Notes under the pieces: model-generated
What the model was told of the DNA's origin: nothing
Databases searched by the model: none
Seen by the model: the letters and a program-made list of their open reading frames with translations, nothing else
Shown: positions 1 through 64,000 of the stretch, piece after piece
Numbering within the stretch: the stretch's first letter is position 1
Layout of the letters: each line of letters starts with the position of its first letter
Position numbers and translations under genes: made by a program
Source: Limisphaerales bacterium
Lineage (GTDB): Bacteria; Verrucomicrobiota; Verrucomicrobiia; Limisphaerales; UBA11358
Reading direction: 5' to 3'
Assembly (NCBI GenBank): GCA_052140285.1
Contig: JBKQUF010000006.1
Coordinates: forward strand, 1,133 to 65,132
Length of the DNA: 64,000 bases

Positions 1-15
1 CGGTGTCGGACATGG

Positions 16-852
16 TCAGATGATGTCGGCAAAAGCCCGCTCGGTTTTGCGAAAGTAACAAATTCCGGTGTATAATAGCACCATGGTGAGACCAATGGAT
101 AAAGCAAATGAAGGCCAATAAATATCGGCGGAACCGCCCAGAACTGCCCACCGGAAGCCATCAACAACACCCACCATCGGGTTCAATGAATACAGAAAAA
201 ACCATCTTTCTCCAAGCTTTTCACGAACCAAATCACTGCTAAAAGGCACCCCGCATGCATAGATCCCGAATTGCACGATGAACGGAACAATGATGCGAAA
301 GTCCCGGTAGCGAACGGTTAATGCCGTCAAAATAAACCCCGCTCCCAAGGCAGCGGCGATGGCCAGCGCCATCAGGCCGGGAAGTGCAAGCAGTCGCCAC
401 GTCGGCCAGAAATGATACCAGACCATTAGCACCGCCAAGATGGTACAGGCAACCAAAAAATCCACGAGTGAAACCACTACCGAACTGGTCGGAACGATTA
501 AACGCGGAAAATAAATTTTTGAGATTAAATTGGCGTTGTTGACCACGCTCTGGCTGGCCATGGAAAGCGAATTGGAAAAAAATGTCCACGGAAGCATACC
601 CGCACAAACCATGATGGCATAGGGTGCTTGTGAATGCAACCCCGCCAGTTTTCCGAAAATGACGGTCATGATAATTATGCTCATCAGGGGTTGGATGAGC
701 GCCCACGCCGCGCCAGCGGTCGTTTGCTTGTAACGCACTGTGACATCCCGCCAGGCGAGAATCAGAAACAGTTCGCGGTAGTGGAACAGGTCGCGCCAAT
801 AATTTTTCGTCGCGCGGCCAGGTTCAAGAATCAGTTTGTGGGTTGCTGCCAT
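16..852 (-). CDS. wzm: ABC-2 type polysaccharide/O-antigen export permease (Wzm/KpsM/TagG family)
   Basis: 278-aa multi-TM ORF with N-terminal 'KNYWRDLFHYRELFLILAWRDVTVRYKQT' and 'ISKIYFPRLIVP' signatures. Clear paralog of 43328..44212. A minus-strand ATG at nt 13 (MSDT...), 2 nt after its stop, runs off the window and may be the partner ATPase. Confidence 0.85.
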   Translation of the reverse strand: MAATHKLILEPGRATKNYWRDLFHYRELFLILAWRDVTVRYKQTTAGAAWALIQPLMSIIIMTVIFGKLAGLHSQAPYAIMVCAGMLPWTFFSNSLSMASQSVVNNANLISKIYFPRLIVPTSSVVVSLVDFLVACTILAVLMVWYHFWPTWRLLALPGLMALAIAAALGAGFILTALTVRYRDFRIIVPFIVQFGIYACGVPFSSDLVREKLGERWFFLYSLNPMVGVVDGFRWAVLGGSADIYWPSFALSIGLTMVLLYTGICYFRKTERAFADII

Positions 853-964
853 TTAGGGTCAAGCTGCCGCACTTGGGCCTTCCGCTAAAAATCTGCAAAA
901 AAGCCTTTGCCTGCCTTTAACTGTAATTGGTCGAGGCATGTCGCCTCCAAGTCGAATGGCCGGA

Positions 965-1495
965 CTAAGCGCCACCCAACATTTTCAGAACAAACGGCAT
1001 AATATGCCGTCCTGCCCGCTCCCAACTGCGCAGCAATTTGATTCGTTCCTTGATATGCTTCATCTGCTCGTCTGAAAGATTCCGGGCCTGCGCCGCAATG
1101 TTGTCCAAGCGGGCTTCGCTGTTTTCAAAAGGAGTTAGAATTTGCCTCCGTAAAAATTGCCCGGCCAGTTTTCGCAATTCGGCCATGGCCTCGTAATGCG
1201 TCCGCCGGTCCCCCGCAACGTAAACTGTCCGCACGGCCCCAAGATCTTGAAGATATTTCAAGCCCTGGCTTGCGGACCCTTTGCTCAAGTTCAAACGCTC
1301 GATCAGCACATCCATCGGCAGCGGCCGGGGTGTGGCAAACAGCAATCCGTAAATTTCGGCCACCGAACGCGGCTGCCCGAATGCGCGGGAAAATTGGACA
1401 AACAAGTCAATGACCTCAATCTCAGCAGGTTCCAACCGCGAGATTGCGGCCTTTGTCTTGATTGTTTCCTGTTTCTCCATTGCGACAATAGCCAT
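965..1495 (-). CDS. winged-helix transcriptional regulator (GbsR/MarR-like)
   Basis: 176 aa. Segment 'SVAEIYGLLFATPRPLPMDVLIERLNLSKGSASQGLKYLQDLGAVRTV' reads as a wHTH. Lies directly downstream of exosortase 1 on the same strand. Confidence 0.6.
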   Translation of the reverse strand: MAIVAMEKQETIKTKAAISRLEPAEIEVIDLFVQFSRAFGQPRSVAEIYGLLFATPRPLPMDVLIERLNLSKGSASQGLKYLQDLGAVRTVYVAGDRRTHYEAMAELRKLAGQFLRRQILTPFENSEARLDNIAAQARNLSDEQMKHIKERIKLLRSWERAGRHIMPFVLKMLGGA

Positions 1496-1523
1496 GTGAT
1501 AAACTTATAACACATTCGTTTAG

Positions 1524-1547
1524 TTTGTTCAATTAAAAATGAACAAA
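1524..1547. promoter_or_regulatory. perfect inverted repeat TTTGTTC-N10-GAACAAA, candidate operator
   Basis: Read directly in the AT-rich gap 29-52 nt upstream of the regulator start codon (1495, minus strand). Confidence 0.35.
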
Positions 1548-1707
1548 AAATACGATTTAATTAGTTTTTACTTTCAGATTTGGCATTATTAGATACTTTA
1601 AGTTTACGATTTAGAGCCGTTCATTGCTTTCGCAGTGGGAAACTGCACGCGTCTCTGGATTTTTGCCGTTTTTAGCCAACGGGACGGATTCTTCGAGCGG
1701 AACTTTT

Positions 1708-3279
1708 TTACTCCCGTTCCGTTTGGATTATTTCCTGGAGTTGTTGTTGCAAGGCGGTTTTGGCCTCCGGTTCATCCAAATTGCCGGCCAGGGCGATTTC
1801 CAGAGAGCGATGGCCGAAGTTATTGCGTACGCCAGCCAGCGCGAGCGCCAGACGGTTGCCATCAACCGCTGGAAACATGGATACCACCCCCGGCGTGCTG
1901 ATTACGTCATTCCACATACAATAAAAGATGTAATACGGTCGCGGTTCGACCATCACTTCATAAACGACGAACGGCAAGCGAAAGCCACCGGCATCAATCC
2001 ATTCGCATTTCGAAAGGGTGATCACGCTATATCCGGCATCGGGCATGCAGATATCGGGTGTGTGTCCATATTCAACAGGAGTGCCCGGATTCCATTTTAT
2101 AAAAACTGCCTGCCATTGAAGGCCTTTTTCCCGCCAACTGGCATCTCGGCTGTCATCGCATTTAAGAAGTTGCAGCGCATTTTTGTCGAGCGGCATTTCT
2201 TTTAAGGTAGGGTTGTTGGTCGGCAAAAATATCGTCCATTGCGGTGTCGTCAGCAAGTGCAGTCCGTGCTGACGATACCAGGCTTGCACTGAGATTTCCA
2301 CTACAAAGATCCAGGCCAGCAGTGACAATAGCAACGGAACCAATCGGCGCTTCGGTTGAGGAAAATCAGCGAGACTGGCTGCGGTTACATGGGGGTGAAC
2401 GATAATGTTCTTTCGCGCCAGATAAATTCCCAGACCCCAAAGCGCAAAATAACACGCGGCCAATATGGTGAGGGCCGCTGGGTCGTGCCACTCTGCAATC
2501 GTTGTGATGCCATGCCGGGCTGCTACCCATATGAGGAATGACATCCGCACTTGATTTAACAAAAACGACATCGTGAATCCGCCGAGAATCAGAATGAGCC
2601 GGCGCGGGAAATTCAACCGATATAATTCGCCGAAAAAAAGTGAGATCATCAACGTGGCCTGAAACGACCGGATGCCGCTGCATGCTTCCGCAATACCCAC
2701 TTCGCCCGTCGCCACTTCAATTACATTGCCGTGTTGGATCGCAGGAACCCCCAACCAACCGAGCAATTCCACCGTGGCTCCCGTGTCGGCACGGGTCAGA
2801 CCTTGGATCAAGGGTACCTCCGCAAATGCTGGCCAGGGAACCGCGACAAGAAAATAGATGATTGGAAACGCGAGGCGTTTCAACCATTGTTCGCCTAAGA
2901 CAAAGTAAGTCAGCACGAGCGTCAACCCCACCAGCTCTATCGCCAGCGCCCAACTGACCAATCGCCATTCGGGGTCGGCTTCTTCGATCAGACGCGTGGG
3001 CGCGTAAAGTAATGTAAAAAAAAACAGGAGGTATGATGGATAACGAAGCGTGAAAGTTTGATTGAGAACCGGGGCATTGTGAAATTTTTTCCAGACCAGA
3101 TACGCACATAAAAAGGGCACCGCCCACCCATAACCATACTGGGGATTGAGCGTCCACTCAATCCGCAGATGATTGACAAGAGCCACCCAAAGACCTCCCA
3201 AAACAATAACGAGCAATAGCATGGCTTTCGGGTTTGTGTCTTGGTAAGCCTGGTTTGCGATCAGATTAAATCTAATCAT
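1708..3279 (-). CDS. exosortase fused to a C-terminal EpsI-like domain (exosortase 1)
   Basis: 523 aa, polytopic. Catalytic-region motifs 'IAEACSGIRSFQ', 'LNQVRMS' and 'EWHDPA'. C-terminal soluble part has the EpsI-like 'HTPDICMPDAGY'. Confidence 0.9.
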   Translation of the reverse strand: MIRFNLIANQAYQDTNPKAMLLLVIVLGGLWVALVNHLRIEWTLNPQYGYGWAVPFLCAYLVWKKFHNAPVLNQTFTLRYPSYLLFFFTLLYAPTRLIEEADPEWRLVSWALAIELVGLTLVLTYFVLGEQWLKRLAFPIIYFLVAVPWPAFAEVPLIQGLTRADTGATVELLGWLGVPAIQHGNVIEVATGEVGIAEACSGIRSFQATLMISLFFGELYRLNFPRRLILILGGFTMSFLLNQVRMSFLIWVAARHGITTIAEWHDPAALTILAACYFALWGLGIYLARKNIIVHPHVTAASLADFPQPKRRLVPLLLSLLAWIFVVEISVQAWYRQHGLHLLTTPQWTIFLPTNNPTLKEMPLDKNALQLLKCDDSRDASWREKGLQWQAVFIKWNPGTPVEYGHTPDICMPDAGYSVITLSKCEWIDAGGFRLPFVVYEVMVEPRPYYIFYCMWNDVISTPGVVSMFPAVDGNRLALALAGVRNNFGHRSLEIALAGNLDEPEAKTALQQQLQEIIQTERE

Positions 3280-3285
3280 TAACTA

Positions 3286-3314
3286 AATTTATTCTTTAAT
3301 CTTGTCATTGGCAA
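3286..3314 (-). promoter_or_regulatory. sigma70-like promoter TTGCCA-N17-TAAATT upstream of exosortase 1
   Basis: Minus-strand reading. The -10 box ends 6 nt before the ATG at 3279, which would give a leaderless or near-leaderless mRNA. Consensus match only. Confidence 0.3.
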
Positions 3315-3470
3315 ATCCTATTCCGCGATGAAACGCCATGATTTTTAAAAAAATCCATGGACTTCGGGTTGACCGACATTTTGCGGAAGCATCACTTCTC
3401 GCATTTGTGAATCGGTGGAACGAATTTGGTATTATTGCAGAAACCCTCGTTGGAGACTTGCCACAGAGCA

Positions 3471-4010
3471 TTAAGGCAAATAAACCGTGCGGTAAAATCT
3501 GCGGTTGAAATGGATTGCGTTCGCGTCTGAAAAAGAGAACGGGGCGGTGTTTGTCACAAGCGAGACCCAGTTTACCATGTTGGTGGATGCCTGGATGACA
3601 TATTGGTATCCTAGCACCTTGGTGACGTAAAAAGAAAATGCGCCGCCGGAACTCGCCACCGATCCCAAGAATCCTGCCGCGGTGGGAACCACAAAGGATG
3701 CTTCGTTGGAAAAACTGCTTTCCCCACCGGAGGCGTCGAGAGCCTTGGCGGCGAAAAAATAAGTCGTGCCATCGGCCAGGCCGGAAATCGTCGCGTTCGT
3801 GACATCCCCGGCGGAGTACACGTTGGTGTAAACGCCGCTCGCTGTGCCGTAATAAATATTATATCCCGTCACATCGGCATTGGTGCTGGGGTTCCACGTC
3901 AGTGTTACGTTTTGAGACGCGTTGGCTGGCAAACAAACGGAGACAAACAAGCCGCTGGACCAAAGGGCAATCAACAATGCGCGTTTAAAACTCATTAGGG
4001 CTTTCTGCAT
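3471..4010 (-). CDS. secreted fibronectin type III protein with a C-terminal 'RFYR' beta-domain
   Basis: Signal peptide from the internal ATG at 4010 (MQKALMSFKRALLIALWSSGLFVSVCLPANA). FN3 signature 'NVTLTWNPSTNADVTGYNIYYG...TTYFFAAKA'. C-terminus '...YQYVIQASTNMVNWVSL...NRRFYRTVYLP'. The ORF track start at 4052 is probably too long. Confidence 0.7.
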   Translation of the reverse strand: MQKALMSFKRALLIALWSSGLFVSVCLPANASQNVTLTWNPSTNADVTGYNIYYGTASGVYTNVYSAGDVTNATISGLADGTTYFFAAKALDASGGESSFSNEASFVVPTAAGFLGSVASSGGAFSFYVTKVLGYQYVIQASTNMVNWVSLVTNTAPFSFSDANAIHFNRRFYRTVYLP

Positions 4011-4421
4011 TCGATACGTCTCCCCCAGTATGCATAACGAATGCCAATACAACGGCTTGTGTGGAAAAAGCTACTTAATGGCGGCGATCCGGCTGGAAGC
4101 GAACTTTCTCCAAATGAATTCGCGCTGAATCCAAGGGCGTTCGACATGAGCTGCAAGACATTCAATTTTTCCCGTAGCAAACCGTCCACGTAATAACGGC
4201 TTCATAAATTTATCGCCCGTCTTTTGTTCAAAACTCCCAAGACACAGTGTCTTAAAATGAGGCAACAAAAAAAATCCGCTTTGAGTCAGAGGACGACAAA
4301 AGAAATACTAAAGGGCGAAGTTGAAAATTAAATCCGCCGGCTGCCAGGCTTTGGCGGGGAATTGAATGCCCCCACATTGGTCTTGTGGTCGCAGTAATGG
4401 CGACTCCCCCCGGTAGTATCT

Positions 4422-4727
4422 TTACGATAACGGCGGCAAATTCGGCCTTTTTTCGGTCGGCTCCGCGCCGAAATGGAAACCGCTCTCATCTTGATATCCC
4501 AAAGGAATTTGATTATTCATGGCAGTCCGCACCCGGATGATGAATCCGGCAAATGGGATTGTTGTCGGGGCCAAACTTACCCACCATTTATACTTTGCGG
4601 CTTCTCGAAGTGTCATGTCGCGTGTTTTGAGCATAGCGTGTGCCAATTCCGACGACGGTGAGGCTGTCGCGGTTTCGCCCGCAAGCAGCCCCTCGGAAGG
4701 CGATTCTTCTTTCTGGCGAAGCGTCAA
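4422..4727 (-). CDS. hypothetical small protein
   Basis: 101-aa ORF alone in a 940-bp gap. A weak hairpin plus T-rich tract lies downstream (about 4334..4358). No motif recognised except the C-terminal 'IPLGYQDESGFHFG'. Confidence 0.25.
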   Translation of the reverse strand: MTLRQKEESPSEGLLAGETATASPSSELAHAMLKTRDMTLREAAKYKWWVSLAPTTIPFAGFIIRVRTAMNNQIPLGYQDESGFHFGAEPTEKRPNLPPLS

Positions 4728-4994
4728 CCGGGCAAAAATGTTTAAACAGAAGGTTACGTTCGGGTTACATTGATGCTGGCGTATTTTTTATAAAATTCAA
4801 AAAAGCACATAATGCTTGCTGTAACGGGGTTTTTAAAATTGATGTGCATGTCATCTAATTGGCCAAGCAAGTCCTCCAACAGGAAGCCTCGTTCCCTATT
4901 TCTAAATACAGTACCCGGCTGGTTAATTTGCAGGTTAAGATTTAGCGACGGCTTGGATTGCGAGCCTTTCAAAGAAATCAGCATTTGAAAGATT

Positions 4995-5843
4995 ATGGAA
5001 ATGAACAAATACGCGTTCAATTTGATTATCGCGGGGGCCACGGCTTGGTCAATTCAAGATCATGCCGTTGCCGCCGATACGACTCAGCTTCAGGTCGATT
5101 ATAACATCGGCAGTTACACCGGTTACAACGCGAATGATTACATTGTGGATTTGCACGGCCCCTACAATGGCGAAGTTTACGATTCCGCATTCAGTGTGAG
5201 CTACGTTAGCGGGGAACCCATTCCTGGCAATTACACCGACCCGTTTACCAGTTTCTGCATGGACGTAACAGCGGACTTGGTGCCGAATGCCGATTGGAAG
5301 GCGATTGCGTATAGCGAGGTTAATACCGCTCAACTGGGATATTCCGATGGCTCGTCCAGTTTGAACCGCGCGGTGAACCTTTTCAACGCTTATGTCAATA
5401 CGGTTAATTTTGACAGCCAGGCTGGTGAGATTAACGGCGGAGCGTTGCAGTTGGCCATCTGGGATGTGCTGTTCGGCAATGATCTGGCTTCGGTCAACAA
5501 CTCATCGTCGTCGTTTTACGCCACCACAGTGGGAGCGGAAAGCTCGGCGGCCATCGCCCAGGCAAACGTTTTTCTGGATTCGTCGGCCAACAATGCCAAT
5601 CAAGTTTATCTGACCACCTATTGGGAGCCGACCGACGCCAACGGGAATCCTACTCCGACATCGAATCAGGGACTGATTGGTCTGGATCCTCCATATCTCG
5701 TGCCGCCGCAGGGGGAAGTCCCGGAGTTAGGCACCGGCATGGCTGCGGTTGCCGCCGGACTTTACGGAATTTATATGATGACCGGTTTTTGCCGCCCAAA
5801 CGGGAGGGGTTCCGCGCGTCGGCGCCAGTTATCAATTCATTGA
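4995..5843 (+). CDS. secreted PEP-CTERM-type protein with a thioester-domain-like Cys/Gln motif pair
   Basis: Has a signal peptide. C-terminal 'VPELGTGMAAVAAGLYGIYMMTGF...RGSARRRQ' is a PEP-like motif plus TM helix plus basic tail. Internal 'TSFCMDV' and 'ALQLAIWDV' resemble the Cys and Gln motifs of TED/TQXA adhesin domains. Confidence 0.65.
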   Translation: MEMNKYAFNLIIAGATAWSIQDHAVAADTTQLQVDYNIGSYTGYNANDYIVDLHGPYNGEVYDSAFSVSYVSGEPIPGNYTDPFTSFCMDVTADLVPNADWKAIAYSEVNTAQLGYSDGSSSLNRAVNLFNAYVNTVNFDSQAGEINGGALQLAIWDVLFGNDLASVNNSSSSFYATTVGAESSAAIAQANVFLDSSANNANQVYLTTYWEPTDANGNPTPTSNQGLIGLDPPYLVPPQGEVPELGTGMAAVAAGLYGIYMMTGFCRPNGRGSARRRQLSIH

Positions 5844-5875
5844 TTTGTCCGATAATATCCGCCCGACGCGGTTTA

Positions 5876-7546
5876 TTATTGGGCGGCGGCTTGGCGCACC
5901 AAGGCCATTTCCTCCGGTAGCAGCCGGGCGGTTTCAGCGAGTTTGAGCGGCTCCCGGGCGGCACTTCGATTACCAGCTTCCGCCTCCACAACGCCGTAAT
6001 AGGCAGCAATGGATGGGTTCTTCAAATACTCCGGTCTGAACGAATTGAAAATTTTCACCGCCTCGTTGGGTTTGGACTGGAGCAGGAGAGAATAGGCGTA
6101 GGTGCAGGCAAAGAACGGATTGTTGGTGGAGCTGTTGTAAGATTCCAAGGCCAGACGTTGTGCTTTGGGCAGATCCGATTTCAAGAGCAGTAAGACGGTG
6201 GCGAGGTTGTTCTTGAGCCGAATGTTGGAAGGATCGGTGGAATACATCTTGTCGAGCAGGTCCGCGATTTCCTGGGTTTTGCCGTCCGCGTAAAACAGGG
6301 CGACTAATTGTTCGTCGGCCCAGGTTTCATTGGGGAATTCTGAGATAATTTCCTGAAGAACCCCGGTTCTTTCCGCAGTCCATCCCCATGAGGCGGTTAC
6401 TTGATTCAGGGCGGACAGACGATCCAACCGGTGCGAGGAGAGCAGCACGGCCCTTTGCCATTCGGAATCAGCAACGAGATTATCGCCGGTGGACCGCAAA
6501 CCCAATGATTCAAGGGAAAGCCGGTAATAATTGAGTTCATCCCAATCCTGGTTTTGAACGACCGCCAGCAACCCATTCCAGTCTTTCAGCGCAATCTGGC
6601 AATCAGTTATACCCATCGGCACAGGCTGGTTGGTTTGGATGTCGTGAGGCAGGCTTTGGAGCCAGCGCAAAGCGACCGCCGGTGATTCATTCACCTGCAG
6701 CCAGTGTCCCAAAGCATAAGCGTGAAATGGAGAGTGAGAGGCGTCTTTTTCGAGAGCCGTCTGCCAGGCTTCAAACTGGGGGCTGTTTGCCTGATGAAGA
6801 ATTTGAAGATGCGCGAGCTTGTCGGCATAACCCGCCTTGGGGTCATTGACGATTTCTTGAGAAAAGTATATCGCGCGGTTGAAGGATTTGTGGGCGGTGG
6901 CATCAACGGCGAGATAGCGGATCGCAGTGAGGTAAAGCGGCGAGTTAGTGGGGATGCTCTGGAGCGTTTGACGAGCCGTGTCCGCCACCGCCTTGTTGGT
7001 TGAAACCAGACGGACTGTGGCAAGATTTAAAACGACGGCGATGTTGGTTGGCTCCAATTGCAGCGCCGCGGAATACTCCTTTTCCGCGTCAATGGGGTCA
7101 TTTAGATTCCAAGCCAGCGCCCCGGCCAGCTTGTGAAATTGAGCCGTGGACCTGAATTTTTCACCCACTCCCCGAAGCGCCTGGATGGTACTGGGTAAAT
7201 TATTCATTTTCAGCGCGGTTTGCGCCCAGGCAAAACGGTATTCGATGTTGTTGGTTTGGAGTTGCGCGGTGCGAATGCGCCAGTTCAAGGCGGCGGGAGC
7301 GCCTTCCTCTTCCAACAGATCAGCCGTCAACTCGTTTGCCTCGACGTTCAAGGGATTGATCGCGATGGCTCGTTGCAGGCACAGACCCGCGTTGTGGAGA
7401 TCCTTTTTCTGAAGATAATGACTGGCTTCCGTGGTCAATTGACGCACGGTAACCTGCCGGTAGGCCTTTCGGCCAAACCAGCCGGCGAAGGCCACCACCG
7501 CCATGACGGCGATGCAAATCAATGCTTTCCTTATGTAACCGCTCAT
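5876..7546 (-). CDS. membrane-anchored TPR repeat protein
   Basis: 556 aa. N-terminal TM helix (ALICIAVMAVVAFAGWF) followed by TPR-like helical repeats throughout. Confidence 0.7.
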   Translation of the reverse strand: MSGYIRKALICIAVMAVVAFAGWFGRKAYRQVTVRQLTTEASHYLQKKDLHNAGLCLQRAIAINPLNVEANELTADLLEEEGAPAALNWRIRTAQLQTNNIEYRFAWAQTALKMNNLPSTIQALRGVGEKFRSTAQFHKLAGALAWNLNDPIDAEKEYSAALQLEPTNIAVVLNLATVRLVSTNKAVADTARQTLQSIPTNSPLYLTAIRYLAVDATAHKSFNRAIYFSQEIVNDPKAGYADKLAHLQILHQANSPQFEAWQTALEKDASHSPFHAYALGHWLQVNESPAVALRWLQSLPHDIQTNQPVPMGITDCQIALKDWNGLLAVVQNQDWDELNYYRLSLESLGLRSTGDNLVADSEWQRAVLLSSHRLDRLSALNQVTASWGWTAERTGVLQEIISEFPNETWADEQLVALFYADGKTQEIADLLDKMYSTDPSNIRLKNNLATVLLLLKSDLPKAQRLALESYNSSTNNPFFACTYAYSLLLQSKPNEAVKIFNSFRPEYLKNPSIAAYYGVVEAEAGNRSAAREPLKLAETARLLPEEMALVRQAAAQ

Positions 7547-7766
7547 ACAACAAAAGATAAAACTGGCATATTATATTACTTACATACTTACATTCCAAAA
7601 CCCGGCTTCAATCAGCACGGTGTTTTGACAGTAACAAAGAGTTTAACCGGGTGGTTGGGAGTCGGGCAAGTGACGTTCATGTAACGACGAAGGCTGCCAT
7701 GTTGTGCCCCCCCAACCGGACAAAAAATTAGCAGCTTGCGCTCCGCTTCTCCGTCCTTTAAGCGGG

Positions 7767-8366
7767 CTATTTCCGGTCGGTTTCGGAGCGGTGTTTTGCC
7801 AGGTTTATCCCTGGTTCCATCCGAATTTCGCGGTTTTGAATTACCAAGCTGCGATCCAGTTCCACCGCAGTTTGCCGGCCCAGAAAATCCAGCAGAATCG
7901 AAACGCGCTGACGCTGCGGAATCACCCTGCTCACCATGGCCTGAAGACCGTGAAAAACGCCGCCGGCAACTTCGACAGCGTCGCCCGGATTGAGGTCTTG
8001 AGAAAGAATCCTGACTTCTTCATCTCCCACCGCGGAACGCAAATCGGCAATCGCTGCGTCCGGAATGGCCGGCCAGCGGTTGCCAAAATGAACCACGTTT
8101 CGGACTCCGGCTACGGCCCGCACCCAACGCAACTTGGAAGCCAAATCAAACTGCGCAAAGAGGTAGCCGGGAAAAAGCGCCTCTGTGACCCATGCCGGGC
8201 CGCGCCGGGTGGACCGACGGTAACGGATTCTGGGCAGGAACACCTCAATTCCCAAGTTTTGCCGGAGTTGGGCCGCGGCAATGTGTTCGTGTTTCGTTTG
8301 GGTTTGCACACAAAACCATTTTGCCGGTTCCTCCCCCGCTATTTCTTGTGCCGGAATTTTTTTCAA
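7767..8366 (-). CDS. NusG/RfaH/UpxY-family transcription antitermination paralog
   Basis: NGN-like 'KWFCVQTQTKHEHIAAAQLRQNLGIEVFLPRI...LFPGYLFAQF' plus KOW-like 'GDAVEVAGGVFHGLQAMV'. Apparent TTG start overlaps the upstream stop (TTGA). Confidence 0.8.
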   Translation of the reverse strand: MKKIPAQEIAGEEPAKWFCVQTQTKHEHIAAAQLRQNLGIEVFLPRIRYRRSTRRGPAWVTEALFPGYLFAQFDLASKLRWVRAVAGVRNVVHFGNRWPAIPDAAIADLRSAVGDEEVRILSQDLNPGDAVEVAGGVFHGLQAMVSRVIPQRQRVSILLDFLGRQTAVELDRSLVIQNREIRMEPGINLAKHRSETDRK

Positions 8367-9034
8367 GCCGCCGCCCGGAATTTTTTGCGCACCACGAGCA
8401 ACAGGGCACCCAGCGCCAACAACCCTGCGAACTTGCCCATTGAAGCAGGCTCGGGAACTGTAGAATAGTTGTAAGTGACCGCCAAAGTTCCGCCGCCGTT
8501 GTCATACCAAGCGACAAATAGCGGAGGGCCGGCACTAATCGACGAAATTGCGGTGGCCGAACTGTTCACGGTTAAATCATAGGTTCCCGTTCCAGTAAAC
8601 CCGGCGGGACCGAGTACGATTGAAGAAGGCGTAAGGGCGAAAGAACTGAACGGCAGTGACCCGGTATTCAAGCCGGGATTGGCCGTAAAATTGTCCTGAG
8701 CGAGAGTCTCACTACTGGACCAACTGGCGCTCAGACCCAAAGCGGAATTGACCAGGGTTCCGTTGGGATCGCTGACTTGAGCGTAAGCGACTGTCTGCGG
8801 CGCGCTTCCGATATTATAAACGCTATAACCAATATCCCCAACGACCGGAGTGAGTATTAAATCAATGCTGTTCAGTGTTCCAAGAGCAGCATTGAATTTG
8901 GCAAAATCGAACGCAAAACTGGTTGCCGCCGTGGGCAGAACACTCGCCGTTTCAGTATAAAACGCTGCCTGCAATTGCGACGCCATCCCGAAGGCGGTCA
9001 TCAGCATTGCCAGCCAGATTTTAAATTTTTTCAT
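8363..9034 (-). CDS. PEP-CTERM sorting-domain secreted protein
   Basis: Signal peptide 'MKKFKIWLAMLMTAFGMASQLQA'. Canonical C-terminus 'VPEPASMGKFAGLLALGALLLVVRKKFR'. Confidence 0.85.
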   Translation of the reverse strand: MKKFKIWLAMLMTAFGMASQLQAAFYTETASVLPTAATSFAFDFAKFNAALGTLNSIDLILTPVVGDIGYSVYNIGSAPQTVAYAQVSDPNGTLVNSALGLSASWSSSETLAQDNFTANPGLNTGSLPFSSFALTPSSIVLGPAGFTGTGTYDLTVNSSATAISSISAGPPLFVAWYDNGGGTLAVTYNYSTVPEPASMGKFAGLLALGALLLVVRKKFRAAA

Positions 9035-9340
9035 ATTTTCACCCTTGGTGACGACTTCTGAAAAGCATCAATCAGTCCAAGAGCCAAATGTACTATCTTC
9101 ATTTTCAACCACATTATTTTAACATGAATATTAAGAGTAAACAACACTAATGCTTTTGAAAAATATCCATAATAAGGACAAGCAATTCCTTTTAAGTGAC
9201 ACGGAGTTGAAATTTTACAAAGATAAACCAGATATGGCGGAGCGACGGTTTCCAGCCGGGATTGGCAGTCCGAAAGTCCCAAGCCGACACGTCGGCGCCC
9301 CGGTCTGATGGCGTTTCATGCGCAATATGAAATTTTCGGG

Positions 9341-10060
9341 TTAGTAATTAAACGTTTTTGTTGGGACGTAAATGATATCAAATGGCTGCAAGTAGAACGG
9401 CGTTTTTTCCTTTCCCTCAAGCACCCGTTTGAGGTTGATGTGATAGGTTTCCTGCCGGCCATTTTTGACCCGCAATACGGTCACGTCCGACAATTTGGCG
9501 CGGCTGGGGTCCCAGCCGCCCGCCGTCATCACCGCCTCGATCACCATGAGGGGTCGGTCCATTTCCACCGGCCCGGGCCGCAGCACCGCTCCGGACACAT
9601 AAACCTGGGACTCGGATGATAACAGTTTCGCACTGATCACATCGCCCGCATCCACCGTCTTATACGCGTTGGTCAGGACCTGCTCAAGTTCAGTCAGCGT
9701 CAGTCCCGAAGCCTTCACCGGGCCAACCATGTCCAGGTTCAACCGGCCATCCAATGCGATCTTCTGAACGGTGTCGAAGTTGGTGGAACCTTCAAATGTA
9801 ATCGACACAACGTCACCCTCATGCAGTTCGTTGGTTGAGTAATTCTCCGCTCCCGGATTTGGGGGCGGTGGCGTCACAACCCCGAAGGGGAGGCCGCCGT
9901 TGGGAAAATTTTGCCATGGTTGGCAACCGACAGCGACCAACGCCAGAGCGGCGCCAAGCGCCAACGCCAGGCACCGCCGAAAAACGGACGGCGTCCGATC
10001 TGCCGTTGCCATTCCGGCGCCACGGTTTTCTGAATTCATAAGCATAAAATCATTTTCCAA
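9341..10060 (-). CDS. polysaccharide export protein (Wza/Poly_export + SLBB), lipoprotein
   Basis: Lipobox 'LVAVGC'. Also 'LHEGDVVSITF...LDGRLNLDMVGPVKASGLTLTELEQ' and the SLBB-like 'VYVSGAVLRPGPVEM'. Start codon is ambiguous, with several in-frame Met. Confidence 0.8.
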   Translation of the reverse strand: MENDFMLMNSENRGAGMATADRTPSVFRRCLALALGAALALVAVGCQPWQNFPNGGLPFGVVTPPPPNPGAENYSTNELHEGDVVSITFEGSTNFDTVQKIALDGRLNLDMVGPVKASGLTLTELEQVLTNAYKTVDAGDVISAKLLSSESQVYVSGAVLRPGPVEMDRPLMVIEAVMTAGGWDPSRAKLSDVTVLRVKNGRQETYHINLKRVLEGKEKTPFYLQPFDIIYVPTKTFNY

Positions 10061-10167
10061 CCGCCACTTCTAATCGCCTTTTGGCCCGCCAGCAAGCGCC
10101 GAAACATCGTTGCCGCCGAATTCACCATTTTGTAACCAAATCCATTTTATCAAAAGTTCATTTTTAA

Positions 10168-11517
10168 TTAGAAAGCATAATTTAACTGAAAGGACACGTT
10201 ATTGTCAGAATAATCGCGGTCGGCCAGGTTCGAGTTACGAAGCGAGTGGGTATAACTCAAACTTCCCTCCAGATGATCGGTGAATTGCCATGAGGCTTGC
10301 AGACCACCACTGTACTCCTGGTACTGTTCGATGGTTTCAATGGGAAAGATGCCGAACAAGTAACCTTCAACAAATGGCTGCTGCCCATCGACATACGACC
10401 CGGACACCCCCACGTTGATTCGTCGGGTAAGCTGCCAGTTGGCTGAATAACCGGTCGTGAATTGCTCCACGTAACCGCTGCCCTGGTTTATTCCCGGCTG
10501 CACGCTGTGGTTGATTTGCAGGCTTTGCGAGATAAAATCCGTGAGTTGCTGGCTGACCGCAAGGCTGACATAATAAGAGTTGAGCGTTGAATTTCCCCCG
10601 GCCGTTGACGGCGAACTGAAGGTGGAAATCGCCGGACCGCCGCTCAAGGTCAGGTGCAGTGACGACAATATCTGCCATTGGAGGTACCCGCCCACACTGT
10701 AACTGGCAGTGTTGCCCTGGCTGCTGACTTGATAGGACGTCTGGCTGGCGCTGGCTTGAATGCCCGCCTGCGTGGATTCGGCAAAACGCCAGCCGGCCTG
10801 GCCAAAGAAATTGTCCGAGGAACTGTTCAGGTAATCGTTCGAGCTGTCTGAAAAATTAATCGAGCGGCCATAGCTCGCCTGGAAGGTCCATTTTCCCGGG
10901 TCCCATTCCGCCTGTGCGCCAATCGTGTTGGCGAATTGCGGCAAAGTGGCCACGTTGGCGAGGGCGGGTTCCGTTTTGACCTGGCGGGAATAGCTGAACT
11001 GGTCGTAAAACGTGAAAATGACGTCGTCCACCGACAGGGCGTACGTCAGGGCGGAATCCGGTGTGATTTCCAGTCCGTTGTTGGCTGTCTCTTTCAAGTA
11101 ATGAAGATAGCCGACACTGGTCCCGAATTGAAGCTGGGAGTGGTCCGTGGCCGGCCAGTTGAATCCCAGGTTGACGCCGCCCCGCGAGATGACATCGGAT
11201 TCGACGTCCGTTTGGGATTCGTTGACGTTGTCGTCATAAGCCACCCCGGCATATGCGCCCAAGGTGAGTTGTACCGGACCCAGATGCGGCCGGTCCGGTG
11301 GCACGAAGGTTGGATTGGATTGCGCGGCGATGGCGTTTTCCAGCGAGGTTTCACTGAGCAACGCTTCCTGTCCTTTCGCGAGGCACAACGGGAACGCCGC
11401 GCCCAAGGACAGCAGTCCCATACGCAAGCTTGCGGACCAGGCGGCGGTTCTGAATCTTCCCGCGGCGGCTCCGCCTTTCTTAAAAGGAAAATTCAATGGA
11501 ACCGGCTTGGCGCTCAC
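10168..11517 (-). CDS. outer-membrane beta-barrel protein (EpsL-like role possible)
   Basis: 449 aa with a signal peptide, alternating beta-strand pattern and aromatic C-terminus '...VSFQLNYAF'. Lies directly upstream of the Wza-like gene on the minus strand. Confidence 0.6.
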   Translation of the reverse strand: MSAKPVPLNFPFKKGGAAAGRFRTAAWSASLRMGLLSLGAAFPLCLAKGQEALLSETSLENAIAAQSNPTFVPPDRPHLGPVQLTLGAYAGVAYDDNVNESQTDVESDVISRGGVNLGFNWPATDHSQLQFGTSVGYLHYLKETANNGLEITPDSALTYALSVDDVIFTFYDQFSYSRQVKTEPALANVATLPQFANTIGAQAEWDPGKWTFQASYGRSINFSDSSNDYLNSSSDNFFGQAGWRFAESTQAGIQASASQTSYQVSSQGNTASYSVGGYLQWQILSSLHLTLSGGPAISTFSSPSTAGGNSTLNSYYVSLAVSQQLTDFISQSLQINHSVQPGINQGSGYVEQFTTGYSANWQLTRRINVGVSGSYVDGQQPFVEGYLFGIFPIETIEQYQEYSGGLQASWQFTDHLEGSLSYTHSLRNSNLADRDYSDNNVSFQLNYAF

Positions 11518-11637
11518 GACGGAATGCTAACTGGTTGGCGGCCGAGGCACACGTTACGAAAGGATGACGAAGGGGAAAAGCAGAAAACAGAGATTAGGGC
11601 ATTTTCGTAAATACTGTAGTCACCAAACGGGCGATGA

Positions 11638-11678
11638 GTGTTCGGCGGGACGCCGAACACGGCGACCGTGACGGTCGC
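11638..11678. repeat. two tandem perfect hairpins (REP-like, family E)
   Basis: GTGTTCGGCG-gga-CGCCGAACAC followed by GCGACCG-tga-CGGTCGC, located just 3' of the porin stop. No T-run follows. Confidence 0.5.
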
Positions 11679-11689
11679 GCTCCCCGCTC

Positions 11690-13369
11690 TCAGAACCTCA
11701 GCGTCAGATCCACCTGGTAAATGTCAAAGCTGTTAATGGGATTGATTTGGGGAATGTCCCCCGTGTCACTCCCGCCGGTTCCCAGCAGATTGTTGATACG
11801 GCTGGCGTGGCCGTAACGGAAGGTGGCGATGAGGTTGCCGGTCAAACCATAGGCGGCGGCCACGTAAATGCCCTGCAGGTTTTCCGCTCCCTCGAAGAAG
11901 TCCACGTCCAGGAGGTTGGGGTCCAGCGAGTATTGTTCAATGTGCTGCCAATAGGTTCTGACTTCCCAGGCGTGCCTCTGCGAAGTCGTGGCATTGACCA
12001 GCCCTAAAGCGTCGCGGCTGCCGATGGCAAAGCCGATTTGATAGGCTTTGACATCCGACGTTTGCGCCGGAAACGAATGCGGAATGCCAATGGTGCTGCT
12101 GGGCGGCAATCGAGTCGCCAAAACAGTTTGATACGCTGTCGCGGCATCCCGTGCGCGCGCTGCGCCATCCAGATTGTAGGATGCGTCGCCAAAGACCCGC
12201 GCGTCGAAGCGACTGATTTTGAAATTGAATTCAAAGGGAACTTCCACCACAAACAGATGATCCAAGCCGACTTGATTGAAGGGATAACCGATACTGCCCG
12301 CCCCGGCGATGCCGTTATAGAGTCCGGGAACGTATCCGCTGCTACCCGAGGCGTAGCCGTTGGCGGAGCCGCCGGCGTAATAATACGCGCCTTCACCGAC
12401 ATAGGGATCGCCATAATAAGGGGCATAAGCCAACGCATTTCCGGAGCTGGACTGGAGTCCGATATACTGGTATAATGTGGCTGCAGCCTTCGCTGACATG
12501 TTGGTGTTGATGTGGTAGTTAAACCCTCCTTGCCATGTGAGCATGAAGATATTGTCCTCCTTCTGGCCGCCTCCAGCTTCTAATACACCTGAAGTTCCTG
12601 GAATGTCCAAGCCTGCGGAAGCCTCACTGGGATTCATGTCCGCGTAAAGAAATTGTCCGAATGTGGCAAACAGGTCCGCCTGTCCGACCGTATGTTTGAA
12701 ATTTTCCGCAAAGCCTTCCGGGCTGATGTTGCCGCTCCAAACCATGGGCGTGGTGTAGAGTGGATTGGGCATCTTGCCCACGGTTAAATCCAGCCAGTCC
12801 CCCCAACGCCAGCCAAAATACAGCTGGCCAATGGTCATGGTCGCCTCGGATTTGCCAAACGGCCCATAATACGGCGATTCACTCGCGGAGGAGCCAAACG
12901 TGACAGAAGGCGAACGCGGATTGTTGCCGGTCTCAAGCCGGAGACCGTAATAAAAGTTGTCGTACAAGTCGCCCCGCACGCCGAACCGCACCGCGTAGCG
13001 ATAACGCTGGAGATCAATCCGGTTGCCGGCGGGGTCTTCTTCCGAACGGTCCTCGTAGCGCAGACGCGCGTCCCCATACAGCTGCATTTTTTTGAACCCA
13101 TTGCTCATTGCCCATCTGGATGGCGGCATCGCCGGCATTTGCATTTGATTGGAGCGCATCGTGGCGGCTTCGGCCTCCACCTGCTCGGCCTCCTGTTGCG
13201 TCACGAAACCTTTTTGCACGAACAAATCCAGCAACGGGTCGGCGGAATTGGATGCTGCTGGAGCATTGGTCGGATCCTGGCCCCAAGCCCGCATTCCCAT
13301 GGCCAGTGCCGCAATCAGGAAAATCTTCGCCGCTTGAAATGTCAGGCGCCGGGCCTTCGTGAATGTCAT
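11690..13369 (-). CDS. putative outer-membrane porin
   Basis: Signal peptide from the ATG at 13369 (MTFTKARRLTFQAAKIFLIAALAMGMRAWG). N-terminal helical 'LLDLFVQKGFVTQQEAEQVEAE', then beta-rich sequence ending '...VDLTLRF'. An alternative start at 13414 is possible. Confidence 0.6.
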   Translation of the reverse strand: MTFTKARRLTFQAAKIFLIAALAMGMRAWGQDPTNAPAASNSADPLLDLFVQKGFVTQQEAEQVEAEAATMRSNQMQMPAMPPSRWAMSNGFKKMQLYGDARLRYEDRSEEDPAGNRIDLQRYRYAVRFGVRGDLYDNFYYGLRLETGNNPRSPSVTFGSSASESPYYGPFGKSEATMTIGQLYFGWRWGDWLDLTVGKMPNPLYTTPMVWSGNISPEGFAENFKHTVGQADLFATFGQFLYADMNPSEASAGLDIPGTSGVLEAGGGQKEDNIFMLTWQGGFNYHINTNMSAKAAATLYQYIGLQSSSGNALAYAPYYGDPYVGEGAYYYAGGSANGYASGSSGYVPGLYNGIAGAGSIGYPFNQVGLDHLFVVEVPFEFNFKISRFDARVFGDASYNLDGAARARDAATAYQTVLATRLPPSSTIGIPHSFPAQTSDVKAYQIGFAIGSRDALGLVNATTSQRHAWEVRTYWQHIEQYSLDPNLLDVDFFEGAENLQGIYVAAAYGLTGNLIATFRYGHASRINNLLGTGGSDTGDIPQINPINSFDIYQVDLTLRF

Positions 13370-13412
13370 CGGGCGCAAATGCTGGCCATTGAATGCGACG
13401 GGTTTATGTCGC

Positions 13413-13434
13413 ATCGGTTACAAATCGGTTACAA
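13413..13434 (-). promoter_or_regulatory. perfect 11-bp tandem direct repeat (ATCGGTTACAA x2) upstream of the porin gene
   Basis: Read directly. On the minus strand it reads TTGTAACCGAT x2, and the second TGTAAC is followed by N16 then CGTC. Confidence 0.3.
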
Positions 13435-13475
13435 ACAAATTTTACCCAATACCAAGGAATTAAAGAAAATGAGGT

Positions 13476-13594
13476 TTTTCGACACCAAGGAAACAAAGGG
13501 AACGAAGATTTTCCCGGGCGACGTGCTTGTCGGAGAGCGACGCTAAATTGGACGACTTTTTGGCTTCTTCCTTGTCTTCGTTTGCTTCTGTTAA
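13476..13594. repeat. REP-like element family D
   Basis: 'gacaccaaggaaacaaagggaacgaag' and its inverse-flavoured partner 'cttcttccttgtcttcgtttgcttc'. A related copy lies at 14261..14313. Confidence 0.5.
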
Positions 13595-13609
13595 ATAAAT
13601 GGGCGTTTG

Positions 13610-14053
13610 TTATGCCTGCTGGCTTTCCGCCGCAGGCGCCGGGGCGGGCCGGGCCGGTGGCGGCGCGTGAATGACCGGCACGGGATAGCGCAGCTTCAAC
13701 ACCTCGTCCACCAGCGCTTCCACGAAGTACGTTCCGGCGGTCTTGAATTCAAGGTTGCCGAAAACCGTAATGGTGGTGGCGTGCTGCGCCGGGTCGCGCA
13801 GTTCGAATTTCGTTTCGCCCTTGTTGAGCACGGTGCCGCCGTCGGGCGCCATCAGCCGGATGGTTTGAATGAACTGGCCGACGCCCGCCGTCCAGCGGTT
13901 GAAGACACAAAGACGCGCGGCGACGACCGGCAGTTTTGGCACGCGAATGAGATTGACGACCCCGATGAGGAAGAAATTGCCGTTGGCTTCCTGGCGGATT
14001 TCCTCGCACAGAAGCGAGGCCTGCAAATCGGGTAAAATTCGGGTGGCGTTCAT
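13610..14053 (-). CDS. hypothetical protein (beta-rich, Pro/Ala-rich tail)
   Basis: Likely start MNATRILPDLQ at 14053. No motif recognised. Bracketed by family D repeats. Confidence 0.5.
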   Translation of the reverse strand: MNATRILPDLQASLLCEEIRQEANGNFFLIGVVNLIRVPKLPVVAARLCVFNRWTAGVGQFIQTIRLMAPDGGTVLNKGETKFELRDPAQHATTITVFGNLEFKTAGTYFVEALVDEVLKLRYPVPVIHAPPPARPAPAPAAESQQA

Positions 14054-14201
14054 GGTGTTGAAATCATTCTCGTCCTCATCCTCATTTCTCCATTGGAGGA
14101 AAAATTGCAGGCGGGATGCCGTTGCCACGATGGGCATGGTTTGTTACGCCAACATGCGCGGAAGGCGACAATTCGGTTACGAAGTAATAAAAAGTATAAA
14201 A

Positions 14202-14229
14202 CAGAAAGCAGAAAGCAGAAAGCGGAAAC
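14202..14229. repeat. heptanucleotide tandem repeat (CAGAAAG x3 + CGGAAAC)
   Basis: Read directly; intergenic. Confidence 0.8.
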
Positions 14230-14260
14230 CTGCATAAATTCTTATGGGTTGGTACAAAAT

Positions 14261-14313
14261 GACACGAAAATGAAAAAAACTTTGTTTTCTTCGTTTTTTT
14301 GGTGTCAAGAATC
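14261..14313. repeat. REP-like element family D (palindromic copy)
   Basis: 'gacacgaaaatgaaaaaaactttgttttcttcgtttttttggtgtc' pairs with the 13476 copy. Confidence 0.5.
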
Positions 14314-14350
14314 CGTGGTTTATTGAAAAATCGTGAATCGCAAATGTCAG

Positions 14351-15535
14351 TCACCACTGCAACGCGCGATAAAACCGCTGTGGGGCCGTGGCGGGGTCTG
14401 TCAATTGCAGGTAGCCGCCCGTGCCCGCCTGCAGTGGCAGGGAGAGCCAGAGGCTGTCGGTGAGGGAATTCTTGTATTCCAATTGGTAGGTTCTTCCGTT
14501 GCGCGTGGGCAGGGTTGCGCTGAACCCATTCGTTCCCAACGCCGGGTTGGTGAGCGCCGCCCGGATCGCCGGCGGAGCGGAGCCAACCAGCGCCAGGCTG
14601 TTCACGTCTCCGGCGGCGATCTGCTCCACATTGGTCAGATTCACCGGCACATTCGTGTCACCTTCGGTGTCCAGTCCCCAAGCCACCACGGTCCCGTTGC
14701 TTTTTAGCGCCAGGCTGTGCCAGGCGCCGGCCGCCACCGCCACCACGTTGGTGAGACCGGCGGGGACATTGGTCTGGCCGTAATTATTCAGCCCCCAGGC
14801 GAACACGGTTCCGTTGGCCTGCAATGCCAGGTTGTGCCAGCCCCCCGCCGCAATCGCCACCACGTTGCTCAAACCGGTGGGGATGTTCGTCTCGCCGTAA
14901 CCCTCGTTTTCACCCCATGCAAACAACGTGCCGTCCGACTTCAACACCAGATTATGGTAGCCGCCGGCCGCGATGGCCACCACGTTGGACAAGCCCTCCG
15001 GCACGGTCCCTTCGTAATCCGGCGAATTGTCTTCCCCGCCCCAGGCGGCTAGTGTGCCGTCGGTTTTCAGTGCCAGGCTATGGTAAAACCCGCACGCCAC
15101 CGCTACCGCATTGGCCAAATTGTCCGGCACGTCCGTCGCGCCCCAGGTATCGTCTCCCGTCGCCGCCACCGTGCCGTTCGTCATCAGCCCCAGGCTGTGC
15201 AGGTCCCCGCAGGCCACCGCCAGATAATTGGCCGCCGGCAGATCAAGCTGCCCCAGCGTGTCATCGCCCCAGCCTTCCACCGTGCCATCGGCCTTCAAGG
15301 CCAGGCTGTGACGCCAGCCGCCCGCCACCTCCGTGGCGTTCGTCAAATCCGCCGGCACGATGGATTGGCCCCAGTCATTGATTGAACTGGTGTCCACAAA
15401 CGTTCCCGCCCCCCACGCCACCACCCGCGTCTGGCCCCGGCCGGGCTGAACGAAGGCAAAGAGGCACAGGCATGGGAGCATTGCTCTCAAAAACAATCCA
15501 GCGGTAAACCCGGCTATGCGCTCTGTGTTTTTCAT
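14351..15535 (-). CDS. secreted RCC1-repeat beta-propeller protein with a C-terminal 'RFYR' beta-domain
   Basis: Seven or so repeats of 'VVAIAAGGxHxLALKxDGTxxAWG'. Signal peptide from the ATG at 15535 (MKNTERIAGFTAGLFLRAMLPCLCLFAFV). Ends '...TYQLEYKNSLTDSLWLSL...PQRFYRALQW'. The first 88 codons of the ORF track entry lie in REP repeats and are rejected. Confidence 0.8.
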   Translation of the reverse strand: MKNTERIAGFTAGLFLRAMLPCLCLFAFVQPGRGQTRVVAWGAGTFVDTSSINDWGQSIVPADLTNATEVAGGWRHSLALKADGTVEGWGDDTLGQLDLPAANYLAVACGDLHSLGLMTNGTVAATGDDTWGATDVPDNLANAVAVACGFYHSLALKTDGTLAAWGGEDNSPDYEGTVPEGLSNVVAIAAGGYHNLVLKSDGTLFAWGENEGYGETNIPTGLSNVVAIAAGGWHNLALQANGTVFAWGLNNYGQTNVPAGLTNVVAVAAGAWHSLALKSNGTVVAWGLDTEGDTNVPVNLTNVEQIAAGDVNSLALVGSAPPAIRAALTNPALGTNGFSATLPTRNGRTYQLEYKNSLTDSLWLSLPLQAGTGGYLQLTDPATAPQRFYRALQW

Positions 15536-15602
15536 GATGGCCCGGGAATTATACTGGCCGCCATTTCGTAAAGTCAAAAATTTTAAGTTTAATGTCCGAA
15601 CT

Positions 15603-15805
15603 CGCTTTGCGTCCTGGAGTGCGGTGGCTGGCGGGGAACAGGGCTGACACCGCTTTCGCTTCAGTAACCGGCAGCCGGTGCGAAAGCGGCGTGTGCCCCC
15701 ACCCCGCACCCGCCGCACTCCAAGACGACAAGCGAATTTGCCAGCGAACCCAAAACCGCTTTGCGTCGTGGAGTGCGGTGGCCGTGACACCGCTTTCAAA
15801 TCGCG
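15603..15805. repeat. REP-like element family A (three units, nested inverted repeats)
   Basis: Units 'cgctttgcgtcctggagtgcggtggc' (15603), an inverted copy near 15711, and 'ccgctttgcgtcgtggagtgcggtggccgtgacaccgctttcaaa' (15757). The same family recurs at 18578..18731. Confidence 0.75.
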
Positions 15806-16202
15806 GATGATTTCCCAATGTCCATGTAAAAAAATCTCTTGTGCGTTTCATGCCTGCCCGCCGTAGCCTCGGCGGAGGCGGGTGTTTGGTGGTTGAATTT
15901 TTTGCAAACCAGGAGTTTTCTTGAACCGGCTAAAGTTACCTTCTTGCGACAAAATCCCCCCAAACATCCAAAAACTGCAAACAAAAATCACAACTCGTTG
16001 CATTTAAATGAATTATACAGAATTGTTCCAGGTCTTAAAACAGGCCTTTCAAGTCCTCTGACGGGTAGTTCTTGCGCCGGCTTGGTGGTATAACTTTGAC
16101 CGTGGAACCTGATTGGGGTTCAAACAAACCAAAACACAAACCAAAAAGGAATAATTAAGCCGACAAAAGGAGTAATTAAACCAAAACAAACACGATACAA
16201 TT

Positions 16203-17012
16203 ATGATTATACAAAAATTAACCAAAGCGGGGGCGCTGGTCGCCGGCGCATTGCTGGCCTGCCAGGCGGCGCACGCGGCAGGCATCACGGCCAACGACCT
16301 GTATATGGGTTTCCAAAACAGCGGAGCGAGTTCCGATTACATTGTCAACCTCGGCGCGGCCTCCAGCATTCTTGGACAGGATACCGTCGTCAATTTGAGC
16401 GGCGACTTCACCGAGAGCGACATTACCGCCATCTTGGGCGGTGCTGGTACTTCCTATGCCGGCACAATCGGCGCTAACAACGCCGGTGGCGTCCCGTCGG
16501 TTGCCAACCCGGCGGATGCATATGGCACGGTGTTGCGCACCAGCAACCTTGGAAATAACGCTGTGTCCGGTTCCGTTCAGCCCACTGCAATCAGCAGTGG
16601 TTCGGATATCACTGCCTACAATGACCTCGGAACCCTGAACGCGCCAGCTACTGCGGGTGGCCAACTGGATTCCGGCAAAACGTTTACAGCCGATGTTCCG
16701 TCCAGCGGCGCAGCTGCTGGCACTTACAATAGCGCCACCGGGTTGATCCCGAACTCGGCGGTCACCACTTCCAGCGCCCTTATCGAAGACCTTTGGTACA
16801 CTGCTGATCCCAGCACCGGACGCACCGACACCAGCAAACCGTGGGTCTATGAGGGCTATTTCACCATTGACTTGACTGGTTCCAGTCCTGACGTGACCTT
16901 CACCAGCGACTTGGTGACCGCCGTTCCCGAGCCGACCACTTACGGCCTCATGGCTGGCGCTGGCCTGCTGCTCCTGAGCCTTCGCCGCCAACTCGGTGTC
17001 AAGCTGGCTTAA
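16203..17012 (+). CDS. PEP-CTERM sorting-domain secreted protein (paralog P1)
   Basis: Signal peptide, passenger of about 230 aa, then 'VPEPTTYGLMAGAGLLLLSLRRQ'. The passenger is homologous to 20149..21102. Confidence 0.85.
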   Translation: MIIQKLTKAGALVAGALLACQAAHAAGITANDLYMGFQNSGASSDYIVNLGAASSILGQDTVVNLSGDFTESDITAILGGAGTSYAGTIGANNAGGVPSVANPADAYGTVLRTSNLGNNAVSGSVQPTAISSGSDITAYNDLGTLNAPATAGGQLDSGKTFTADVPSSGAAAGTYNSATGLIPNSAVTTSSALIEDLWYTADPSTGRTDTSKPWVYEGYFTIDLTGSSPDVTFTSDLVTAVPEPTTYGLMAGAGLLLLSLRRQLGVKLA

Positions 17013-17076
17013 TCACAAACTTCCCGAAAAAATAAACAACGATAAACAACGACAACGACAAAAAAATTAAACAATT

Positions 17077-18483
17077 ATGAAAATTAACAGTATATTAACC
17101 ACGGCGCTTCTGGCGCTGGGAGTTGTCTCCCAGGCTGGCGCGACCAATCCCTCCGCTCCGACGATTTATTATACCGGATCCACGGCGTTCCGTTCAACGA
17201 TTTACACCTCGTTGGCCGATAACACCGGCGATAGCGGCGCCGTGTTCGCTGCCGGCACCCTCCAGTTTGGCACCTGGGGCAACAGTGCCCCTGCCAGCGC
17301 CAACTACATGGTGTTTTACGGCGAATTAAAAGGCACCTCCACCTACGTCTATATCAACGCGGCGTGGAGCGGTTCGGAAGCGGGCATCGCCTCGGCCTGC
17401 AACACCAACTTGGTGAACACCCGCCGCGACAATTCGACGGTAACCCTGGCCGGCTCGCCGGAGACGTGGGTGGATGACACCACCTGCACCCTGGCGGCGG
17501 CGCCCGCAGGCAGCGTCAATGCCGGGAGTCCGGGAGCCAATGGTTCTCCCGCCAACGGCGCGCAACTCGAAGCGGCCCCCCACGGCTCGGATTTGGCCCA
17601 GGCAGACACGTCCCAGGCAGTTTCCTGGACGCCCAATGCGGGGAGTGGTCCCACGGATTTGAAGGACTACGGCTCGCAAGGCGTGGTCACCTTCGTGATC
17701 TCGAAGAATGTGAACCCCGCTCCCACCACGGATTGGAGCTCAGTCACCAACATCAGCCTTCCCCAGCTTGTTACATTGTTAAATCTGGGTTCGGTGCAGT
17801 CTTATTTCCTCTCCGGCGATCCGAATGGCGCTGAGTATGTCTATGCGGTTGGCCGCAACCTCGGTTCGGGCACGCGCATGAACGTTCTGTCCGACAGCAC
17901 TTACGGTGGCCAGAAAACAGTGGACCAATTCTCCATTGGTTACGGCGTTGACAACCGCGACCCGGGACAAACCCCTGCCACGCTCATCCTTCAGAATGAA
18001 GGGGACAACGGCTATGAAAGCGGCGGCGGCGTGGCCAAGGCGCTGGCCGACACAGGCGCCAGCGACACCGCTGGCAGTTGCCAGCAGGCGGACCCGATTC
18101 ACGGCGGCACCGGTTGGTTTGCCATCGGCTATCTCAGCCCGTCCGACGCCAACAGCACCGGCAATAACGGCGGTCAACCTACTCCGCTGCATCCCGGCCC
18201 CGCCAACTGGATCACCGTGAGCGGATACCCCTCGAACAACAACAACATCGAGAACGGCCAATGGTGGTACTGGGGCCATGAACATCTGTATGGCCGCTAC
18301 AACATCGCCGGCACCCTCGCGGACCAGGTGGGAGGCGTCCTCTTCACCGCCGTGTCGGATGAAATTGTAAATCTGGGCCTCGGCGTTACCCCGGCCGGAA
18401 ATGACGCTGCCATTCCCTACAGCCTGATGTTTGCCAAAAAGGGCAGCGACACGGCTTTCCCGATTCCTGGCGCTGGCGAATAG
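17077..18483 (+). CDS. secreted protein, possibly periplasmic-binding-protein (PstS/PBP_like_2)-like fold
   Basis: 468 aa with a signal peptide. 'IYYTGSTAFRS' and 'GRNLGSGTR' are reminiscent of phosphate-binding PBP motifs. The assignment is weak. Confidence 0.35.
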   Translation: MKINSILTTALLALGVVSQAGATNPSAPTIYYTGSTAFRSTIYTSLADNTGDSGAVFAAGTLQFGTWGNSAPASANYMVFYGELKGTSTYVYINAAWSGSEAGIASACNTNLVNTRRDNSTVTLAGSPETWVDDTTCTLAAAPAGSVNAGSPGANGSPANGAQLEAAPHGSDLAQADTSQAVSWTPNAGSGPTDLKDYGSQGVVTFVISKNVNPAPTTDWSSVTNISLPQLVTLLNLGSVQSYFLSGDPNGAEYVYAVGRNLGSGTRMNVLSDSTYGGQKTVDQFSIGYGVDNRDPGQTPATLILQNEGDNGYESGGGVAKALADTGASDTAGSCQQADPIHGGTGWFAIGYLSPSDANSTGNNGGQPTPLHPGPANWITVSGYPSNNNNIENGQWWYWGHEHLYGRYNIAGTLADQVGGVLFTAVSDEIVNLGLGVTPAGNDAAIPYSLMFAKKGSDTAFPIPGAGE

Positions 18484-18526
18484 TCTTGGCATTAAAATTG
18501 AGTTAAACGCAGTTTAACAACGCAAC

Positions 18527-18558
18527 CGGCGCGGAGAATTCTCCGCGCTGGTTTTTTT
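18527..18558 (+). terminator. Rho-independent terminator
   Basis: Perfect palindrome gcgcggagaattctccgcgc followed by a T7 run, 44 nt after the 18483 stop. Confidence 0.8.
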
Positions 18559-18577
18559 ATTGGAGTGCTGACTAATT

Positions 18578-18731
18578 CGCTTTGCGTCTTGGAGTGCGGC
18601 GGCAATCCCGCAAAGCGGGAGCGACGCCGCTTTGGGGAGGGCGTTGGCGTTTGGCCAGGCGTTGGATTTTTAAGAATCACCTTCAATTTGAAAGCGGTGT
18701 CACGGCCACCGCAGTCCAAGACGCAAAGCGG
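18578..18731. repeat. REP-like element family A (two inverted units)
   Basis: 'cgctttgcgtcttggagtgcggcggc' at 18578 and the reverse complement of the 15757 unit at 18688..18731. Confidence 0.75.
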
Positions 18732-18823
18732 TTTTGTCATCAAAATGTCACATTCCCCGGCCCCATCCGTGATTGTATTTTCCCGAAATCCAAGTTAGTC
18801 TGGGCATTGCGATTGAGGCGAAT

Positions 18824-19696
18824 ATGAAGACGACGTTATCAATTTCCATTGGATTAAACCTGGCTTTGGCGGGCGGGTTGATTTTCTTCGTCGCAAACCA
18901 CCGCAACCAACCAACCATTTCCGCGCCGGTCGTGTCTGAAAGCACACCGCCACCGCCCGCGGCGCCGGCCCCGCTGGCTCCAGTGCCGCCGCAAACCGAG
19001 CCGCCGCCGTTTCATTGGAGCCAGCTTCTGCCGGCAAATAATTACCGGGCTTACCTTGCCAATCTGCGTGCCAGCGGCTGTCCGGAAACGACCATTGATG
19101 ACATTGTCCGGGGCGACACCGACCGGGCGTTTGCCTACGAGCGCGCCCAATTGGGGCTGAGTGAATCCGGCAACGGCCCGTGGTCGGAGTGGCGGGAGAA
19201 CCAACTGATTGCCAGCCTGCTGGGGGAACCGTCGGCGAATCAAACGTCCGCCCCGGCCCAAATCGCGGAAAACCCGACGCCGGAAAATAATGGAGAAGGC
19301 GCTGTTGAATCTGCTTCGGCCCAAAGCATGGCGGCAACACCCTTGTTCCTGCAATATACGAACTGGGATGCTTTGGGCTTCAATGCCGGCGAACAGGCCG
19401 CCATTGCGCGGGTGCGGCAGCAGTATCAGAACCAAGTCGCCAGCCAGAACCAAAGTTCCAGCGGCGCGGCAAACCAGAATTCCGATGGCGCGGCAGGCCA
19501 GAATTCAACCCCCGCCGGCCCGAACATCGGCGCGACGGTCGCGGCGAATCAATCGCAAACCGCGTTGCAGAATGCCAACGACCAATTGCGTGGTCTGCTG
19601 GGTGGCCAGGATTACGAGGCTTATGTACAACAGGAGTATTATTTGTGGTTCCAGCGGCAGTCGGGGTCAATAAATCCCCGCGCGTTTTCGCCGTAA
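18824..19696 (+). CDS. hypothetical single-pass membrane protein (Pro-rich linker, Gln/Asn-rich region)
   Basis: Start MKTTLSISIGLNLALAGGLIFFV at 18824. No catalytic motif recognised. Confidence 0.55.
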   Translation: MKTTLSISIGLNLALAGGLIFFVANHRNQPTISAPVVSESTPPPPAAPAPLAPVPPQTEPPPFHWSQLLPANNYRAYLANLRASGCPETTIDDIVRGDTDRAFAYERAQLGLSESGNGPWSEWRENQLIASLLGEPSANQTSAPAQIAENPTPENNGEGAVESASAQSMAATPLFLQYTNWDALGFNAGEQAAIARVRQQYQNQVASQNQSSSGAANQNSDGAAGQNSTPAGPNIGATVAANQSQTALQNANDQLRGLLGGQDYEAYVQQEYYLWFQRQSGSINPRAFSP

Positions 19697-19730
19697 TGAG
19701 CCGGTCCCGTCGTAAAACGCGAAGCGGTTT

Positions 19731-19962
19731 GTCGCGGAGCGACAGCGGAGATTAGCCCGGCACAGTGTGCCGGGCTAAACGGTCCAAGAATCCCGCGCGT
19801 CCTGAAAGGACGCTGGAAACCGCCTGGTTTTATAGGCGATTCCCCCGTCCCTGCGGGACGGATGCAAACTGTTTTGCCCTTCCAGACACCCCGTGTCTGG
19901 CTAATGTCCAGTGTCGCTCTGCGACAAAACGAATGCGCGTTGGACATTTTACCCATTATCAA
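19731..19962. repeat. composite multi-hairpin REP/MITE element, family B, copy 1
   Basis: Ordered hairpins gtcgcGGAgcgac, gcccggcacAGTGtgccgggc, gcgtccTGAAaggacgc, gtcccTGCgggac, ccagacacCCCGtgtctgg, gtcgcTCTgcgac. Collinear with copies at 21135, 21889 and 23934. Confidence 0.8.
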
Positions 19963-20148
19963 TTTCAAAGTCTTCAAACAGGGGTTTAATGTCCTTAAAC
20001 TTGTTATAAAAGCGGGCCGGCTCGCGATAAAGTACCTTGTAAAATGGTGATGGCCATAATACGCTTTGGCGCGCATACCAATTTACGCTTGGAGAGCCAT
20101 TCGCTCAACGTCCGGCGGAGCAACAAAAACACAAACATTAAAAAAGCA

Positions 20149-21102
20149 ATGAAGAATTTAATAGCAGCGGCCATCATTTTTGGCGGGGCAATTCTGGCCT
20201 CCTCACCAGTGTTCGGAGCGGTGAATATCGCGCCAAATGTCCTGTATCTGGGGTTTCAAAACAGCGCGGCGGCCGACGATTACATTATCAACCTCGGCGC
20301 GGCAACCAATTTGGTCGGCGGCTCCACAGTGATAACATTGAGCAGCGACCTCACGAAGAGCGACATTACCGCCGTACTGGGCGGTGCTGGAACTTCCTAT
20401 GCCGGCGTGATCGGCGCTAATAACGCCGGTGGCGTCCCGTCGGTTGCCAACCCGGCGGATGCTTATGGCACGGAGTTGCGCAACAGCAACATTGGAAATC
20501 CGGCTGTGGCCGGTTCCTCTGCCCCCACTGCTATTAGCAGTGGTTCGGATATCGTTGCCTACAATGCCCTCGGGAACTTGAACGCGCCAGCTACTGTGGG
20601 GACTGGCGTTCTGGATTCCGGCAAAACGTGGACAGCGGATGTTCCGTCCAGCGGCACACCTTCTGGTACTTATAATGGCTCAACCGGGTTGAACCCGAAC
20701 TCGGCGGTCACCACTTCCAGCGTCCTTTACGACGACCTTTGGTACACTGCCGACCCCGATAGCGGACGCACCGATACCAGCAAACCGTGGACATACCAGG
20801 GCTATTTCACGATTGACTTAACCGGCAGCAGCCCGAAGCTGACCTTTACGCCTACGAACGCCCCGGCAACGACGGTGCCGAAGCCGGTTATTGTGTTGGT
20901 CGCCAAGCTGGCCGGCACGGTCACGTTGATTTCGACCAATGCGTCGCCCACGCATACGTATCAATTGCAATACACCGCCAGTTTGTCGCCCATCGCCTGG
21001 ACGAGCGTTGGCAGCGCGGTCACTGCCGGCGGCACGATAGTAACCAATACCGACACCACCGCGACGCCCGCGCAACGGTTCTATCAGATTCAGGCGCAAT
21101 AA
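20149..21102 (+). CDS. secreted paralog P2 of the 16203 passenger, with a C-terminal 'RFYQ' beta-domain instead of PEP-CTERM
   Basis: Start MKNLIAAAIIFGG at 20149 with a signal peptide. The passenger aligns with P1 along its length. The tail is 'VPKPVIVLVAKLAG...THTYQLQYTASLSPIAWTSV...AQRFYQIQAQ'. Confidence 0.8.
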   Translation: MKNLIAAAIIFGGAILASSPVFGAVNIAPNVLYLGFQNSAAADDYIINLGAATNLVGGSTVITLSSDLTKSDITAVLGGAGTSYAGVIGANNAGGVPSVANPADAYGTELRNSNIGNPAVAGSSAPTAISSGSDIVAYNALGNLNAPATVGTGVLDSGKTWTADVPSSGTPSGTYNGSTGLNPNSAVTTSSVLYDDLWYTADPDSGRTDTSKPWTYQGYFTIDLTGSSPKLTFTPTNAPATTVPKPVIVLVAKLAGTVTLISTNASPTHTYQLQYTASLSPIAWTSVGSAVTAGGTIVTNTDTTATPAQRFYQIQAQ

Positions 21103-21134
21103 AATTCCCTGCTTGGGGATGGTTTATGGGGTTT

Positions 21135-21374
21135 GTAATGGGTAAAGGGGAAATTGTCGCGAAGCGACAGATGGGAATTAGCCCGGCACACCGTGCCGGG
21201 AAAAAGGTCCCAGAATCCCGCGCGTCCTGAAAGGACGCCCGGAACGGCCCGATTTTACGGGCCTTTTCCACCGCCCCTGCCGGGACGGATGCAAAATGAT
21301 TTGCCTTACCAGACGCTTCGTGTCTGGCTAATCTCCAGCGTCGCTCCGCGACAACAACCTCCCTTACCCATTAC
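21135..21374. repeat. family B element copy 2, with terminal inverted repeats
   Basis: Left end GTAATGGGTAAAGGGG (21135). Right end CCCTTACCCATTAC (21361..21374) is its near-perfect reverse complement. Internal hairpins match copy 1. Confidence 0.8.
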
Positions 21375-21436
21375 CAACGTGGAGGAACCAAATTTTACCG
21401 TTTTCTTTGCGATATTCATCTTGCAAACTTAAGCGC

Positions 21437-21883
21437 ATGCCGTCCACGCACTTGAGCCTGCATTTCCACCTTGTCTTCAGCACGAAGGACCGGCATCCAT
21501 TTATCGCCGACACATGGCGTCCGCGTTTGCACGAATATTTTGGAGGTCTGATTCGCGCGGCGGAGGGGATTCTGGAAGCGATTGGGGGAACGGCGGATCA
21601 TGTTCATTTGCTCGTTGGTTTGCGGGCGACCCACGCGCTGGCGACATTCGTGCAGGACATCAAGCAAACTTCGTCGCGCTGGATTCACGAGAGCATCAAT
21701 GTAAAAAATTTCGCATGGCAACCGGGCTACAGCGCCTTTACGGTAAGCGCGTCCAATTGCGGCGCAGTAGAGGAATATATTGCGAACCAGGCGGAGCATC
21801 ACCGGTTAAAATCATTTCAGGAGGAATATGTGGCGTTTCTCCAGAAACATGGCGTGGAATACAATGAAAATTTTTTGTGGTGA
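21437..21883 (+). CDS. REP-associated tyrosine transposase (IS200/IS605 TnpA Y1 family, RAYT)
   Basis: 'HLSLHFHLVFSTKDR', HUH motif 'ADHVHLLV', and catalytic Tyr context 'EEYIANQAEHH'. Likely start MPSTHL at 21437. Confidence 0.85.
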   Translation: MPSTHLSLHFHLVFSTKDRHPFIADTWRPRLHEYFGGLIRAAEGILEAIGGTADHVHLLVGLRATHALATFVQDIKQTSSRWIHESINVKNFAWQPGYSAFTVSASNCGAVEEYIANQAEHHRLKSFQEEYVAFLQKHGVEYNENFLW

Positions 21884-21888
21884 TTTCC

Positions 21889-21970
21889 GGCGTCCTTTCA
21901 GGACGAGTCCGTGGATGCGCGTTCACCAGACACTTCGTGTCTGGCTAATGTCCAACGTCGCTCCGCGACA
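21889..21970. repeat. family B element, partial copy 3
   Basis: Contains the hairpins cgtccTTTCAggacg, ccagacacTTCGtgtctgg and gtcgcTCCgcgac only. Confidence 0.7.
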
Positions 21971-22003
21971 CTTATGGATCCGACGCGGGCGTCAGCCACT
22001 GGT

Positions 22004-23899
22004 ATGAATCATCCGCGTTACCAAGTGTGGCTGCTTGCCATATTGCTGTTGCTGGCGACCATTTCCGTTTTCTGGCCGGCGACGAGCCACGACTTTGTCA
22101 ATTATGATGACCCGTATTTCGTCACTTCGAATGTTCAGGTCCAGGGCGGACTGACTTGGGACGGCATAAAATGGGCATTCACCCACGCAGTGGTGGGGAA
22201 TTGGCATCCAATGACCACGTTGTCCCACATGTTGGACTGCCAAATATACGGGTTGAATCCGTGGGGCCATCACCTGACGAACGTGCTGCTGCATGGGGCC
22301 AACACGGTTCTGGTATTTTTGCTGCTTCGCCGCCTGACCGGTGCGGTTTGGCGGAGCTTGATGGTGGCGACATTGTTTGGGCTGCACCCGTTGCACGTGG
22401 AATCGGTGGCCTGGGTGGCGGAACGCAAGGACGTGTTGAGCGCCTTTTTCTTTCTGTTGGCCCTTCTGGCATACGGTCGCTATGTGGAACATGCGAGCGC
22501 GGGCAGCGGGGATGGAGCAGGGAGCAGGAAAGCGGACCCTCACCTCACCCTGACCACATGGGCTTGGTTTTTCCCCACGACCCTCACCCGGCGCCCTGGC
22601 GCCACCCTCTCCCGCTCCTGCGGGCGAGGGATATTCTCCCCTCCCATCGGATGGGAGCGGAGAGGGAACAGCAAGCGGACGCTTGTTTGGTATGTCGTGG
22701 CGCTGTTGCTCTTTGCCTTGGGCCTCATGGCCAAGCCGATGCTGGTGACGTTGCCGTTCGTGATGTTGCTGCTGGATTACTGGCCGCTCAAACGGTTTTC
22801 TGATTTCCGGTTTCGAATTTCGGATTTTAAAAACCTGCTGCGCGAGAAAATTCCGTTCTTTCTCCTGGCGGCGGTTATGGGCGTGGTGACATATCTCGCG
22901 CAACAGCACGGCGGCATGATGGATTCGCTTGGAAACGTGTCGCCGGGCACCCGGATCGAAAACGCGCTGATTTCCTACTGCCGGTATTTGGGGAAGTTGT
23001 TTTGGCCGGCGCGGCTGGCCGTTTTTTATCCGTATCCCGATCATTGGCCGCTGAATGAGGCCCTGCTGGCGGGCGCGTTGTTGGCGGGCATTTCCGCGTT
23101 TGTATTCACGCTGCGGACGCGGCAACCTTATTTGCTGACGGGGTGGTTGTGGTACTGCGGGACGCTGATACCGGTCATTGGATTAGTGCAAGTGGGCGGA
23201 CAGGCGATGGCGGACCGCTACACGTACCTTCCGTCATTGGGGTTGTTCATCATGGTTGTTTGGGGGGCGGCCGAACTGGCCAAACCTTGGAGGTATCATG
23301 CGATGGCATTGGGAGTGGCGGGCGGCGCGGTGGTCCTCGTATGCGTTGGCTTGACGCGGCGGCAACTGGTTTACTGGCAAGACAGCGAAACGCTGTACCG
23401 GCACACGTTGGCGGTAACAACGGACAATTTCCTTGCGCATCATAACCTCGGTATCTTTCTCTATAAAAAGGGGCGCACGGGCGAGGCGATCACCCAATAC
23501 CAGGAAGCGCTCCGCCTAAAACCTGATGACGCCATCGCCCACTACGACCTCGGAACCGCCCTCGGCAAGGAGGGCCAAACGGATGAGGCGATTATTCAAT
23601 TTCAGGAAGCCATCCAACTCAATCCCGACAACGCCGAGGCGCGCATCAATCTGGGGACCGCCCTGGCCGTGAAGGGCCGGATGGATGAGGCGATTGCCCA
23701 GTTTCAGGAAGCCCTCCGCCGGCAACCTGACAACGCCGAGGGCCATTACGACCTGGGCACCATTCTGGGCATGGAAGGCCGGATGGACGAAGCGATTGCC
23801 CAATTTCAAGAAGCCCTCCGGATCCAACCCGATTACCCCGCGGCCCGCCAGAATCTCGCGCACGCCCTGGAAATTAAAAATACTCCCGCCGACCATTGA
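22004..23899 (+). CDS. TMTC-like GT-C membrane glycosyltransferase (DUF1736/PMT_2-type) with C-terminal TPR array, paralog 1
   Basis: Start MNHPRYQVWLL at 22004. 'VNYDDPYFV' and 'HPLHVESVAWVAERKDV' in a polytopic N-domain. C-terminal TPRs of the type 'AIxQYQEALRLKPDxAxAHYxLG'. The upstream part of the ORF track entry lies in a REP element. Confidence 0.8.
   Translation: MNHPRYQVWLLAILLLLATISVFWPATSHDFVNYDDPYFVTSNVQVQGGLTWDGIKWAFTHAVVGNWHPMTTLSHMLDCQIYGLNPWGHHLTNVLLHGANTVLVFLLLRRLTGAVWRSLMVATLFGLHPLHVESVAWVAERKDVLSAFFFLLALLAYGRYVEHASAGSGDGAGSRKADPHLTLTTWAWFFPTTLTRRPGATLSRSCGRGIFSPPIGWERRGNSKRTLVWYVVALLLFALGLMAKPMLVTLPFVMLLLDYWPLKRFSDFRFRISDFKNLLREKIPFFLLAAVMGVVTYLAQQHGGMMDSLGNVSPGTRIENALISYCRYLGKLFWPARLAVFYPYPDHWPLNEALLAGALLAGISAFVFTLRTRQPYLLTGWLWYCGTLIPVIGLVQVGGQAMADRYTYLPSLGLFIMVVWGAAELAKPWRYHAMALGVAGGAVVLVCVGLTRRQLVYWQDSETLYRHTLAVTTDNFLAHHNLGIFLYKKGRTGEAITQYQEALRLKPDDAIAHYDLGTALGKEGQTDEAIIQFQEAIQLNPDNAEARINLGTALAVKGRMDEAIAQFQEALRRQPDNAEGHYDLGTILGMEGRMDEAIAQFQEALRIQPDYPAARQNLAHALEIKNTPADH
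22536..22670. repeat. palindromic repeat element inserted in frame inside the TMTC-like gene
   Basis: 'ccctctcccgctcc'...'ggagcggagaggg' arms and an inner 'tctcccctcccatcggatgggag' hairpin. This region has no counterpart in the paralog 30953..33250. Confidence 0.6.
22802..22829. repeat. heptanucleotide tandem repeat (GATTTCC GGTTTCG AATTTCG GATTTTA) within a CDS
   Basis: Read directly; encodes 'DFRFRISDF'. Confidence 0.8.
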
Positions 23900-23933
23900 T
23901 TAACCGGCGACAAGCTTCTTCGACGTTGGTAGC

Positions 23934-24180
23934 GGGTAAAGGGGAAGTTGTCGCGGAGCGACAGCGGAGATTAGCCCGGCACAGTGTGCCGGGTAAAACA
24001 GCCCAGGAATCCTGCGCGTCCTGAAAGGACGCGGGAAACCGCCCGGTTTTACAGGCAATTCCCCCGTCCCTGCCGGGACGGATGCAAACTGATTTGCCCT
24101 TCCAGACACTCCGTGTCTGGCTAATGTCCAGTGTCGCTTCGCGACAAGCCAAATGCGTGTTGGATGTTTTACCCATTATA
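23934..24180. repeat. family B element copy 4
   Basis: Collinear with copy 1 and near-identical over most hairpins. Ends in 'gggtaaagggg' and 'ttttacccattata'. Confidence 0.8.
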
Positions 24181-24244
24181 AACGTAGAGAACCGGCAACA
24201 AAGTGATCCGATACATGATAGTGTCCACGTTTCGCCCTCTGACC

Positions 24245-25183
24245 TCAATGCACCGCCCCGGCTGGCGGATTGGTGGGCGTCATGGCGGTGAAAGCGTTGG
24301 TCATGCGATGCGCCTGGGCGGTTTGTTCGGGCGTGAGCGCCTGGTATATCTCCATTTCCATGGCATCATGCTGGCCTAATGCGTTCCCTTGCGCCTCGCT
24401 CAACAGGAACCATTTGTAAGCCTGCACCTTGTCCATCGCCAGGCCCCCGTCTCCACTTTCATACATCAGTCCCAAGTTGTCCTCGGCGGTGGCATCTCCC
24501 AGTTCCGCGCCCCGGCGATTCCATTTAAGGGCCTGCGACCAATCATGCTCCACTCCGATGCCATATTGATACATATATCCCAGAGATCCCATGGCGGACG
24601 CATTACCCTGCTCCGCGGCTTTGAGGAGCCACTTGGCGGCCTCCGAATAATTGATGTGGTTGGTGTCGCCGCGATGCTCGCCGCGAAAATAAAACTGTCC
24701 CAGGGCGTTTTCGGCATAAACATCGCCCTGTTCGGCGGCTTTTTGCCACCAGGTCACGGCGGCATCCATGTCCTTCGGCGCGCCCACTCCGTGGGCGCAG
24801 GCATAACCCAGACAGTATTCGGCCAAGGGCTCACCTTGCGCCGCCGCCTTGCGATACCACTGCATCGCCTCCGCATAATCCTGCTTGACGCCATCGCCAT
24901 GCGCGTAACAGGAACCCAGAGCCGTCTGGGCGGGGGCGTAACCTTGATTGGCGGACTGGCGCAGAAATTCAACCGCCTTCGTATAATCGGTGGGAACACC
25001 CTTGCCGACGGCATAGTGTTGGCCGAGAAAATACTCCGCCTTGGGGTCGCCCCCGGCGGCGGCCGCAGGCGCGGATTCCATGGTAAATTCATCGCCGGCG
25101 AACAACAAATTCGCCGGCAACAGCCACAGCGCCAGGATCAACCCGGCCTCCGGGAGGGACAATAATTGCGCGGTCGTTTTCAT
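24245..25183 (-). CDS. secreted Sel1-like repeat (SLR/TPR) protein
   Basis: Has a signal peptide. Repeats of the type 'AxxWxxKAAEQGxxxAxxxLGxxYxxGxGVxxD'. Confidence 0.85.
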   Translation of the reverse strand: MKTTAQLLSLPEAGLILALWLLPANLLFAGDEFTMESAPAAAAGGDPKAEYFLGQHYAVGKGVPTDYTKAVEFLRQSANQGYAPAQTALGSCYAHGDGVKQDYAEAMQWYRKAAAQGEPLAEYCLGYACAHGVGAPKDMDAAVTWWQKAAEQGDVYAENALGQFYFRGEHRGDTNHINYSEAAKWLLKAAEQGNASAMGSLGYMYQYGIGVEHDWSQALKWNRRGAELGDATAEDNLGLMYESGDGGLAMDKVQAYKWFLLSEAQGNALGQHDAMEMEIYQALTPEQTAQAHRMTNAFTAMTPTNPPAGAVH

Positions 25184-25315
25184 TTTAATGTAGTATTAAT
25201 AGCCAAAACAACGCGATGTTGTCACGTTACCTTTTATTTACAAAATGTGACGAACGGGTTACGTCTTTTTGAGATTTTTACAGGGTGGTGGTCGCGCGGG
25301 ATTTTGCTTAAAACC

Positions 25316-25485
25316 GTAGCGGCAGACATCCCTGTTTGCCGTGGAGCCGGGGCTTCCAGCCCGGCCGATAAAACGCTCCGCAGTATGAAAGCGTGATTAA
25401 ATCAAAAAACAATCCGCAGTGCGGGAACTGGTTCCGGGCGGCAGGGATGCACGCCCTCTACGTCAGGCAGGATGCCTGACGCTAC
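25316..25485. repeat. REP-like element family C
   Basis: Hairpin units 'ctacgtcaggcaggatgcctgacgctac', 'gccggggcttccagcccggc' and 'gtagcggcagacatccctgtttgccg'. Same family as 43097..43242. Confidence 0.7.
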
Positions 25486-28400
25486 GGGGTGGCGGCGGAC
25501 AGGATGACCGTTACCCGACCAACCCGGCGGACTTCGGCTTTCTTTTTCTTTTTCTTGTCGTCATCGCCGCCATTGCCGTTGTCGGCCACCTGTTGCTGGC
25601 CGGCGGCGCTGGTCTGGCCGGCGGCGCTGGTGCTGGTGCTGGTGGCCTGGGCGGAAGTTCCCAAGGTGGATTGGGCCGCGCCGCCGTTGACAGATACTTT
25701 CTGGCCAAGCAACGTGGCGCCGGTGATGCCGCTGGCATTGACGCCCTGCCCGCCGATGATGGTGATGCCGCCGCCACTGCTTTGGGCCGATACGTTGGCC
25801 GTGCCGACGGCCAGGACTGTAAGAGAGCTGACCGTCTGGCCGGTCACATTGGCGTTCTGCGAGGAAACCAGCAAACCACTGATGTTGCCCGTGTAGTTGG
25901 CATTAACCGTTCCCCCGATCACACCGGCGCTGCCCAGGACAATGTTGCCTGCATAAACCGGCGTGGCCTTTGAACTCCAATCGGGCGCCACAGGGGCGCC
26001 GGTCTCCAAGCTGACATAAGTGTATTGGCCGTCATAATCAACGAAGCCGGCTCCCGCGGGGGTGCCGGCATCCAGGGTGACATACGGGCCGGGGAGGAGA
26101 GTTCCGCCGAGCGACTCCTGCAAGATGCCGCCCAGGCTGGCATAAATGCTTCCCTCGGGCGTGGTCACCGTGATGTTGCCCGGTTGCGTCGCGGCCCCGG
26201 GCAACTCCGGGGACAGGGTGTCCGCCACAATGCCGTTGGCATAGACGTTTTCATAACCTGGCACGTCGGCAACCGGGAGAAAGACATTGACGGGAACCAC
26301 CGCCGTGCCGCCGCTGCCCGCGTTCACATCGCCAGTCAGCGAGGTGATGTTGATATTGCCGCCGCTGAAAGTGGCAATGCGGGAAGTGTCAATGTTGATG
26401 GTGCCCAGAACCGTCACGTTCACCATGCCGCCGCCGGTGGTGTAAATACCCACGCCGAGGTTGTTGTCATACATGACGGCAGCCTCAAAATCCGCCAGAT
26501 CCGGGGAACCCAAATCCATGGAGACGCCGACGCCGCTGTTGTTCAGGGGGTCCTGGGCGCTGGCCGGAAGCTCGCCAGTGCAGGTGACATTCACATCGCC
26601 GCCGCCGAGGGCCGCAATCGTGGAGGTGGGCATCTCCAGGGTGTTGGCGGTGACGTTGATCGTCGCGCCGGGCGCGGACGCAATGTAAGGCGTCAGATAA
26701 GCATAGTTCACACCCTGGTTCCCATTGCCCACGGAAAGGATTCCATAGGAATTGCCGAGGTTGATCGAACTGGCCGAAACATCAAAATAGCCCGTGCCAC
26801 CCACAATCAGGCCGCCACTGCCACCCAAGCTGGGCTTGTCCTGGCTGACGTTTTCAAGGGTGTTAATGTCGGTAAGATCGGGGTCGGTGGAAGTGGCCGT
26901 GCTCGGCGGCATCCACGCGACTTTGTTTATCACAAAGTGACCGCTGGAATCAAGAAGGGGATAACCATTGGCTCCATAGACCGGCAGATAGAGATAGGCA
27001 GATGTCAGGGCGGCAAAAAGGTCCGATGCCGGGCCGGCCGAGGTGAGCACCTGCGTGACGGGATTGTAATCCAAGCCTGAATAAAACACCGCGGAACCTG
27101 AGATCCCGAACGTTAAGTTCCTGTACGCATAGGTAAAGTATCCGGACAAAGTTGAGAGCGGGAGGCCGGTATAAGACTGGTCATTGATGCCCGATATGGC
27201 TGGATCGGTCAAAGCATCTTCAAAAATGCTGTACCAATAATCAGCCGTGCCGGATGGCAGATAAGTCTCCCCGGAAGGCAGGGTTTCCGACAACTCAGCC
27301 AGGTCCGGCAAGGCCGTATCCAAAGTGACCGAGGCGAACGAATTGGCATAATAAATCTGGCCGCCAACGGTGATGGAAGTGACATCGCCCGGATTCAAAT
27401 TCTCCCCGTAAAAAGTGCAGCCGATCATGTCGCCGCCCACGACGATTTGGGCCAGCTTGCTGGTTTGCAGGCTGACATTTTCCATGTCGCCGGAGATGTT
27501 GAGGACCACGGGATTCTCATTGCCCAACTCCGGCGGGACACTGGCGTGGTCGTCTGGACCAAATGCCGAAGCGCTGGAGCTGCCGCTGGAAGGCCATTGC
27601 GTCAGGCCGCTGTCGGACATCAGCAAGTAGGTGGATAAACCATCAGCGTTGTCACTGCTCAACCCGCCTCCATCCGTGGTGGTGATTTCCAGATTTTGGT
27701 CGGGGGAAGGAAACAGGATGATGTCATTGTTCAACAAAGTGCCGCCGTTGGCAGTAACCGCGTTTGGGCTTTGCAACGTGACTCCGCCATGACCGGCGTT
27801 GATGATCAGTGTCGGCGGTAGAATCAGGGGAACGGCGTCATCGGGCCGCGGGATGTCAAAACCCGTCAAATTAACGCTGTAGCCCGCGGTCAGGGTGACG
27901 GAATCATTCGGGGCGTAGTCAAAAAGATGATTTCCGGCCGACGGCTTCTCGTTGCGGCTGCCAGCGCCGGTTTCCGTGTTGTTGAACACGCCGTTAGGAT
28001 TTCGCGCTTCCTGCAAATAAATATCGCCCACGCCGCTCTGGACCGTTTGCGCGGCCGGGTCCCAGCCCGCATTCAAATCCCAACTGCCGGCGACCAGGCT
28101 CAACGCCACGTTTTGGGAGGAAGTGCCGATGTCCTGTCCGGCGTTGATGACACCCGTGCCATTGACCTCCACAAAACTTCCATAAACGTTCCCACCGGCA
28201 TTGATCGTCACGTTTCCCGGTTCGGAACCAAAAGCACCGCTCCCCGGATCGCCCGGCGCCGCCGTTGTGGTGGGAAAACTGATCACGTTGCCGCCCGCAT
28301 TGATGGTCACGTTGCCGCCGTCGGCCGTGCTGATGCCGCCGAGATTCTGATCGGGACTAAAATAGGGCGCGGATGCAGACCAATCAAACCCGGCCGTGCC

Positions 28401-30860
28401 AGACCCGGAATTGACATCTCCGTACTGAGTCGTGACATCTATGCTCCCGCCGTTCTCGGTCACGATGCCGCCGGTGCCGGAATTGGCCGACTGGCTGGCC
28501 GTGCCTGTCCAGCCCACTTGCACTTCATTGGCGGCCCAAAGATTGATGTTTCCGTTCTGAGTTTGCAGGGAAGCGCCATCCAGATAAATCCCGTCGCTGC
28601 CGGAAACGGGCGTCGGTTGATTGGCAGTCGGAACAAAGCCAGTCCCGGCGGTCAAATTGATGCTCCAGTCGGCCAGAATTTTGTTTCCGCCGCTAACCGT
28701 GTTTACAGCGGTGATCGAGCTGTTCAGGGTGATGTCATTTCCCGCGGTCAGGCTCAACATGGCGGCGGAGCCGGGAGCGGCCAGGGCGTTGAGGTTCCAG
28801 GCCGAATCCAGATTGATATTATCCAGCGCCTGCAGATCAATTTGCGAGTAGGCGGACAGGCCGGTGAGATTGAGGTTGGCGTAAGGATTGGGGTTGGAAG
28901 TATTGGCCGGTTGAGTGGTGGCGGTGGTGGCCAGGCTGGACGAGAGAAAGAGGTCGCCGGGATTGACCAGAAAGGCATAATAATTTCCGCCGGGTTGAAC
29001 AGTGGTCCCAGGACAGAGGATTTCAACGATGCCGTTTTGGCCCCCGCCCGTGCCCGTTCCACCGGCAACATTGATGGTTGTATTGGCGCCCTCGGTGATG
29101 GCGCCTGAATTTAACACCACAAACCCGCCGGGACTGGCCGCGGACGATGACGCGCCCTGGGCTGAAATGATGGAATTATCGCCCAGGTTCAGGCTGTCGC
29201 CCGCGTCAATTTCAATGACACCGTTGGCAATGCCCATTGAATTGGCTTGGAGGGTTCCGTTTTGGTTCACGGTGTTTGCCTTCAGAGTAATTGTCCCGTC
29301 GTCCGCTTCAATTTCCGCGCCGGAATCCACCGTGATCGCCTGGCCGGCGAGCAACGACGCCGTGCCAATGACGCCGCCCTGGGCCGCCAAGTTCCACGGC
29401 GCACTCACTTCGATGTCGTCCGCGGCTTGAAGGCTGACTTGCGAAAAACCCGAAGAGAAGGAATTGGCGTTAAGCGCCAATTCACCCGACACGGGGCTGC
29501 CATCGGAATTCAGCAAAATATCGTCCGTGTTGATGGCAAGGCTGCCGTTGTCATATCCCGCGACGCCTGCCTGGCCGTACAAGCTGGATTGAATGGCACT
29601 CATTTGCGGCGCGGAAATGGAAATCCGTCCGCCAGCGCCACCCAGCGCTCCGCCGGAGACATTGATGGTCGAAGCCGGATCGTCCGCGAAACTGCCGCCC
29701 GACTGAAGCTGGACCGAGCCGCCGGAACTCATCCCCTGGGCGTTGCCTTGCGTGCTGATGGCGGAACCGGAGCCGAGAGTCAGGCTCTGGCCCGCGTCAA
29801 TCCCAATGACGCCACTAAGATTGTCCAGGTTCCCCAAGTAATCCTTTTGAAGGATGGAATTCGCCTGAAGGTCCCCGTTTTGATTCACCGTGGGCGCATT
29901 CACCTGAATCGAACTGCCGTCGGCTGTTACCTGACCATTATTGTTGACTGTGTTCCCCGCTTGTAAGGTGATGCCGCCGGTGTTTGGGGTCTGAATGCCG
30001 CCTTCCGCCGAAGTGACGGAACCGGCGTTCACATTGAGAGTATCCCCGGCAACCAATTCAATGGCGCCATTGACGTTTTGGGCGTAATTGGCCTGGACCA
30101 CGCCGCTTTGGTTGACCATCTGGGCTTGGGCGACGATGCTGCCGCCATTGGCAATCAGTTGGCCTTCGTTATTCACCGAGCCTTCGGGCAGCGTGACCTT
30201 GGCGCTCAAGCCGAGGCCGTTGGGAGCCGTGGAGACCAGGACGGTCTGGCCGGCGAACAGGCCGATGTTGCCGTCGGGCGCCGACATGGTCCCGGATGCC
30301 TTGGTGACGGGATCAATGCCGTTGTCAATGTTCGCGGCAATCAGATAAGCGGACCCGCCGCCGGTGATGTTGATTTTTCCGTAATTGATGATTTGGGCCG
30401 ACGGCGGCGGCGCGTCGAATTCCCACGGGCCTCCGCCGGACAAGTCCAGGTTGGGGGTGGACGCCGTGGTCATGACCAACCCATGCGCGCTGATGGCCGC
30501 CGAGCCGCCCACCGTAAACCCGTTTGGATTTTGCAGAATCACGTAGCCATTGGCCGTCAGATCGCCGTCAATGGTCGAGGCGGCAGTGTCGCCGATGTAG
30601 TTCCATGTCACCGAGGAAGCGGAAGGCTGGTTGAAGGTCGTCGTCTCACCCGCGGCGATATTAAAAGTTTGCCAGTTGATGAAGGCGTTGGCGGAGGTCT
30701 GGCTGATGGTGAATTGCGAACCGGAACCGCTGAAGCTTGCAGAGCCTTGAGTCACCGTTCCACCCGTTGGATTGGCCCAAGCCTGTAAATGGATCAGCAA
30801 CACCAGCAACCCAATTCCCCGCGGTGTTCGGCAAAAACAGCAAAAAATTTTACGAGCCAT
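25482..30860 (-). CDS. filamentous-hemagglutinin-type TpsA exoprotein (TPS domain + long beta-helical repeats)
   Basis: Start MARKIFCCF at 30860. N-terminal 'NPTGGTVTQGSASF...FTISQTSANAFINWQTFNIAAGETTTFNQP...LTANGYVILQNPNGFTVGG'. About 1790 aa, rich in Gly/Ser/Thr/Asn. No VENN motif or toxin tip seen. Confidence 0.9.
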   Translation of the reverse strand: MARKIFCCFCRTPRGIGLLVLLIHLQAWANPTGGTVTQGSASFSGSGSQFTISQTSANAFINWQTFNIAAGETTTFNQPSASSVTWNYIGDTAASTIDGDLTANGYVILQNPNGFTVGGSAAISAHGLVMTTASTPNLDLSGGGPWEFDAPPPSAQIINYGKINITGGGSAYLIAANIDNGIDPVTKASGTMSAPDGNIGLFAGQTVLVSTAPNGLGLSAKVTLPEGSVNNEGQLIANGGSIVAQAQMVNQSGVVQANYAQNVNGAIELVAGDTLNVNAGSVTSAEGGIQTPNTGGITLQAGNTVNNNGQVTADGSSIQVNAPTVNQNGDLQANSILQKDYLGNLDNLSGVIGIDAGQSLTLGSGSAISTQGNAQGMSSGGSVQLQSGGSFADDPASTINVSGGALGGAGGRISISAPQMSAIQSSLYGQAGVAGYDNGSLAINTDDILLNSDGSPVSGELALNANSFSSGFSQVSLQAADDIEVSAPWNLAAQGGVIGTASLLAGQAITVDSGAEIEADDGTITLKANTVNQNGTLQANSMGIANGVIEIDAGDSLNLGDNSIISAQGASSSAASPGGFVVLNSGAITEGANTTINVAGGTGTGGGQNGIVEILCPGTTVQPGGNYYAFLVNPGDLFLSSSLATTATTQPANTSNPNPYANLNLTGLSAYSQIDLQALDNINLDSAWNLNALAAPGSAAMLSLTAGNDITLNSSITAVNTVSGGNKILADWSINLTAGTGFVPTANQPTPVSGSDGIYLDGASLQTQNGNINLWAANEVQVGWTGTASQSANSGTGGIVTENGGSIDVTTQYGDVNSGSGTAGFDWSASAPYFSPDQNLGGISTADGGNVTINAGGNVISFPTTTAAPGDPGSGAFGSEPGNVTINAGGNVYGSFVEVNGTGVINAGQDIGTSSQNVALSLVAGSWDLNAGWDPAAQTVQSGVGDIYLQEARNPNGVFNNTETGAGSRNEKPSAGNHLFDYAPNDSVTLTAGYSVNLTGFDIPRPDDAVPLILPPTLIINAGHGGVTLQSPNAVTANGGTLLNNDIILFPSPDQNLEITTTDGGGLSSDNADGLSTYLLMSDSGLTQWPSSGSSSASAFGPDDHASVPPELGNENPVVLNISGDMENVSLQTSKLAQIVVGGDMIGCTFYGENLNPGDVTSITVGGQIYYANSFASVTLDTALPDLAELSETLPSGETYLPSGTADYWYSIFEDALTDPAISGINDQSYTGLPLSTLSGYFTYAYRNLTFGISGSAVFYSGLDYNPVTQVLTSAGPASDLFAALTSAYLYLPVYGANGYPLLDSSGHFVINKVAWMPPSTATSTDPDLTDINTLENVSQDKPSLGGSGGLIVGGTGYFDVSASSINLGNSYGILSVGNGNQGVNYAYLTPYIASAPGATINVTANTLEMPTSTIAALGGGDVNVTCTGELPASAQDPLNNSGVGVSMDLGSPDLADFEAAVMYDNNLGVGIYTTGGGMVNVTVLGTINIDTSRIATFSGGNINITSLTGDVNAGSGGTAVVPVNVFLPVADVPGYENVYANGIVADTLSPELPGAATQPGNITVTTPEGSIYASLGGILQESLGGTLLPGPYVTLDAGTPAGAGFVDYDGQYTYVSLETGAPVAPDWSSKATPVYAGNIVLGSAGVIGGTVNANYTGNISGLLVSSQNANVTGQTVSSLTVLAVGTANVSAQSSGGGITIIGGQGVNASGITGATLLGQKVSVNGGAAQSTLGTSAQATSTSTSAAGQTSAAGQQQVADNGNGGDDDKKKKKKAEVRRVGRVTVILSAATP

Positions 30861-30952
30861 CGTTTCAGCGTTCAAGGATACCACATCGAGACTTTTAGCG
30901 GTTGTTTTTTCAGGTGACGTTTAGGTTAAAAATATGCTGGAGGACTTATGAA

Positions 30953-33250
30953 TCATTGGCCTGGTGGGACGCTGGATAATTTAAGCGCCCTGTCAAGATT
31001 GTCGCGCGCGGGGGCGTAATCCGGGTTGAGGCGGAGGGCCGCTTGAAACTGGCTGATCGCGTCGCCAATCCGGCCTTCGTTGATGAGGGCAATGCCGAGA
31101 TTGTTGTGCGCCTCGAAGTAATCCGGTTGCAGTTGGATGGCCTTCTGAAACTGGCCGATGGCCTCGTCAAACTGTTTTTCCTGGAGAAAGGCATAGCCGA
31201 GGTTGTTATGGACCTCGACGTTATCCGGGTCCAGGCGGAGGGCTTCATTGTATTGGCCGATGGCCTCGTCAATCCGGCCTTCTTGACGCAAGATGAGACC
31301 GAGGTTGTAATGCGCGGTGGCAAGATTGGGGTTGAGGCGAAGGGCTTTCTGAAACTCGCTGCTGGCCTCGTCAAGCCGCCCGTTTTTGAAGAAGGCGCTG
31401 CCCAGGTTGTTGTGGGCGTCGGCATCATCCGGATTGAGCCGAAGTGCTTCTTTAAACTGGCCGATGGCCTCATCAATCCGGCCTTTTTGGAGGAGGGCAT
31501 AGCCGAGGTTGTTGTATGCCTCCACGTAATTGGGGTTGAGGCGGAGGGCTTCTTGAATCTGGCGGTTAGCTTCATCAATCATGCCTTTCTGGCGATAGAT
31601 GAGGCCGAGGTTGTAATGGGCGTCGGCATAATCGGGGCTGAGACGGAGGGCTTCTTGAATCTGGATCATGGCCTCGTCAATCCGGCCTTTTTTAGAAAGG
31701 GCATCACCGAGGTTGTTGTGGGTGTCGGCATAATCCGGGTTGAGACGCAGGGCTGCTTGGAATTGGCTGATGGCCTCGTCAATCCGGCCATCTTCAATGA
31801 GAGCGTTGCCCAGGCTGTTTCGCGCCTCAACGTAATCCGGATCCACGCGGAGGGCTTCCTGGGCTTCGCTGATGGCCTCGTCGGTCCGGCCATTTTCAAG
31901 GAGAACAACGCTGAGGTCGTTGTGAATCACAGAATTGGCCCGCGTGACTTTGAGTGTATGCCGGAAAAGAGTTTCACTGTCCCGCCAATAACCCAATTGT
32001 TGCCGGGTCAGCGCCAGACTCAAGATGCTCGCCGCCAAACCCGCCGCTCCCAGCGCAACGGTCCGGCGACGCCAGCCAAGGGCAAGGTCGCTGGCGCCCC
32101 AGATCGTGAGCGCCAGCACGCCCAGCGATGGAATATAAGTATATCGGTCTGCCATCGCCTGGTCCCCCACCTGCACCAGGCCAATCACCGGCACGAGCGT
32201 CCCTAAAAACCACAACCAGCCAGTCATCAAAAATGGGCGCGCCCGCCGTGTCAGAAAAAACAGCACCGTGACGCCGCTCAAAAACGCGCCCGCCAGCAGC
32301 GCCTCCGCTTGTGGCCAATGTTCGGGGAGAGGATATAAAACCGCCAGGTCCGCCGGCCAGAACATCTTTCCCAAGTAACGGCAGTAGGAAATCAGGGCAT
32401 TTTCAACCCGCGCCCCGATGGGCATGTTTTCAACCGTCATCACGGCGCCGCCATGCTTTTGCGCCGCGAAAGTGATGACGCATGCCGCCGCCGCGAGGGC
32501 AAAGAAGGGAATTTTCTCGCGCAGCAGGTGTATAAAATCCGAAATACGAAATCGGAAATCCGGTATCCGTTTAAGGGGCCAGTAATCCAGCAACAACAAA
32601 ACGAACGGTGCCGTCACCAGCATCGCCTTGCTCATCAATCCCAGCGCAAACATCAGCACGGCCGTCCAATACGAAGCCGTTGATTTTGAACTTTCCGTTT
32701 GTTTTTCTTCAACATATTTTGCGTAAAACAGCAGCGTCAGCATCAAGAAAAACGTGCTCAATACATCTTTGCGCTCCGCGATCCAGGCCACCGATTCGAC
32801 CCGGAGCGGATGCCATCCAAACAACGCGGCTAGCGCCAGGCTGCGCCACGTTGCCCGCGTCATCCGTTGGAAAACCAGAAACACCAGCGCGGTGTTGGCG
32901 GCATGAAGCAGCGCGTTGATCAGATGATGTCCCCAGGGATTCAGCCCGAAAAGCTGGCAGGCTAATTCGTGCGACAGCCACAAGAGCGGCGCCCAGGTGG
33001 CGGCCCGTTGCGTGGTGAAGGCCCATTTCACTCCTTCCCAGGTCAATCCACCCTGAACATGGGGATTTTTGGTGACGTAATCAGGGTCGTCAAAGTTGAT
33101 GAAGCCGCCGCGCATCGCCGGCCAGTAAAGCGCGAGGGTTGCCAGCGCCAGCAGTGCCGCCAGTTGCCACGGCCGAAAACGCGGTTGAAAGACGGCCCTT
33201 GCCGGGGCCTGCGCTCGAGTGGATTTGGGTTTGGTCGCGGGTCGGCGCAT
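30953..33250 (-). CDS. TMTC-like GT-C membrane glycosyltransferase with C-terminal TPR array, paralog 2 (inside the TPS operon)
   Basis: 'INFDDPDYV' and 'HPLRVESVAWIAERKDV' in a polytopic N-domain. The long C-terminal TPR array has repeated 'GRIDEAIxQFQxALRLNPDYAxAHNNLG'. Confidence 0.85.
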   Translation of the reverse strand: MRRPATKPKSTRAQAPARAVFQPRFRPWQLAALLALATLALYWPAMRGGFINFDDPDYVTKNPHVQGGLTWEGVKWAFTTQRAATWAPLLWLSHELACQLFGLNPWGHHLINALLHAANTALVFLVFQRMTRATWRSLALAALFGWHPLRVESVAWIAERKDVLSTFFLMLTLLFYAKYVEEKQTESSKSTASYWTAVLMFALGLMSKAMLVTAPFVLLLLDYWPLKRIPDFRFRISDFIHLLREKIPFFALAAAACVITFAAQKHGGAVMTVENMPIGARVENALISYCRYLGKMFWPADLAVLYPLPEHWPQAEALLAGAFLSGVTVLFFLTRRARPFLMTGWLWFLGTLVPVIGLVQVGDQAMADRYTYIPSLGVLALTIWGASDLALGWRRRTVALGAAGLAASILSLALTRQQLGYWRDSETLFRHTLKVTRANSVIHNDLSVVLLENGRTDEAISEAQEALRVDPDYVEARNSLGNALIEDGRIDEAISQFQAALRLNPDYADTHNNLGDALSKKGRIDEAMIQIQEALRLSPDYADAHYNLGLIYRQKGMIDEANRQIQEALRLNPNYVEAYNNLGYALLQKGRIDEAIGQFKEALRLNPDDADAHNNLGSAFFKNGRLDEASSEFQKALRLNPNLATAHYNLGLILRQEGRIDEAIGQYNEALRLDPDNVEVHNNLGYAFLQEKQFDEAIGQFQKAIQLQPDYFEAHNNLGIALINEGRIGDAISQFQAALRLNPDYAPARDNLDRALKLSSVPPGQ
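32534..32568. repeat. heptanucleotide tandem repeat (AAAATCC GAAATAC GAAATCG GAAATCC GGTATCC) within a CDS
   Basis: Read directly. On the coding (minus) strand it encodes 'DFRFRISDF'. Confidence 0.8.
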
Positions 33251-33304
33251 GGCTCCATTAACAAGGATTTTGCCTTTAAATCATGAATTTTGGCCAGCCA
33301 AAAA

Positions 33305-35767
33305 TCAAAACTGCGCCGTAAGCCCGAAGTTAAAAAATGGCTGATAGGCCGGCGTGGTGAGGGTGCTCAACAGCGGCCAGGAAAAAAGGAATTGCGCCTG
33401 CCAATGTGGGCCGGCCGAAGCCGATAACCCGAAACCCGTTCCCCAAAGCGGCGTGCTGCCCTGGCGTCCCTGGGGATCAATCAAATCAACTCGGGCGTAG
33501 TCCATGTAGATTGAGCCGCGAATGGACAATGGAGTATTGCCACCAATCATCCCGACAGTGTGCCACGGCGTTTGTTGCTCCAAGGATAAGTGCCAGCCAT
33601 CGTCTCCAAACACTTCGCCTTCGTGGTAGCCCCGGACACTGTTCACCCCCCCCGCGCCGAATTGTTCGGTGCTGATCAGAGGTTCGCTGGCCCATTGACC
33701 GTCCAGGCGGAACAATGTTATCCAGTTGGTGTAAAACTCAATTTGTTGCGAGTAGCTGGGCTTGAGGATGAGCCAATAGCCGGTGGATTCGGAAGAGCCG
33801 GTGATGGATTGTAGGCTCTTGACACCGGAAAGGCTGGCGGGCGGGTTGGTGGAAGAACTGGAATAGGTGGTAGTGCTGGAATACCAGAGGTTGGCGCTCA
33901 TGCCCAGTCCAAAAGTGGCGGGTCCCATAAAATTGTTCAGGCTCGCGTTGAAGTTCAATTCCAAGGGCAGGTAGTCCATTACCGGTATGGTCGTGGGCGT
34001 TTGGAGGTCAACATGGCTGGTTCTTTCAATGAGCTGTCCCGAACTTCCGCCCGGGCCTCTGGTGTATTCGACAAATGTAAAAATGTTGGTCTGGTAATTC
34101 TCCTGCTCATAGACTTTGTAGTCCAGCCCCCCCGAGAGGGTGGGATGGAAACTGTTCACTTGGGGCAAGGGCTTGCTCAATTGAAAACCCACGTCTTCGT
34201 TGACCGTTATGCCCTCCTGCACCCTTTGCTCGCTTACTTCGCGCACATCCGGATAATTAAACAGGGTTTTGTTCAGGAGGGTTTCCAGCCCGGTGTCAAT
34301 GGTGGCGCGGGTCGCATACAGGGTCAAATCCGCCTGCCCGGAAGACGGGGGCACCCGGAATTGCCGCGTGGCTTCACTGTAACCAAAGCTGCCGGGGGAG
34401 GCCGCCACCGTGCTCGCAATCGCCTCCGGACTGCCCAGCGGGAGGCGATAGAATGCGCTGTAATAAGCGACTTCCGGCTGGTCATAAAAATCCCACTGAT
34501 TTCCCAGTTTGTAGAGTTCCGGCGAAAAGCCATATTGCAACCCCAGCGAGTTTTCATGTTGCCAGAGATTGTCATAAACGGCCGATCCGTTCACACGCAA
34601 GTCCGGCGTGCCGGGGGAACTCTGATTGTCCAGATCAACCTTCGCGTGGAGCGGCAGGCGGTCTTTGACGAGGAGATCAAGGTCGCTCGTGCCCGGCGTC
34701 GGGCCGGGGCCGATGACGGGATAGATTTGCCGGTTTTGGCTGGCATTGGCCCGGTTTAGCTCGGCATTGAAGATCGGGACGTTAAGCACCATGTTCGTGT
34801 GCAGGCTGGGCAAAGCGCGCATCACGTTGTTGGAACTGAAGTGGTGGTTGGCGGTAACAATAATGGCTACCAAACGGCCTTCCAACACTTGCAGTTTTAC
34901 GGTCGCATTGGTGATTGTCTGCGGTGGCAAATCCACCGTCACCGTTCCAAACCCGCGGTCGTGATACGCTTCGTCCAGTTGGATTGCCGCCGTTTTAATC
35001 CCCTCAATGCTGACATTGGTGCCGAAGGCGCCGTCAATGTTGGTGAGCGTCTGGCCGATGGCCCCCGGCGATAGCACGCTGTTGCCGCTGATGTCATAAT
35101 GTTCTACGTCAAACCGGGGACCGGCATTGGTGGAAACCACATGTATCCGGGTATCCTTCGCTTCGGCATCCAATTCGGCCGTCTCCCGGGCCAGGGCCGC
35201 GCGCGCGCGCGCCATCTCTTCGGGAGTGGCGGGCACGAACGGTCGGCTGATGGCCGGCGGAACGGCATTGGTGGTTTCAGACGGGATGGCATTGGTCGGG
35301 GCGGTGGACGGATTCAAGGCGAGCGCCGGGCCGTTGCCGGAACGAATATAGCTTTCGCCGGACACCATGATCTGGGAGATGGCCGATTGCGCCACATTGA
35401 AAGTAACGATGCCGTTGGTGGTTTGCTCCGGCACGAAGGCGATGCAGATCGCCGGATACCCTTGGTTGTGGTATTCCAATTGAAGGGCTGAAGCCGCTTT
35501 AACCATGTCCCCAACGTCTACATTCGTGCCAGTGTATTTGGAAAGCAGGGGGACCACGGTGTTGGTAGGCAGCAAAGGACTGCCCGCAACGACGTACTCT
35601 TGGACATTAAAGTAACGGGGAACAATGTTGCGCTCAATCGTGACCGACGACGGGACCGGAGAACTTGGAGAAGAAACCGGTTCCGCTCCAGCCGTTTCTG
35701 GTGTCAAGCTCTGCGCCCAACAAAGAAAAACTGGCAGCAGGCAAACTGCGCGGCTGGATCTGAGCAT
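33305..35767 (-). CDS. TpsB outer-membrane transporter (ShlB/FhaC/HecB family), enlarged, with an extra POTRA-like module
   Basis: Start MLRSSRAVCLLPVFLCWA at 35767. Two similar POTRA-like segments ('YFNVQEYVVAGSPLL...' and 'RFDVEHYDISGNSVL...'), then 'LQVLEGRLVAIIV', then a beta-barrel ending '...FNFGLTAQF'. Confidence 0.85.
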   Translation of the reverse strand: MLRSSRAVCLLPVFLCWAQSLTPETAGAEPVSSPSSPVPSSVTIERNIVPRYFNVQEYVVAGSPLLPTNTVVPLLSKYTGTNVDVGDMVKAASALQLEYHNQGYPAICIAFVPEQTTNGIVTFNVAQSAISQIMVSGESYIRSGNGPALALNPSTAPTNAIPSETTNAVPPAISRPFVPATPEEMARARAALARETAELDAEAKDTRIHVVSTNAGPRFDVEHYDISGNSVLSPGAIGQTLTNIDGAFGTNVSIEGIKTAAIQLDEAYHDRGFGTVTVDLPPQTITNATVKLQVLEGRLVAIIVTANHHFSSNNVMRALPSLHTNMVLNVPIFNAELNRANASQNRQIYPVIGPGPTPGTSDLDLLVKDRLPLHAKVDLDNQSSPGTPDLRVNGSAVYDNLWQHENSLGLQYGFSPELYKLGNQWDFYDQPEVAYYSAFYRLPLGSPEAIASTVAASPGSFGYSEATRQFRVPPSSGQADLTLYATRATIDTGLETLLNKTLFNYPDVREVSEQRVQEGITVNEDVGFQLSKPLPQVNSFHPTLSGGLDYKVYEQENYQTNIFTFVEYTRGPGGSSGQLIERTSHVDLQTPTTIPVMDYLPLELNFNASLNNFMGPATFGLGMSANLWYSSTTTYSSSSTNPPASLSGVKSLQSITGSSESTGYWLILKPSYSQQIEFYTNWITLFRLDGQWASEPLISTEQFGAGGVNSVRGYHEGEVFGDDGWHLSLEQQTPWHTVGMIGGNTPLSIRGSIYMDYARVDLIDPQGRQGSTPLWGTGFGLSASAGPHWQAQFLFSWPLLSTLTTPAYQPFFNFGLTAQF

Positions 35768-35871
35768 CAGGGAAAAATTCCTTCGCGCCCAGCCAACGGC
35801 GGACAGTCGGAAGGCGGGTGACCAAAAATTCACGTTTCTCAAGACTGGGCAACTTGTATTACAGGTTTTTG

Positions 35872-35892
35872 TCGGAATTGTGACAATCCCGA
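35872..35892. promoter_or_regulatory. imperfect palindrome TCGGAATTG-tga-CAATCCCGA in the tpsB/araC divergent region
   Basis: 9-bp arms with one mismatch, about 105 nt upstream of the tpsB start. Confidence 0.2.
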
Positions 35893-36311
35893 AACAAAAG
35901 GCATGGCGAAAGCGGCCTGAATCTGAAAACTCCGACCCAAACGACAGCGCCACCTCACGACAGGGGCGCCACCCCTCGCCATCCAGTAAGACTCCCCCTC
36001 CCATTCCAACGCGCCGTGCTCCTAAATTTTCACTTACGTTTCGGAACCGGCACGGGGTTGTAACGTGCGTCAATTAGGCTGGTGCTTCTATACGGGATAA
36101 ATGTGTGGATGAAACAGAGTTGTTTGAAGGCCGGACAAACACGTGTTTTGGACGCATTAGTTCGCGGGCGAGGGGAAGGAATTTTCAGCAACTCTTTGAC
36201 CGGAATACGAAGTGGTTTGGAGAAACAAGTTCATACCAGGTTGGCCGGACGGCAAGCGTCAGGATGGAACGCGGTTTAAATTTGTAACGATTTTTTTTGA
36301 TTGTGAATGTT

Positions 36312-37274
36312 ATGAAAAAAATGAAGCGTAATTATGAGCCTCATCTGTCCATTCGGGAATTTTCCGTGCCGCCCGGGGGGGAATGGTTGCCGGAATCACC
36401 CTGTTGGTCGCTGATCCAAGTCGGGCGCGGAACGGGCTATTTCCTGCAATCGGCCTCAAGGCAGGAGCTTGAAATCGGAACGGTTCTTATGATTGCGAAT
36501 CATCAGCATGGAAGTATTCGAGCCAGCCAGTTGGGCGGACTGGTGCTGTTTGCCTTTAATATAATACCGGGGCGCCTGACCAGCCTGGTCACACTGGAGG
36601 AACGGGATTTTCTCGAGTTGGCGGCGTCCCGAAAGGATTTTCCGCCCCGGATTTTTCCGCCGGGCAATCCGGTGGCCGTCAAAATGAAGGAACTGTGTGC
36701 CGATCGAAACCAGGCTGGTTTGTTGTTCCGGTTGAACTTGCTTCGTCTTTTTGTCGAAGTTTTCAGCGGTGAATTGCAGCAGGCCACTTCTCATTGGGAG
36801 ACCACCGATGCCCGGGAGCGGCTGCGTCTGCTGCTGCAGCGGACACCCATGGCGGAATTGTTGGAAATAAATTTCGACGAACTGGCGCGAATGACTCATT
36901 GCACCTCGCGCCATTTGGGCCGTATCTTCCACGATGTGGTGGGCATGTCATTCCGGGAAAAACGCACCGAAATCCGGCTGGCGCGGGCGCGTGAACTGCT
37001 GGCCACCAGCAAAACCAAAGTGGTGGAAGTGGCGCTCGAGAGCGGTTACAAATCTTTGAGCCTGTTTAATCTCATGTTCACCCGCCGTTTCGGGACCAGT
37101 CCCGCCAGATGGCGTCAGAAATACGCCGATTCCAACAAAGGAGACTTTGAAAACATCCAAAACCCCCGGCGCGATAATTTGCGTCCGGCGGAAAAAAGCA
37201 TGTTGGTCTTTCAAATGAATCCGCCTAAAACCCTGGTCGGCGGCAAAAAAGCCACCACAAGTGTGTCCGTATGA
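36312..37274 (+). CDS. AraC/XylS-family transcriptional regulator
   Basis: C-terminal dual HTH 'ELARMTHCTSRHLGRIFHDVVGMSFREKRTEIRLARARELL...VALESGYKSLSLFNLMFTRRFGTSPARWR'. ATG at 36312 preferred over TTG at 36297. Confidence 0.85.
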   Translation: MKKMKRNYEPHLSIREFSVPPGGEWLPESPCWSLIQVGRGTGYFLQSASRQELEIGTVLMIANHQHGSIRASQLGGLVLFAFNIIPGRLTSLVTLEERDFLELAASRKDFPPRIFPPGNPVAVKMKELCADRNQAGLLFRLNLLRLFVEVFSGELQQATSHWETTDARERLRLLLQRTPMAELLEINFDELARMTHCTSRHLGRIFHDVVGMSFREKRTEIRLARARELLATSKTKVVEVALESGYKSLSLFNLMFTRRFGTSPARWRQKYADSNKGDFENIQNPRRDNLRPAEKSMLVFQMNPPKTLVGGKKATTSVSV

Positions 37275-37338
37275 AATGGCAGACGCAATTCAGTGACGGT
37301 ACGCGGCGTTTTGAGGTAAATTGAAGTAAATTGCACCT

Positions 37339-38754
37339 ATGCTTGCCAACCGTTCCATGGGATTCCACAGTTTCCTCCTCATCCTGCTCTTGGGGATGGT
37401 TACCGTCAGTTTTTGGGGGTGGCTTTTCTTCTGGCAAAATTCGCTTTTTTTGGACAATGCCACGCTGGAAAAGTATTCTTTATACAATGAATTTTTACTG
37501 ATCGGGGTGGTGTTGGGCGTGCGCGGCAAACGGCCCTTGCAAGGTGCGCAACACGAATTTATCGATGCGGTGCGGCGGAGCGCGCGGCAGGCGGTTTTGG
37601 GGTTGTTTGGTGTTTTGCTATTGGTCTTCGCCTTGCACGACACGTTCGTTTCCCGTTCTTTTATCTTAAGCTATATTCCCTGTTTTGGACTGGCTCTGTT
37701 TTTCTCCAATTACATGATGCCAAAATGGTTGAGCCGGCTCAGCTTCTCCGGCAACCGGGTGGAACGGGTGGCCCTGGCCGGGACGGCAGAGCAGGCTGAT
37801 AAAATTAAACCATGGATCGAGCGTAAACGCATCATCGGCCTGAACCTTGTTGGGGTCATTTCCCCTCTGCCGGCGCCCGAACATCATGGCAATGGCAGCA
37901 ACGGAACGTTTCGGGTGCTCGGCACTCTGGATGAAGCAAACCTGATTTTGAAGAAAGAGTCCATTACCCAACTGATTGTGTTGGACCTCTCCATGGGAAC
38001 GGAACGAATCCGAAACCTGACCAAATTGTGCGAGGACGCGGCCGTCCGCCTGTTGGCGATTGATGGCCTCGACCGATACTTCAGCCACGCCACCATGATT
38101 TTTGAGGATGATGGCATGCGGATGATCGGGCTGCGCGAAGAACCTCTCGAAAGTCCCATAAACCGGTTTGTCAAACGCGCCGTTGATCTGGCCATTGCCA
38201 CGCCGGTGGTGTTTTTTTTGCTGCCTTTCGTTACGGCCATGGTCTGGTTGTTCCAACGCCTGCAATCCTCACCGGGACCCGTCCTCTTCCGTCAGGAGCG
38301 TGTCGGCATGATGGGCCAGGCTTTTATGATGTTCAAATACCGAACCATGCACCTGAACCACGGGGACGAATCAAAACAGGCTTCCAAAAACGATCAACGC
38401 ATTTATCCCTTTGGACGGTGGTTGAGACGGTTGAGCATCGATGAATTGCCTCAATTCATCAATGTCCTCAAGGGCGATATGAGTGTTATCGGCCCACGCC
38501 CTCATCTGCAAGTGCATGAAGAAATCTGGATTCGGGTGATGAGCCGTTATGTGATCCGCCGCTTCATTCGACCGGGAATCACCGGCTATGCCCAAATAAA
38601 AGGTTATCGCGGAGAAGTTCGCAGTTCGTCGGATGTGCAGAAACGAGTGGAAATGGACATTTATTACCTCGAAAACTGGTCGTTAAGCCTTGATTGTCTC
38701 ATCTTGTTGAAAACAGTCAAACAATGCCTCCGTCCCCCTCCCAGCGCTTACTGA
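37339..38754 (+). CDS. initiating polyprenyl-phosphate glycosylphosphotransferase (WbaP/WcaJ/EpsB-type bacterial sugar transferase)
   Basis: N-terminal TM helices. C-terminal 'PGPVLFRQERVGMMGQAFMMFKYRTM' and 'DELPQFINVLKGDMSVIGPRP'. Confidence 0.9.
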   Translation: MLANRSMGFHSFLLILLLGMVTVSFWGWLFFWQNSLFLDNATLEKYSLYNEFLLIGVVLGVRGKRPLQGAQHEFIDAVRRSARQAVLGLFGVLLLVFALHDTFVSRSFILSYIPCFGLALFFSNYMMPKWLSRLSFSGNRVERVALAGTAEQADKIKPWIERKRIIGLNLVGVISPLPAPEHHGNGSNGTFRVLGTLDEANLILKKESITQLIVLDLSMGTERIRNLTKLCEDAAVRLLAIDGLDRYFSHATMIFEDDGMRMIGLREEPLESPINRFVKRAVDLAIATPVVFFLLPFVTAMVWLFQRLQSSPGPVLFRQERVGMMGQAFMMFKYRTMHLNHGDESKQASKNDQRIYPFGRWLRRLSIDELPQFINVLKGDMSVIGPRPHLQVHEEIWIRVMSRYVIRRFIRPGITGYAQIKGYRGEVRSSSDVQKRVEMDIYYLENWSLSLDCLILLKTVKQCLRPPPSAY

Positions 38755-39001
38755 TTTTGAAGGATTGAGGGGAAAATTCACGGTTTTGCAACCTCATCGT
38801 CGCCAGATTGACACAAGACCAAGACATGTTCTCACCCCCATTTTGCATCGGCTGGCAATCCCGACAATCCGGCGTGATGAAATAGGAATCTGGGTTGGTC
38901 CCCAAGCGGTCTTGTGACCACGGAAAACATTGATATGGGCGCGAAAATGGCATTGTCTTGCGATTGCAACCAATAGCCAGGGGCGGTAGCTTGTTCTTAA
39001 C

Positions 39002-41119
39002 GTGACTGAAAAAACAATAGTCCTTCCGCCGCCTTCGCCGGGAAACGGCCATCATGCCCAATACCAACTCTCGGTGATGGTGCCGAAGCGCCGGTACCTG
39101 GCTTATCTTCGCGAGCGATGGTGGGTGGTATTGGCCTGCGTGGCGGTGGCGGTGGGTGTGGTGATGACTTACCAAACCTTCGCTCCGCCAACTTATGATT
39201 CCTACGCCCAGCTTTACCTGACAATGGGGCCTCAAATCGGGCCCAGTATCTTTGGCGAGGTAAAGGACGATTACGCAACCCAAATCGAACTGCTGCAGGG
39301 GAACCATTTGCGGCAGGCCGCCCTGGCGGATTTAGGACCGGCCACAGCTTCAGCGTACAAGTCAATCAAGCTTAATGTCGTCAGGCCGATGGAAACCTCC
39401 ATTCTGCAATTGCGCGCCTCCGCCTCCGACCCCGTGCTGGCCCAGCAATTTCTCCAGGCGCTGATCAAGGAATATCTTGCGTTCAAGGATGCCACCCGCC
39501 TCTCGACGACTGAAGACGTCCTAGGCACCCTGACCGCGGAGCTTTCCAAGTCCGAAAAAGGACTCCAAGCCGATCAGGACAAGTTGGCCGCCTTCCAGAA
39601 AACCAACAATGTCACCTTGCTCCAAGACGAGAACAACAGCGCGGCAACGTTTCTGGCAGACCAAAATGTCCGACTGGCCAACCTCAAGCAGGACGAGGAA
39701 TTGTTGCGGTTGGGTCTTGCCCCCGCCACGCCCGTCTGGTCCACGAATGCGGTGGCAACGAACCTTGCCGTCTCGTTGGAAGGCGGCGGGACGGACACCA
39801 ACTATGCCGCACTGGCTACCACTGACGACGAGCTTAAATCGGAGCGGGTTGGACTGATGTTGACGCAGGACAAACTCGCCCAAGTCCTCACCAACGGTCC
39901 CCAGTATAAGGTCAAGCCGCTCCAAGACCAAGTGGCCCAGATCAAACAGGACGTGGCGGCGCTGGAGGATGTGGATGCCGTGCAACGAAAGGCCGAATTG
40001 CAGGAAACCGAAGAACGCATCGCCGCCATCACCAATGCCATTCCCGCCTGGGAGGCCAATGTGGCCGATAGCGGCAACCGTTTGTCCCAAAGCCAGGGAC
40101 TCCAGGACGACATTCATCGGCAGGAAGCCTTCTATGACCAGTTGCTGTCGATGTTGCAGAATGTGGACTTGAATAAAAATATGCAGGAAGAACGGGTCAC
40201 CCTGCTGGACCCTCCGAGCCAGGGACAACCGCCGCAAGTCAGCCTGCCGCTCCTCATTTTTTTGGCCGGGGTCTTGGGGCTCGTCGCCAGCCTGGGGATT
40301 GTCTTCCTCTGGTATCTTCTGGATGACCGGTTTGTTTCTGTCCGCGACATCCAGGATCAATTTGGCGAAGCAGTCCTTGGCTTGGTGCCGCGAATCAAGA
40401 TTCCGCGGGCCAGTCCCAAAATTGCCCTGCTCCAGGATGCCGACCCGCGCCAGGCCTATTGGGAATCCTACCGGCACTTGCGCTCCGCCCTGCTGTTGTC
40501 CGAGTTGGGCGAAGGCCGTCCGCAAACCATCCTGCTCACCAGTGCCATGCCGGGTGAAGGCAAGACCACTGTGGCCGTTAATCTCGCCAGCATTCTCGCG
40601 CGTAGCGGACTTCGCGTCACTTTGATTGATGCGGACCCTCATGGCGGAGGCATTCACCAGTTTTTGGGCAGGCCTGGGCAATCCGGTCTGCTGGACTACT
40701 TGCGTGGAGAAGCCGACATCAAATCCATTATCGAGCCTGGCGAGATTCCCGGATTGAGCCTGATTGGCGCTGGCACCCACCAGGAACACGCCGAGGGACT
40801 GCTTTTGCGCCCGGAAATGGCAACCCTCCTCGCGGAGATGCGCAAAAACAACGATTACGTGATTTTGGATGGCGCTCCCGTTCTGGCGGCGGATGACGCG
40901 GCCCTGCTGGTTCCGCACACGGATGCGGTGGTGTTGGTGGTGCGTCCGTTCTATGCCCGTTCCCGGATGGTGCGTCAGACCTTGGAAATGTTATATCAAA
41001 GACAGGCCAAACAGGTCGCCATCATCTTTAATCAAGCCCGGCCCGACGATTTGGCGGGGCAGCATTATTACGGCCGAAATGGAAAAAGCCGGATCGCTCA
41101 AGCCGCTGCCACAAAGTAG
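39002..41119 (+). CDS. polysaccharide co-polymerase / BY-kinase (Wzc-like, PCP-2a)
   Basis: Two TM helices flank a long coiled periplasmic region. C-terminal Walker A 'SAMPGEGKTTVAVNLA', A' 'VTLIDAD', and B 'DYVILDGAPV'. GTG start. Confidence 0.85.
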   Translation: MTEKTIVLPPPSPGNGHHAQYQLSVMVPKRRYLAYLRERWWVVLACVAVAVGVVMTYQTFAPPTYDSYAQLYLTMGPQIGPSIFGEVKDDYATQIELLQGNHLRQAALADLGPATASAYKSIKLNVVRPMETSILQLRASASDPVLAQQFLQALIKEYLAFKDATRLSTTEDVLGTLTAELSKSEKGLQADQDKLAAFQKTNNVTLLQDENNSAATFLADQNVRLANLKQDEELLRLGLAPATPVWSTNAVATNLAVSLEGGGTDTNYAALATTDDELKSERVGLMLTQDKLAQVLTNGPQYKVKPLQDQVAQIKQDVAALEDVDAVQRKAELQETEERIAAITNAIPAWEANVADSGNRLSQSQGLQDDIHRQEAFYDQLLSMLQNVDLNKNMQEERVTLLDPPSQGQPPQVSLPLLIFLAGVLGLVASLGIVFLWYLLDDRFVSVRDIQDQFGEAVLGLVPRIKIPRASPKIALLQDADPRQAYWESYRHLRSALLLSELGEGRPQTILLTSAMPGEGKTTVAVNLASILARSGLRVTLIDADPHGGGIHQFLGRPGQSGLLDYLRGEADIKSIIEPGEIPGLSLIGAGTHQEHAEGLLLRPEMATLLAEMRKNNDYVILDGAPVLAADDAALLVPHTDAVVLVVRPFYARSRMVRQTLEMLYQRQAKQVAIIFNQARPDDLAGQHYYGRNGKSRIAQAAATK

Positions 41120-41219
41120 CAGACGTTAAACTGGCACCTAAGTTGCTGATTTTCCGCTTAATTCAATGTATTTCAACCTGATTCAAAGGAGCGGCCTCCA
41201 GTTAAAAAGCGAGATATAA

Positions 41220-43091
41220 ATGAAAAGGGCAATATCCACGATGCTTTGGGTCTTGGCAGTTTCGTTTGGCTTGCTGTTTCCCAGCCGGGTTCAGGCGTCC
41301 GTTTTGAACGTCACAGATTTTGGAGCGCGCGGTGATGCCGTCCAAACCCTGGCCATGACTGTCAGCAATTCGACGCAGATTTCCGTGGAAACAACAAACC
41401 AATTCTCGACTGCTGATGTCGGCAAACTCGTTGAATTATTTGGTGTGGGGGCAGTTACTTCAGGCACCAATAGGCAGGATTTGATCGCCTACATCCAGTC
41501 CGTGGCCAATGGCACCAATTTGACCATTTCCGCGCCGGCAAGCCAGACAGCCACCCAGGTAAGTTGCACCATTGGCACCCAAAATGCCACGGCCTTTCAA
41601 AACTGCGTGAATGCCTGCCAGGGCAGCAACGCTGTCATCATGATCCCCGCCGGTTGTTATTTGCTGGTTCCGCCGCAGGTCCTTGAATCCAACTTTGTCA
41701 TGAGCAGTGCAACCACATTGTGTCTCGCCGTTTCCATCAGCAAAGGTGGCATTACATTTCAAGGCGACACCCCCGGCGACACGGTTTTGCTGGGCAACGG
41801 GGCTTGGGTGTTGAACAACGGATCCGCGCTGCGCGGCGTGTTGTTTGGATGCGTCGGGCCGGTCACCAATAATGTTGCCGCCCCGCTGGTGTTTGAAAAT
41901 CTTACGTTTAACGGGGGCGTCCAGATCGGCAATGAAAATTTAGGCTCCGGACCGGCCAGCCCGGTGGATGGTACGGGATGGGACAATACCCATGATGCCG
42001 TGGTTGACATGGGCAACCCGCCTTTCCACGCCAACCAGCAATTTCTCAACTGCTGGTTTGCGCATTGGCGGGGAGAGATACTAAAAAGCGTGGTTTCCTT
42101 GAATAATGGCTTCATCGGGGTAACCAACTGCGCTTTTTGGGATGGTGATGCTTCTGCATTTAATTTCAATTGGACCCCGCATGTTATCAACAGTTGTCTA
42201 TTCTCCAATCTGAACATGGCCATGGAGTATTACGTCGGCACGATGCAGACCAATTCGTATTTTGAAAACTGCGTCATCACCAACACCCGGATTGCCATCG
42301 TTCTGGTGGGAGCCTTGTCGAATTATCCGCCTCCGTTCTACAGCATCATCAGCAACACCATTTCGGCGTCGAAATATGACATTTGCCTGGGGCCGTCCCG
42401 GAATGTGCAAATCACCGGAAATACCTTTCAGGGAGGGGGGATTGGAGTGGCCACGGATGGCTATGCCTACCAGGGAACTGATTTCAACGGGAATATTACC
42501 GTTGAGAACAACCAGTTCAATGACACCGCTTATCCTGTGGGAATTTGCGGCGCTGGAGTGGACCGTATGGTGAATATGACGGTGAAAAGCAACACGGCTT
42601 GGGGTTGCAGCAGCTTTGCCACCGGCTATGGCTGGAGTTCAAACGTCTGGTTTTCCCAAAACAGTTCCCTCTTGCCGTCTCCCAACCAATCTGGCTGCCT
42701 TGACAGCTCCTCGTTGGTGGGCCAATGGTTTATTGACGATGGTTCCAATGACTTTTTACCCAGATCGGACAATACGTACCCCGGCGGGTTGACCAATACA
42801 GTTTCCTACGCATACGGCGTACATCATCAGCTTGGCGTCGGCGACTCGCAAAGCGTCTATCTGTTGGACACCAGCCTTCCGCAAAGCATCCCGCCGGGGG
42901 CCGAATTGATGATCACCAACGCGAGCGTGTATCCGGTCACGTTGTATTACACCAGTTCAACGCCATTTGGCAACGGTTTGGCGATGGTTGCAGGAGCTTC
43001 CATTGCCTGTGAATGGACGAATAATGCATGGCAACTGGTCCAGTCGCCTTTGATAAGCCCTCCCAGCGGTTTGCGAATCTCATCACCCTGA
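41220..43091 (+). CDS. secreted right-handed beta-helix protein (pectate-lyase-superfamily glycanase-like)
   Basis: Signal peptide. 'VLNVTDFGARGDAVQ' is an N-terminal motif typical of Pectate_lyase_3/GH28-like proteins. Repeated beta-helix turns such as 'ITGNTFQGGGIGVA' and 'ITVENNQFNDT'. Confidence 0.65.
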   Translation: MKRAISTMLWVLAVSFGLLFPSRVQASVLNVTDFGARGDAVQTLAMTVSNSTQISVETTNQFSTADVGKLVELFGVGAVTSGTNRQDLIAYIQSVANGTNLTISAPASQTATQVSCTIGTQNATAFQNCVNACQGSNAVIMIPAGCYLLVPPQVLESNFVMSSATTLCLAVSISKGGITFQGDTPGDTVLLGNGAWVLNNGSALRGVLFGCVGPVTNNVAAPLVFENLTFNGGVQIGNENLGSGPASPVDGTGWDNTHDAVVDMGNPPFHANQQFLNCWFAHWRGEILKSVVSLNNGFIGVTNCAFWDGDASAFNFNWTPHVINSCLFSNLNMAMEYYVGTMQTNSYFENCVITNTRIAIVLVGALSNYPPPFYSIISNTISASKYDICLGPSRNVQITGNTFQGGGIGVATDGYAYQGTDFNGNITVENNQFNDTAYPVGICGAGVDRMVNMTVKSNTAWGCSSFATGYGWSSNVWFSQNSSLLPSPNQSGCLDSSSLVGQWFIDDGSNDFLPRSDNTYPGGLTNTVSYAYGVHHQLGVGDSQSVYLLDTSLPQSIPPGAELMITNASVYPVTLYYTSSTPFGNGLAMVAGASIACEWTNNAWQLVQSPLISPPSGLRISSP

Positions 43092-43096
43092 GATAT

Positions 43097-43242
43097 GTAG
43101 CGTCAGGCATCCTGCCTGACGTAGAGCCGGCGCTTCCAGCCCGGCGGACCCGGCACTGAAATTGGAGAACCATGGAAAATCAAGCGTTAATCCGGGCGGC
43201 AAGATGCTGCCCTCTCCGGCAGACAGGATGTCCGCCGCTACG
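43097..43242. repeat. REP-like element family C
   Basis: 'gtagcgtcaggcatcctgcctgacgtag', 'gccggcgcttccagcccggc' and 'cggcagacaggatgtccgccgctac'. Opposite orientation to the 25316 copy. Confidence 0.7.
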
Positions 43243-43327
43243 ATCCAGGCGCAGTTTGTTTTTTTCAGACACGCTCTTGGGGACATCATCATTGGAACAA
43301 TCACCCCGATTTAACCACCCTCATCTC

Positions 43328-44212
43328 ATGCAAGATTTAATCATCGCCCCCGGACGCGCCGAGAAAAACTACTGGCGCGATTTGTGGCGCTTCCGCGAAC
43401 TGTTCTACTTCCTCGCCTGGCGCGACATTTTGGTCCGCTACAAACAGACCGCCATCGGCGTGGCGTGGGCGGTGATTCAGCCGTTTTTGACCACGGTGGT
43501 GTTCACCCTTGTCTTCAACCGCCTCGCCAATTTATCCGGACCGCCACATGTCCCTTATTTCCTGTTCGTGCTGGCGGCCCAATTGCCCTGGCTGTTCTTT
43601 TCCTCGTCCTTGAGTTCCTCCAGTAACAGCCTCATCGGCAACGCCAACTTGATTTCCAAGATTTATTTCCCGCGCCTGATTGTTCCCGCCGGCTCGGTCA
43701 TCACCAGCTTCGTGGATTTTCTCATCACCACGGGGCTGATGGCGGTGATGATGGTCTGGTTCCGTTTCCTGCCGGACTGGCGGATTTTGGCTCTGCCGCT
43801 TTTCGTGGCGCTGGGCTTTGGCGCGGCCTTTGGCGCGGGACTCTGGTTGTGCTCGTTGAATGTGAAATACCGCGATTTCCGATACATCATCCCCTTCATC
43901 GTGCAATTCGGCTTTTTCGTCTCGCCGGTCGGCTACAGCAGCGACCGTGTGCCGAAAATCTTGCACTGGCACGGGATTGACCTCCCGGCTCGGCTGCTAT
44001 ATTCGCTGAACCCCATGGTTGGTGTCATTGACGGCTTCCGCTGGGCGTTGTTGCGCGGAAACGCCGGGGTCATGAAGGTCGATCAAACCTATGTTGGCAC
44101 CGGCCTCTGGTGGCCCTCCATTCTGTTATCATGTTGTCTCGTCGTCCTGCTCTGCGCTTCGGGCATCTGGTATTTTCGGAAAATGGAAAGGACATTCGCC
44201 GATGTCATTTAA
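43328..44212 (+). CDS. wzm: ABC-2 type polysaccharide/O-antigen export permease
   Basis: Start MQDLIIAPGRAEKNYWRDLWRFRELF at 43328. Paralog of 16..852. The upstream part of the ORF track entry lies in REP family C. Confidence 0.9.
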   Translation: MQDLIIAPGRAEKNYWRDLWRFRELFYFLAWRDILVRYKQTAIGVAWAVIQPFLTTVVFTLVFNRLANLSGPPHVPYFLFVLAAQLPWLFFSSSLSSSSNSLIGNANLISKIYFPRLIVPAGSVITSFVDFLITTGLMAVMMVWFRFLPDWRILALPLFVALGFGAAFGAGLWLCSLNVKYRDFRYIIPFIVQFGFFVSPVGYSSDRVPKILHWHGIDLPARLLYSLNPMVGVIDGFRWALLRGNAGVMKVDQTYVGTGLWWPSILLSCCLVVLLCASGIWYFRKMERTFADVI

Positions 44213-44245
44213 AACGCTGAAACCCTAAAAAGCTGAAATACTGAA

Positions 44246-44617
44246 ATGAGCAGGCTCTCGGAAGATTTAAGGTTGAGAACCAAGCAATATGCTTCGGAAA
44301 TTATCCATTTTTATGTGAAATTGCCCAAAGAGCGTGAAGAGGTAAGGGTTTTGGGAAAACAATTGCTTCGTTCCGGCACTTCGGTTGCCGCTCACGCGCG
44401 CGAGGCTTCGCGGGCGCGTTCCGACTCGGAGTTTTGTTCCAAGCTGGATGGGCTATTGCAGGAGGCGGACGAATCACAGCTCTGGCTGGAATTATTGCGG
44501 GACGATTGCGGCATCACCGGCGATCAACAGAAAAATCTCTTGCGTGAAACCGGCGAACTGATGGCGATATTCATAACGATGGTATCAAAACTACGAAAAA
44601 CTGAAAAGCTAAAATGA
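44246..44617 (+). CDS. four-helix-bundle protein (23S rRNA intervening-sequence protein family)
   Basis: 123 aa. 'QLLRSGTSVAAHAREASRARSDSEFCSKL...EADESQLWLELL' matches the family signature from memory. Wedged between wzm and wzt. Confidence 0.8.
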   Translation: MSRLSEDLRLRTKQYASEIIHFYVKLPKEREEVRVLGKQLLRSGTSVAAHAREASRARSDSEFCSKLDGLLQEADESQLWLELLRDDCGITGDQQKNLLRETGELMAIFITMVSKLRKTEKLK

Positions 44618-44668
44618 CCGTTGTCAATTTCAGATTTTCAGCGTTTTAGTTTTTCAGCATTTTAAAAA

Positions 44669-46030
44669 ATGAGCGAAGCGATTATCACTGTTTCCAATCT
44701 CGGCAAAAAATACCGGATTGCGCATCAAGGCAGCCGCCCGCGCTACACCGCCCTGCGCGACGTCATCGCCCAAAAATGCGCCGCGCCTTTCCGCGCCCTC
44801 TTCGGCAAAAACGGATTGGAGAAAAATTCCGCAAATCCGCAATCGGCAATCGGCAATCGGCAACCGGTGGAGGATTTCTGGGCGCTCAAGAACGTTTCCT
44901 TTGAAGTCAAACAGGGCGAAGTCGTGGGCATCATCGGACGGAACGGCGCGGGCAAATCCACCCTGCTGAAAATTTTGAGCCGCATCACCGAGCCGACCGA
45001 AGGCGAAATTCACATCCGGGGCCGCGTCGCGAGCCTGCTGGAGGTGGGCACCGGGTTCCACCCGGAACTGACTGGACGCGAAAATATTTTTCTCAATGGC
45101 GCCATCCTGGGCATGAGCCGGGCGGAGATAAAAAGCAAGTTTGACGAAATCGTGGCTTTTGCCGAGGTGGAAAAATTTCTGGATACGCCGGTCAAACGAT
45201 ATTCCTCGGGGATGTATGTGCGGCTGGCCTTTGCCGTGGCCGCGCATTTGGAACCGGAGATTTTGATCGTGGATGAAGTGCTGGCCGTCGGTGATGCGCA
45301 GTTTCAGAAAAAATGTCTGGGCAAGATGCAGGATGTGAGCAGAGGGGGCCGCACAGTGCTTTTTGTAAGCCACAACATGGCGGTGGTGAATAAACTGTGT
45401 CATCGCGCCGTTTATTTGACGCATGGACAGGTTACACAGATCGGCGAAACTTCCAAAGTGGTGGACGCTTATGTGGGGGCGGGCATCGCTTCAGGCGTGG
45501 AAGTTGCGATTCGCCCTGAGGACCATCTGCCATCTTGGGGCGGCAACACTTCCATTCAGTTACTGAACGTCCGGCTGCTGGATCCGGAGTTCGACTCTTT
45601 CCAAGTGCGCTGGCAGCAACAAATCCGGTTGGAATTGCGGTTTGAGGTCAAAATCGAACTGCGAACGGTTGTTTTTTCGCTTCTGATTTCAAACATGAGC
45701 GGGATTGAAATTTTAGGATCCCACTCCAGCCACGAAACCCCGTATTCGTTGAAACCTGGCTTTTACCGTTTTGAAGTTGAAATTGCTAATCCATTGAGAT
45801 CCGGGTTTTATCATCTCACCTTGGGCGCCGATTATCCCCTCGCGTCCGTACCACTATTTCAGGTTCCTCATGCTGCCACGTTGGAAGTATTGGACATTGG
45901 AGTGGGAGACAAACAACAGCCGCAGTGGGGCAACTTGATAATTGATGTCGAGGCAGCTTGGCGCAATCTGGAATCCAGCCCAAAAACGACCAATCCAAGA
46001 GACCTATGTAATTTGGGATCCCGTCCTTGA
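44669..46030 (+). CDS. wzt: polysaccharide/O-antigen ABC transporter ATP-binding protein with C-terminal glycan-binding-type domain
   Basis: 'GIIGRNGAGKSTLLK', 'LLEVGTGFHPELTGRENI', 'YSSGMYVRLAFAVA' and 'ILIVDEVLAVGD'. An extra beta-rich C-terminal domain of about 190 aa matches the Wzt architecture. Confidence 0.9.
   Translation: MSEAIITVSNLGKKYRIAHQGSRPRYTALRDVIAQKCAAPFRALFGKNGLEKNSANPQSAIGNRQPVEDFWALKNVSFEVKQGEVVGIIGRNGAGKSTLLKILSRITEPTEGEIHIRGRVASLLEVGTGFHPELTGRENIFLNGAILGMSRAEIKSKFDEIVAFAEVEKFLDTPVKRYSSGMYVRLAFAVAAHLEPEILIVDEVLAVGDAQFQKKCLGKMQDVSRGGRTVLFVSHNMAVVNKLCHRAVYLTHGQVTQIGETSKVVDAYVGAGIASGVEVAIRPEDHLPSWGGNTSIQLLNVRLLDPEFDSFQVRWQQQIRLELRFEVKIELRTVVFSLLISNMSGIEILGSHSSHETPYSLKPGFYRFEVEIANPLRSGFYHLTLGADYPLASVPLFQVPHAATLEVLDIGVGDKQQPQWGNLIIDVEAAWRNLESSPKTTNPRDLCNLGSRP
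44831..44866. repeat. heptanucleotide tandem repeat (GCAATCG x3 with flanking variants) within wzt
   Basis: Read directly. Encodes 'NPQSAIGNRQ' in the variable linker before 'FWALKNVSF'. Confidence 0.85.
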
Positions 46031-46055
46031 AATCAATGTACGTCATCGCTATAAT
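46027..46055 (+). promoter_or_regulatory. sigma70-like promoter TTGAAA-N17-TATAAT
   Basis: Read directly. The -35 box overlaps the wzt stop, and the -10 box ends 21 nt before the ATG at 46077. Confidence 0.35.
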
Positions 46056-46076
46056 CTTGGTCTGCAATCGGCAATC

Positions 46077-46859
46077 ATGCTAGGCATTTTTGTCATCAAG
46101 GTGAAATTCGGCGGACTGGGAGATCACCTGTTTTACAGTCATCTGCCGCGCATCGCCAAGCAAAGCGGAAAATTCTCGAGGGTCTTGATTTCCGATTTAT
46201 CAGAATACCGGAACCCCGATTACCGGCGTCTGATTTGGGAGGCAAACCCTTACGTGGACGGTTTTACGAGGGAGGATGCGCCTTATCCGCTGTTTGACAA
46301 TGTGCCGGCGGGTACAAATCTAATGGATCAAATCATGATATTACGCGGCTTGGATGACGGGAAACGTTTTCACGAGCCGGAACTTTATTTCAAGCCTGGA
46401 AAAATTGATTCTCTGGCTGGGGCAACCGTTTATGATCCAAATTTTGTCTCCAATGTTGGTAATCTGGAAGCACGTCACATCGAACGCTTCTTTGCGCGCA
46501 ATAAAATCACACCGGACTTCATGTTGCAACCGCGCGGCAAAGGCTTTCCAGTGCGACGCTACGGAACAATAATTGAGACCAAAAATCTTGAGCATTACTG
46601 TTCTGTGATTGTCAGCGCCAGGCGGTTCATTTGTCTAACTTCAGGAGGAGCCACGCTGGCAGCGGCTCTCGGAGCACCGGTCGTGGCGCTTTGGGGCAAC
46701 GGCCAATGCCAGATGTTTCATCATTCGCCAATCCACACCTATGTGAATGTGAACCCGATCACACTGCGTCAACGTATCCGTGCCAGATTAAAAGGATACG
46801 CAAGAACACTGCTCCGAAGGATGACCGGTGAATTGAAAAACACCTTCAATACGAGCTGA
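46077..46859 (+). CDS. putative glycosyltransferase, GT9 (heptosyltransferase)-like
   Basis: 'FGGLGDHLF' near the N-terminus and 'CLTSGGATLAAALGAPVVALWG' near the C-terminus resemble GT9 motifs. Shorter than typical GT9 enzymes. Confidence 0.4.
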   Translation: MLGIFVIKVKFGGLGDHLFYSHLPRIAKQSGKFSRVLISDLSEYRNPDYRRLIWEANPYVDGFTREDAPYPLFDNVPAGTNLMDQIMILRGLDDGKRFHEPELYFKPGKIDSLAGATVYDPNFVSNVGNLEARHIERFFARNKITPDFMLQPRGKGFPVRRYGTIIETKNLEHYCSVIVSARRFICLTSGGATLAAALGAPVVALWGNGQCQMFHHSPIHTYVNVNPITLRQRIRARLKGYARTLLRRMTGELKNTFNTS

Positions 46860-46892
46860 AGCTCCGCACTCGAAGCAGACACGAAAATCAAC

Positions 46893-47768
46893 ATGGTGAT
46901 TGTAAAAATCCATGCGGGTCTAGGCAACCAGATGTTCCAGTATGCAACGGGCAGGTGCTTGGCGCTGCAAAAGCGCACGCCGTTATATCTGGACATCTTG
47001 GAATATGAATCCGGCACGTTTCGTAAGTATGAACTTGGGCGGTTCAACATCTCGACGGAATATATCAACCGCGCCCGGAAAAGTCTGACCTTGAGATGGG
47101 GCTGCAGACGGTTTGCACTCTTGCGCCGATTGTTGCATGCCTGCCACAGTTCGCTTGCGCCAAAATACATTAAAGATTTAGAACATGGATTTGACGCAGT
47201 TTTGGGGCAAACCAAGGGCAGTGTTTATCTGGATGGTTATTGGCAAAGTGAGCGGTATTTTGCAGAAATCCGCAGCGTGTTGCTGAAGGAATTTACTTTC
47301 AAAGATGAGCCAAATTCGGAGAATGCGAAATGTTTGTCCAGTATTGTATCACAAAATGCTGTTTGTGTACATGTCCGCCGGGGTGATTATGTTACGACAC
47401 CACATGGTCAAACCAAACATGGTGTTTGTCCATTGGATTACTATCGAGCGGCAATTGATTACATTCAGGAACGAGTGGTTGACCCGGCTTTTTTTGTTTT
47501 TTCGGATGATCCTGGGTGGGTATCCTCAAATTTCCCGCGATCAAATTTAATGTCAATTGTCTCCCATAATGCTGGAAAAAATGATTCCGAAGACCTTCGG
47601 CTGATGATGAACTGCCGGCATTTCATCATAGCGAACAGCTCGTTTAGCTGGTGGGCAGCATGGCTTGGACGGTTTTCCAAAAAAATAGCAATCGCGCCCC
47701 GACGTTGGTTTATATCACCAAACCAAAGTGATACAGATTTAGTGCCGGAATCATGGGTGCGGCTTTGA
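46893..47768 (+). CDS. alpha-1,2-fucosyltransferase (GT11)
   Basis: 'GLGNQMFQYA', 'HVRRGDY', 'FFVFSDDPGW' and 'IIANSSFSWWAAWL' are the GT11 motif set. Confidence 0.9.
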   Translation: MVIVKIHAGLGNQMFQYATGRCLALQKRTPLYLDILEYESGTFRKYELGRFNISTEYINRARKSLTLRWGCRRFALLRRLLHACHSSLAPKYIKDLEHGFDAVLGQTKGSVYLDGYWQSERYFAEIRSVLLKEFTFKDEPNSENAKCLSSIVSQNAVCVHVRRGDYVTTPHGQTKHGVCPLDYYRAAIDYIQERVVDPAFFVFSDDPGWVSSNFPRSNLMSIVSHNAGKNDSEDLRLMMNCRHFIIANSSFSWWAAWLGRFSKKIAIAPRRWFISPNQSDTDLVPESWVRL

Positions 47769-47782
47769 TTGAATTAAAATTC

Positions 47783-48697
47783 ATGCCTGACATCTCCGTC
47801 ATCATTTGCACTCATAACCCAAGAGAAGATTATCTCCACAGGGTACTGGACGCGCTTAACGCGCAGACGTTACCAAAGGAACAATGGGAACTGTTGCTCA
47901 TTGACAATGCGTCCAAGGAACCTTTGTTGGGCAAGTGGAATTTGTCCTGGCACCCGCACGCCCGCCATGTCCGCGAGGAGGAACTAGGCCTGACACCCGC
48001 CCGCCTGCGCGGCATCAAGGAATCCGTCGGCGAATTACTGGTCTTCGTGGATGATGATAATGTGCTGTTTTCAAATTATTTGGAACATTTGTTAAGAATC
48101 AGCCAGGATTGGAGAGTCCTTGGAGTTTGGAGCGGACGCTCGTTACCTGCCTTTGATTCGCCGCCGGCGGTCTGGACAAAGCCTTATTGGAAATACCTGG
48201 CTTTGCATGATTTCTCATCGGCCTCGTGGGGAAATTTCGCCACGGCTATTGATTCATTTCCATGCGGAGCGGGAATGTGCATCAGACGACCTGTTGCCGA
48301 AAAATATTGCGAGGTTGTGACGTCCGACATCCGTATGAAGCATCTGGGGCGAAAAGGAAATTCTTTGTTTTCTCAGGAAGACTTTCAGATTGTCTATTGT
48401 TCGATTGACGCGGGGTTGGGTTTTGGCAGGTTTCCTCAACTTGTGTTGACGCACTTGATCCCACGTGTGCGGCTAACCGAGGATTATTTCGAACGTCTTT
48501 TGGAAGCGGACAGCGCTTCTTCTGCTATACTGCAATACTGCCGCGGTAAATACCTGCCACCGTCAGGATTGGGAAGAATAAAGCGATGGTTGAAACTAGC
48601 GTTCAAGAGGGGACGCGACCGCCGCTTTTACAAGGCTGCGCTGAAGGGCGAACGAGATGGCGTCCGTATTGCAAAAGAGTGGGCGAACGCATTGTAA
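47783..48697 (+). CDS. GT2 family glycosyltransferase
   Basis: 'ISVIICTHNPRE', 'LLIDNASKEP' and 'VFVDDDN'. Confidence 0.85.
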   Translation: MPDISVIICTHNPREDYLHRVLDALNAQTLPKEQWELLLIDNASKEPLLGKWNLSWHPHARHVREEELGLTPARLRGIKESVGELLVFVDDDNVLFSNYLEHLLRISQDWRVLGVWSGRSLPAFDSPPAVWTKPYWKYLALHDFSSASWGNFATAIDSFPCGAGMCIRRPVAEKYCEVVTSDIRMKHLGRKGNSLFSQEDFQIVYCSIDAGLGFGRFPQLVLTHLIPRVRLTEDYFERLLEADSASSAILQYCRGKYLPPSGLGRIKRWLKLAFKRGRDRRFYKAALKGERDGVRIAKEWANAL

Positions 48698-49866
48698 TGA
48701 TTGGTTACGTCCATCATATTTTGCCGTGCAAGAGAGCGATCCACCACGGCATTTGGAATTTCGCCGAAAAACTGGCGGCGAAACTTTCGGAGGGTTTTGG
48801 GATAGAATCAGGGTTTTCTCACTGGACCAGACGCAACGACTCGGATACCGCGCATATACGGGACTCATCGGCCGTGCGCGCGACGCGGCAAGAACTCATC
48901 TCGCGCGCCCGTGGCGACAAGTTCGTTGCCATTTTGTTGCATTTTGATTACGGAAGCTACGGATGGTATGATCTGCCTCTTTGGCTCTATTTCGATCTTT
49001 TGGCGGTTAAGCGAGCCATTCTCCATTTGCGCCTATTGGTCTTTTGCCATGAAACGCCGCCTCTGGCAGCGCGCCGGCGTCGGGAGCGCGTTCTCCTGCC
49101 TCTCTCACGCCATGTATTTGGATTAATTTTACGCTTATCCGATTTCGCCTATTGCTCGAATCCTTTGGGCATGGAACAAATAAAGCATGCCACGTCCAAA
49201 GCAGCCCCGGTTTCATGGCGTCCGATTTTTTCGAACATAGGAGAACCGGCAGATGATGCGTTTCTTAGGAGCAAAAATCCGAAGGAATGGGTTGTCTTTG
49301 GCTCTGCCGGCAATCTTCCGCGTTACCTTGAGTCTTTGGAAGCGGAATTCCATGGACTTCCAGCGGCGATCGCGCCGGATATTCTTAATGTGATCGGGGG
49401 GGGCGATTCGCAGATTGTTCGAAAGAGAGTTCAAGCGTTGCGACGGGAGATCGCTCAGGTGTCCCATTGCGCGGCTGCCTCGGACGCTGAATGCTCGGAG
49501 ATTTTCAATCGTTCGCTCTTTTGCTATTTGAAGTATTTCGAAAATGAGAAACCAGAGTTTCCCGAGGTTTTATTGAAATCCGGGGTGTTTGCGGCAGCCA
49601 ATGCCCATGGAGTGATTCCAGTGATCTGCCACGAAGGCATGGAGCGCTTCACCCGGGCGACTGGACACCCAGGCGGTATTTGGAAGAAAAACGGTTTATG
49701 GCTGGTGCCTTCAAGTCTGGATCAAATGTCTCAATCGCTGTTTCGATGGTATCAGACAAAAAGTTCCAGTAACGGAATGGTGCAAATGATTGTAAACGAC
49801 TTGTGCCGGAACAAGAATTATGCCCCCCTTGTCAGGAAAGTTTCACTGCCTTCTGCCGGTTCGTGA
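48697..49866 (+). CDS. hypothetical protein (possibly a divergent GT-B fold glycosyltransferase)
   Basis: Start overlaps the upstream stop (TAATG). Sits in the GT operon. Only a weak 'SGVFAAANAHGVIPV' resemblance to GT-B C-domains. Confidence 0.4.
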   Translation: MIGYVHHILPCKRAIHHGIWNFAEKLAAKLSEGFGIESGFSHWTRRNDSDTAHIRDSSAVRATRQELISRARGDKFVAILLHFDYGSYGWYDLPLWLYFDLLAVKRAILHLRLLVFCHETPPLAARRRRERVLLPLSRHVFGLILRLSDFAYCSNPLGMEQIKHATSKAAPVSWRPIFSNIGEPADDAFLRSKNPKEWVVFGSAGNLPRYLESLEAEFHGLPAAIAPDILNVIGGGDSQIVRKRVQALRREIAQVSHCAAASDAECSEIFNRSLFCYLKYFENEKPEFPEVLLKSGVFAAANAHGVIPVICHEGMERFTRATGHPGGIWKKNGLWLVPSSLDQMSQSLFRWYQTKSSSNGMVQMIVNDLCRNKNYAPLVRKVSLPSAGS

Positions 49867-50779
49867 CGAAGCCGACATCATCGGCCAAAGCCTCCGGCAT
49901 CTGCTGACGTGGGCGGATGCCATTTATGTCTTCGACACGGGCAGCGTGGATGATACTTGGGAAATCGTGCAGGACTTCGCCGGAAAGGAGCGCCGGGTAA
50001 TTCCCCTAAAAAAGGATGCGGTGCTTTTTTCCGACCCCGGAATTCGCGGCTGGATGTTTCATCAAGCTCGGAAGAATATGCGGGAAGGCGACTGGTTTCT
50101 GCGCGTGGATGCGGATGAGTTCCATCATATTCCACCTCCCGAATTTGTGAAAACCCGCCTGTGCCGGCACGAAACCATCGTCTGGCACCAGTATTACGAT
50201 TTCCGGCTTACGGCTTCCGAGGTCAAGGCCTGGGAGGCAGGCAAGGAAACAGTGGCCGATCGCCAGCACCCGATTGAAGAGCGGCGACGGTGGTTCACGC
50301 CCAGCGATTACAGCGAACCGCGTCTGTGCCGTTACCGGGAGACGATGGAATGGCCGGCCAGCCGGTCCCAACCATACAATGCGGGCTATGTGGCGAGCGA
50401 GCGGTTGCCCATCCGCCATTATCCCCACCGGGATCCGGAGCAATTGCGCCGGCGCTGCCAGTTGCGCGCCATAATGATGGCCAACTGCCACCATTGGACA
50501 CAGCCTGAATCACATCACTGGTCGGAGGGCGATTGGCGGAAATTCATCACACCGGATAATCTGCCGGAACTTCACCGCTGGCAACCCGGAACAGCGCTGC
50601 TGGAATTCAATTTCACCAGCCATTTGCGCCCGCCACATATCCGAGTTGTGCAAAGATTTGTTCACACATTCTGTTTGCCAATCCTAGACCGCACGCGGGC
50701 CAAATGGTCGGACGCAGACCATCCGCCCAAAATCCCAACTGACCTCCAAAAGCTCTTGGAGCGTGAGATGATTGCTTGA
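49820..50779 (+). CDS. GT-A fold glycosyltransferase (Glyco_tranf_2_4-like)
   Basis: 'LLPVRDEADII', 'VFDTGSVDDTWEI' and 'RVDADEF'. Overlaps the upstream ORF by 47 nt, so the start is uncertain. Confidence 0.65.
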   Translation: MPPLSGKFHCLLPVRDEADIIGQSLRHLLTWADAIYVFDTGSVDDTWEIVQDFAGKERRVIPLKKDAVLFSDPGIRGWMFHQARKNMREGDWFLRVDADEFHHIPPPEFVKTRLCRHETIVWHQYYDFRLTASEVKAWEAGKETVADRQHPIEERRRWFTPSDYSEPRLCRYRETMEWPASRSQPYNAGYVASERLPIRHYPHRDPEQLRRRCQLRAIMMANCHHWTQPESHHWSEGDWRKFITPDNLPELHRWQPGTALLEFNFTSHLRPPHIRVVQRFVHTFCLPILDRTRAKWSDADHPPKIPTDLQKLLEREMIA

Positions 50780-50970
50780 TATTTTGGAGGCCATTGTTCC
50801 ATTTATAAAACGAGTGATCCCGGCGCGTTACCGCCCCATCGGGTATCTCCTGCATTTGACTCGCCCTCGCTGGCGCATTTCAGACTCGACACTTTTGACG
50901 AAATCCCATCTGGATTGGAGTGTCAGAGAATGGCGTCCGGTGCAAATGGCCTGGTTGTGGATGGAACCGT

Positions 50971-52110
50971 ATGACTGAATTCCAGCCATCAGTTCGGGTT
51001 TTGTTTTGTTGCACTGGGGTAGGGATTTTTAACCGCGGATTTGAATCCTTCTGCCGGGAGGGATTTGACGGATTAAAAAACACTCCGGGGCTGGACGCCT
51101 GGTTGATCAAAGGAGCGGGAGAACGAACAGAACGCGAAATCCCGGTCTGGTGCCTGCCGCGCACCGGGCGACCGGCCAGATGGCTGGGGCGGTTGTTAAA
51201 CCGCAATCCCTATATCACGGAACAATGGAGCAGTTTCTTTCCAGTCGTCCGGCAAATTCGGCGTATCCGCCCGCGGGTCATTTTCTACAGCGACGCGAAT
51301 CTTGGCTTTCAACTTTTTTTCCGCCGAAAATGGATCGGCGTTCCCTATCGGCTGCTTTTCTCGAACGGCGGCCCCGGCTACCCTCCTTTTGACCGGACCG
51401 ATTTTGTGCAGCAAGTGGCGCCGCTTTACCATGAACAGGCTCTGGCGTTTGGCGAGCCAGCCGCCAAACATTTCATGGTGCCTTACGGCATCACGGTTCC
51501 GCCCCCGCCGGTTTTCAATCCGGACGCCAAACGCGCCCTGCGGTTGCAACTGGGAATGCCAGCGGACCGCCCGGTGATTTTGAGTGTGGGCGCCATAAAC
51601 CGCCAACACAAGCGGATGCACTATTTGGTCGAAGAAATTGCCCGGCTTCCGCAGCCGCGTCCGTTTCTGCAATTGCTGGGTGCGATGGATGAAGAGTCGC
51701 CGGGGGTCATTGAACTTGCAGCCAGATTGCTTGAACCGGACAGTTTCTCAATCAAATCGGTGTCATACGAACGAGTCTCTGACTATTATCGGGCGGCGGA
51801 TGTTTTCGTGCTCGGTTCGCTGCTGGAGGGTTTTGGCCGGGTCTATCTGGAAGCGATGATGCACGGCCTGCCGGTCATCGCCCACCGGCATCCGGTCATG
51901 GAATATGTTCTGGGCGGCGAAGGCATGCTCGGCGATTTGAGCCGTCCAGGTGAGCTGGCCGGATTATTGTCGCGGGAATTAAAAAATGAGCCGAACGATG
52001 TGGTGATCTCGGGGCGATGGGAAAGCGTGCGCCGCCGTTTCAGTTGGCCGGAACTGGCCCCGCAATACTTCAGGATGATTTCGGAAGTTGCGCTTCTACC
52101 AATCAAATAA
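50971..52110 (+). CDS. GT4 family glycosyltransferase
   Basis: 'FVLGSLLEGFGRVYLEAMMHGLPVIAH' (EX7E region). ATG at 50971 preferred. Confidence 0.8.
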   Translation: MTEFQPSVRVLFCCTGVGIFNRGFESFCREGFDGLKNTPGLDAWLIKGAGERTEREIPVWCLPRTGRPARWLGRLLNRNPYITEQWSSFFPVVRQIRRIRPRVIFYSDANLGFQLFFRRKWIGVPYRLLFSNGGPGYPPFDRTDFVQQVAPLYHEQALAFGEPAAKHFMVPYGITVPPPPVFNPDAKRALRLQLGMPADRPVILSVGAINRQHKRMHYLVEEIARLPQPRPFLQLLGAMDEESPGVIELAARLLEPDSFSIKSVSYERVSDYYRAADVFVLGSLLEGFGRVYLEAMMHGLPVIAHRHPVMEYVLGGEGMLGDLSRPGELAGLLSRELKNEPNDVVISGRWESVRRRFSWPELAPQYFRMISEVALLPIK

Positions 52111-53071
52111 CCTCTTGCAAGCCACGGTAGTCATCACGACAAAAAACCGGAAGGAGGATCTGATCAAGAGCCTCGTCTCGGCTTTCAACCAAACGGTTCC
52201 ACTGAAGGTTTTGGTCATAGATGATGGCTCGACTGACGGAACTTATGAGCTTGTGCGGCGCGAATTTCCTCAAGTTCAAATCCATCGTTCAGACACGTCC
52301 CTGGGGTTGATTGTACAACGCAATCGCGCGGCGCGGCTTGTGGAAACACCTATCTTGATTTCGATTGACGATGATGCAGTTTTTTCAACCCCAACTGTCA
52401 TAGAGGCGACGTTGCGGGAATTCAATCATCCCTGCGTCGGTGCGGTGGCCATTCCCGTTGTGGATGTGAACCGCAGCCCGGCCATCCACCAAAAGGCGCC
52501 TGAGCCGGACGGCATTTATGCCACGTACAGTTTTATCGGCACGGCGCACGCATTGCGCCGCGACGTGTTCCTGGCCTTGGATGGATATCGCGAGATTCTC
52601 ATCCATCAATCAGAAGAGGAGGATTACAGCATCCGTATGTTAAACGCCGGTTGGATCACGCGGTGCGGCAACGCCGACCCGATCCATCATTTCGAGTCGC
52701 CCCGGCGAAGTTGGACGCGGATGGATTATTTCGGGGCGCGCAACAAGATATTATACGCCTGGCATAATGTGCCCTTCCCGGCCGTCGCGCTCCAATTGCC
52801 TGGAAGGACGGGCAAAGCGCTGGTTTTCTCGCTGCGACCAGGCCGAATGCTGACGCGGCTCCGGGGCTTGTTGGATGGTTACTTCTTGTGCCTGACTAGC
52901 CGGGCGAAAAGGCAGCCGGTAAAGCTCGCCGTTTATCGGTTGAGCCGGGAACTGAAGCGTTTGGGCGCCGTACCATTGAATGAAATCGAGTTGCCACCAC
53001 AATCAAAGATTTGCCTGAACTCTGGACCAAGCCAAATCGGTTTTGAAATATTCCGCGGGAAAATAAAATGA
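52088..53071 (+). CDS. GT2 family glycosyltransferase
   Basis: 'VVITTKNRKEDL', 'VIDDGSTDGT' and 'SIDDDAVF'. Non-ATG start, TTG at 52088 or 52115. Confidence 0.8.
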   Translation: MRFYQSNNLLQATVVITTKNRKEDLIKSLVSAFNQTVPLKVLVIDDGSTDGTYELVRREFPQVQIHRSDTSLGLIVQRNRAARLVETPILISIDDDAVFSTPTVIEATLREFNHPCVGAVAIPVVDVNRSPAIHQKAPEPDGIYATYSFIGTAHALRRDVFLALDGYREILIHQSEEEDYSIRMLNAGWITRCGNADPIHHFESPRRSWTRMDYFGARNKILYAWHNVPFPAVALQLPGRTGKALVFSLRPGRMLTRLRGLLDGYFLCLTSRAKRQPVKLAVYRLSRELKRLGAVPLNEIELPPQSKICLNSGPSQIGFEIFRGKIK

Positions 53072-54357
53072 AGACCGGTAGGAAAGAAAGGCTTTCTATT
53101 GATGCTGCTGCCCGACAGGAAAACAGTTCGCGTTGGATTGTCTCCCAAGAAGGCTCCCGGCAAACTTATGGCGTGCCTTTGAGTTTCCATCGCTTGGGCA
53201 AATTGCGGCTGATGTACACGGACATCTGGTGCCGATGGGGACGTTCGCTCCTAAGGTGTGGTCCTGCCGGCACGCGGGCCTTGGCGACGCGTTTTCACAA
53301 GGAGATTCCGCCAGAATATGTTGTGTCTTTTAGTCCATTTGCCGCGCTTTGGCGTGCACGCGAGCAATTGCGCCGGCGATTTCCAGACCGGCGCCAGTTG
53401 TCCGACGAATACTGCGCCTTCGGCCGTTGGCTGGCAAGCCGGGTGCGAAATCATCTAAAAAAGATTGAACTGGATCCGGAACGCGACAATTTTTTTGGTT
53501 TTAACTCAAACTGTCTGGAGACATTGGAATTTCTTAAAGAGCGGCAGATTCTTGCTATAATGGACCAGGTTGATCCGGGACGGGTCGAGGAAAACATTGT
53601 GGTGGAAGAGACGGAGCGCTGGCCGGGTTGGGAAGGTATCCGTGGCCGGATGTCCCAGGCTTATTGGGACCGGGTGAAAGCCGAATGGTCGGCGGCTGAC
53701 TTGGTGCTGGTGAACTCGAACTGGTCGCGCGACGCATTATTGCAACAAGGCGTGTCGTTCGGGAAAATCATTGTGGTTCCCCTGGCGATTGATGTGTCGA
53801 TTGATCACGCGCTGGAGCCAGGCAATCCCGAAGGGTCATTGAAAGTGTTGTGGCTGGGCAGTGTGATTCTGCGCAAAGGAATTCAATATCTGGTCGAAGC
53901 CGCGCGCAGGCTGGAACGCCAGAAAGTGGAAATTCTACTGGCTGGACCGCTGGGAATTTCCGAACAAGCCGTCCGGTCTTTTCCCGGCAACATCAAGGTG
54001 CTGGGCCGGGTGACGCGGGATCAACTGAAGATTTACTACCGGCAGTCCCACCTATTTGTGCTGCCGACGCTGTCCGACGGTTTTGCCGTCACCCAACTCG
54101 AAGCGATGGCCCATGGTCTGCCCGTGGTGACGACTCCCAATTGTGGCGAGGTCGTTACTGATGGGATGGATGGCTTCATCGTTCCGGCCCGTGACAGCCA
54201 GGCGTTGGCCGATGCCTTGATGCGGCTGGACGGCGATCGTCCATTACTGCGCGCCATGTCTGCGAATGCCTTGTTGACCGTTCAAAGATATAATCTGCCC
54301 TCCAACGCGATATTGATTGACAATATTGTGTCGAACCAGCGGGCGACCGCAAAGTAA
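53068..54357 (+). CDS. GT4 family glycosyltransferase
   Basis: 'LFVLPTLSDGFAVTQLEAMAHGLPVVTT'. ATGA overlap with the upstream gene. Confidence 0.8.
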   Translation: MKTGRKERLSIDAAARQENSSRWIVSQEGSRQTYGVPLSFHRLGKLRLMYTDIWCRWGRSLLRCGPAGTRALATRFHKEIPPEYVVSFSPFAALWRAREQLRRRFPDRRQLSDEYCAFGRWLASRVRNHLKKIELDPERDNFFGFNSNCLETLEFLKERQILAIMDQVDPGRVEENIVVEETERWPGWEGIRGRMSQAYWDRVKAEWSAADLVLVNSNWSRDALLQQGVSFGKIIVVPLAIDVSIDHALEPGNPEGSLKVLWLGSVILRKGIQYLVEAARRLERQKVEILLAGPLGISEQAVRSFPGNIKVLGRVTRDQLKIYYRQSHLFVLPTLSDGFAVTQLEAMAHGLPVVTTPNCGEVVTDGMDGFIVPARDSQALADALMRLDGDRPLLRAMSANALLTVQRYNLPSNAILIDNIVSNQRATAK

Positions 54358-54396
54358 GCGGCTTCCGCAATCGTGACTGAGCACTAAATATACTCA

Positions 54397-54940
54397 ATGC
54401 ACTATAACGCGGCATATTATGAAGGCCATTATGGCCGGCTGCTGATTGACGACCGGTATTTCAACGTTTAGCGATTTATCTTGGGCGTCTGCCGGAAGAA
54501 AAATGACCGGACTAAATAGTGCGCGGTGGAGTGAGGTCAAGAAGACTCCGGCCCTGGTGTGCGCGGCTGGACATCAGTGGTTACGACTCGGACGGCAGGA
54601 CGTTGCAAGAGTTGCCGACGGCAGCACTGAAGAATGGGACGGAATTCCCGAAAGATTCGCGCATTGAACCCCTGAAACTTCAAATTTTGCAAGTCGTTGA
54701 TAATCAACTGTCCGAATTTCAGGTTCATGGAAGAACAATCCACATGCGACCGTCATGAGCACGGAATGGGTGAATTTCGAGGTGGGCCTGACTGTGAGGG
54801 CTGGAAAAATTCGAACTGGAGATTTTGATTCCGAACGCCTCCATCGCTGGGTCGAAGAGCGCCACGGCTGCTCTGCCGTTTCTAAACAATGGCTTGATTA
54901 TCTGCTGAATCCGCGACAGTTTCTTAACCGCAATGTTTGA
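54397..54940 (+). pseudogene. possible decayed gene (chain of short frame-shifted ORFs)
   Basis: The ATG at 54397 opens 'MHYNAAYYEGHYGRLLIDDRYFNV' and then stops. 79-aa and 61-aa ORFs follow in other frames, joined by ATGA (54755) and ATGTTTGA (54933) overlaps. This is the only large gap in the GT operon. Confidence 0.25.
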
Positions 54941-56315
54941 ACTGGCGATAACCGCTCAAGTCATCGTCTGGCTGGTGATGCTCGGTTTGTTTCTGGCCAG
55001 CGGGCAGGCCTCGCTGTTTCATCCCTCGACCATTTACCTGGCATTCCATGCATTGGTGTTTGTCATCCGGCCAATTTTTGTTTACTATTTTCACTTCGAT
55101 TCTAGCTGGATATACATTGGTTTTCAGCCGCCGGAAGCGGTGATGATTAAAACACTGGCGATTACTTCCGTGGCCTTGATTGTTTTTGTGGGGATGAATC
55201 TCGCGGTGGGGCGTTCGCGGGTTGCTTTTCCGGCCGAAACAGGCGCCTCGTTTTCGTGGCTCCAACGCAGAGCATTGGTTGTGACCACGTGTCTTCTATT
55301 GCCGCTGATGGCCTACTCGATCCGGGAGTCCACGGGCGGCGGCGTAACCGGCGAGCGCGCCGCAAATGGGGTATATATCCTGACCAATTCCACGGGCTAC
55401 ATAACCGACGCTCAATTCATGATTGCCCCGCTGCTTTGCGCCTGGCTTTTGATGACCCGGTTTCATTGGCTGAATTTCGCTCCGGTCATTATCTATGTTG
55501 GTTACCGCTCATGGTGTGGATGGTCACGCTTCACCATAATCACGTTCTTTCTTGCTGTAGTCCTGGCCTATTGCTGGTATCACCGGAAGAAATGGATTCC
55601 TTTTTTGGCCATCGTGCTGGCCATTCCGATTCTCCTATTATTCAACACGCTGGGTCACAACCGTGGTTACTTGCAAAACCGGCTTAAAGGCATTGACGTT
55701 CAGGCCGTGCAGCTTGGCGCCGGCATGTCCCGGCTTGACAAATTCAGGACCCGGGCGGATACCCAGGATTTTGCCAATTTTGATTATCTGACCTTTCTGG
55801 TGGCTCTCGTGCCCGAGCGAACACACACTTATACTTACGGCGTTCAGTATCTCCAGCTCTTCACCGAGCCAATACCGAGAATATTGTGGAAAGGAAAACC
55901 CACCGGGGCGCCAGTCGGAACTTTTAACATAAACGCCTTCGGGAATTTCACCGGTCTGACTTTTAGTTTGCCCGGCGATGGCTGGTGCAGTGGCGGCTGG
56001 GTTGGCCTTGCCATCACCATGGGGATAGCCGGAGCCATTCTGGGATTCTTTCACCGCTGGTTTTGGGGCAATGTGAACAATCCGATGGCGGCGATTTTCT
56101 ATTGTACCGCCATGGCGATGCTTATTCAGTGGTTCCGGGACGGTGGCATTTCCATAGCGAAATTCATGTTGTGGTCATGGCTGCCATTGCTGATCTGGCT
56201 GGGCCTAACTTGGCTGCTGGGTGGAACGTTGGTGCCGGTAAAATTATTCACATTACGCGCCGGTGATCATATGCGTCTGGTTCAGACTAAACGTGAAGGA
56301 ACCAGAACAAATTAA
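54933..56315 (+). CDS. Wzy-like oligosaccharide repeat-unit polymerase / O-antigen-polymerase-like membrane protein
   Basis: 460 aa with about 10 or more TM helices and a large loop containing 'PIPRILWKGKPTG'. Context is a GT operon. Confidence 0.55.
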   Translation: MFELAITAQVIVWLVMLGLFLASGQASLFHPSTIYLAFHALVFVIRPIFVYYFHFDSSWIYIGFQPPEAVMIKTLAITSVALIVFVGMNLAVGRSRVAFPAETGASFSWLQRRALVVTTCLLLPLMAYSIRESTGGGVTGERAANGVYILTNSTGYITDAQFMIAPLLCAWLLMTRFHWLNFAPVIIYVGYRSWCGWSRFTIITFFLAVVLAYCWYHRKKWIPFLAIVLAIPILLLFNTLGHNRGYLQNRLKGIDVQAVQLGAGMSRLDKFRTRADTQDFANFDYLTFLVALVPERTHTYTYGVQYLQLFTEPIPRILWKGKPTGAPVGTFNINAFGNFTGLTFSLPGDGWCSGGWVGLAITMGIAGAILGFFHRWFWGNVNNPMAAIFYCTAMAMLIQWFRDGGISIAKFMLWSWLPLLIWLGLTWLLGGTLVPVKLFTLRAGDHMRLVQTKREGTRTN

Positions 56316-57484
56316 TGGTGAAATCAGTTCAAGTTCAAAGAATCCCGACCCCAACCCCGGTGGTTCCAGTGGCAGTTTTTCTACAATGTACCAATCTGGG
56401 CGGGATGGAGCAGGTGGCTTATTCGCTTTTCGAGCAACTTGAGACGCACGGGTTCAGTCTGAAAATCGTCAGCGCCAGAAATTGGGGAACGGGAAAACCG
56501 CGGGTCCGGCGCATTGATCCAGAGGCAGAAGCGTTCAATTACCAAGGCCGGTTTGGCTGGCGCAGTTTTCCAAACTTTAGACGGCAAGCCCAAATGATTG
56601 CCAGATCGAGTGAAGTCGTTTGGGTTATTGGCGCTTGTGCCAGTTGTCTTGCCGCCGCCTTGATGACCGGCCGCAAAGTGTTGTTCAGCCACCACTATCA
56701 CCATTTTGAGAACAGAACCTCCCGGTTGCGATGGATGGCATTTTATCTCGCATTTGGATTCGGACTCGATGCCATCACCTATCCGACTGAGTTCACGCGA
56801 AATGAGGCTTTGAGAATCGCTCCTTGGTTGAAGGCGAAAATGAGTGTGGTGCGGAATGGCTTTGATGTCCATTACACAACTGAGGAGAAACGTCTGGCCG
56901 ACAAACGGGCCGCCCGCGCCGAACTCAAGATGCCTCCGGACGCTTTACTCGTTGGCAACGGAGGATGGTTGATTCAACGTAAACGGTTCGATGTGTTTTT
57001 GCGGACGGCCCAACAAGTGTCCCGCAGGCTGCCGAATGCCCGATTCTACATCTGCGGTGGCGGTCCCGAGGAGGGCAATTTGCGAAATCTGGCACGGGAA
57101 TTGGGGATTGAGGACAAGGTGTGTTTCCAAGGATGGGTTCAAGATATGAGCCTTTACTATCGAGCCTGGGATATTTTATTGTTTAACACGGATTTTGATG
57201 CGCTCGGCAACACCCCCTTGGAAGCGGCTGGTCATGGGTGTTTGTGCGTTGCGTCTTGCGCCTATGGCGGACTCTCCGAATTTATAAAAAATGGCCAGAC
57301 CGGATTTCTGCTGGAAAGGCATAATCCGGAAAAGCTGGCCGAGTCGATCATCTGGCTCACCTTGAACCCTACGTTGGCTTTGGAAATGCGTCGGCACGCG
57401 GTCATGATGCTAAGACAGAAGTTCAGCAATGAAGACGCACTGAAGTTTTATGAAAACTATTTCCAAACCCGCCGGAATGGTTGA
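56315..57484 (+). CDS. GT4 family glycosyltransferase
   Basis: 'LLFNTDFDALGNTPLEAAGHGCLCVAS...GQTGFLL'. TAATG overlap with the upstream gene. Confidence 0.75.
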   Translation: MVKSVQVQRIPTPTPVVPVAVFLQCTNLGGMEQVAYSLFEQLETHGFSLKIVSARNWGTGKPRVRRIDPEAEAFNYQGRFGWRSFPNFRRQAQMIARSSEVVWVIGACASCLAAALMTGRKVLFSHHYHHFENRTSRLRWMAFYLAFGFGLDAITYPTEFTRNEALRIAPWLKAKMSVVRNGFDVHYTTEEKRLADKRAARAELKMPPDALLVGNGGWLIQRKRFDVFLRTAQQVSRRLPNARFYICGGGPEEGNLRNLARELGIEDKVCFQGWVQDMSLYYRAWDILLFNTDFDALGNTPLEAAGHGCLCVASCAYGGLSEFIKNGQTGFLLERHNPEKLAESIIWLTLNPTLALEMRRHAVMMLRQKFSNEDALKFYENYFQTRRNG

Positions 57485-57519
57485 TGAAACTGAAGGTGGA
57501 GACTTGGTTTTAAACAATC

Positions 57520-58794
57520 ATGGCACGGATTATTCTTGTTTGGGGCTTGTGGGGTCCTTATCACTATAGTCGTTTTAAGGCGTTTCGCGACCTTGCCGCA
57601 ACCCCAGGGCATCAAGTGACCGGCGTCTCGCTGTTTTACGGAAGCCGTGACTATCAATGGGATTCCGCGAATTTAAAGGATGGAGTGATTTATTTCGATT
57701 TGGGCAAGGATGAGACAAAATTCCCGCTGGGCAAAATCGGACGTTTGCTTGCAATACCAAGGGAATTGCGAACAGAGGTCGCCTTGTTGCCTTCTTATGA
57801 CCACTGGTCCCTGGCCCTTAATATGGCCACGCGGCTCGCTAAGGGCCGGGTAGTGATGATGAATGACACCCATGCTGGCACTGCCCGCGCTTGCGGATTA
57901 AAGGCGGCATTCAAACAAAGAGTGGTGGCCGGATTTCACGCCGGGTTGGTTGCGGGCGAGCCGCAACGCCGCTATTTTGCTTCCCTGGGGATGCCCGAAA
58001 ACAAGATTTTCACCGGGTACGATGCTGTGGATAACGATTTTTTCGCCCGTCAGGCGGAGGAAGTCAGAAATCAGAAATCAAAAGTCAGAAGTCAGTATCA
58101 ATTACCGGAACATTATTTTTTGAGTTTGGGACGGTTTGTGGCCAAGAAAAATCTGCCCGTTTTGATCCGCGCCTTTCGGCTATTTCTTGATTCCAACCCT
58201 AATTCCCAGGCCCATCTGGTCATGGTCGGTTCGGGAGAAGCAGAACCGCAACTGCGTTCCCTCTGTCAGGAACTTCACCTGCCCATCTACGATAAAACCT
58301 CAGCTCAACTCGAAAATCGAAAATCGGAAATCGAAAACGAGTTGCCTGGCGTGCATTTTTATGGTTTCCGGCAAGCCGATGAAAATCCGGTGTTTTACGC
58401 CCTGGCCGATGCCTTTGTTCTGGCAAGTCTATTCGAAGAATGGGGGTTGGTGGTGAATGAAGCCATGGCTTCGGGGCTTCCCGTGGTGGTCAGCGAAACG
58501 GCGGGATGCGCCGAGGACCTTCTGGAAAGCGGCCAGCCGTCCGTGTTTAATCCCACAATGATTACGGACTTTGATGTTCGCGTTGGAATCATGCGGAACA
58601 TTCGGCAAAACGGATTTGTTTTTGACCCTCGTTCACCCCAGGAACTCGCCGCGATCCTTCAAACGTTGGAATCCCAGTCCGCATTGCGCCAGGCCATGGG
58701 AGAGGCCAGCCCACAAATCGTGGAAAAGTTTTCTTGCGGGCAATTTGCGGAGAATGCCCTGCGCGCGGCCAACGCCGCCTTGGAAGGCCGCTGA
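57520..58794 (+). CDS. GT4 family glycosyltransferase carrying two in-frame heptamer-repeat tracts
   Basis: 'FVLASLFEEWGLVVNEAMASGLPVVVSETAG'. Low-complexity inserts 'EEVRNQKSKVRSQ' and 'LENRKSEIENE'. Confidence 0.8.
   Translation: MARIILVWGLWGPYHYSRFKAFRDLAATPGHQVTGVSLFYGSRDYQWDSANLKDGVIYFDLGKDETKFPLGKIGRLLAIPRELRTEVALLPSYDHWSLALNMATRLAKGRVVMMNDTHAGTARACGLKAAFKQRVVAGFHAGLVAGEPQRRYFASLGMPENKIFTGYDAVDNDFFARQAEEVRNQKSKVRSQYQLPEHYFLSLGRFVAKKNLPVLIRAFRLFLDSNPNSQAHLVMVGSGEAEPQLRSLCQELHLPIYDKTSAQLENRKSEIENELPGVHFYGFRQADENPVFYALADAFVLASLFEEWGLVVNEAMASGLPVVVSETAGCAEDLLESGQPSVFNPTMITDFDVRVGIMRNIRQNGFVFDPRSPQELAAILQTLESQSALRQAMGEASPQIVEKFSCGQFAENALRAANAALEGR
58060..58094. repeat. heptanucleotide tandem repeat (GAAGTCA GAAATCA GAAATCA AAAGTCA GAAGTCA) within a CDS
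   Basis: Read directly. Confidence 0.85.
58311..58338. repeat. heptanucleotide tandem repeat (CGAAAAT CGAAAAT CGGAAAT CGAAAAC) within a CDS
   Basis: Read directly. Confidence 0.85.
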
Positions 58795-58858
58795 CCGCTG
58801 CTGGCCAACCGGATTCGATCGGCGGGAAACCATTCTGCAACAGGCTGTTCCAATTGCC

Positions 58859-60118
58859 ATGGAGTCGCCCAATAGTCTTCTTAACCCTTCCATGCGTATC
58901 GGCGTCTTCCATCCCGGAACTCAGCACTCCTGGCAGACCGCGCTGGCCTTTCAAGAAGCAGGAACACTCGGTTGGTATGCCACTTCCGCTTTCTATAATC
59001 CGGCCCGGTGGCCATACAAGTTGGAGCGGTATGTTCCCCGAAAAATGTCCAACCGGTTGAATCGAGAGTTTCGCCGACGCTACAACCCGGCCTTGAATCC
59101 CGCCAACGTCCGACAGTTTGGGTGGTGGGAGTGGTCGGAAGTTTTTTCCCGCCGCCTGGGCTGTTTGCCGTTGGCTAATTATTGCAACGAACGCGGGAAC
59201 CAGGCGTTCGGCAGGCAGATCATTCGGTTGATCGAACGGGAACCCGTGGACCTGCTGTGGGGCTACAACACCTCGTCGCTGGAAGTCTTTCAGTGGGCAA
59301 AAAAAAGAGGCATCCGCTGCGTGTTGGACCAAACCATCGGCCATCCCACGGTTCAAAATCAAGTCATGTTGGAAGAGCAGGAGCGGCATCCGGAGTTTTT
59401 CATCAATTCATATCGTCCTTTTGACCAGGGTTCCATTGACCGGCAAAACGCCGAAATTGCCGCGGCAGACCTGGTGGTGGTCGGCTCCGAATATTGCGCC
59501 CGCACGATGGTGGCCGGCGGTTGCGCCCCCGAAAAAATCCTCGTGGTTAATTATGGTTATGATGAATCTCTCTTTCCCACTCAACAACCCCGGAGACCGG
59601 CGCTGGGAAGCCGCCCTCTTCAGTGCTTTTTTGCCGGGGAAGTCGGGCCGCGCAAGGGCATTGCCTATTTGCTCCAGGCTTTCATGAATATTCCGGCGGA
59701 CCAGGCGGAATTGACCCTCGTTGGAAATCTGGCGGTCCCCAATACCACCTTCAAGAAATATGCGGATCGACTGCGCTACGTGCCCCAGGTGCCGCGCAGT
59801 GAGATTGCCCGCTTTTTTACTGGAGCGGATTGTTTTGTTTTCCCCAGCCTCTTTGAGGGGAGCGCGATAGTACTCTATGAGGCTTGTGGTGCCGGCTTGG
59901 GCATCATTCAATCCGATCGCTGCGGTGACGGCGTGCATCGTGGTCAAAATGGCCATGTTCTTGAGACGATTACCATTCCGGCATTGACCAAAGCTGTGGA
60001 ACAATTGGTCGCCGATCCCAAACTGTGTGAACGCTGGCAGGCGGCTTCCTGGGCGGGGCGGGGGGAGCGTACTTGGGGGAGTTACCGGCAAACCGTTGCC
60101 AAACTGGTGGCTTCCTAG
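58859..60118 (+). CDS. GT4 family glycosyltransferase
   Basis: Start MESPNSLLNPSMRIGVFHPG at 58859. 'CFVFPSLFEGSAIVLYEACGAGLGII'. Confidence 0.75.
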   Translation: MESPNSLLNPSMRIGVFHPGTQHSWQTALAFQEAGTLGWYATSAFYNPARWPYKLERYVPRKMSNRLNREFRRRYNPALNPANVRQFGWWEWSEVFSRRLGCLPLANYCNERGNQAFGRQIIRLIEREPVDLLWGYNTSSLEVFQWAKKRGIRCVLDQTIGHPTVQNQVMLEEQERHPEFFINSYRPFDQGSIDRQNAEIAAADLVVVGSEYCARTMVAGGCAPEKILVVNYGYDESLFPTQQPRRPALGSRPLQCFFAGEVGPRKGIAYLLQAFMNIPADQAELTLVGNLAVPNTTFKKYADRLRYVPQVPRSEIARFFTGADCFVFPSLFEGSAIVLYEACGAGLGIIQSDRCGDGVHRGQNGHVLETITIPALTKAVEQLVADPKLCERWQAASWAGRGERTWGSYRQTVAKLVAS

Positions 60119-60127
60119 AATTACCAC

Positions 60128-61270
60128 GTGCGTCATCTGCATTTTACCCAGTCATTGGAACCACTTCAGGGCGGTGGCTTGGGCACCAGCGCGGTGGCCC
60201 TTCACAGCCAATTCCTCGCTTCTGGAGTGGAATCGTTGCTATGTGCCACCTACGGAAAGACGTCGCAACGGTTGACGGAGAGAAGCCTTGAATTCCGCCG
60301 GATCAAACCGGATTTTCTTTATTATTCGCTGGCATTGAGAAATTCCGCCCGAAAATTGGTGGCGGACGCGGACATTCTCCATGGGCATGGATTGTATGTT
60401 GGAACGAATTACGTGTTTGGCCGGGAGGCCCTGCGGCAGGGGAAGCCGTTGGTTTATCATGCCCACGGCTTTTTTGAACCTTGGATTTTGAACCGCTCCC
60501 GCCGGAAAAAGAAACTGGCCCATTGGCTCTTTGAAGATGCCAATTTTCGGCAGGTGAAACTCTGGCGGGCTTTGACTTCCAAGGAGGCGGATCAAATTCG
60601 CTCTTGCGGCATCAAAGCTCCCATCGTGATTGCGCCAAACGGGTTGCGGCTGGAAGATTATCCTAAACCGGAGAAGCTGGACGAACCCATCGAAACTCCG
60701 ATGATTCAACGCCTTGCCAAAGCCAAGCGCCGTCTGCTGTTTCTTGGGCGAATCCATCCTAAGAAAGGGTTGGACCTTCTCCTGCCTTCCTGGGCCAGTT
60801 TAAGCCACCTTCATAAAAACTGGGAGTTGGTTATTGCCGGACCGGATGAACAGGGCCATTTAAGCGAAGTCAGAAGGTTAGTTCAATCGCTGGGCATTTC
60901 GGAGAAAGTTCGTTTTACTGGTCCGTTGACCGGGCGGGCTAAAAACTTGATGCTTTATTCCGCTGATTTATTTGTGCTGCCTTCGCATTCAGAGGGATTC
61001 TCGATGAGTTTGTTGGAAGCCATGGCTTGTGAGGTTCCGATTGTGGCCACCCGGGCTTGCAATTTTCCCCAAATTACAGCCAGCCAGGCCGGATGGGAAT
61101 GCGAAGGTACCACGGAGTCAATCACCGGCACATTGAAAAATGCGCTGCTGGAAGACGATTTGGCGCGGAAGCAACGAGGTCGAAACGGACGGCAACTCGT
61201 TAAGGAGCATTACTCTTGGCCGGTCATCCTCTCCACATTGTTACAAGCCTGCGACGACCACTGTTCCTAA
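60128..61270 (+). CDS. GT4 family glycosyltransferase
   Basis: 'LFVLPSHSEGFSMSLLEAMACEVPIVAT'. GTG start. Confidence 0.8.
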   Translation: MRHLHFTQSLEPLQGGGLGTSAVALHSQFLASGVESLLCATYGKTSQRLTERSLEFRRIKPDFLYYSLALRNSARKLVADADILHGHGLYVGTNYVFGREALRQGKPLVYHAHGFFEPWILNRSRRKKKLAHWLFEDANFRQVKLWRALTSKEADQIRSCGIKAPIVIAPNGLRLEDYPKPEKLDEPIETPMIQRLAKAKRRLLFLGRIHPKKGLDLLLPSWASLSHLHKNWELVIAGPDEQGHLSEVRRLVQSLGISEKVRFTGPLTGRAKNLMLYSADLFVLPSHSEGFSMSLLEAMACEVPIVATRACNFPQITASQAGWECEGTTESITGTLKNALLEDDLARKQRGRNGRQLVKEHYSWPVILSTLLQACDDHCS

Positions 61271-61320
61271 TCTTTCCTCAGTTACAAATATCGAGGAACC
61301 ATCTATACCACAAATGTTTC

Positions 61321-61454
61321 TAAATTGACACCCGACCTTCATGTTGGCGTAACGATTTGGATTTAGCTTTTGCAAAATGATCAAGTCGATGCCAACTGAT
61401 GCATTCATTGCGCCGGAGATGACTGCCGACAAGTGTCTGCGATTGCGAGTTAGA
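61321..61454 (+). repeat. 134-bp direct repeat, copy 1 (leader + first ~23 codons of the WcaF-like gene)
   Basis: Aligns with 62067..62204. The first ~45 bp are almost identical (aaatgtttctaaattgRcacccgaccttcatgttggcgtaac). Confidence 0.85.
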
Positions 61455-62078
61455 AATGATCTTTTCGATGCCTCAAAGGGATTGGATCGGGGGCGGCCTT
61501 TTCTTGTGGAAGCACTCTGGTATCTGACGAAGTGCCTTCTCTTTCTCAATCCTCTGCCGGTGCCTTCACGTTTCAAATGCGAAGTCCTTCGATGGTTCGG
61601 CGCGCGCGTCGGCAAGGGTGTCGTGATCAAGCCGAGGGTCAACATTCATTTGCCTTGGAAGCTGGCCATCGGTGATTTTTCCTGGATTGGCGAGGAGGTG
61701 TTCATTTTGAGTTTTGAGCCGATTAGCATTGGCGCTCACTGTTGCATTTCCCAACGTGCCTTTCTTTGCGCCGGCGACCATGACTATCACCAGCCAGACA
61801 TGCGGTATCGCAATCAACCGATTACAGTTGAAGATGGCGCTTGGGTCGGAGCACAGGTGTTTGTGGCTCCCGGAGTCACCATCGGCGCCGAGGCGGTTAT
61901 CACCGCCGGTTCGGTGGTCACAAAAGATCAGCCCGAAAGCATGGTCTGCGGTGGCAATCCTTGTGTGGCCATTAAGCCTCGGTGGCTCTGGCAAACCAAA
62001 CCCAACGAATTCGGGCCGAGACAAGATATTGCCCCATTACAAACGTCAGGGAACCACACCAACGGTAAATGTTTCTAA
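61377..62078 (+). CDS. WcaF-like hexapeptide-repeat O-acetyltransferase
   Basis: 'LRWFGARVGKGVVIKPRVNIHLPWKLAIGDFSWIGEEV...IGAHCCISQRAFLCAGDHD...GAWVGAQVFVAPGVTIG' aligns well with E. coli WcaF as recalled. Carries an extra N-terminal segment of about 25 aa. Confidence 0.8.
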   Translation: MIKSMPTDAFIAPEMTADKCLRLRVRNDLFDASKGLDRGRPFLVEALWYLTKCLLFLNPLPVPSRFKCEVLRWFGARVGKGVVIKPRVNIHLPWKLAIGDFSWIGEEVFILSFEPISIGAHCCISQRAFLCAGDHDYHQPDMRYRNQPITVEDGAWVGAQVFVAPGVTIGAEAVITAGSVVTKDQPESMVCGGNPCVAIKPRWLWQTKPNEFGPRQDIAPLQTSGNHTNGKCF

Positions 62079-62204
62079 ATTGGCACCCGACCTTCATGTT
62101 GGCGTAACCATTTAGATTCACCTTTTGTGCAGGAGATGATTAAACCGATGTCAACTGATGCCCTTGTGCTGCCAGAGATGATCGCCGACAAGCGTCTGCG
62201 ATTG
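62067..62204 (+). repeat. 134-bp direct repeat, copy 2 (leader + first ~23 codons of the next gene)
   Basis: See 61321..61454. Confidence 0.85.
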
Positions 62205-62714
62205 TTTTCGTTGTACTTGGATTTTGCCGCAGCGGGCCGCGCCCGCTGGGCCGCCGGACGACTTTCTCAACTGGCCGGTGAAAATCAATGGGAATCTTCC
62301 GCCGAAATGTGGAGCTTGGATTCTCTGATGGCTGTCAAGAGCCTTCAAAAAACGATCGCCCGAGACGCCGCCCGCGCCGACGTGCTCATCATCGCCATCA
62401 GTTCCCTCGAGTGGCGCGAACCAAAATTGACTCGATGGCTGGATTCCCTGGTTGCCCCGGAGGGACACCGACGGCATTCCGGTTTGCTGATCGGCTTGCT
62501 GGGTGACGAGAAAAGCCGGGCGTATGAGCTGGATTGGACAACGAGGCAATTTCTACGCTGCGCCCAACGGACCGACCGCGATTTCTGCTGGCGCTGGATG
62601 GATTCGGAAGCCATGACCGATGACCATTGGCTGGTGGACGGCGTGGAAGCGCTCTTGAACCGTGAAAACCTCGCGAGCGAAGCGGTCTTTTTGCAGGAAG
62701 CCATGTCGGGATAA
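62136..62714 (+). CDS. hypothetical cytoplasmic protein, unrecognised family
   Basis: About 190 aa with no TM helix or signal peptide. Shares its N-terminus 'MIKxMxTDAxxxPEMxADKxLRL' with the WcaF-like gene. Lies immediately upstream of exosortase 2. Confidence 0.55.
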   Translation: MIKPMSTDALVLPEMIADKRLRLFSLYLDFAAAGRARWAAGRLSQLAGENQWESSAEMWSLDSLMAVKSLQKTIARDAARADVLIIAISSLEWREPKLTRWLDSLVAPEGHRRHSGLLIGLLGDEKSRAYELDWTTRQFLRCAQRTDRDFCWRWMDSEAMTDDHWLVDGVEALLNRENLASEAVFLQEAMSG

Positions 62715-62882
62715 CCCGGCTTCTTTCGGAGATGAAGTTTCTGTCACATGTTCCGCCCGCCGACAATCATCAAAGGCGAGCCGCCCTATGCCGTATTCTC
62801 GGCGTCAGATTTTTCGCCGGTGATGATCGCCGGATTTGTTGATTTGAATCGGGTTTAAACCAAAATTACCGGCATTTTGCAA

Positions 62883-64000
62883 ATGTCTGAAAATCAGAGC
62901 AGTTCAGTCCATGCCCATCCGGCGGCAATGGACAACGCCAGCTTTTCCCCCAAAGCTCTTTTTGCCGGGCGGCTTTTGAATGGCTGGTCATTGGCGCTCG
63001 CCGCCCTCGCCGCATGTTGGTTGTTGCTTTTCAACGAACTACGCGGTGAATGGCAAATCAATCCACAGTACAATTACGGGTATGTCGTCCCTTTGCTCGG
63101 TATCGTGTTGCTCTGGAACCGATGGCGCGAACGTCCGTCGGCGGTGCCGGGGGCATCGGTCTTGGTTCTTTTCGTTGCGTTTGCTTTGCTCCTCTTCTTC
63201 CTGCCTTTGAACGTGGTCCTCGAGGCCAATCCGGAATGGCGTTTCGCTTATTGGGTGCATGGTGGCTTGGTTCTGACCTTGAGTTGTTGTCTGCTCTATC
63301 GCGTCGGCGGCTGGCCTTGGGTCCGATTCTTCGTGCCTCCTCTGGCGTTCATGTTGATAGCTGTGCCTTGGCCCATGGAATTTGAACAGAGCGTTATCCA
63401 AGGCTTGATGAGATGGGTGGCGGGCATGACCGTTAATGTGACCGGCTGGCTTGGCATCCCGGCAGTCCAGCACGGAAACTTGATTGAAGTGGGAACAGGC
63501 GTCGTGGGGATTGATGAAGCGTGCAGCGGGGTGCGTTCCCTGCAATCTGCCCTGATGATTTCCCTGTTTTTGGGCGAGTTGCATCGTTTCTCCGCGAGTC
63601 GCCGTGCAGGTTTGCTGGGAGCTTCCCTCATCTTCGTCATCTTCGCTAATGTTTCGCGAACTTCCTTTCTCACCTGGGCCGCCGCCACCCGCGGACTTCC
63701 CCAGATGCGGGCCTGGCACGATACCGCCGGAATTCTAGTGATGTTCATTGTCCTGCCCGGTCTGCTGGTGTTGGCGCACTGGATGAAACCGAAGACTGCC
63801 GCCGCCCCCGTAGCGGTTCAATCATTCGTCTCCACTGCCATGCCTTGTTGGGTCCCAATCTGTGTCATCGCCTGGATTGGCATTGTCGCGTTGGCGACGG
63901 AAACATGGTATCGCGCACACGAGTCAAACTTGGTGCCAACCACGCACTGGTCGGTGGCTTGGCCGGCGCAGAATCCGCATTTCAGAAAAACCGCCATCCC
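62883..64000 (+). CDS. exosortase fused to an EpsI-like domain (exosortase 2), 3'-truncated by the window end
   Basis: Absent from the ORF track because no stop falls in the window. My translation from the ATG at 62883 reads MSENQSS...'GEWQINPQYNYGYVVPLL', 'IDEACSGVRSLQ', 'ANVSRTS', 'AWHDTAG', then 'THWSVAWPAQNPHF', which parallels the EpsI junction of exosortase 1. Confidence 0.85.
   Translation, partial: MSENQSSSVHAHPAAMDNASFSPKALFAGRLLNGWSLALAALAACWLLLFNELRGEWQINPQYNYGYVVPLLGIVLLWNRWRERPSAVPGASVLVLFVAFALLLFFLPLNVVLEANPEWRFAYWVHGGLVLTLSCCLLYRVGGWPWVRFFVPPLAFMLIAVPWPMEFEQSVIQGLMRWVAGMTVNVTGWLGIPAVQHGNLIEVGTGVVGIDEACSGVRSLQSALMISLFLGELHRFSASRRAGLLGASLIFVIFANVSRTSFLTWAAATRGLPQMRAWHDTAGILVMFIVLPGLLVLAHWMKPKTAAAPVAVQSFVSTAMPCWVPICVIAWIGIVALATETWYRAHESNLVPTTHWSVAWPAQNPHFRKTAI

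Follow-up and report, generated by a model that had tools for sequence, protein, structure and literature searches.

A recurrent C-terminal domain with a predicted six-strand beta-sandwich fold on exported proteins of an exosortase/EPS locus in a Limisphaerales bacterium

The stretch of DNA analyzed in this work, here called the window, comprises 64,000 nucleotides from a Limisphaerales bacterium and encodes three proteins that terminate in the same type of module. The gene at 14351-15535 on the minus strand specifies an exported RCC1 beta-propeller protein of 394 amino acids, for which Pfam RCC1_2 (1.8e-53) and WD40_RLD are the matching families. Its N-terminus, MKNTERIAGFTAGLFLRAMLPCLCLFAFVQPGRG, is signal-peptide-like by inspection and by heuristic, and translation of the minus strand yields ...TYQLEYKNSLTDSLWLSL...PQRFYRALQW as its C-terminal stretch. 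The module copy itself (14354-14563, minus strand) belongs to a subtype termed type A below, ends in ...QRFYRALQW, reaches 71-78 bits with a profile built from database copies only and directly abuts the stop codon at 14351-14353; the HMM envelope obtained with this profile corresponds to residues 429-498 of the open reading frame. RCC1 orthologs in the genome loci L001-L009 and L025 carry the same tail.

The second gene, located at 3471-4010 on the minus strand, encodes a protein of 179 amino acids that is made up of a signal peptide, a canonical FN3 domain (Pfam fn3, 1.5e-09, residues 32-105) and the module. According to translation of the minus strand, the C-terminal stretch reads ...YQYVIQASTNMVNWVSL...NRRFYRTVYLP. 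The module copy at 3474-3677 (minus strand) is of type B, ends in ...NRRFYRTVYLP, scores 76.6 bits compared with at most 8.7 bits for shuffled versions, and is followed immediately by the stop codon at 3471-3473. An identical FN3 protein product is recorded by NCBI for GCA_052915925.1. The third gene, P2, extends from 20044 to 21102 on the plus strand and codes for 352 amino acids as called, with Met36 at 20149 as the likely true start. Translation and an AlphaFold2 model indicate a signal peptide, an alpha/beta passenger and a module of type A at 20881-21099 (plus strand; 53.7-56.2 bits with the database-only profile), which ends in ...AQRFYQIQAQ and abuts the stop codon at 21100-21102; the C-terminal stretch, translated from the plus strand, is ...TYQLQYTASLSPIAWTSV...AQRFYQIQAQ. 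In the full-length AlphaFold2 model of P2 the module forms a separate beta domain (residues 247-316), and the passenger is predicted to adopt a novel alpha/beta fold without any solved structural relative. A six-frame scan with a regular expression and an HMM detected exactly these three module copies in the 64-kb window.

A sequence-only reading of this DNA had drawn attention to these tails and had described them as sitting on three unrelated, secreted passengers. The tails are indeed present at the positions it had named without strand, two of them on the minus strand (RCC1 and FN3) and one on the plus strand (P2). The passengers belong to Pfam RCC1_2/WD40_RLD in the first case, to fn3 in the second and to no Pfam family in the case of P2, and all three N-termini are signal-peptide-like as judged by sequence inspection and heuristic. 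A small error concerns the pattern with which the tails had been described: the spacing x(3,4) in front of the tryptophan does not fit the FN3 tail, in which two residues are found at this place (M-V-N-W).

Haft et al. (2006; PMC1569441) described PEP-CTERM/exosortase-EPS loci, and the window represents a locus of this type. It contains a gene for an exosortase of the EpsH family (1708-3279, minus strand, 523 amino acids; Pfam Exosortase_EpsH, 2.8e-37), which in NCBIfam is XrtD/XrtA-like below the type-specific cut-offs and passes the exo_archaeo signature. A second exosortase gene (62859-64000, plus strand), whose product shares 36% identity with the first (BLASTP, 3.8e-64), runs past the end of the window. 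Further genes encode an EpsL-like outer-membrane protein, Porin_5, a TpsA/TpsB pair, a second PEP-CTERM protein with a choice-of-anchor E domain, Wzm/Wzt and many glycosyltransferases. Synteny extends from the porin to the AraC gene in a relative with a P2 of only 41% identity, and the locus as a whole is a conserved envelope/EPS cluster.

The exosortase encoded at 1708-3279 presumably processes the PEP-CTERM proteins of the locus and is considered here only as context for the module. Its gene is situated directly downstream of the FN3-module gene on the same strand, and no terminator-like site was found in the 191-bp gap between the two. A tie between the FN3-module gene and the adjacent exosortase is unsupported, exosortase-like open reading frames being present near only 4 of 48 FN3-type loci. 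An FN3-type homolog with four modules sits amid housekeeping genes. Co-occurrence with particular secretion or sortase genes, which had been raised together with the initial description, did not emerge either, as no machinery specific to the module was identified in the window and the loci examined.

The tails of the RCC1, FN3 and P2 proteins constitute one homologous module of about 65 residues. When the three were compared in pairs by Smith-Waterman alignment against 2,000 shuffles, the RCC1/P2 pair was the sole significant one (z=9.2), and the FN3 tail did not reach significance with either of the others (z=0.7 and 1.3). A profile built from database copies alone assigned 77.5 bits to the RCC1 tail, 76.6 bits to the FN3 tail and 56.2 bits to the P2 tail, and with this profile the best scores among about 300 shuffled sequences per tail were 7.9-12.3 bits. 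Since the three tails score 56-78 bits and the shuffled controls at most 12.3 bits, all three are true members of the module family, and the similarity is significant against the shuffled controls that had been called for. With a profile of the three tails, HMMER retrieved 3,414 clusters at E<=0.001 and 166 clusters at E<=1e-10 from 1.84 billion representatives.

An alignment of 47 diverse copies reveals two subtypes. Type A, to which the RCC1 and P2 tails belong, has the consensus Y.LQYK.SL.D..W, and type B, which is well populated and includes the FN3 tail, has the consensus Y.V.ASTNLV.W..V.TN.APF.F.D....QRFYR. An invariant tryptophan and a nearly invariant R-F-Y-R are common to both types. 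In this 47-copy alignment R64, R67 and W40 are conserved to at least 90% over very divergent copies.

For the RCC1 copy, with the 47-copy alignment as input, AlphaFold2 predicts an all-beta structure of 71 residues with six main strands (pLDDT 94.1, pTM 0.79). Comparison of this model with the PDB by Foldseek returned almost only FN3 domains, among them those of IL-12R beta1, TENCON and neogenin, with TM scores of 0.45-0.63 and probabilities of up to 0.99 but E values of at least 0.07. Borderline matches in a profile search of PDB sequences were the Fn3-like module 3mpc from C. thermocellum and the Fn3 domain of CtXyl5A (5g56). The motifs correspond to those of Fn3-like modules insofar as a tryptophan lies in the second strand (in many copies of tandem arrays), Y-x-Y in the third and a tyrosine in the last. 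From this correspondence we infer that the modelled fold resembles that of FN3, a seven-strand sandwich (ABE + C'CFG), but without its seventh strand, G. A derivation of the module from the canonical FN3 domains found in its own carriers was considered and, at the level of sequence, rejected, because hhalign gave a probability of only 0.2% for a relationship with them. Furthermore, the Pfam fn3 model matched only one of the 47 copies (E=0.03), and in the FN3 protein it recognized the N-terminal domain only.

When the 47 copies were compared one by one with Pfam and NCBIfam at E<=1, only isolated, weak and unrelated matches were obtained (E at least 0.007). A word-indexed protein search with a single tail and with the 47-copy profile returned fragments only, all of them annotated as hypothetical protein. 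In the literature on the motif, on C-terminal domains in Verrucomicrobia and on "choice-of-anchor" domains, a description of the module was not found, and the database sources leave it unnamed and label its carriers by their passengers (RCC1 family, Ig, cadherin-like, cohesin, lysophospholipase). The earlier statement that the module has no assigned function is in agreement with these searches, in which neither a Pfam or NCBIfam model nor a name turned up in any source. It is well supported that the module is a distinct, uncatalogued domain of about 60-70 residues with a predicted six-strand beta-sandwich of apparently FN3-like topology, the last strand of which carries RFYR-V/A-x-x.

Information on what the module may stand for comes from the P2 family. 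The window contains a paralog of P2 (16203-17012, plus strand) that ends in PEP-CTERM (Pfam PEP-CTERM, 2.8e-05; TIGR02595). The two proteins are 69% identical across the whole passenger (BLASTP, E=2e-112), and this identity runs to VPKP in P2 and to VPEP in the paralog, i.e. to a VP[E/K]P junction. After the junction, the paralog continues with a transmembrane helix and a basic cluster, and P2 continues with the module. A search with the passenger part of P2 as the sole query yielded 95 homologs; the module forms the end of 50 of them and PEP-CTERM that of 43, two are fragments and none has any other end. Both forms are present in the window and in the loci L003-L007 and L025, the PEP-CTERM form is the only one in L001 and L008, and the module form is the only one in L026/L027. 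In distant genomes, the pair of passengers within a genome is 68-82% identical, compared with 47-64% for module-type orthologs across genomes, and an orthologous signal of the P2 passengers survives only between very close genomes. As identity within genomes exceeds that between genomes, the passengers appear to have been repeatedly homogenized while the two C-terminal ends were kept distinct, and this argues for selection on the ends themselves. Judged by sequence comparison, the module appears to stand in for PEP-CTERM in the P2 family, which is one clear case. A general alternation of this kind was rejected, as it is seen in the P2 family alone: it is absent from the other passengers in the window and in L001-L024, and homologs of the FN3 passenger that are devoid of the module have Pro/Thr-rich tails and no PEP-CTERM.

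The passengers of the module are diverse and comprise RCC1 propellers, FN3, Ig, LamG, cadherin-like, cohesin, F5/8C, GH9, GH5 and NHL/lyase domains, and some small carriers, P0004 for example, consist of a signal peptide, FN3 and modules alone. A crude heuristic detected signal-peptide-like N-termini in 53% of the carriers and in 17% of control open reading frames. The named carrier organisms are overwhelmingly Verrucomicrobiota and in addition include a Pontiellaceae (Kiritimatiellota) MAG and a Hydrogenedentota MAG, a taxonomic picture that is biased towards close relatives by the fact that the genome scan used a tighter alignment than the three-tail set. For the few carrier bins that bear the label of another phylum, a binning artefact is a possible explanation.

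The presence of glycoside hydrolases (GH5, GH9) among the carriers bears on the idea that the module is a carbohydrate-binding module which brings enzymes and adhesins onto external plant or microbial polysaccharides. Tandem repetition is typical of such modules, aromatic and arginine residues are conserved, and weak matches exist to the Fn3-like modules of cellulosomal enzymes mentioned above as well as to CBM32/discoidin domains (2rv9, 4zxe; E ~1.4e-3). The latter match is, however, confined to a hairpin of 49 residues with the pattern Y.iqvS.d..W; F5_F8_type_C_2 gave a faint match in just one of the 47 copies, and a discoidin/CBM32 jelly-roll was not recovered. The matched discoidin/CBM32 domains measure 136-138 residues, whereas the module has 60-70 residues and six strands. 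Moreover, most carriers are non-enzymatic (RCC1 propellers, Ig, FN3 and cadherin-like proteins and the P2 family), and the alternation with PEP-CTERM points to the organism's own surface and not to external substrates. We therefore regard a role in binding external polysaccharides as quite improbable.

The sequence-only reading had called the module strictly C-terminal, and for proteins this is borne out: in three pooled samples, 222 of 236 carriers (94%) end 0-10 residues past a module. In the first sample, consisting of the window and 24 genome loci that are almost all from Verrucomicrobiae MAGs, 44 of the 46 open reading frames with a module stop 3-8 residues after it. The second sample was drawn from the best 150 database representatives, and 135 of its 146 confirmed carriers are terminal. 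Single-copy carriers in this set are terminal in 69 cases and internal in one; arrays of 2-8 copies have a terminal last copy in 66 cases and no terminal copy in 10. Arrays are hence found in 76 of the 146 top-scoring carriers, and a terminal copy is lacking in 11 of the 146. The third sample, 51 additional loci from metagenomes, contains 44 complete open reading frames; 43 of them are terminal, and 42 of these are single-copy. Almost without exception, the polypeptide terminates 3-5 residues past RFYR. Such a stop is stricter than docking would need, and recognition of a free C-terminus is conceivable.

For individual copies, in contrast, the description as strictly C-terminal fails. Internal copies are as frequent as terminal ones when copies are counted (143 versus 135 in the top-150 set), a situation that was anticipated as an argument against a terminal module and that does not apply when proteins are counted. 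The motif R[FY][FY][RKQ] is kept in 114 of the 143 internal and in 125 of the 135 terminal copies of this set, and within arrays a Pro-rich linker begins approximately where terminal copies stop. True internal cases are represented by P0110, in which LamG and Ig domains are interspersed with modules and a GDSL lipase domain forms the C-terminus, and by the protein encoded at L019:6012-8048, in which a GH5 domain follows the module. Since RFYR is kept internally and true internal cases exist, it is the last strand of the fold and not a terminus-specific tag. Terminal copies were also considered as a specialized class of their own; this was rejected, as the HMM score difference between terminal and internal copies of arrays is marginal (+1.9 vs -0.6 bits, p ~0.03). 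In the few proteins with catalytic domains after the module, the module is placed like a plain spacer between domains, an observation that weighs against docking.

These architectures could be explained if the module were an inert element of Ig/FN3 type serving as spacer, stalk or cap, whose C-terminal bias arose from cassette gain by 3'-end recombination and tandem duplication. Such an explanation agrees with the FN3-like fold, with beads-on-a-string arrays connected by Pro-rich linkers, with the position of modules upstream of GH5 and GDSL lipase domains, with the fact that terminal and internal copies can hardly be told apart and with the existence of small proteins composed of nothing but signal peptide, FN3 and modules. 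For a spacer, however, positions between domains would be expected to be no rarer than terminal ones, yet 94% of the carriers end in the module. The conservation of R64, R67 and W40 across very divergent copies is likewise at odds with an inert element, and in the P2 family the module is kept as a specific alternative to a sorting signal despite gene conversion of the passengers, which indicates selection on the end. We consider it unlikely that the module is an inert spacer.

We favor the view that the module serves for non-covalent docking to the cell surface or matrix, as an alternative to exosortase anchoring, and assign this reading a probability of roughly 0.4. A passenger equipped with the module would be exported via Sec and would then fold. 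By binding to a glycan, a receptor protein or the like on the surface, the module would retain it either at the envelope or within the exopolysaccharide matrix of the cell itself. Additional avidity or reach could be provided by tandem copies. The presence of two versions of one passenger per genome, within an exosortase/EPS locus, would be explained if docking could take the place of PEP-CTERM/exosortase anchoring. Docking is favored because it fits the arrays, the occasional internal copies, the diversity of the exported passengers and the alternation with PEP-CTERM in an EPS locus. It counts against docking that the functional assignment draws on architecture and on one passenger family only.

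The initial description had interpreted the module as a sorting or attachment tag. The closure of about 94% of the carrier proteins by the module and its occurrence at the PEP-CTERM site in the P2 family speak for this reading, and a role in attachment or docking is plausible. The case for a cleaved sorting signal is weaker, and a strict terminal tag is contradicted by the internal copies.

In a more far-reaching version, Verrucomicrobiota and related phyla would possess a pathway for surface display that has so far escaped description, and the module would act as its address label. In such a pathway the free edge of the C-terminal beta-strand (RFYR-x3-5-COOH) would be read by a dedicated receptor in the outer membrane or matrix or by a translocon, as a counterpart of the T9SS CTD or of cohesin-dockerin pairs that would operate in parallel to PEP-CTERM/exosortase; the two forms of the P2 family would then be the anchored and the docked subunits of one surface assembly. 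This version is speculative, and we hold it to be possible though somewhat doubtful.

Verrucomicrobiota are major degraders of polysaccharides in soil and aquatic habitats, and the ways in which their very large secretomes are displayed or released are poorly understood. As the module closes thousands of exported proteins, it offers a ready marker for secretome prediction. A curated family is warranted, all the more as the carriers are at present named by their passengers alone. Discovery of a receptor or translocon that partners with the module would greatly increase its significance.

Among known systems, the T9SS CTD of Bacteroidota (Por_Secre_tail, PF18962/TIGR04183) invites comparison. 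In PMC4804311 and PMC11285876 it is portrayed as a small beta-sandwich at the extreme C-terminus of cargo proteins, and like the module it is found on unrelated Sec-exported cargoes, largely in one phylum. The module could by analogy be an outer-membrane export signal: an as yet undescribed translocon would recognize it in the periplasm, and it might be removed or modified later on. Such a signal would be in keeping with a small beta-sandwich that lies at the very C-terminus of numerous unrelated exported proteins, with a chain that ends right past the last strand, with the alternation with PEP-CTERM in one family and with a module that is unannotated and largely restricted to one phylum. A signal that is read once would, however, not be expected in arrays of 2-8 copies or in internal copies that retain RFYR, and true internal cases exist, so that the rule of a single copy at the extreme terminus, which characterizes the T9SS CTD, does not describe the module (arrays in 76/146 and non-terminal modules in 11/146 carriers). 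PF18962, TIGR04183 and related models matched neither the three full-length proteins nor any of the 47 copies, and no T9SS CTD is among the top 50 Foldseek matches in the PDB. The predicted module has six main strands, compared with the seven-strand (3+4) sandwich given for the CTD in PMC11285876. T9SS is undescribed in Verrucomicrobiota, the main phylum of the module; no T9SS component, such as SprA/Sov, PorV, PorK-N or the CTD-cleaving PorU, is present among the annotated neighbors in the 64-kb window and the 20-kb loci, and no translocon candidate is consistently adjacent in the loci examined. A function as an export signal of this type is thus improbable.

With PEP-CTERM (PF07589, TIGR02595) the module shares the same spot after VP[E/K]P, the same passenger family and the same exosortase/EPS locus, and both occur in many copies on diverse exported proteins of Verrucomicrobia. 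PEP-CTERM, however, combines a PEP motif with a transmembrane helix and a basic cluster, whereas the module is predicted to be a soluble, folded domain devoid of a transmembrane segment; neither a hydrophobic helix nor an arginine cluster was detected in it. Being soluble and without a transmembrane segment, the module would not be an exosortase substrate of the described kind. LPXTG-like signals, in which the motif precedes a hydrophobic segment and a basic tail, are absent from all three tails and from the NCBIfam and Pfam scans. The likeness to PEP-CTERM and LPXTG tags that had been drawn at the outset does not persist in view of a folded six-strand beta-sandwich, arrays of up to eight copies and RFYR in internal positions. 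The tryptophan, the Tyr-x-Tyr strand, the tyrosine-containing late strand and the tandem arrangement with linkers link the module to FN3 and bacterial Fn3-like (X) modules. These have about 90 residues, whereas the module has about 65 and, in the model, one strand fewer, and ordinary FN3 domains lack the strong C-terminal placement that is characteristic of the module.

The BACON domain of Bacteroidota, an accessory domain that is small and Ig-like, likewise occurs at a strongly biased position in secreted proteins related to glycans, and it has long been debated whether its function is binding or that of a spacer. BACON is mostly N-terminal and represented by a curated family, whereas the module is C-terminal and uncurated. 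As a working analogy, dockerin and SLH domains resemble the module in being non-catalytic, about 60-70 residues long, mostly C-terminal, sometimes repeated and occasionally internal. Dockerins consist of helical, Ca-binding repeats and SLH domains are helical as well, folds that are unrelated to that of the module. Dockerin and SLH domains dock non-covalently to the cell surface, and the module may do so by analogy. In this sense it is most like the anchoring provided by dockerin and SLH domains, more so than a cleaved signal, without a relationship to either of them. The class of C-terminal beta-sandwich and anchoring modules is known, and what is new is this very large, uncurated family.

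Passengers of the P2 family, whose members end either in a PEP-CTERM signal (window 16203-17012, plus strand) or in the C-terminal module (P2 itself, 20044-21102, plus strand), share 68-82% identity between the two paralogs within one genome, as seen in the window, in the module-bearing genome loci L003-L007 and in L025, the relative syntenic with a segment of the window. The best cross-genome module ortholog from distant genomes, on the other hand, reaches a passenger identity of only 47-64%. By these sequence identities, the PEP-CTERM and module-ended paralogs undergo concerted evolution. Their C-terminal ends nevertheless remain distinct despite the similar passengers, and the combination of passengers that are alike within a genome with ends that differ suggests gene conversion that finds its limit at the VP[E/K]P junction.

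The interval between the paralogs contains two conserved ORFs of unknown function, which encode a secreted 468-aa protein without any family match (17077-18483, plus strand) and a 307-aa protein with an N-terminal transmembrane segment and a Pro/Gln-rich region (18773-19696, plus strand). L025 has counterparts of comparable length (488 and 305 aa) at the corresponding position. The synteny seen in this relative is broken by an IS200-type Y1 transposase gene directly 3' of the P2 gene (21407-21883, plus strand). The gene for a DUF6941 protein (13610-14137, minus strand), located between a Porin_5 gene and the gene for the module-ended RCC1 protein, is missing from the syntenic segment of L025.

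A second PEP-CTERM protein in the window carries a choice-of-anchor E domain (8363-9034, minus strand). Two exosortase genes of the EpsH family, 36% identical to each other, flank the locus on either side (1708-3279, minus strand; 62859-64000, plus strand). The former encodes 523 aa and is longer than its EpsH core, which the Pfam match places at residues 24-285; it matches no specific Xrt type above NCBIfam cut-offs, the best matches being XrtD/XrtA-like. Exosortase-like ORFs also occur in the vicinity of FN3-passenger genes in the metagenome loci L036, L041/L042 and L044. Module-less homologs of the small FN3 passenger, present in L041, L042, L044 and L052, carry long Pro/Thr/Ser-rich low-complexity tails at the C-terminus in its place.

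In L019, another module-bearing genome locus, the module is present in four of five successive same-strand genes (3056-14197, plus strand; module genes at 3071-5905, 6012-8051, 8132-10678 and 11768-14200), one of which has a GH5 cellulase domain downstream of the module. The arrangement resembles a cluster of genes for secreted enzymes.

The window further encodes a two-partner secretion system on the minus strand, consisting of TpsA (25482-30884; 1,800 aa with the FHA N-terminal domain) and TpsB (33305-36073; POTRA_2/ShlB) with the gene for a large TPR protein in between (30953-33250). L025 shows synteny for TpsA and TpsB together, and a TpsA also occurs in L026/L027, two related loci with a module-form P2 homolog. 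A polysaccharide biosynthesis and export cluster (37339-61270, plus strand) comprises a Bac_transf priming transferase, a Wzz/tyrosine-kinase-like protein, a NosD-like beta-helix protein, a Wzm/Wzt ABC transporter and glycosyltransferases of families GT11 (one) and GT4 (five).

Follow-up and report, generated by a model that had tools for sequence, protein, structure and literature searches.

The locus described here raises the question of why a soil verrucomicrobium carries, near one another, two genes for secreted proteins that share one passenger and end differently, and of what the second of these endings does. Within the window, that is the whole 64,000-nucleotide stretch of Limisphaerales DNA that was analysed, the two genes are as follows.

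16203..17012, + strand: P1, open reading frame of 269 aa, with a signal peptide at about aa 1-26, the passenger at about aa 27-236 and a PEP-CTERM at aa 240-269
20149..21102, + strand: P2, 317 aa, with a signal peptide, a passenger of the P1 type and a C-terminal RFYR-type domain modelled as a beta-sandwich

The signal peptide of P1 was called by eye from the sequence. An alternative in-frame ATG at 20044 would extend P2 to 352 aa, but the N-termini of the orthologues match the start at 20149 instead. A preliminary description of this DNA had proposed that the two proteins are homologous along the whole passenger, and formal alignment confirmed their relatedness: over the part that begins with the signal peptide and reaches the junction with the endings, 172 of 260 residues are identical (BLASTP, 66%, E 1e-112). 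The common passenger comprises about 210 aa and is 75% identical between P1 and P2 inside the window genome, and the mean column identity of the nucleotide alignment is 82%. None of the named choice-of-anchor models of NCBIfam (A-X) matched the passenger at E <= 1, the hits being PEP-CTERM-related and in the P1 tail only, and P2 matched no Pfam or NCBIfam family at E <= 1. A profile of the passenger likewise found no match among the sequences of solved structures (PDB). The passenger fold is without known relative.

The ending of P1 can be assigned to a described system, the enzyme of which is encoded in the same window.

16920..17012, + strand: PEP-CTERM sorting signal of P1 (Pfam and NCBIfam matches, residues 240-262 of 269)
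1708..3279, - strand: exosortase of the EpsH family (PF09721, E 2.8e-37; TIGR04178 signature, 47.4 bits versus 23)

In agreement with the preliminary description, P1 ends in a canonical PEP-CTERM, which at the extreme C-terminus passed the curated cut-offs of both PF07589 (24.4 bits versus 20.7) and TIGR02595 (20.3 versus 16), and the signal is complete in its three parts, VPEP, a hydrophobic helix and RRQ. The exosortase, whose gene lies 13 kb from P1 and which matched no named Xrt subtype at its cut-off, is presumed to be the processing enzyme of P1. PEP-CTERM proteins are held in the inner membrane by their C-terminal helix, after which exosortase cleaves them and hands them on. P1, a Sec-exported protein, would be retained by its helix in the same way until the exosortase cleaves it and hands it over. 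The window also encodes a PrsT-like TPR protein, an EpsL-like outer-membrane protein, a Wza-like exporter and exopolysaccharide genes, and a true choice-of-anchor E/PEP-CTERM protein is found at 8366..9034. Set against the PEP-CTERM/exosortase system as known (TIGR02595, PF07589; EpsH), the locus is alike in the full signal of P1 and in the exosortase of the window, but differs in that P2 is entirely without the signal and in that the cassette does not adjoin an exosortase gene in related genomes.

At the junction where P1 has its PEP motif, P2 reads 'TVPKPVIVLVAKLAG' and continues into a domain of 72 aa with the C-terminus AQRFYQIQAQ.

20881..21099, + strand: P2 aa 245-317, the RFYR-type domain at its C-terminus, FN3-like sandwich according to AF2 models and structural matches

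The AF2 model of the whole protein (pLDDT 87) places strands at 247-316, and a model of the tail only has a pLDDT of 93.8; VIVLVAKLAG forms strand A and RFYQIQ the last strand. The best structural matches of the tail in Foldseek were FN3 domains with a TM of 0.72-0.74 and an rmsd of 2.3-2.6 Å, among them Ihog FN3-1 (2ic2) and the FN3-like domain of Pel3 (4u49) with weak E-values of 0.25-0.31; all matches were ordinary FN3 domains, at E-values of at least 0.16. The tail is confidently modelled as an FN3-like sandwich of seven strands that is superposable on FN3 domains. It was not matched by the fn3 sequence model PF00041, and the fn3 matches in tail-bearing proteins sit upstream of the tail. 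Fibronectin type III domains and the RFYR-type tail are alike in fold and in possible tandem occurrence, whereas the latter is missed by PF00041, is largely confined to the C-terminus and has a conserved pattern of its own, Y-x-L-Q, W, D and R-F-Y-R.

The preliminary description had called the tail a beta-domain and the VIVLVAKLAG following VPKP hydrophobic. An outer-membrane beta-barrel is rejected on the length of 72 residues and on the modelled sandwich, and a membrane helix at VIVLVAKLAG is rejected for a segment of ten residues that includes one Lys and is modelled as beta-strand A. P2 is without a membrane segment. VPKP itself had been read as a relic of, or a transition from, the PEP motif. 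This is not upheld, since VPKP is not conserved among the orthologues: it is peculiar to the window lineage, and the RFYR-form orthologues have L-T/S-x-P at the junction with the final Pro alone conserved. Nor does P2 qualify as a degenerate PEP-CTERM protein with PEP, helix and basic cluster, as no such model matched it at E <= 1.

The notion of one passenger with alternative endings at a single junction is borne out by 211 passenger homologues, nearly all of which have either a PEP-CTERM or an RFYR-type C-terminus while none has both; the 13 that were left unclassed are fragments or carry lower-scoring RFYR-like tails. This arrangement resembles the choice-of-anchor families of NCBIfam (Haft) in that a single passenger can end from one junction onwards in either of two mutually exclusive ways, of which PEP-CTERM is one. 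It differs from them in that the passenger fits no named model, in that the RFYR-type ending is not an established sorting signal, and in that the homologues of those families reside in different organisms whereas P1 and P2 are adjacent paralogues homogenised by gene conversion.

The RFYR-type ending is not restricted to P2, and two further subtypes are present in the window.

14351..15535, - strand: RCC1-repeat protein with the second tail subtype (…PQRFYRALQW; PF13540, E 1.8e-53, tail alignment and synteny)
3471..4052, - strand: small fn3 protein with the third tail subtype (…RRFYRTVYLP), adjoining the exosortase gene (PF00041, E 1.7e-9)

A profile built from the three window tails recovered 3,469 clusters (50% identity) at E <= 1e-3. 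No family or sorting-domain model of Pfam or NCBIfam matched the tail, and its profile had no match among the sequences of solved structures (PDB). The consistently C-terminal position that the first description had implied was found, with the last copy no more than 8 aa from the C-terminus in 138/149 representatives and in 71/72 of those with a single copy, and all 43 RFYR-type open reading frames in 605 kb of related loci were terminal as well. Tandem arrays of 2 to 8 copies are present in 77 of the 149 proteins. Since the internal copies of such arrays keep the RFYR motif (129/150), RFYR is regarded as a structural motif of the last strand and not as a terminal recognition signal. A PEP-CTERM-like end besides the tail was seen in none of 150 representatives. 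Modules usual in extracellular proteins serve as passengers: RCC1, Ig, fn3, cadherin, cohesin, GH9, FG-GAP and LamG. RCC1 proteins are over-represented in the top-150 sample (25/64) because one of the three seed tails is that of an RCC1 protein. The idea that the tail is better conserved than the passenger is not borne out, as against two other genomes the window tail shows 51% identity and the passenger 47-52%. All homologues with a reliable source label are from Verrucomicrobiia, and a search with a profile of diverse tails returned chiefly short fragments, the few named ones being Verrucomicrobiae. Literature on sorting in Verrucomicrobia, PEP-CTERM, choice-of-anchor proteins and T9SS yielded nothing on the RFYR-type domain; the Haft 2023 preprint mentions Verrucomicrobiota solely as PEP-CTERM hosts.

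The hypothesis that we find best suited to these observations, with a probability of roughly 0.55, is that P1 and P2 are an old pair subject to conversion and that the RFYR-type domain is a putative second, exosortase-independent route of deployment, close to the functional alternative to exosortase anchoring that the preliminary description had proposed. A role of the tail as sorter or anchor of P2 is plausible. Both proteins are exported by Sec, and the RFYR-type domain may deploy the passenger independently of exosortase, the likeliest form being non-covalent attachment to the cell envelope or to the exopolysaccharide matrix by a binding module working at the C-terminal end of the protein. 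A cleaved secretion signal would be a less likely role. Tandem copies are common in non-covalent binding modules (SLH, LysM) and not in cleaved sorting signals (T9SS CTDs), and the tandem copies of the RFYR-type domain speak for non-covalent binding.

One may also consider, with a smaller but appreciable likelihood, that the RFYR-type domain has no part in sorting or anchoring and serves as an FN3-like spacer, structural or adhesive, which is last by chance, so that P2 would be the soluble, released form of the passenger and P1 the anchored one. The generic FN3 fold would suit a spacer, as would the tandem arrays with their internally retained motif, no sorting-domain model of Pfam or NCBIfam matched it, and neither a partner nor a machinery was found. 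Ordinary spacers are scattered along proteins, however, yet nothing follows the last copy in 138 of the 149 representatives, and the exclusively terminal position in all 43 reading frames of the related loci also argues against a chance arrangement. Furthermore, fragments aside, no passenger homologue is without both tail types, which would be odd for a dispensable tail.

It appears unlikely that the domain acts as a genuine C-terminal signal for secretion or attachment, of the kind of the T9SS CTD, that a dedicated verrucomicrobial machinery would recognise and remove. The domain resembles such a signal in being a beta-sandwich of 70-80 aa at the C-terminus of many different extracellular passengers, in its mutual exclusion with PEP-CTERM and in being swapped with it at exactly the same junction, and the small C-terminal sandwich of the type IX CTD (Por_Secre_tail, TIGR04183) is likewise borne by very diverse extracellular proteins. 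The RFYR-type domain nevertheless differs from it: neither Por_Secre_tail nor the other CTD models match its sequence, its top 50 structural matches include no T9SS CTD, it forms tandem internal copies, and its reliably labelled homologues are all from Verrucomicrobiia. Por_Secre_tail, TIGR04183 and type-B CTD models matched neither P2 (E <= 1), nor any of 10 diverse tail-bearing proteins (E <= 0.01), nor any of 64 representatives (E <= 1e-5). T9SS machinery families were not seen within the 64-kb window, nor does the conserved locus contain any evident candidate for a dedicated machinery. To our knowledge, T9SS CTDs never occur as tandem internal repeats, and we know of no T9SS described in Verrucomicrobiia.

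The two genes belong to a locus of conserved order, Porin_5, RCC1-RFYR, P1, X, Y, P2, Sel1, TpsA, TpsB.

11690..13414, - strand: outer-membrane protein of the Porin_5 family, conserved divergent neighbour of the cassette (PF16930, E 1.3e-29, synteny)
17077..18483, + strand: X, conserved secreted protein of 468 aa between P1 and P2 (synteny)
18773..19696, + strand: Y, conserved protein (about 300 aa) that has a hydrophobic segment at its N-terminus and is rich in Pro and Gln in its middle part (open reading frame, synteny)

The arrangement recurs in 18 species-level Verrucomicrobiia MAGs: the PEP form and the RFYR form share a strand, the former about 3 kb upstream of the latter, X and Y are enclosed by the two, and the flanking genes are likewise kept. 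X, which has no Pfam, NCBIfam or PDB sequence match, is situated between both paralogues in nearly all related loci (38-66% identity); Y has no Pfam or NCBIfam family match, and about 13 related genomes also keep the RCC1-RFYR gene at this locus. Carrying both forms is not essential, since some genomes keep only one at the locus: three are without P1 (L018, L022 and L023) and one is without P2 (L030). The two paralogues form an old pair, part of a conserved Verrucomicrobiia surface-protein locus.

The preliminary description had noted a nearly identical central stretch. It exists, with 85/91 nt identical (93%) between P1 16440..16530 and P2 20383..20473 (offset 3943), although the P2 coordinates first given (20385..20475) are 2 nt out of register. 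A perfect run of 41 nt lies inside it at 16479..16519, and the probability of a run of at least 41 identical bases between P1 and P2 is 0.0075. Synonymous differences at identical codons amount to 12/104 in aa 73-200 versus 23/62 in the flanks (Fisher p = 1.5e-4), and from these two probabilities the identity is unequal along the gene beyond chance. Between genomes this stretch is just 0.30-0.41 identical and among the least conserved; on such variability, together with the synonymous and strain evidence, purifying selection is rejected as the cause of the near-identity between P1 and P2. Comparison of strains located the latest tract.

20410..20685, approximate limits, + strand: latest gene-conversion tract in P2, as acceptor (comparison with strain L039)
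16467..16739, + strand: donor counterpart of this tract, in P1 (offset 3943, then 3946 past a 3-nt indel)

The tract in P2 includes the near-identical stretch. The related strain L039 is 96.4% identical, and 35 of the 49 differences from it fall inside 20399..20698 (binomial p = 1.7e-13). Where the two differ, window P2 equals window P1 at 28 sites versus 6 (p = 1e-4). This one strain, from which P1 itself was not recovered, points to P1 as donor and P2 as acceptor. L040 is 99.97% identical to the window, and P0002 is from the window's own population.

Gene conversion between P1 and P2, suggested in the preliminary description, is strongly supported by the L039 tract, by site patterns and by the grouping of identities. 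Quartet site patterns favour grouping by genome over grouping by tail at 34:1, 42:0 and 18:1, and genome-specific indels are common to both paralogues of a genome. Passenger identity within a genome is 0.71-0.82 in most genomes and exceeds that to the best same-tail orthologue in 8/18, namely in every genome whose nearest sampled relative shows no more than 66% identity, while in very close genomes the passengers group by tail at 91-94%. Repeated gene conversion between direct copies 3.9 kb apart homogenises the passengers, and the two non-homologous tails stay fixed. Recent duplication, which the preliminary description had named beside conversion, would as a lineage-specific event account for the 75% passenger identity and the 91-nt stretch at 93% by youth or purifying selection. 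It is exceedingly improbable and is rejected on the occurrence in 18 species-level genomes of the two tail forms, with neither their order nor the genes between them altered, on the clustering by tail of close relatives' copies, on the poor conservation between genomes of the most alike stretch, the homogenisation of synonymous sites in the centre alone and a sister strain that differs precisely in the conversion tract.

A mosaic of tracts, grouping by genome, homogenised synonymous sites and a tract datable between strains are also features of the concerted evolution of adjacent paralogues such as tuf genes and surface-antigen families. The difference is that conversion of P1 and P2 ends at a functional boundary, so that a common body which evolves in concert retains two different endings.

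Verrucomicrobiia abound in soil and have very many large extracellular proteins, the display of which is little known. With no fewer than 3,469 clusters (50% identity), the RFYR-type domain constitutes a large family outside all Pfam and NCBIfam models, is last in more than 90% of its carrier proteins and never has a PEP-CTERM alongside. The P1/P2 cassette, with one passenger at one locus and two endings long preserved while the upstream part was homogenised, is a clean test bed, and the pair is a good lead for the function of this ending. If the domain is a spacer only, P1 and P2 would still be a tidy example of conversion halting at a functional boundary. Tentatively, and with some doubt, one may speculate that the RFYR-type sandwich marks putative cargo of an undescribed verrucomicrobial surface-attachment or export pathway that is interchangeable with the exosortase pathway; the pair would then be a natural experiment with two interchangeable addresses for one passenger. 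Should the domain turn out to serve in anchoring or export, it would enlarge the small set of C-terminal sorting devices known from bacteria, and prediction of the surface proteome would become possible for the phylum Verrucomicrobiota.

The window encodes two paralogous proteins that carry the same passenger on different C-terminal ends, PEP-CTERM in P1 and a 72-residue RFYR-type tail ending RFYQIQAQ in P2. They lie 3.9 kb apart in an exosortase and exopolysaccharide region with the following features.

1708..3279, EpsH-family exosortase
3471-4052, minus strand, small fn3 protein
8366..9034, minus strand, choice-of-anchor E / PEP-CTERM protein
11690..13414, Porin_5 protein
14351..15535, minus strand, RCC1 protein
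16203..17012, same strand as P2, P1, an ORF of 269 aa
20149..21102, same strand as P1, P2, an ORF of 317 aa
25482-30884 and 33305-36073, both minus strand, TpsA/TpsB two-partner secretion pair
After P2: IS200-like gene, TPR and Sel1 proteins, the TpsA/TpsB pair and a long run of polysaccharide genes
Also in the window: PrsT-like TPR protein, Wza-like exporter and EpsL-like protein

The homology of the two passengers, proposed in a preliminary description of this DNA, is confirmed by BLASTP and a pairwise alignment check, with 66% identity (E 1e-112) over an alignment that starts at the signal peptide and stops at a shared junction, and a mean column identity of 82% in the nucleotide alignment. 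The nearly identical central stretch reported there is real (85 of 91 positions), but its P2 half had been placed 2 nt off, since in the correct register 16440..16530 aligns with 20383..20473. The final 30 residues of P1 match both PEP-CTERM models above their curated thresholds; for P2 there is no hit at E <= 1 in either Pfam or NCBIfam.

A search with P2 returned 169 homologues, all reliably labelled ones being from Verrucomicrobia-type metagenome bins; among the 120 matches listed, 113 end in the RFYR-type tail and the other 7 in PEP-CTERM. A profile of the passenger only recovered 111 proteins, 91 of them new, comprising 28 with PEP-CTERM, 50 with a profile-recognised tail and 13 unclassed, which by eye are mostly weakly scoring RFYR-like tails or fragments. 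Among the unclassed proteins is a more distant passenger subfamily (P0416-P0474; 330-370 aa, motif GDL-x-AGFR…YELV-x-N-x-GN), which sits at the P2 position in two related loci (L031, 14263-15306; L036, 10128-11174) and has an RFYR-type variant of its own, …NRFYRVGAH, at the C-terminus. Among the passenger homologues found there was no other anchor type and, truncated fragments apart, no tail-less form. The earlier designation of choice-of-anchor holds as a description: nearly all of these homologues end in PEP-CTERM or in an RFYR-type tail, and none in both. The PEP-CTERM protein at 8366-9034, 7 kb from P1, is itself a catalogued case of this concept, its passenger matching the choice-of-anchor E domain of NCBIfam with 31 bits versus 23.8.

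The pair is old and syntenic. When related contigs were looked up and species-representative genomes scanned, 18 genomes proved to have both forms, about 3 kb apart; the two-tail arrangement is therefore older than these lineages, and the recent duplication first suggested is not supported. The conserved order is Porin_5 (minus), often RCC1-RFYR (minus), PEP form, X, Y, RFYR form, Sel1 (minus), TpsA (minus) and TpsB (minus), and almost every related genome keeps the secretion pair and the Sel1 protein beside the cassette. TpsA (1,800 aa) has an NPXG haemagglutinin N-terminal domain and its partner is a ShlB/POTRA transporter. X (17077-18483) and Y (18773-19696), neither of them assignable to a family, are conserved proteins whose place is always between the two tail forms; X carries what by eye appear to be PstS-like periplasmic-binding motifs (YYTGSTAF, WSGSEAG, GSGTR). 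Three loci (L018, L022, L023) have the RFYR form directly after X, with the PEP form and Y absent, and one (L030) lacks the RFYR form and keeps the PEP form together with X and Y. Several contigs with this clearly verrucomicrobial locus bear the labels Acidiferrales, Limnocylindrales, Bifidobacteriaceae, Sulfopaludibacter, Dongiaceae or Saccharimonadales, in the record titles of L005, L013, L016, L034 and L036 and the names of proteins P0003, P0027, P0037 and P0079; mis-binning or mislabelling of MAG contigs is the probable cause.

Repeats surround both genes. P2 has an element of about 235 nt on either side (19729-19962, 21154-21389), with a further copy 2.8 kb on (23948-24182) and a partial one at 21925-21970; the copies are 61-91% identical and contain internal palindromes GTCGCGGAGCGAC. 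Among them lies an ORF (21407-21883) that is IS200/Y1-transposase-like (PF01797, E 1.6e-25), with a weak match to REP-associated tyrosine transposases as well; the copies and this ORF resemble a REP/RAYT-type system. P1 and X lie between the arms of a 62-nt inverted repeat (15751-15812, 18675-18736) that are 90% complementary. A 7,289-bp public contig (L040; ENA ERZ25039528 contig_172002) is 99.97% identical to 14838-22126, so a public metagenome contains the organism of the window or a near-clone of it.

Gene conversion, also proposed in the preliminary description, is borne out by quartet site patterns, shared indels, synonymous sites and a tract seen against a sister strain. Passenger identity inside one genome is 0.71-0.82 in most genomes. 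In 8 of 18, those with no sampled relative above 66% identity, it is higher than the identity to the best orthologue with the same tail; in very close genomes (91-94%) passengers group by tail. Informative sites in the passenger centre favoured grouping by genome over grouping by tail 34:1, 42:0 and 18:1 in three quartets, and genome-specific indels are common to both paralogues. Selection as the cause of the likeness is rejected, since the segment that is 93% alike in P1 and P2 is among the least conserved between genomes (0.30-0.41 identity) and synonymous sites are homogenised centrally (12 synonymous differences at 104 identical codons versus 23 at 62 in the flanks, p = 1.5e-4).

Across 1,377 bp the window and the sister-strain contig, L039, share 96.4% identity, with 35 of 49 differences inside 20399..20698 (clustering p = 1.7e-13) and none past 20733, so that the tails are identical in the two strains. 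At the 42 differing sites alignable with P1, the window's P1, the only P1 compared, is matched by the window's P2 at 28 and by the L039 P2 at 6 (p = 1e-4). The simplest reading of these sequences would be that some 275 bp were converted from P1 to P2 after the strain split, atop older tracts. Import into the L039 strain is a possible alternative, and would leave the result of concerted evolution unchanged. Conversion halts at the tails.

In AlphaFold models (pLDDT 87 for whole P2, 93.8 for the tail alone) the tail is FN3-like, a six- to seven-strand sandwich (residues 247-316) that superposes best on ordinary FN3 domains (TM 0.72-0.74), at weak Foldseek E-values; its top 50 structural matches include no type IX CTD. 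The first strand is the hydrophobic 'VIVLVAKLAG', for which a membrane-like reading is not supported, and the last 'RFYQIQ'. Nor is there support for the preceding VPKP as a relic of the PEP motif, as first proposed; it is not conserved, and orthologues have L-T/S-x-P, the last proline alone being nearly invariant. Two other ORFs of the window end in tails of this kind, of two different subtypes: the RCC1 protein (…RFYRALQW), a conserved locus member in about 13 genomes, and the small fn3 protein (…RFYRTVYLP), which directly adjoins the exosortase gene.

A profile of these three tails, searched against 1.84 billion representatives, matched 3,469 clusters (E <= 1e-3), and no Pfam model covers the tail. 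The terminal bias is strong. In 138 of the top 149 representatives, a sample that the seed tails chosen have skewed to RCC1 proteins, at most 8 residues separate the last copy from the C-terminus, as they do in 71 of its 72 single-copy proteins. None of the top 150 has a PEP-CTERM-like end. Related loci totalling 605 kb contain 43 RFYR-type ORFs; the tail is terminal in each of them, and no PEP-CTERM occurs alongside it. Passengers include RCC1 propellers, Ig, fn3, cadherin-like, cohesin, GH9, FG-GAP and LamG modules.

About half of the top matches (77/149) carry tandem copies, two to eight, and an RFYR-like motif is kept in 129 of 150 internal copies. This counts against a pure signal; the motif is part of the fold. 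The tail may provide an exosortase-independent way to deploy the passenger. Since tandem copies are typical of binding modules, a C-terminal binding module is favoured, ahead of a secretion signal that is cleaved off. As the main rival reading, the tail would be no more than a spacer and P2 the released form of the passenger.

What the first reader, a model, noticed from the sequence alone, without database searches (positions are those of the whole stretch)
58060..58338. Heptanucleotide tandem repeats sitting in frame inside glycan-biosynthesis genes (possible contingency loci)
Seen: 4-5 unit tandem 7-mers of a related consensus (G-A/C-A-A-T/G-C-R) occur twice in the GT4 gene at 57520 (58060..58094 'EVRNQKSKVRSQ'; 58311..58338 'ENRKSEIEN'). 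One also occurs in wzt (44831..44866 'NPQSAIGNRQ'), two units abut the GT9-like start codon (46064..46077), and one is intergenic (14202..14229). All coding copies fall in variable linkers and currently preserve the frame. Established: gain or loss of one 7-nt unit shifts the frame, and short tandem repeats in surface-glycan genes are the classic phase-variation mechanism in other bacteria. Inference: these may be slip-prone switches, or alternatively a dispersed microsatellite-like selfish element tolerated in loops. The low copy number argues for caution.
Basis: partly seen in the sequence, partly recalled or inferred. Interest (0 to 1): 0.6.

Follow-up and report, generated by a model that had tools for sequence, protein, structure and literature searches.

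The report
Slip-prone 7-base repeats inside glycan genes
Short tandem runs of 7-base units sit in frame inside polysaccharide-synthesis genes of a soil/peat Verrucomicrobium; they belong to a widespread class of bacterial 7-base microsatellites, have been kept and homogenised at the same gene positions for a very long time, and losing one unit knocks the enzyme out in a related species in nature, but there is no proof that they are maintained as on/off switches.

Summary
The window holds five period-7 arrays of at least 4 units, against 0.04 expected.

They are heptanucleotide simple-sequence repeats, a class known to be over-represented in bacteria. The AATCG-core type occurs in more than 120 genomes of many phyla, including the published Xanthomonas GGGAATC repeats.

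In the GT4 gene both tracts lie at the same positions in orthologues down to about 50% protein identity. Their 7-nt periodicity far exceeds what the peptide requires. Unit variants are lineage-specific and uniform within each array, at constant linker length. This is concerted evolution at the DNA level.

Tract 2 and the Wzt tract lie in variable loops. Tract 1 encodes an ordered helix of fixed length.

Slippage does occur. In a related species two contigs, identical over 12.8 kb, differ only by one AATCGAA unit in tract 2, which truncates the enzyme.

In the window's own species, four to five assemblies show no length change. Seventeen simulated frameshift alleles are absent from public data.

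Enrichment in glycan genes cannot be tested, because the whole window is one polysaccharide locus.

Verdict: these are slip-prone microsatellites tolerated in frame. An adaptive contingency role is plausible but unproven.

The parts
58060..58095 (+). Tract 1: 5.1 units of GAAGTCA/GAAATCA, in frame in the GT4 gene (residues 181-192, EVRNQKSKVRSQ)
   Evidence: TRF and sequence. The observed 7-nt periodicity is 0.86, against 0.39 expected from synonymous-codon resampling (p<0.0005). The tract lies in an ordered helix, H172-193, at pLDDT above 90. Orthologues carry GAAGTCA, GAGGTCA, CTTCAGA or GTGGTCA arrays at the same site.
58310..58337 (+). Tract 2: 4 units of TCGAAAA (an AATCGAA-type unit), in frame in the GT4 gene (residues 264-273, ENRKSEIEN)
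   Evidence: TRF. The tract lies in a coil (residues 259-277) with pLDDT about 59. Orthologues carry AATCGAA, AATCGGA, AATCGGC, AATCGCA, AAAGCGG or GGACCAC arrays at this site. A natural allele with one unit fewer exists in the orthologue (L215 versus L004).
57520..58794 (+). GT4-family glycosyltransferase gene (424 aa) that hosts tracts 1 and 2
   Evidence: Pfam Glycos_transf_1, E=1.4e-27. The protein aligns over its full length with homologues. The AlphaFold model has pLDDT 89.
44834..44867 (+). 4.9 units of AATCGGC, in frame in wzt (residues 56-67, NPQSAIGNRQ), in the loop before the Walker A region
   Evidence: TRF and translation. Wzt homologues carry GNRKSEIGNRKS, GNRQSAIGNRQS, NRKSKIENRKS or SQKSEVRSQ in the same loop.
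44669..46030 (+). wzt gene: ABC-transporter ATPase with a Wzt C-terminal domain
   Evidence: Pfam ABC_tran and Wzt_C.
32535..32562 (+). 4 units of AAATCCG (A-rich on the + strand). Read antisense, they are in frame in the minus-strand membrane/TPR protein ORF 30953..33250 (IPDFRFRISDF).
   Evidence: TRF and translation.
14198..14228 (+). Intergenic array of 4.4 units of AAAGCAG, 61-91 nt upstream of the minus-strand DUF6941 gene start at 14137
   Evidence: TRF and sequence. No promoter-like or terminator-like match. The same AGAAAGC/AAAGCGG unit occurs at GT4 tract 2 in relatives L142, L148, L163 and L184.
46064..46077 (+). Two units, GCAATCG GCAATCA, ending on the A of the ATG (46077) of the GT9-like gene
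   Evidence: Sequence. A pair alone is weak evidence. However, in other phyla 17 of 37 arrays at the 5' edge of long ORFs end within -2..+14 nt of an in-frame ATG.

Best explanation
**What they are.** The tracts are heptanucleotide simple-sequence repeats (7-nt microsatellites). Bacteria of many phyla generate this class preferentially.

**Shown.**
- They are old residents of fixed sites in these genes.
- A DNA-level process homogenises them: lineage-specific unit variants are uniform within an array.
- This happens without changing the length of the encoded linker.
- Gain or loss of one unit shifts the frame and truncates the enzyme before its catalytic C-terminal domain. One such one-unit loss occurs in nature in the orthologous tract of a related species.

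**Follows from arithmetic.** Because 7 and 3 share no factor, an array encodes the same cyclic 7-residue peptide in all three frames. Every one of its 7 cyclic triplets is used as a codon. An array can therefore sit in a gene only if the unit contains no stop triplet and the peptide is tolerated.

**Inferred.**
- The homogenising process is replication slippage or misaligned repair.
- The A-rich units here give hydrophilic peptides (EVRSQKS, NRKSEIG, NRQSAIG) that fit a disordered loop or a solvent-exposed helix.
- The tracts are moderately unstable mutational hot spots that occasionally switch off polysaccharide genes.
- Their instability is roughly a hundred-fold or more above the per-base substitution rate, and far below that of classical contingency loci.
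- Nothing so far shows that selection keeps them for switching.
For: **Non-random, period-specific.**
- Five arrays against 0.04 expected.
- In 648 kb of related loci there are 58 distinct period-7 arrays, against at most 10 for any other period from 4 to 12.
- In 849 kb from many phyla the counts are 340 against at most 32.

**Wide distribution.** By my arithmetic about 1 match is expected by chance. The hits include Xanthomonas. The heptamer class is already described in the literature (PMC4692102 and PMC4679880, both citing Mrazek 2007).

**DNA-level constraint, not peptide-level.** In 17 of 60 distinct orthologues, tract 1 periodicity exceeds synonymous-codon resampling at p<0.01.

**Concerted evolution.**
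- L011 and L137 are 91.6% identical, yet tract 1 is GAAGTCA in one and GAGGTCA in four units of the other.
- Tract 2 units are AATCGAA, AATCGGA, AATCGGC or AATCGCA, each uniform within its lineage. In the eight that I counted by eye, the last AATCG starts 16 nt before the PGVH proline codon.
- In L170, homogenisation overrode the conserved E-x-R motif (EIRCQWSVVSGQ).

**Constant length.** The tract 1 linker is 19 aa in 111 of 111 parsed homologues.

**Slippage in nature.** L215 and L004 have no mismatch in 12,784 nt and differ by one 7-nt unit deletion in tract 2. This causes a frameshift.

**Structural tolerance.** Tract 2 is coil at pLDDT about 59. Tract 1 is helix. The Wzt loop carries the same peptide families.
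Against: - No length variant was seen in the window's own species.
- Only one natural variant was found overall. It comes from a consensus metagenome assembly, although a 31-nt array lies well within the assembler's k=141.
- Homogenisation at constant length is not simply explained by gain and loss of single units, because each step would pass through a frameshifted allele. A conversion-like process, or selection on the array itself, may be needed.
- Pure arrays persist at the same two sites down to about 50% protein identity. The AATCG core recurs across phyla. Arrays tend to abut start codons. All three observations hint at a function that a purely mutational model does not predict.
Confidence: 0.6

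Rival explanations
1. Adaptive contingency loci. On this view, selection for mutability maintains the arrays. Slippage by one unit then switches the GT4 and Wzt genes, and with them the surface polysaccharide, reversibly on and off in a subpopulation, for example to escape phage or grazers.
For: - The arrays are in frame, and one unit more or less gives a null allele.
- A natural OFF allele differs from the ON allele by nothing else in 12.8 kb. ON and OFF contigs come from different samples with neighbouring ENA accession numbers.
- Array purity has been kept at the same sites through deep divergence, which second-order selection would predict.
- All four coding arrays of the window are in polysaccharide-locus genes.
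Against: - The tracts are short (4-5 units) and 80-92% pure.
- There is no length difference among four to five assemblies of this species, nor among close pairs of relatives.
- Seventeen simulated OFF alleles are absent from public data.
- At 8-10% divergence the arrays differ by substitutions, not by length.
- The whole window is a polysaccharide locus, so location there carries no information.
- The repeat class is abundant outside genes and in many gene types in other phyla.
- Reversibility has not been observed.
Confidence: 0.27
2. Cis-acting nucleic-acid elements. On this view the heptamer arrays are multimeric binding sites for a DNA- or RNA-binding protein, one protomer per 7 nt, as proposed for S1, cold-shock or Csr proteins at Beggiatoa TAACTGA repeats. 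They would modulate translation or transcription, and coding copies would be constrained for that reason.
For: - The cores (AATCG, GTCAG) are conserved while the other unit positions vary.
- AATCG arrays occur across many phyla.
- 17 of 37 arrays at ORF 5' edges end within -2..+14 nt of an ATG. The window's own pair does so at 46064-46077.
- There is a published proposal for heptamer arrays upstream of start codons (PMC4679880).
Against: - Orientation relative to the host gene is not constant. In the window, three coding arrays are sense and one is antisense. Across phyla the counts are 65 sense and 23 antisense, a bias that stop-codon and peptide constraints can explain.
- There is no link to GC skew.
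- There is no Rfam family match.
- Many unrelated units (GGACCAC, GACTACT, ATCTCCC) behave the same way, which argues against one specific binder.
Confidence: 0.1
3. By-product of protein-level selection. On this view the protein needs a heptad-like repeated peptide, E-x-R at positions i and i+7 in the linker helix, and the DNA periodicity is incidental.
For: R183 and R190 are nearly invariant. The E-x-R x4 E-x-R pattern is present even in distant homologues that lack any DNA periodicity.
Against: - Synonymous-codon resampling rejects this view. For the window the observed 7-nt periodicity is 0.86 against 0.39 expected. Seventeen orthologues are significant at p<0.01.
- The variable unit positions change in concert in all three codon phases.
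- In L170 the array destroyed the second E-x-R.
- A protein constraint would give 21-nt periodicity, not 7-nt.
Confidence: 0.02

Closest known systems
Heptanucleotide long simple-sequence repeats of prokaryotes (Mrazek, Guo & Shah 2007, as summarised in PMC4692102 and PMC4679880)
   Same: - Both are tandem 7-nt units.
- Both are the most over-represented repeat period.
- Both are attributed to polymerase slippage.
- Both occur in many phyla.
   Different: - That survey found that units whose length is a multiple of three are the most likely to lie within coding regions (as summarised in PMC4679880).
- Here four of five arrays are in frame inside genes.
- They are retained at orthologous sites with concerted evolution at constant length.
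Xanthomonas GGGAATC and Nostoc GGGGA(T/C)T heptamer repeats (Rehm et al. 2015, PMC4692102)
   Same: - GGGAATC is a rotation of AATCGGG, so it has the same AATCG core as the window's AATCGGC and AATCGAA units. A Xanthomonas genome was hit by the AATCGNN scan.
- Both vary in length and sequence between related species.
- Both occur as inverted pairs (L183).
   Different: - The Xanthomonas repeats were studied as a class over-represented in intergenic regions and as G-quadruplex formers.
- The window's units lack G runs, and most are coding.
Cyanobacterial heptanucleotide tandem repeats (three units reported in Calothrix PCC 7601, per PMC4692102; known to me as STRR) and Beggiatoaceae TAACTGA direct repeats (PMC4679880)
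   Same: - Both are short heptamer arrays of 2-6 units.
- Both are dispersed and of unknown function.
- Both are often directly upstream of start codons (compare window 46064-46077).
   Different: - The unit sequences differ.
- TAACTGA contains stop triplets in the forward orientation, so it cannot be read through. The window's units are free of stops and are translated.
SSR-mediated phase variation of LPS/LOS glycosyltransferase genes in Haemophilus, Neisseria and Campylobacter
   Same: - Both are repeat tracts inside glycan genes.
- In both, a one-unit slip shifts the frame and gives a null allele.
- A natural frameshift allele was observed.
   Different: - The classical loci use 1-5 nt units in long, pure tracts, with copy number differing between nearly identical strains and high switching rates.
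- In H. influenzae, heptanucleotide repeats are tied to phase variation of HMW1A (title and abstract of PMC8262952). From my own knowledge, not checked here, those repeats lie in the promoter.
- Here the tracts have 4-5 units, are imperfect, and are length-invariant in most comparisons.
- The host is a free-living environmental organism.

Membership tests
Heptanucleotide simple-sequence repeats (bacterial LSSR class) | Head-to-tail tandem copies of a 7-nt unit, at least about 3-4 copies | tested here: met
   TRF finds five arrays of 4.0-5.1 copies at 80-92% match.
Heptanucleotide simple-sequence repeats (bacterial LSSR class) | Over-representation relative to chance and to other unit lengths | tested here: met
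   Five arrays against 0.04 in Markov shuffles. Period-7 counts are 58 against at most 10 and 340 against at most 32 for other periods.
Heptanucleotide simple-sequence repeats (bacterial LSSR class) | Unit-number change by slippage | tested here: met
   L215 versus L004 differ by exactly one unit in an otherwise identical 12.8 kb. There are also 22-unit expansions at the same site in L008.
SSR contingency locus (phase variation) | The repeat is placed so that a unit change alters expression of the gene | tested here: met
   Simulated changes of one unit give products of 198-309 aa that lack the C-terminal domain.
SSR contingency locus (phase variation) | Tract-length polymorphism among near-identical strains or within populations | tested here: inconclusive
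   Window species: no variation in four to five assemblies. Orthologue in a related species: one OFF allele against four to six ON contigs. Seventeen simulated alleles were not found. Most look-ups were biased towards the intact protein.
SSR contingency locus (phase variation) | High-frequency, reversible switching | not testable with these tools
   This needs read-level data or culture experiments.
SSR contingency locus (phase variation) | Long, uninterrupted tract that confers hypermutability | tested here: not met
   The window tracts have 4-5 units with one to three variant units each. Some orthologues are perfect but still have only 3.7-5.4 units.
SSR contingency locus (phase variation) | Genome-wide enrichment in surface or glycan genes | not testable with these tools
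   The whole window is a polysaccharide/exosortase locus, and no complete genome was available. In other phyla the arrays sit in many contexts and are about 41% intergenic.
Xanthomonas/Nostoc G-rich heptamer repeats (G-quadruplex formers) | G3-4 run in each unit that can form a G-quadruplex | tested here: not met
   The window units (GAAGTCA, TCGAAAA, AATCGGC, AAATCCG, AAAGCAG) contain no G run. Only the AATCG core is shared.

The most novel reading that the evidence does not exclude
Selection may keep the heptamer arrays as ancient, in-frame slip switches for exopolysaccharide and O-antigen-type genes in free-living Verrucomicrobiota. This would be a contingency-locus system with 7-nt units, fixed ON length and concerted evolution, operating outside host-adapted pathogens. 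More broadly, AATCG-core heptamer arrays across more than ten phyla, in loops, abutting start codons and as inverted pairs, may be one functional element recognised by a conserved factor rather than mutational debris.
Probability: 0.2. Interest if true: 0.8.

Novelty: new variant of a known kind. Interest (0 to 1): 0.55.

Why it matters
Heptanucleotide repeats have been known since 2007 to be the most over-represented microsatellite class in bacteria, yet they have no accepted function and almost no follow-up.

This locus shows three things about them:
- They can live inside genes in frame for very long periods.
- They stay pure through concerted evolution without changing protein length.
- They produce knock-out alleles of a polysaccharide glycosyltransferase in wild populations.

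If selection maintains them, phase variation of surface glycans would extend to abundant, uncultured soil and peat Verrucomicrobiota, with consequences for phage-host dynamics.

If selection does not maintain them, they are a clean natural system for studying microsatellite homogenisation under a reading-frame constraint. They are also a practical warning: peptides such as KSEIGNR, QSAIGNR, EVRSQKS and RTTDHGP in metagenomic proteins are translated microsatellites.

Tried and rejected
1. **Exact-protein look-up of the window GT4.** The protein is not on record. The near-identical P0001 gave three contigs with identical tracts. That look-up is biased towards unchanged length by construction.

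2. **Neighbour-protein look-ups, to remove that bias.** The upstream GT4 gave five contigs with no variation. Contig L217 ends 8 nt before tract 2, which is uninformative. The wzm protein is not on record.

3. **All-against-all blastn of the held loci.** Among pairs at least 90% identical (258 kb aligned, redundant) there were no 7-nt indels. L215 was fetched later.

4. **Seventeen simulated frameshift proteins** (one unit more or less) for five species. None is in the collection, while the positive control P0096 is.

5. **90%-identity clusters of ten homologues.** Length differences stem from start-site calls, an unrelated 27-aa deletion or N-terminal mosaicism, not from the arrays.

6. **Synthetic (NRKSEIG)x7 peptide search, as a census of host gene families.** It returned only 29-86 aa hypothetical ORFs without Pfam domains. 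These are probably translated intergenic arrays, so the search could not test enrichment.

7. **Replication-strand hypothesis.** All five window arrays are A-rich on the + strand. This was rejected: across phyla the AATCG strand matches the G-rich strand in 91 cases and not in 97.

8. **Protein-level explanation of tract 1.** Rejected by codon resampling.

9. **Rfam and promoter/terminator scans.** Nothing found.

10. **My greedy ORF caller.** It misassigned some arrays; for example, it dropped the GT4 ORF. The coding/intergenic fractions are therefore approximate.

11. **The Mrazek 2007 paper.** It is not held. It is cited only as summarised by PMC4692102 and PMC4679880.
Full report
**1. The observation**

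| Coordinates | Units | Copies | Match | Location |
|---|---|---|---|---|
| 58060-58095 | GAAGTCA/GAAATCA | 5.1 | 86% | GT4 ORF 57520..58794, residues 181-192, EVRNQKSKVRSQ |
| 58310-58337 | TCGAAAA | 4.0 | 90% | GT4, residues 264-273, ENRKSEIEN |
| 44834-44867 | AATCGGC | 4.9 | 92% | wzt, NPQSAIGNRQ |
| 14198-14228 | AAAGCAG | 4.4 | 91% | intergenic |

- Two further units, GCAATCG GCAATCA at 46064-46077, overlap the A of the ATG at 46077.
- A fifth array was missed: 32535-32562, AAATCCG x4. It is read antisense and in frame in the minus-strand membrane/TPR ORF 30953..33250 (IPDFRFRISDF).
- Pfam confirms the host genes: Glycos_transf_1 (GT4), ABC_tran plus Wzt_C, and a weak GT9 match.
- The arrays are far beyond chance. 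The window has five period-7 arrays of at least 3.5 copies. The mean in 100 third-order Markov shuffles is 0.04, and no other period from 4 to 12 has more than one array.
- The shared consensus is loose, an A-A-[AG]-[TG]-C core. Even so, AARTCNNAARTC occurs 8 times against 0.61 expected.

**2. Where the sequence comes from**

- Homologues of the GT4 are named Limisphaerales or Verrucomicrobiota in the source databases.
- Nearly the whole window is one polysaccharide locus. It contains an exosortase EpsH, Poly_export, a Wzz-like tyrosine-kinase protein, Bac_transf, wzm/wzt, about ten glycosyltransferases and a ShlB/POTRA protein.
- The window therefore offers no non-glycan background. The fact that all four coding arrays lie in glycan-locus genes carries no statistical weight.

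**3. The repeat class is general and known**

By my arithmetic about one match is expected by chance.
- The hits come from Acidobacteriota, Verrucomicrobiota, Planctomycetota, Chloroflexota, Bacteroidota, Gemmatimonadota, cyanobacteria, Desulfobacterota and others, and from Xanthomonas.
- In those 849 kb there are 340 period-7 arrays, against at most 32 for any other period. Carriers of one heptamer array thus carry many, with many different units.
- About 41% of the arrays are outside long ORFs, which cover 88% of the sequence (the gene calling is approximate).
- The literature describes this class. Heptamers are the most over-represented long SSRs in many bacteria. The explanation suggested is that about 7 nt interact with the polymerase and favour slippage (Mrazek 2007, as cited in PMC4692102 and PMC4679880).
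- The Xanthomonas GGGAATC repeat is a rotation of AATCGGG, so it shares the window's AATCG core.

**4. What is special here: fixed sites, concerted evolution, constant length**

I collected DNA of GT4 orthologues through exact-protein look-ups and a metagenome scan (80 loci).

*Tract 1*
- The linker is exactly 19 aa in all 111 homologues in which the anchoring motifs could be parsed, out of 120.
- In the AlphaFold model it is an ordered helix, H172-193, at pLDDT above 90. It carries the nearly invariant R183, R190 and Y193.
- In 17 of 60 distinct orthologues the DNA has 7-nt periodicity far above what the peptide and local codon usage would give. Examples are the window at 0.86 against 0.39, and L150 at 0.97 against 0.47.
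- The unit differs by lineage and is uniform within each array: GAAGTCA, GAGGTCA, CTTCAGA, GTGGTCA or GAAATCA.
- L011 and L137 are 91.6% identical overall. Tract 1 nevertheless reads GAAGTCA in one and GAGGTCA in four successive units of the other.
- In L170 the array has overwritten the conserved second E-x-R motif (EIRCQWSVVSGQ).
- Distant orthologues at 45-50% identity keep the E-x-R x4 E-x-R peptide but have no DNA periodicity.

*Tract 2*
- It lies in a coil (residues 259-277) with pLDDT about 59.
- Among orthologues with the modal 16-aa linker, the site holds AATCGAA, AATCGGA, AATCGGC, AATCGCA or AAAGCGG arrays of 3.7-5.4 units. Many are 100% pure. In the eight that I counted by eye, the last AATCG starts 16 nt before the proline codon of PGVH.
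- The two variable unit positions change together in all units. A peptide constraint cannot produce that pattern, so the arrays share ancestry and are homogenised at the DNA level.
- Arrays with more units have spread into the flank rather than lengthening the linker.
- Other lineages carry expansions at this site, up to 22 units of GGACCAC in L008. These add about 60 residues in frame.
- Some lineages carry a third array in another loop (L160, L170).

*Wzt*
- Wzt homologues show the same picture at the protein level. GNRKSEIGNRKS, GNRQSAIGNRQS, NRKSKIENRKS, RNPQSAIRNPQS and SQKSEVRSQ all occur in the loop that holds the window's array.

**5. Why such arrays can be coding**

- Because 7 and 3 are coprime, all three frames of an array encode the same cyclic 7-residue peptide. 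All seven cyclic triplets of the unit are used as codons.
- A unit that contains TAA, TAG or TGA in any rotation therefore cannot be translated on that strand. For example, the complement of GAAGTCA contains TGA.
- The A-rich strands give hydrophilic peptides.
- This probably explains why AATCG is on the sense strand in 65 of 88 coding arrays across phyla.
- Orientation shows no relation to GC skew (91 matching, 97 not). That rejects my first idea of a replication-strand bias, which arose because all five window arrays are A-rich on the + strand.

**6. Do the tracts slip?**

- *In the window's species:* contigs from three to four other samples are 99.9-99.99% identical and have unchanged tracts.
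- *Among close pairs of relatives:* no 7-nt indel was found. At 8-10% divergence the arrays differ by substitutions.
- *A bias to note:* most of these look-ups required the intact protein, so they are biased against variants.
- *The informative case came from the homologue list.* P0096 (354 aa) equals P0004 (427 aa) up to IENRKSK and then diverges.
- Its contig L215 matches L004 over 12,784 nt with no mismatch and a single gap. The gap is one AATCGAA unit of tract 2, leaving 3.4 units instead of 4.4. It frameshifts the gene.
- The array (31 nt) is much shorter than the assembler's k-mer (141), so collapse during assembly is unlikely.
- ON contigs for this species come from four to six samples, and the OFF contig from one.
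- Seventeen other simulated alleles (one unit more or less) for five species are absent from the 15-billion-protein collection. Clusters at 90% identity show no array-length variants.
- *Rough inference:* the tracts mutate by unit loss or gain perhaps a hundred-fold or more faster than a single base substitutes. They are orders of magnitude more stable than classical contingency loci.

**7. Interpretation**

- *Best supported:* these are members of the bacterial heptanucleotide microsatellite class. They are old residents of tolerant sites in polysaccharide genes, kept pure by a slippage- or conversion-type process under a strict frame and length constraint. They occasionally produce null alleles.
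- *The contingency-locus reading:* the shared mechanism is demonstrated (slippage, frameshift, loss of enzyme). It lacks its defining population features here, and the tracts are short and impure. I give it about 0.27.
- *An unexplained point that favours some selection on the arrays:* homogenisation at constant length would, under simple gains and losses of one unit, pass through frameshifted intermediates. Yet purity has persisted at two sites of one gene down to about 50% protein identity.
- *A cis-element reading (multimeric binding sites):* hinted at by the conserved cores and by arrays abutting start codons (17 of 37; window 46064-46077). It is weakened by inconsistent orientation and by the many unrelated units that behave alike.
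- *Protein-level selection and chance:* both are rejected.

**8. Novelty**

- The repeat class and slippage-induced frameshifts in glycan genes are both known.
- What I did not find described in the papers consulted is the combination of:
  - heptamer units in frame;
  - retention at orthologous sites over deep divergence;
  - concerted evolution at constant linker length;
  - a wild OFF allele in an environmental Verrucomicrobium.
- I class it as a new variant of a known kind, of moderate interest.

Noticed in passing
It is read antisense and in frame (IPDFRFRISDF) in a loop of the multi-pass membrane N-terminal part of the TPR protein ORF 30953..33250. That N-terminal part has no Pfam match.
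   Followed up: partly
L015-L134 (many phyla); window 46064-46077: Heptamer arrays often end directly at start codons. Of 37 arrays at the 5' edge of long ORFs, 17 end within -2..+14 nt of an in-frame ATG that opens a plausible protein. The window's two-unit GCAATCG pair does the same at ATG 46077. Beggiatoa TAACTGA repeats were reported in the same position.
   Followed up: partly
L183 4290-4389 and 4907-5060: Downstream of a GT4 orthologue, AGAGGTC arrays and their complement CTCTGAC form inverted pairs with arms up to 34 nt at 85% complementarity. The unit is the same as in coding tract 1 of relatives. It therefore occurs both as translated sequence and as potential intergenic hairpins.
   Followed up: partly
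L008 4171-4325; L142 3768-3945; L170 1528-1577: A different unit, GGACCAC (peptide RTTDHGP), has expanded to as many as 22 units at tract 2 in some orthologues. It adds about 60 residues in frame. Further arrays (CTGACTA, CTATCAT) lie just after the stop codon.
   Followed up: partly
L160 3658-3690; L170 1397-1427: A third site in the GT4 gene, the FLDSxPxxQTH loop before the HLVMVGSG strand, carries a perfect AAATCGG x4.7 array in L160 and an ATCTCCC-type array in L170. New arrays therefore appear in other loops, with units that already exist elsewhere in the same gene.
   Followed up: no
window 21407-21883: A 158-aa IS200-like Y1 transposase (PF01797, E=1.6e-25). It is similar in size to the REP-associated tyrosine transposases. 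No link to the heptamer arrays was examined.
   Followed up: no
L009 11474 versus L010: A 1-nt indel (AAG-AAC versus AAGAAAC) changes the gene call of the GT4 gene next to the tract-bearing one, from 423 aa to 320 aa, between two 99.8%-identical contigs. It may be a real frameshift polymorphism or an assembly error.
   Followed up: partly
P0151 cluster (Wzt homologues P0359, P0362): Two members from contigs of about 25 kb start just after the long variable loop of Wzt (VSKISSSEDFWAL...). The intact protein has a 92-aa loop there. This may reflect a frameshift within the loop. The DNA was not fetched.
   Followed up: no
window 23483-23820, 31006-31904, 14672-14900: Longer tandem repeats are present: periods of 102 and 306 nt, which are TPR units, and 117 nt in the RCC1-repeat ORF. 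They are ordinary coding repeats of repeat proteins and are unrelated to the heptamers.
   Followed up: no
one search hits P0241-P0329: Public protein sets contain many 29-86 aa 'hypothetical proteins' that consist largely of NRKSEIG-type repeats, including one from Xanthomonas oryzae. These are most likely translated intergenic heptamer arrays, which would make them annotation artefacts.
   Followed up: no
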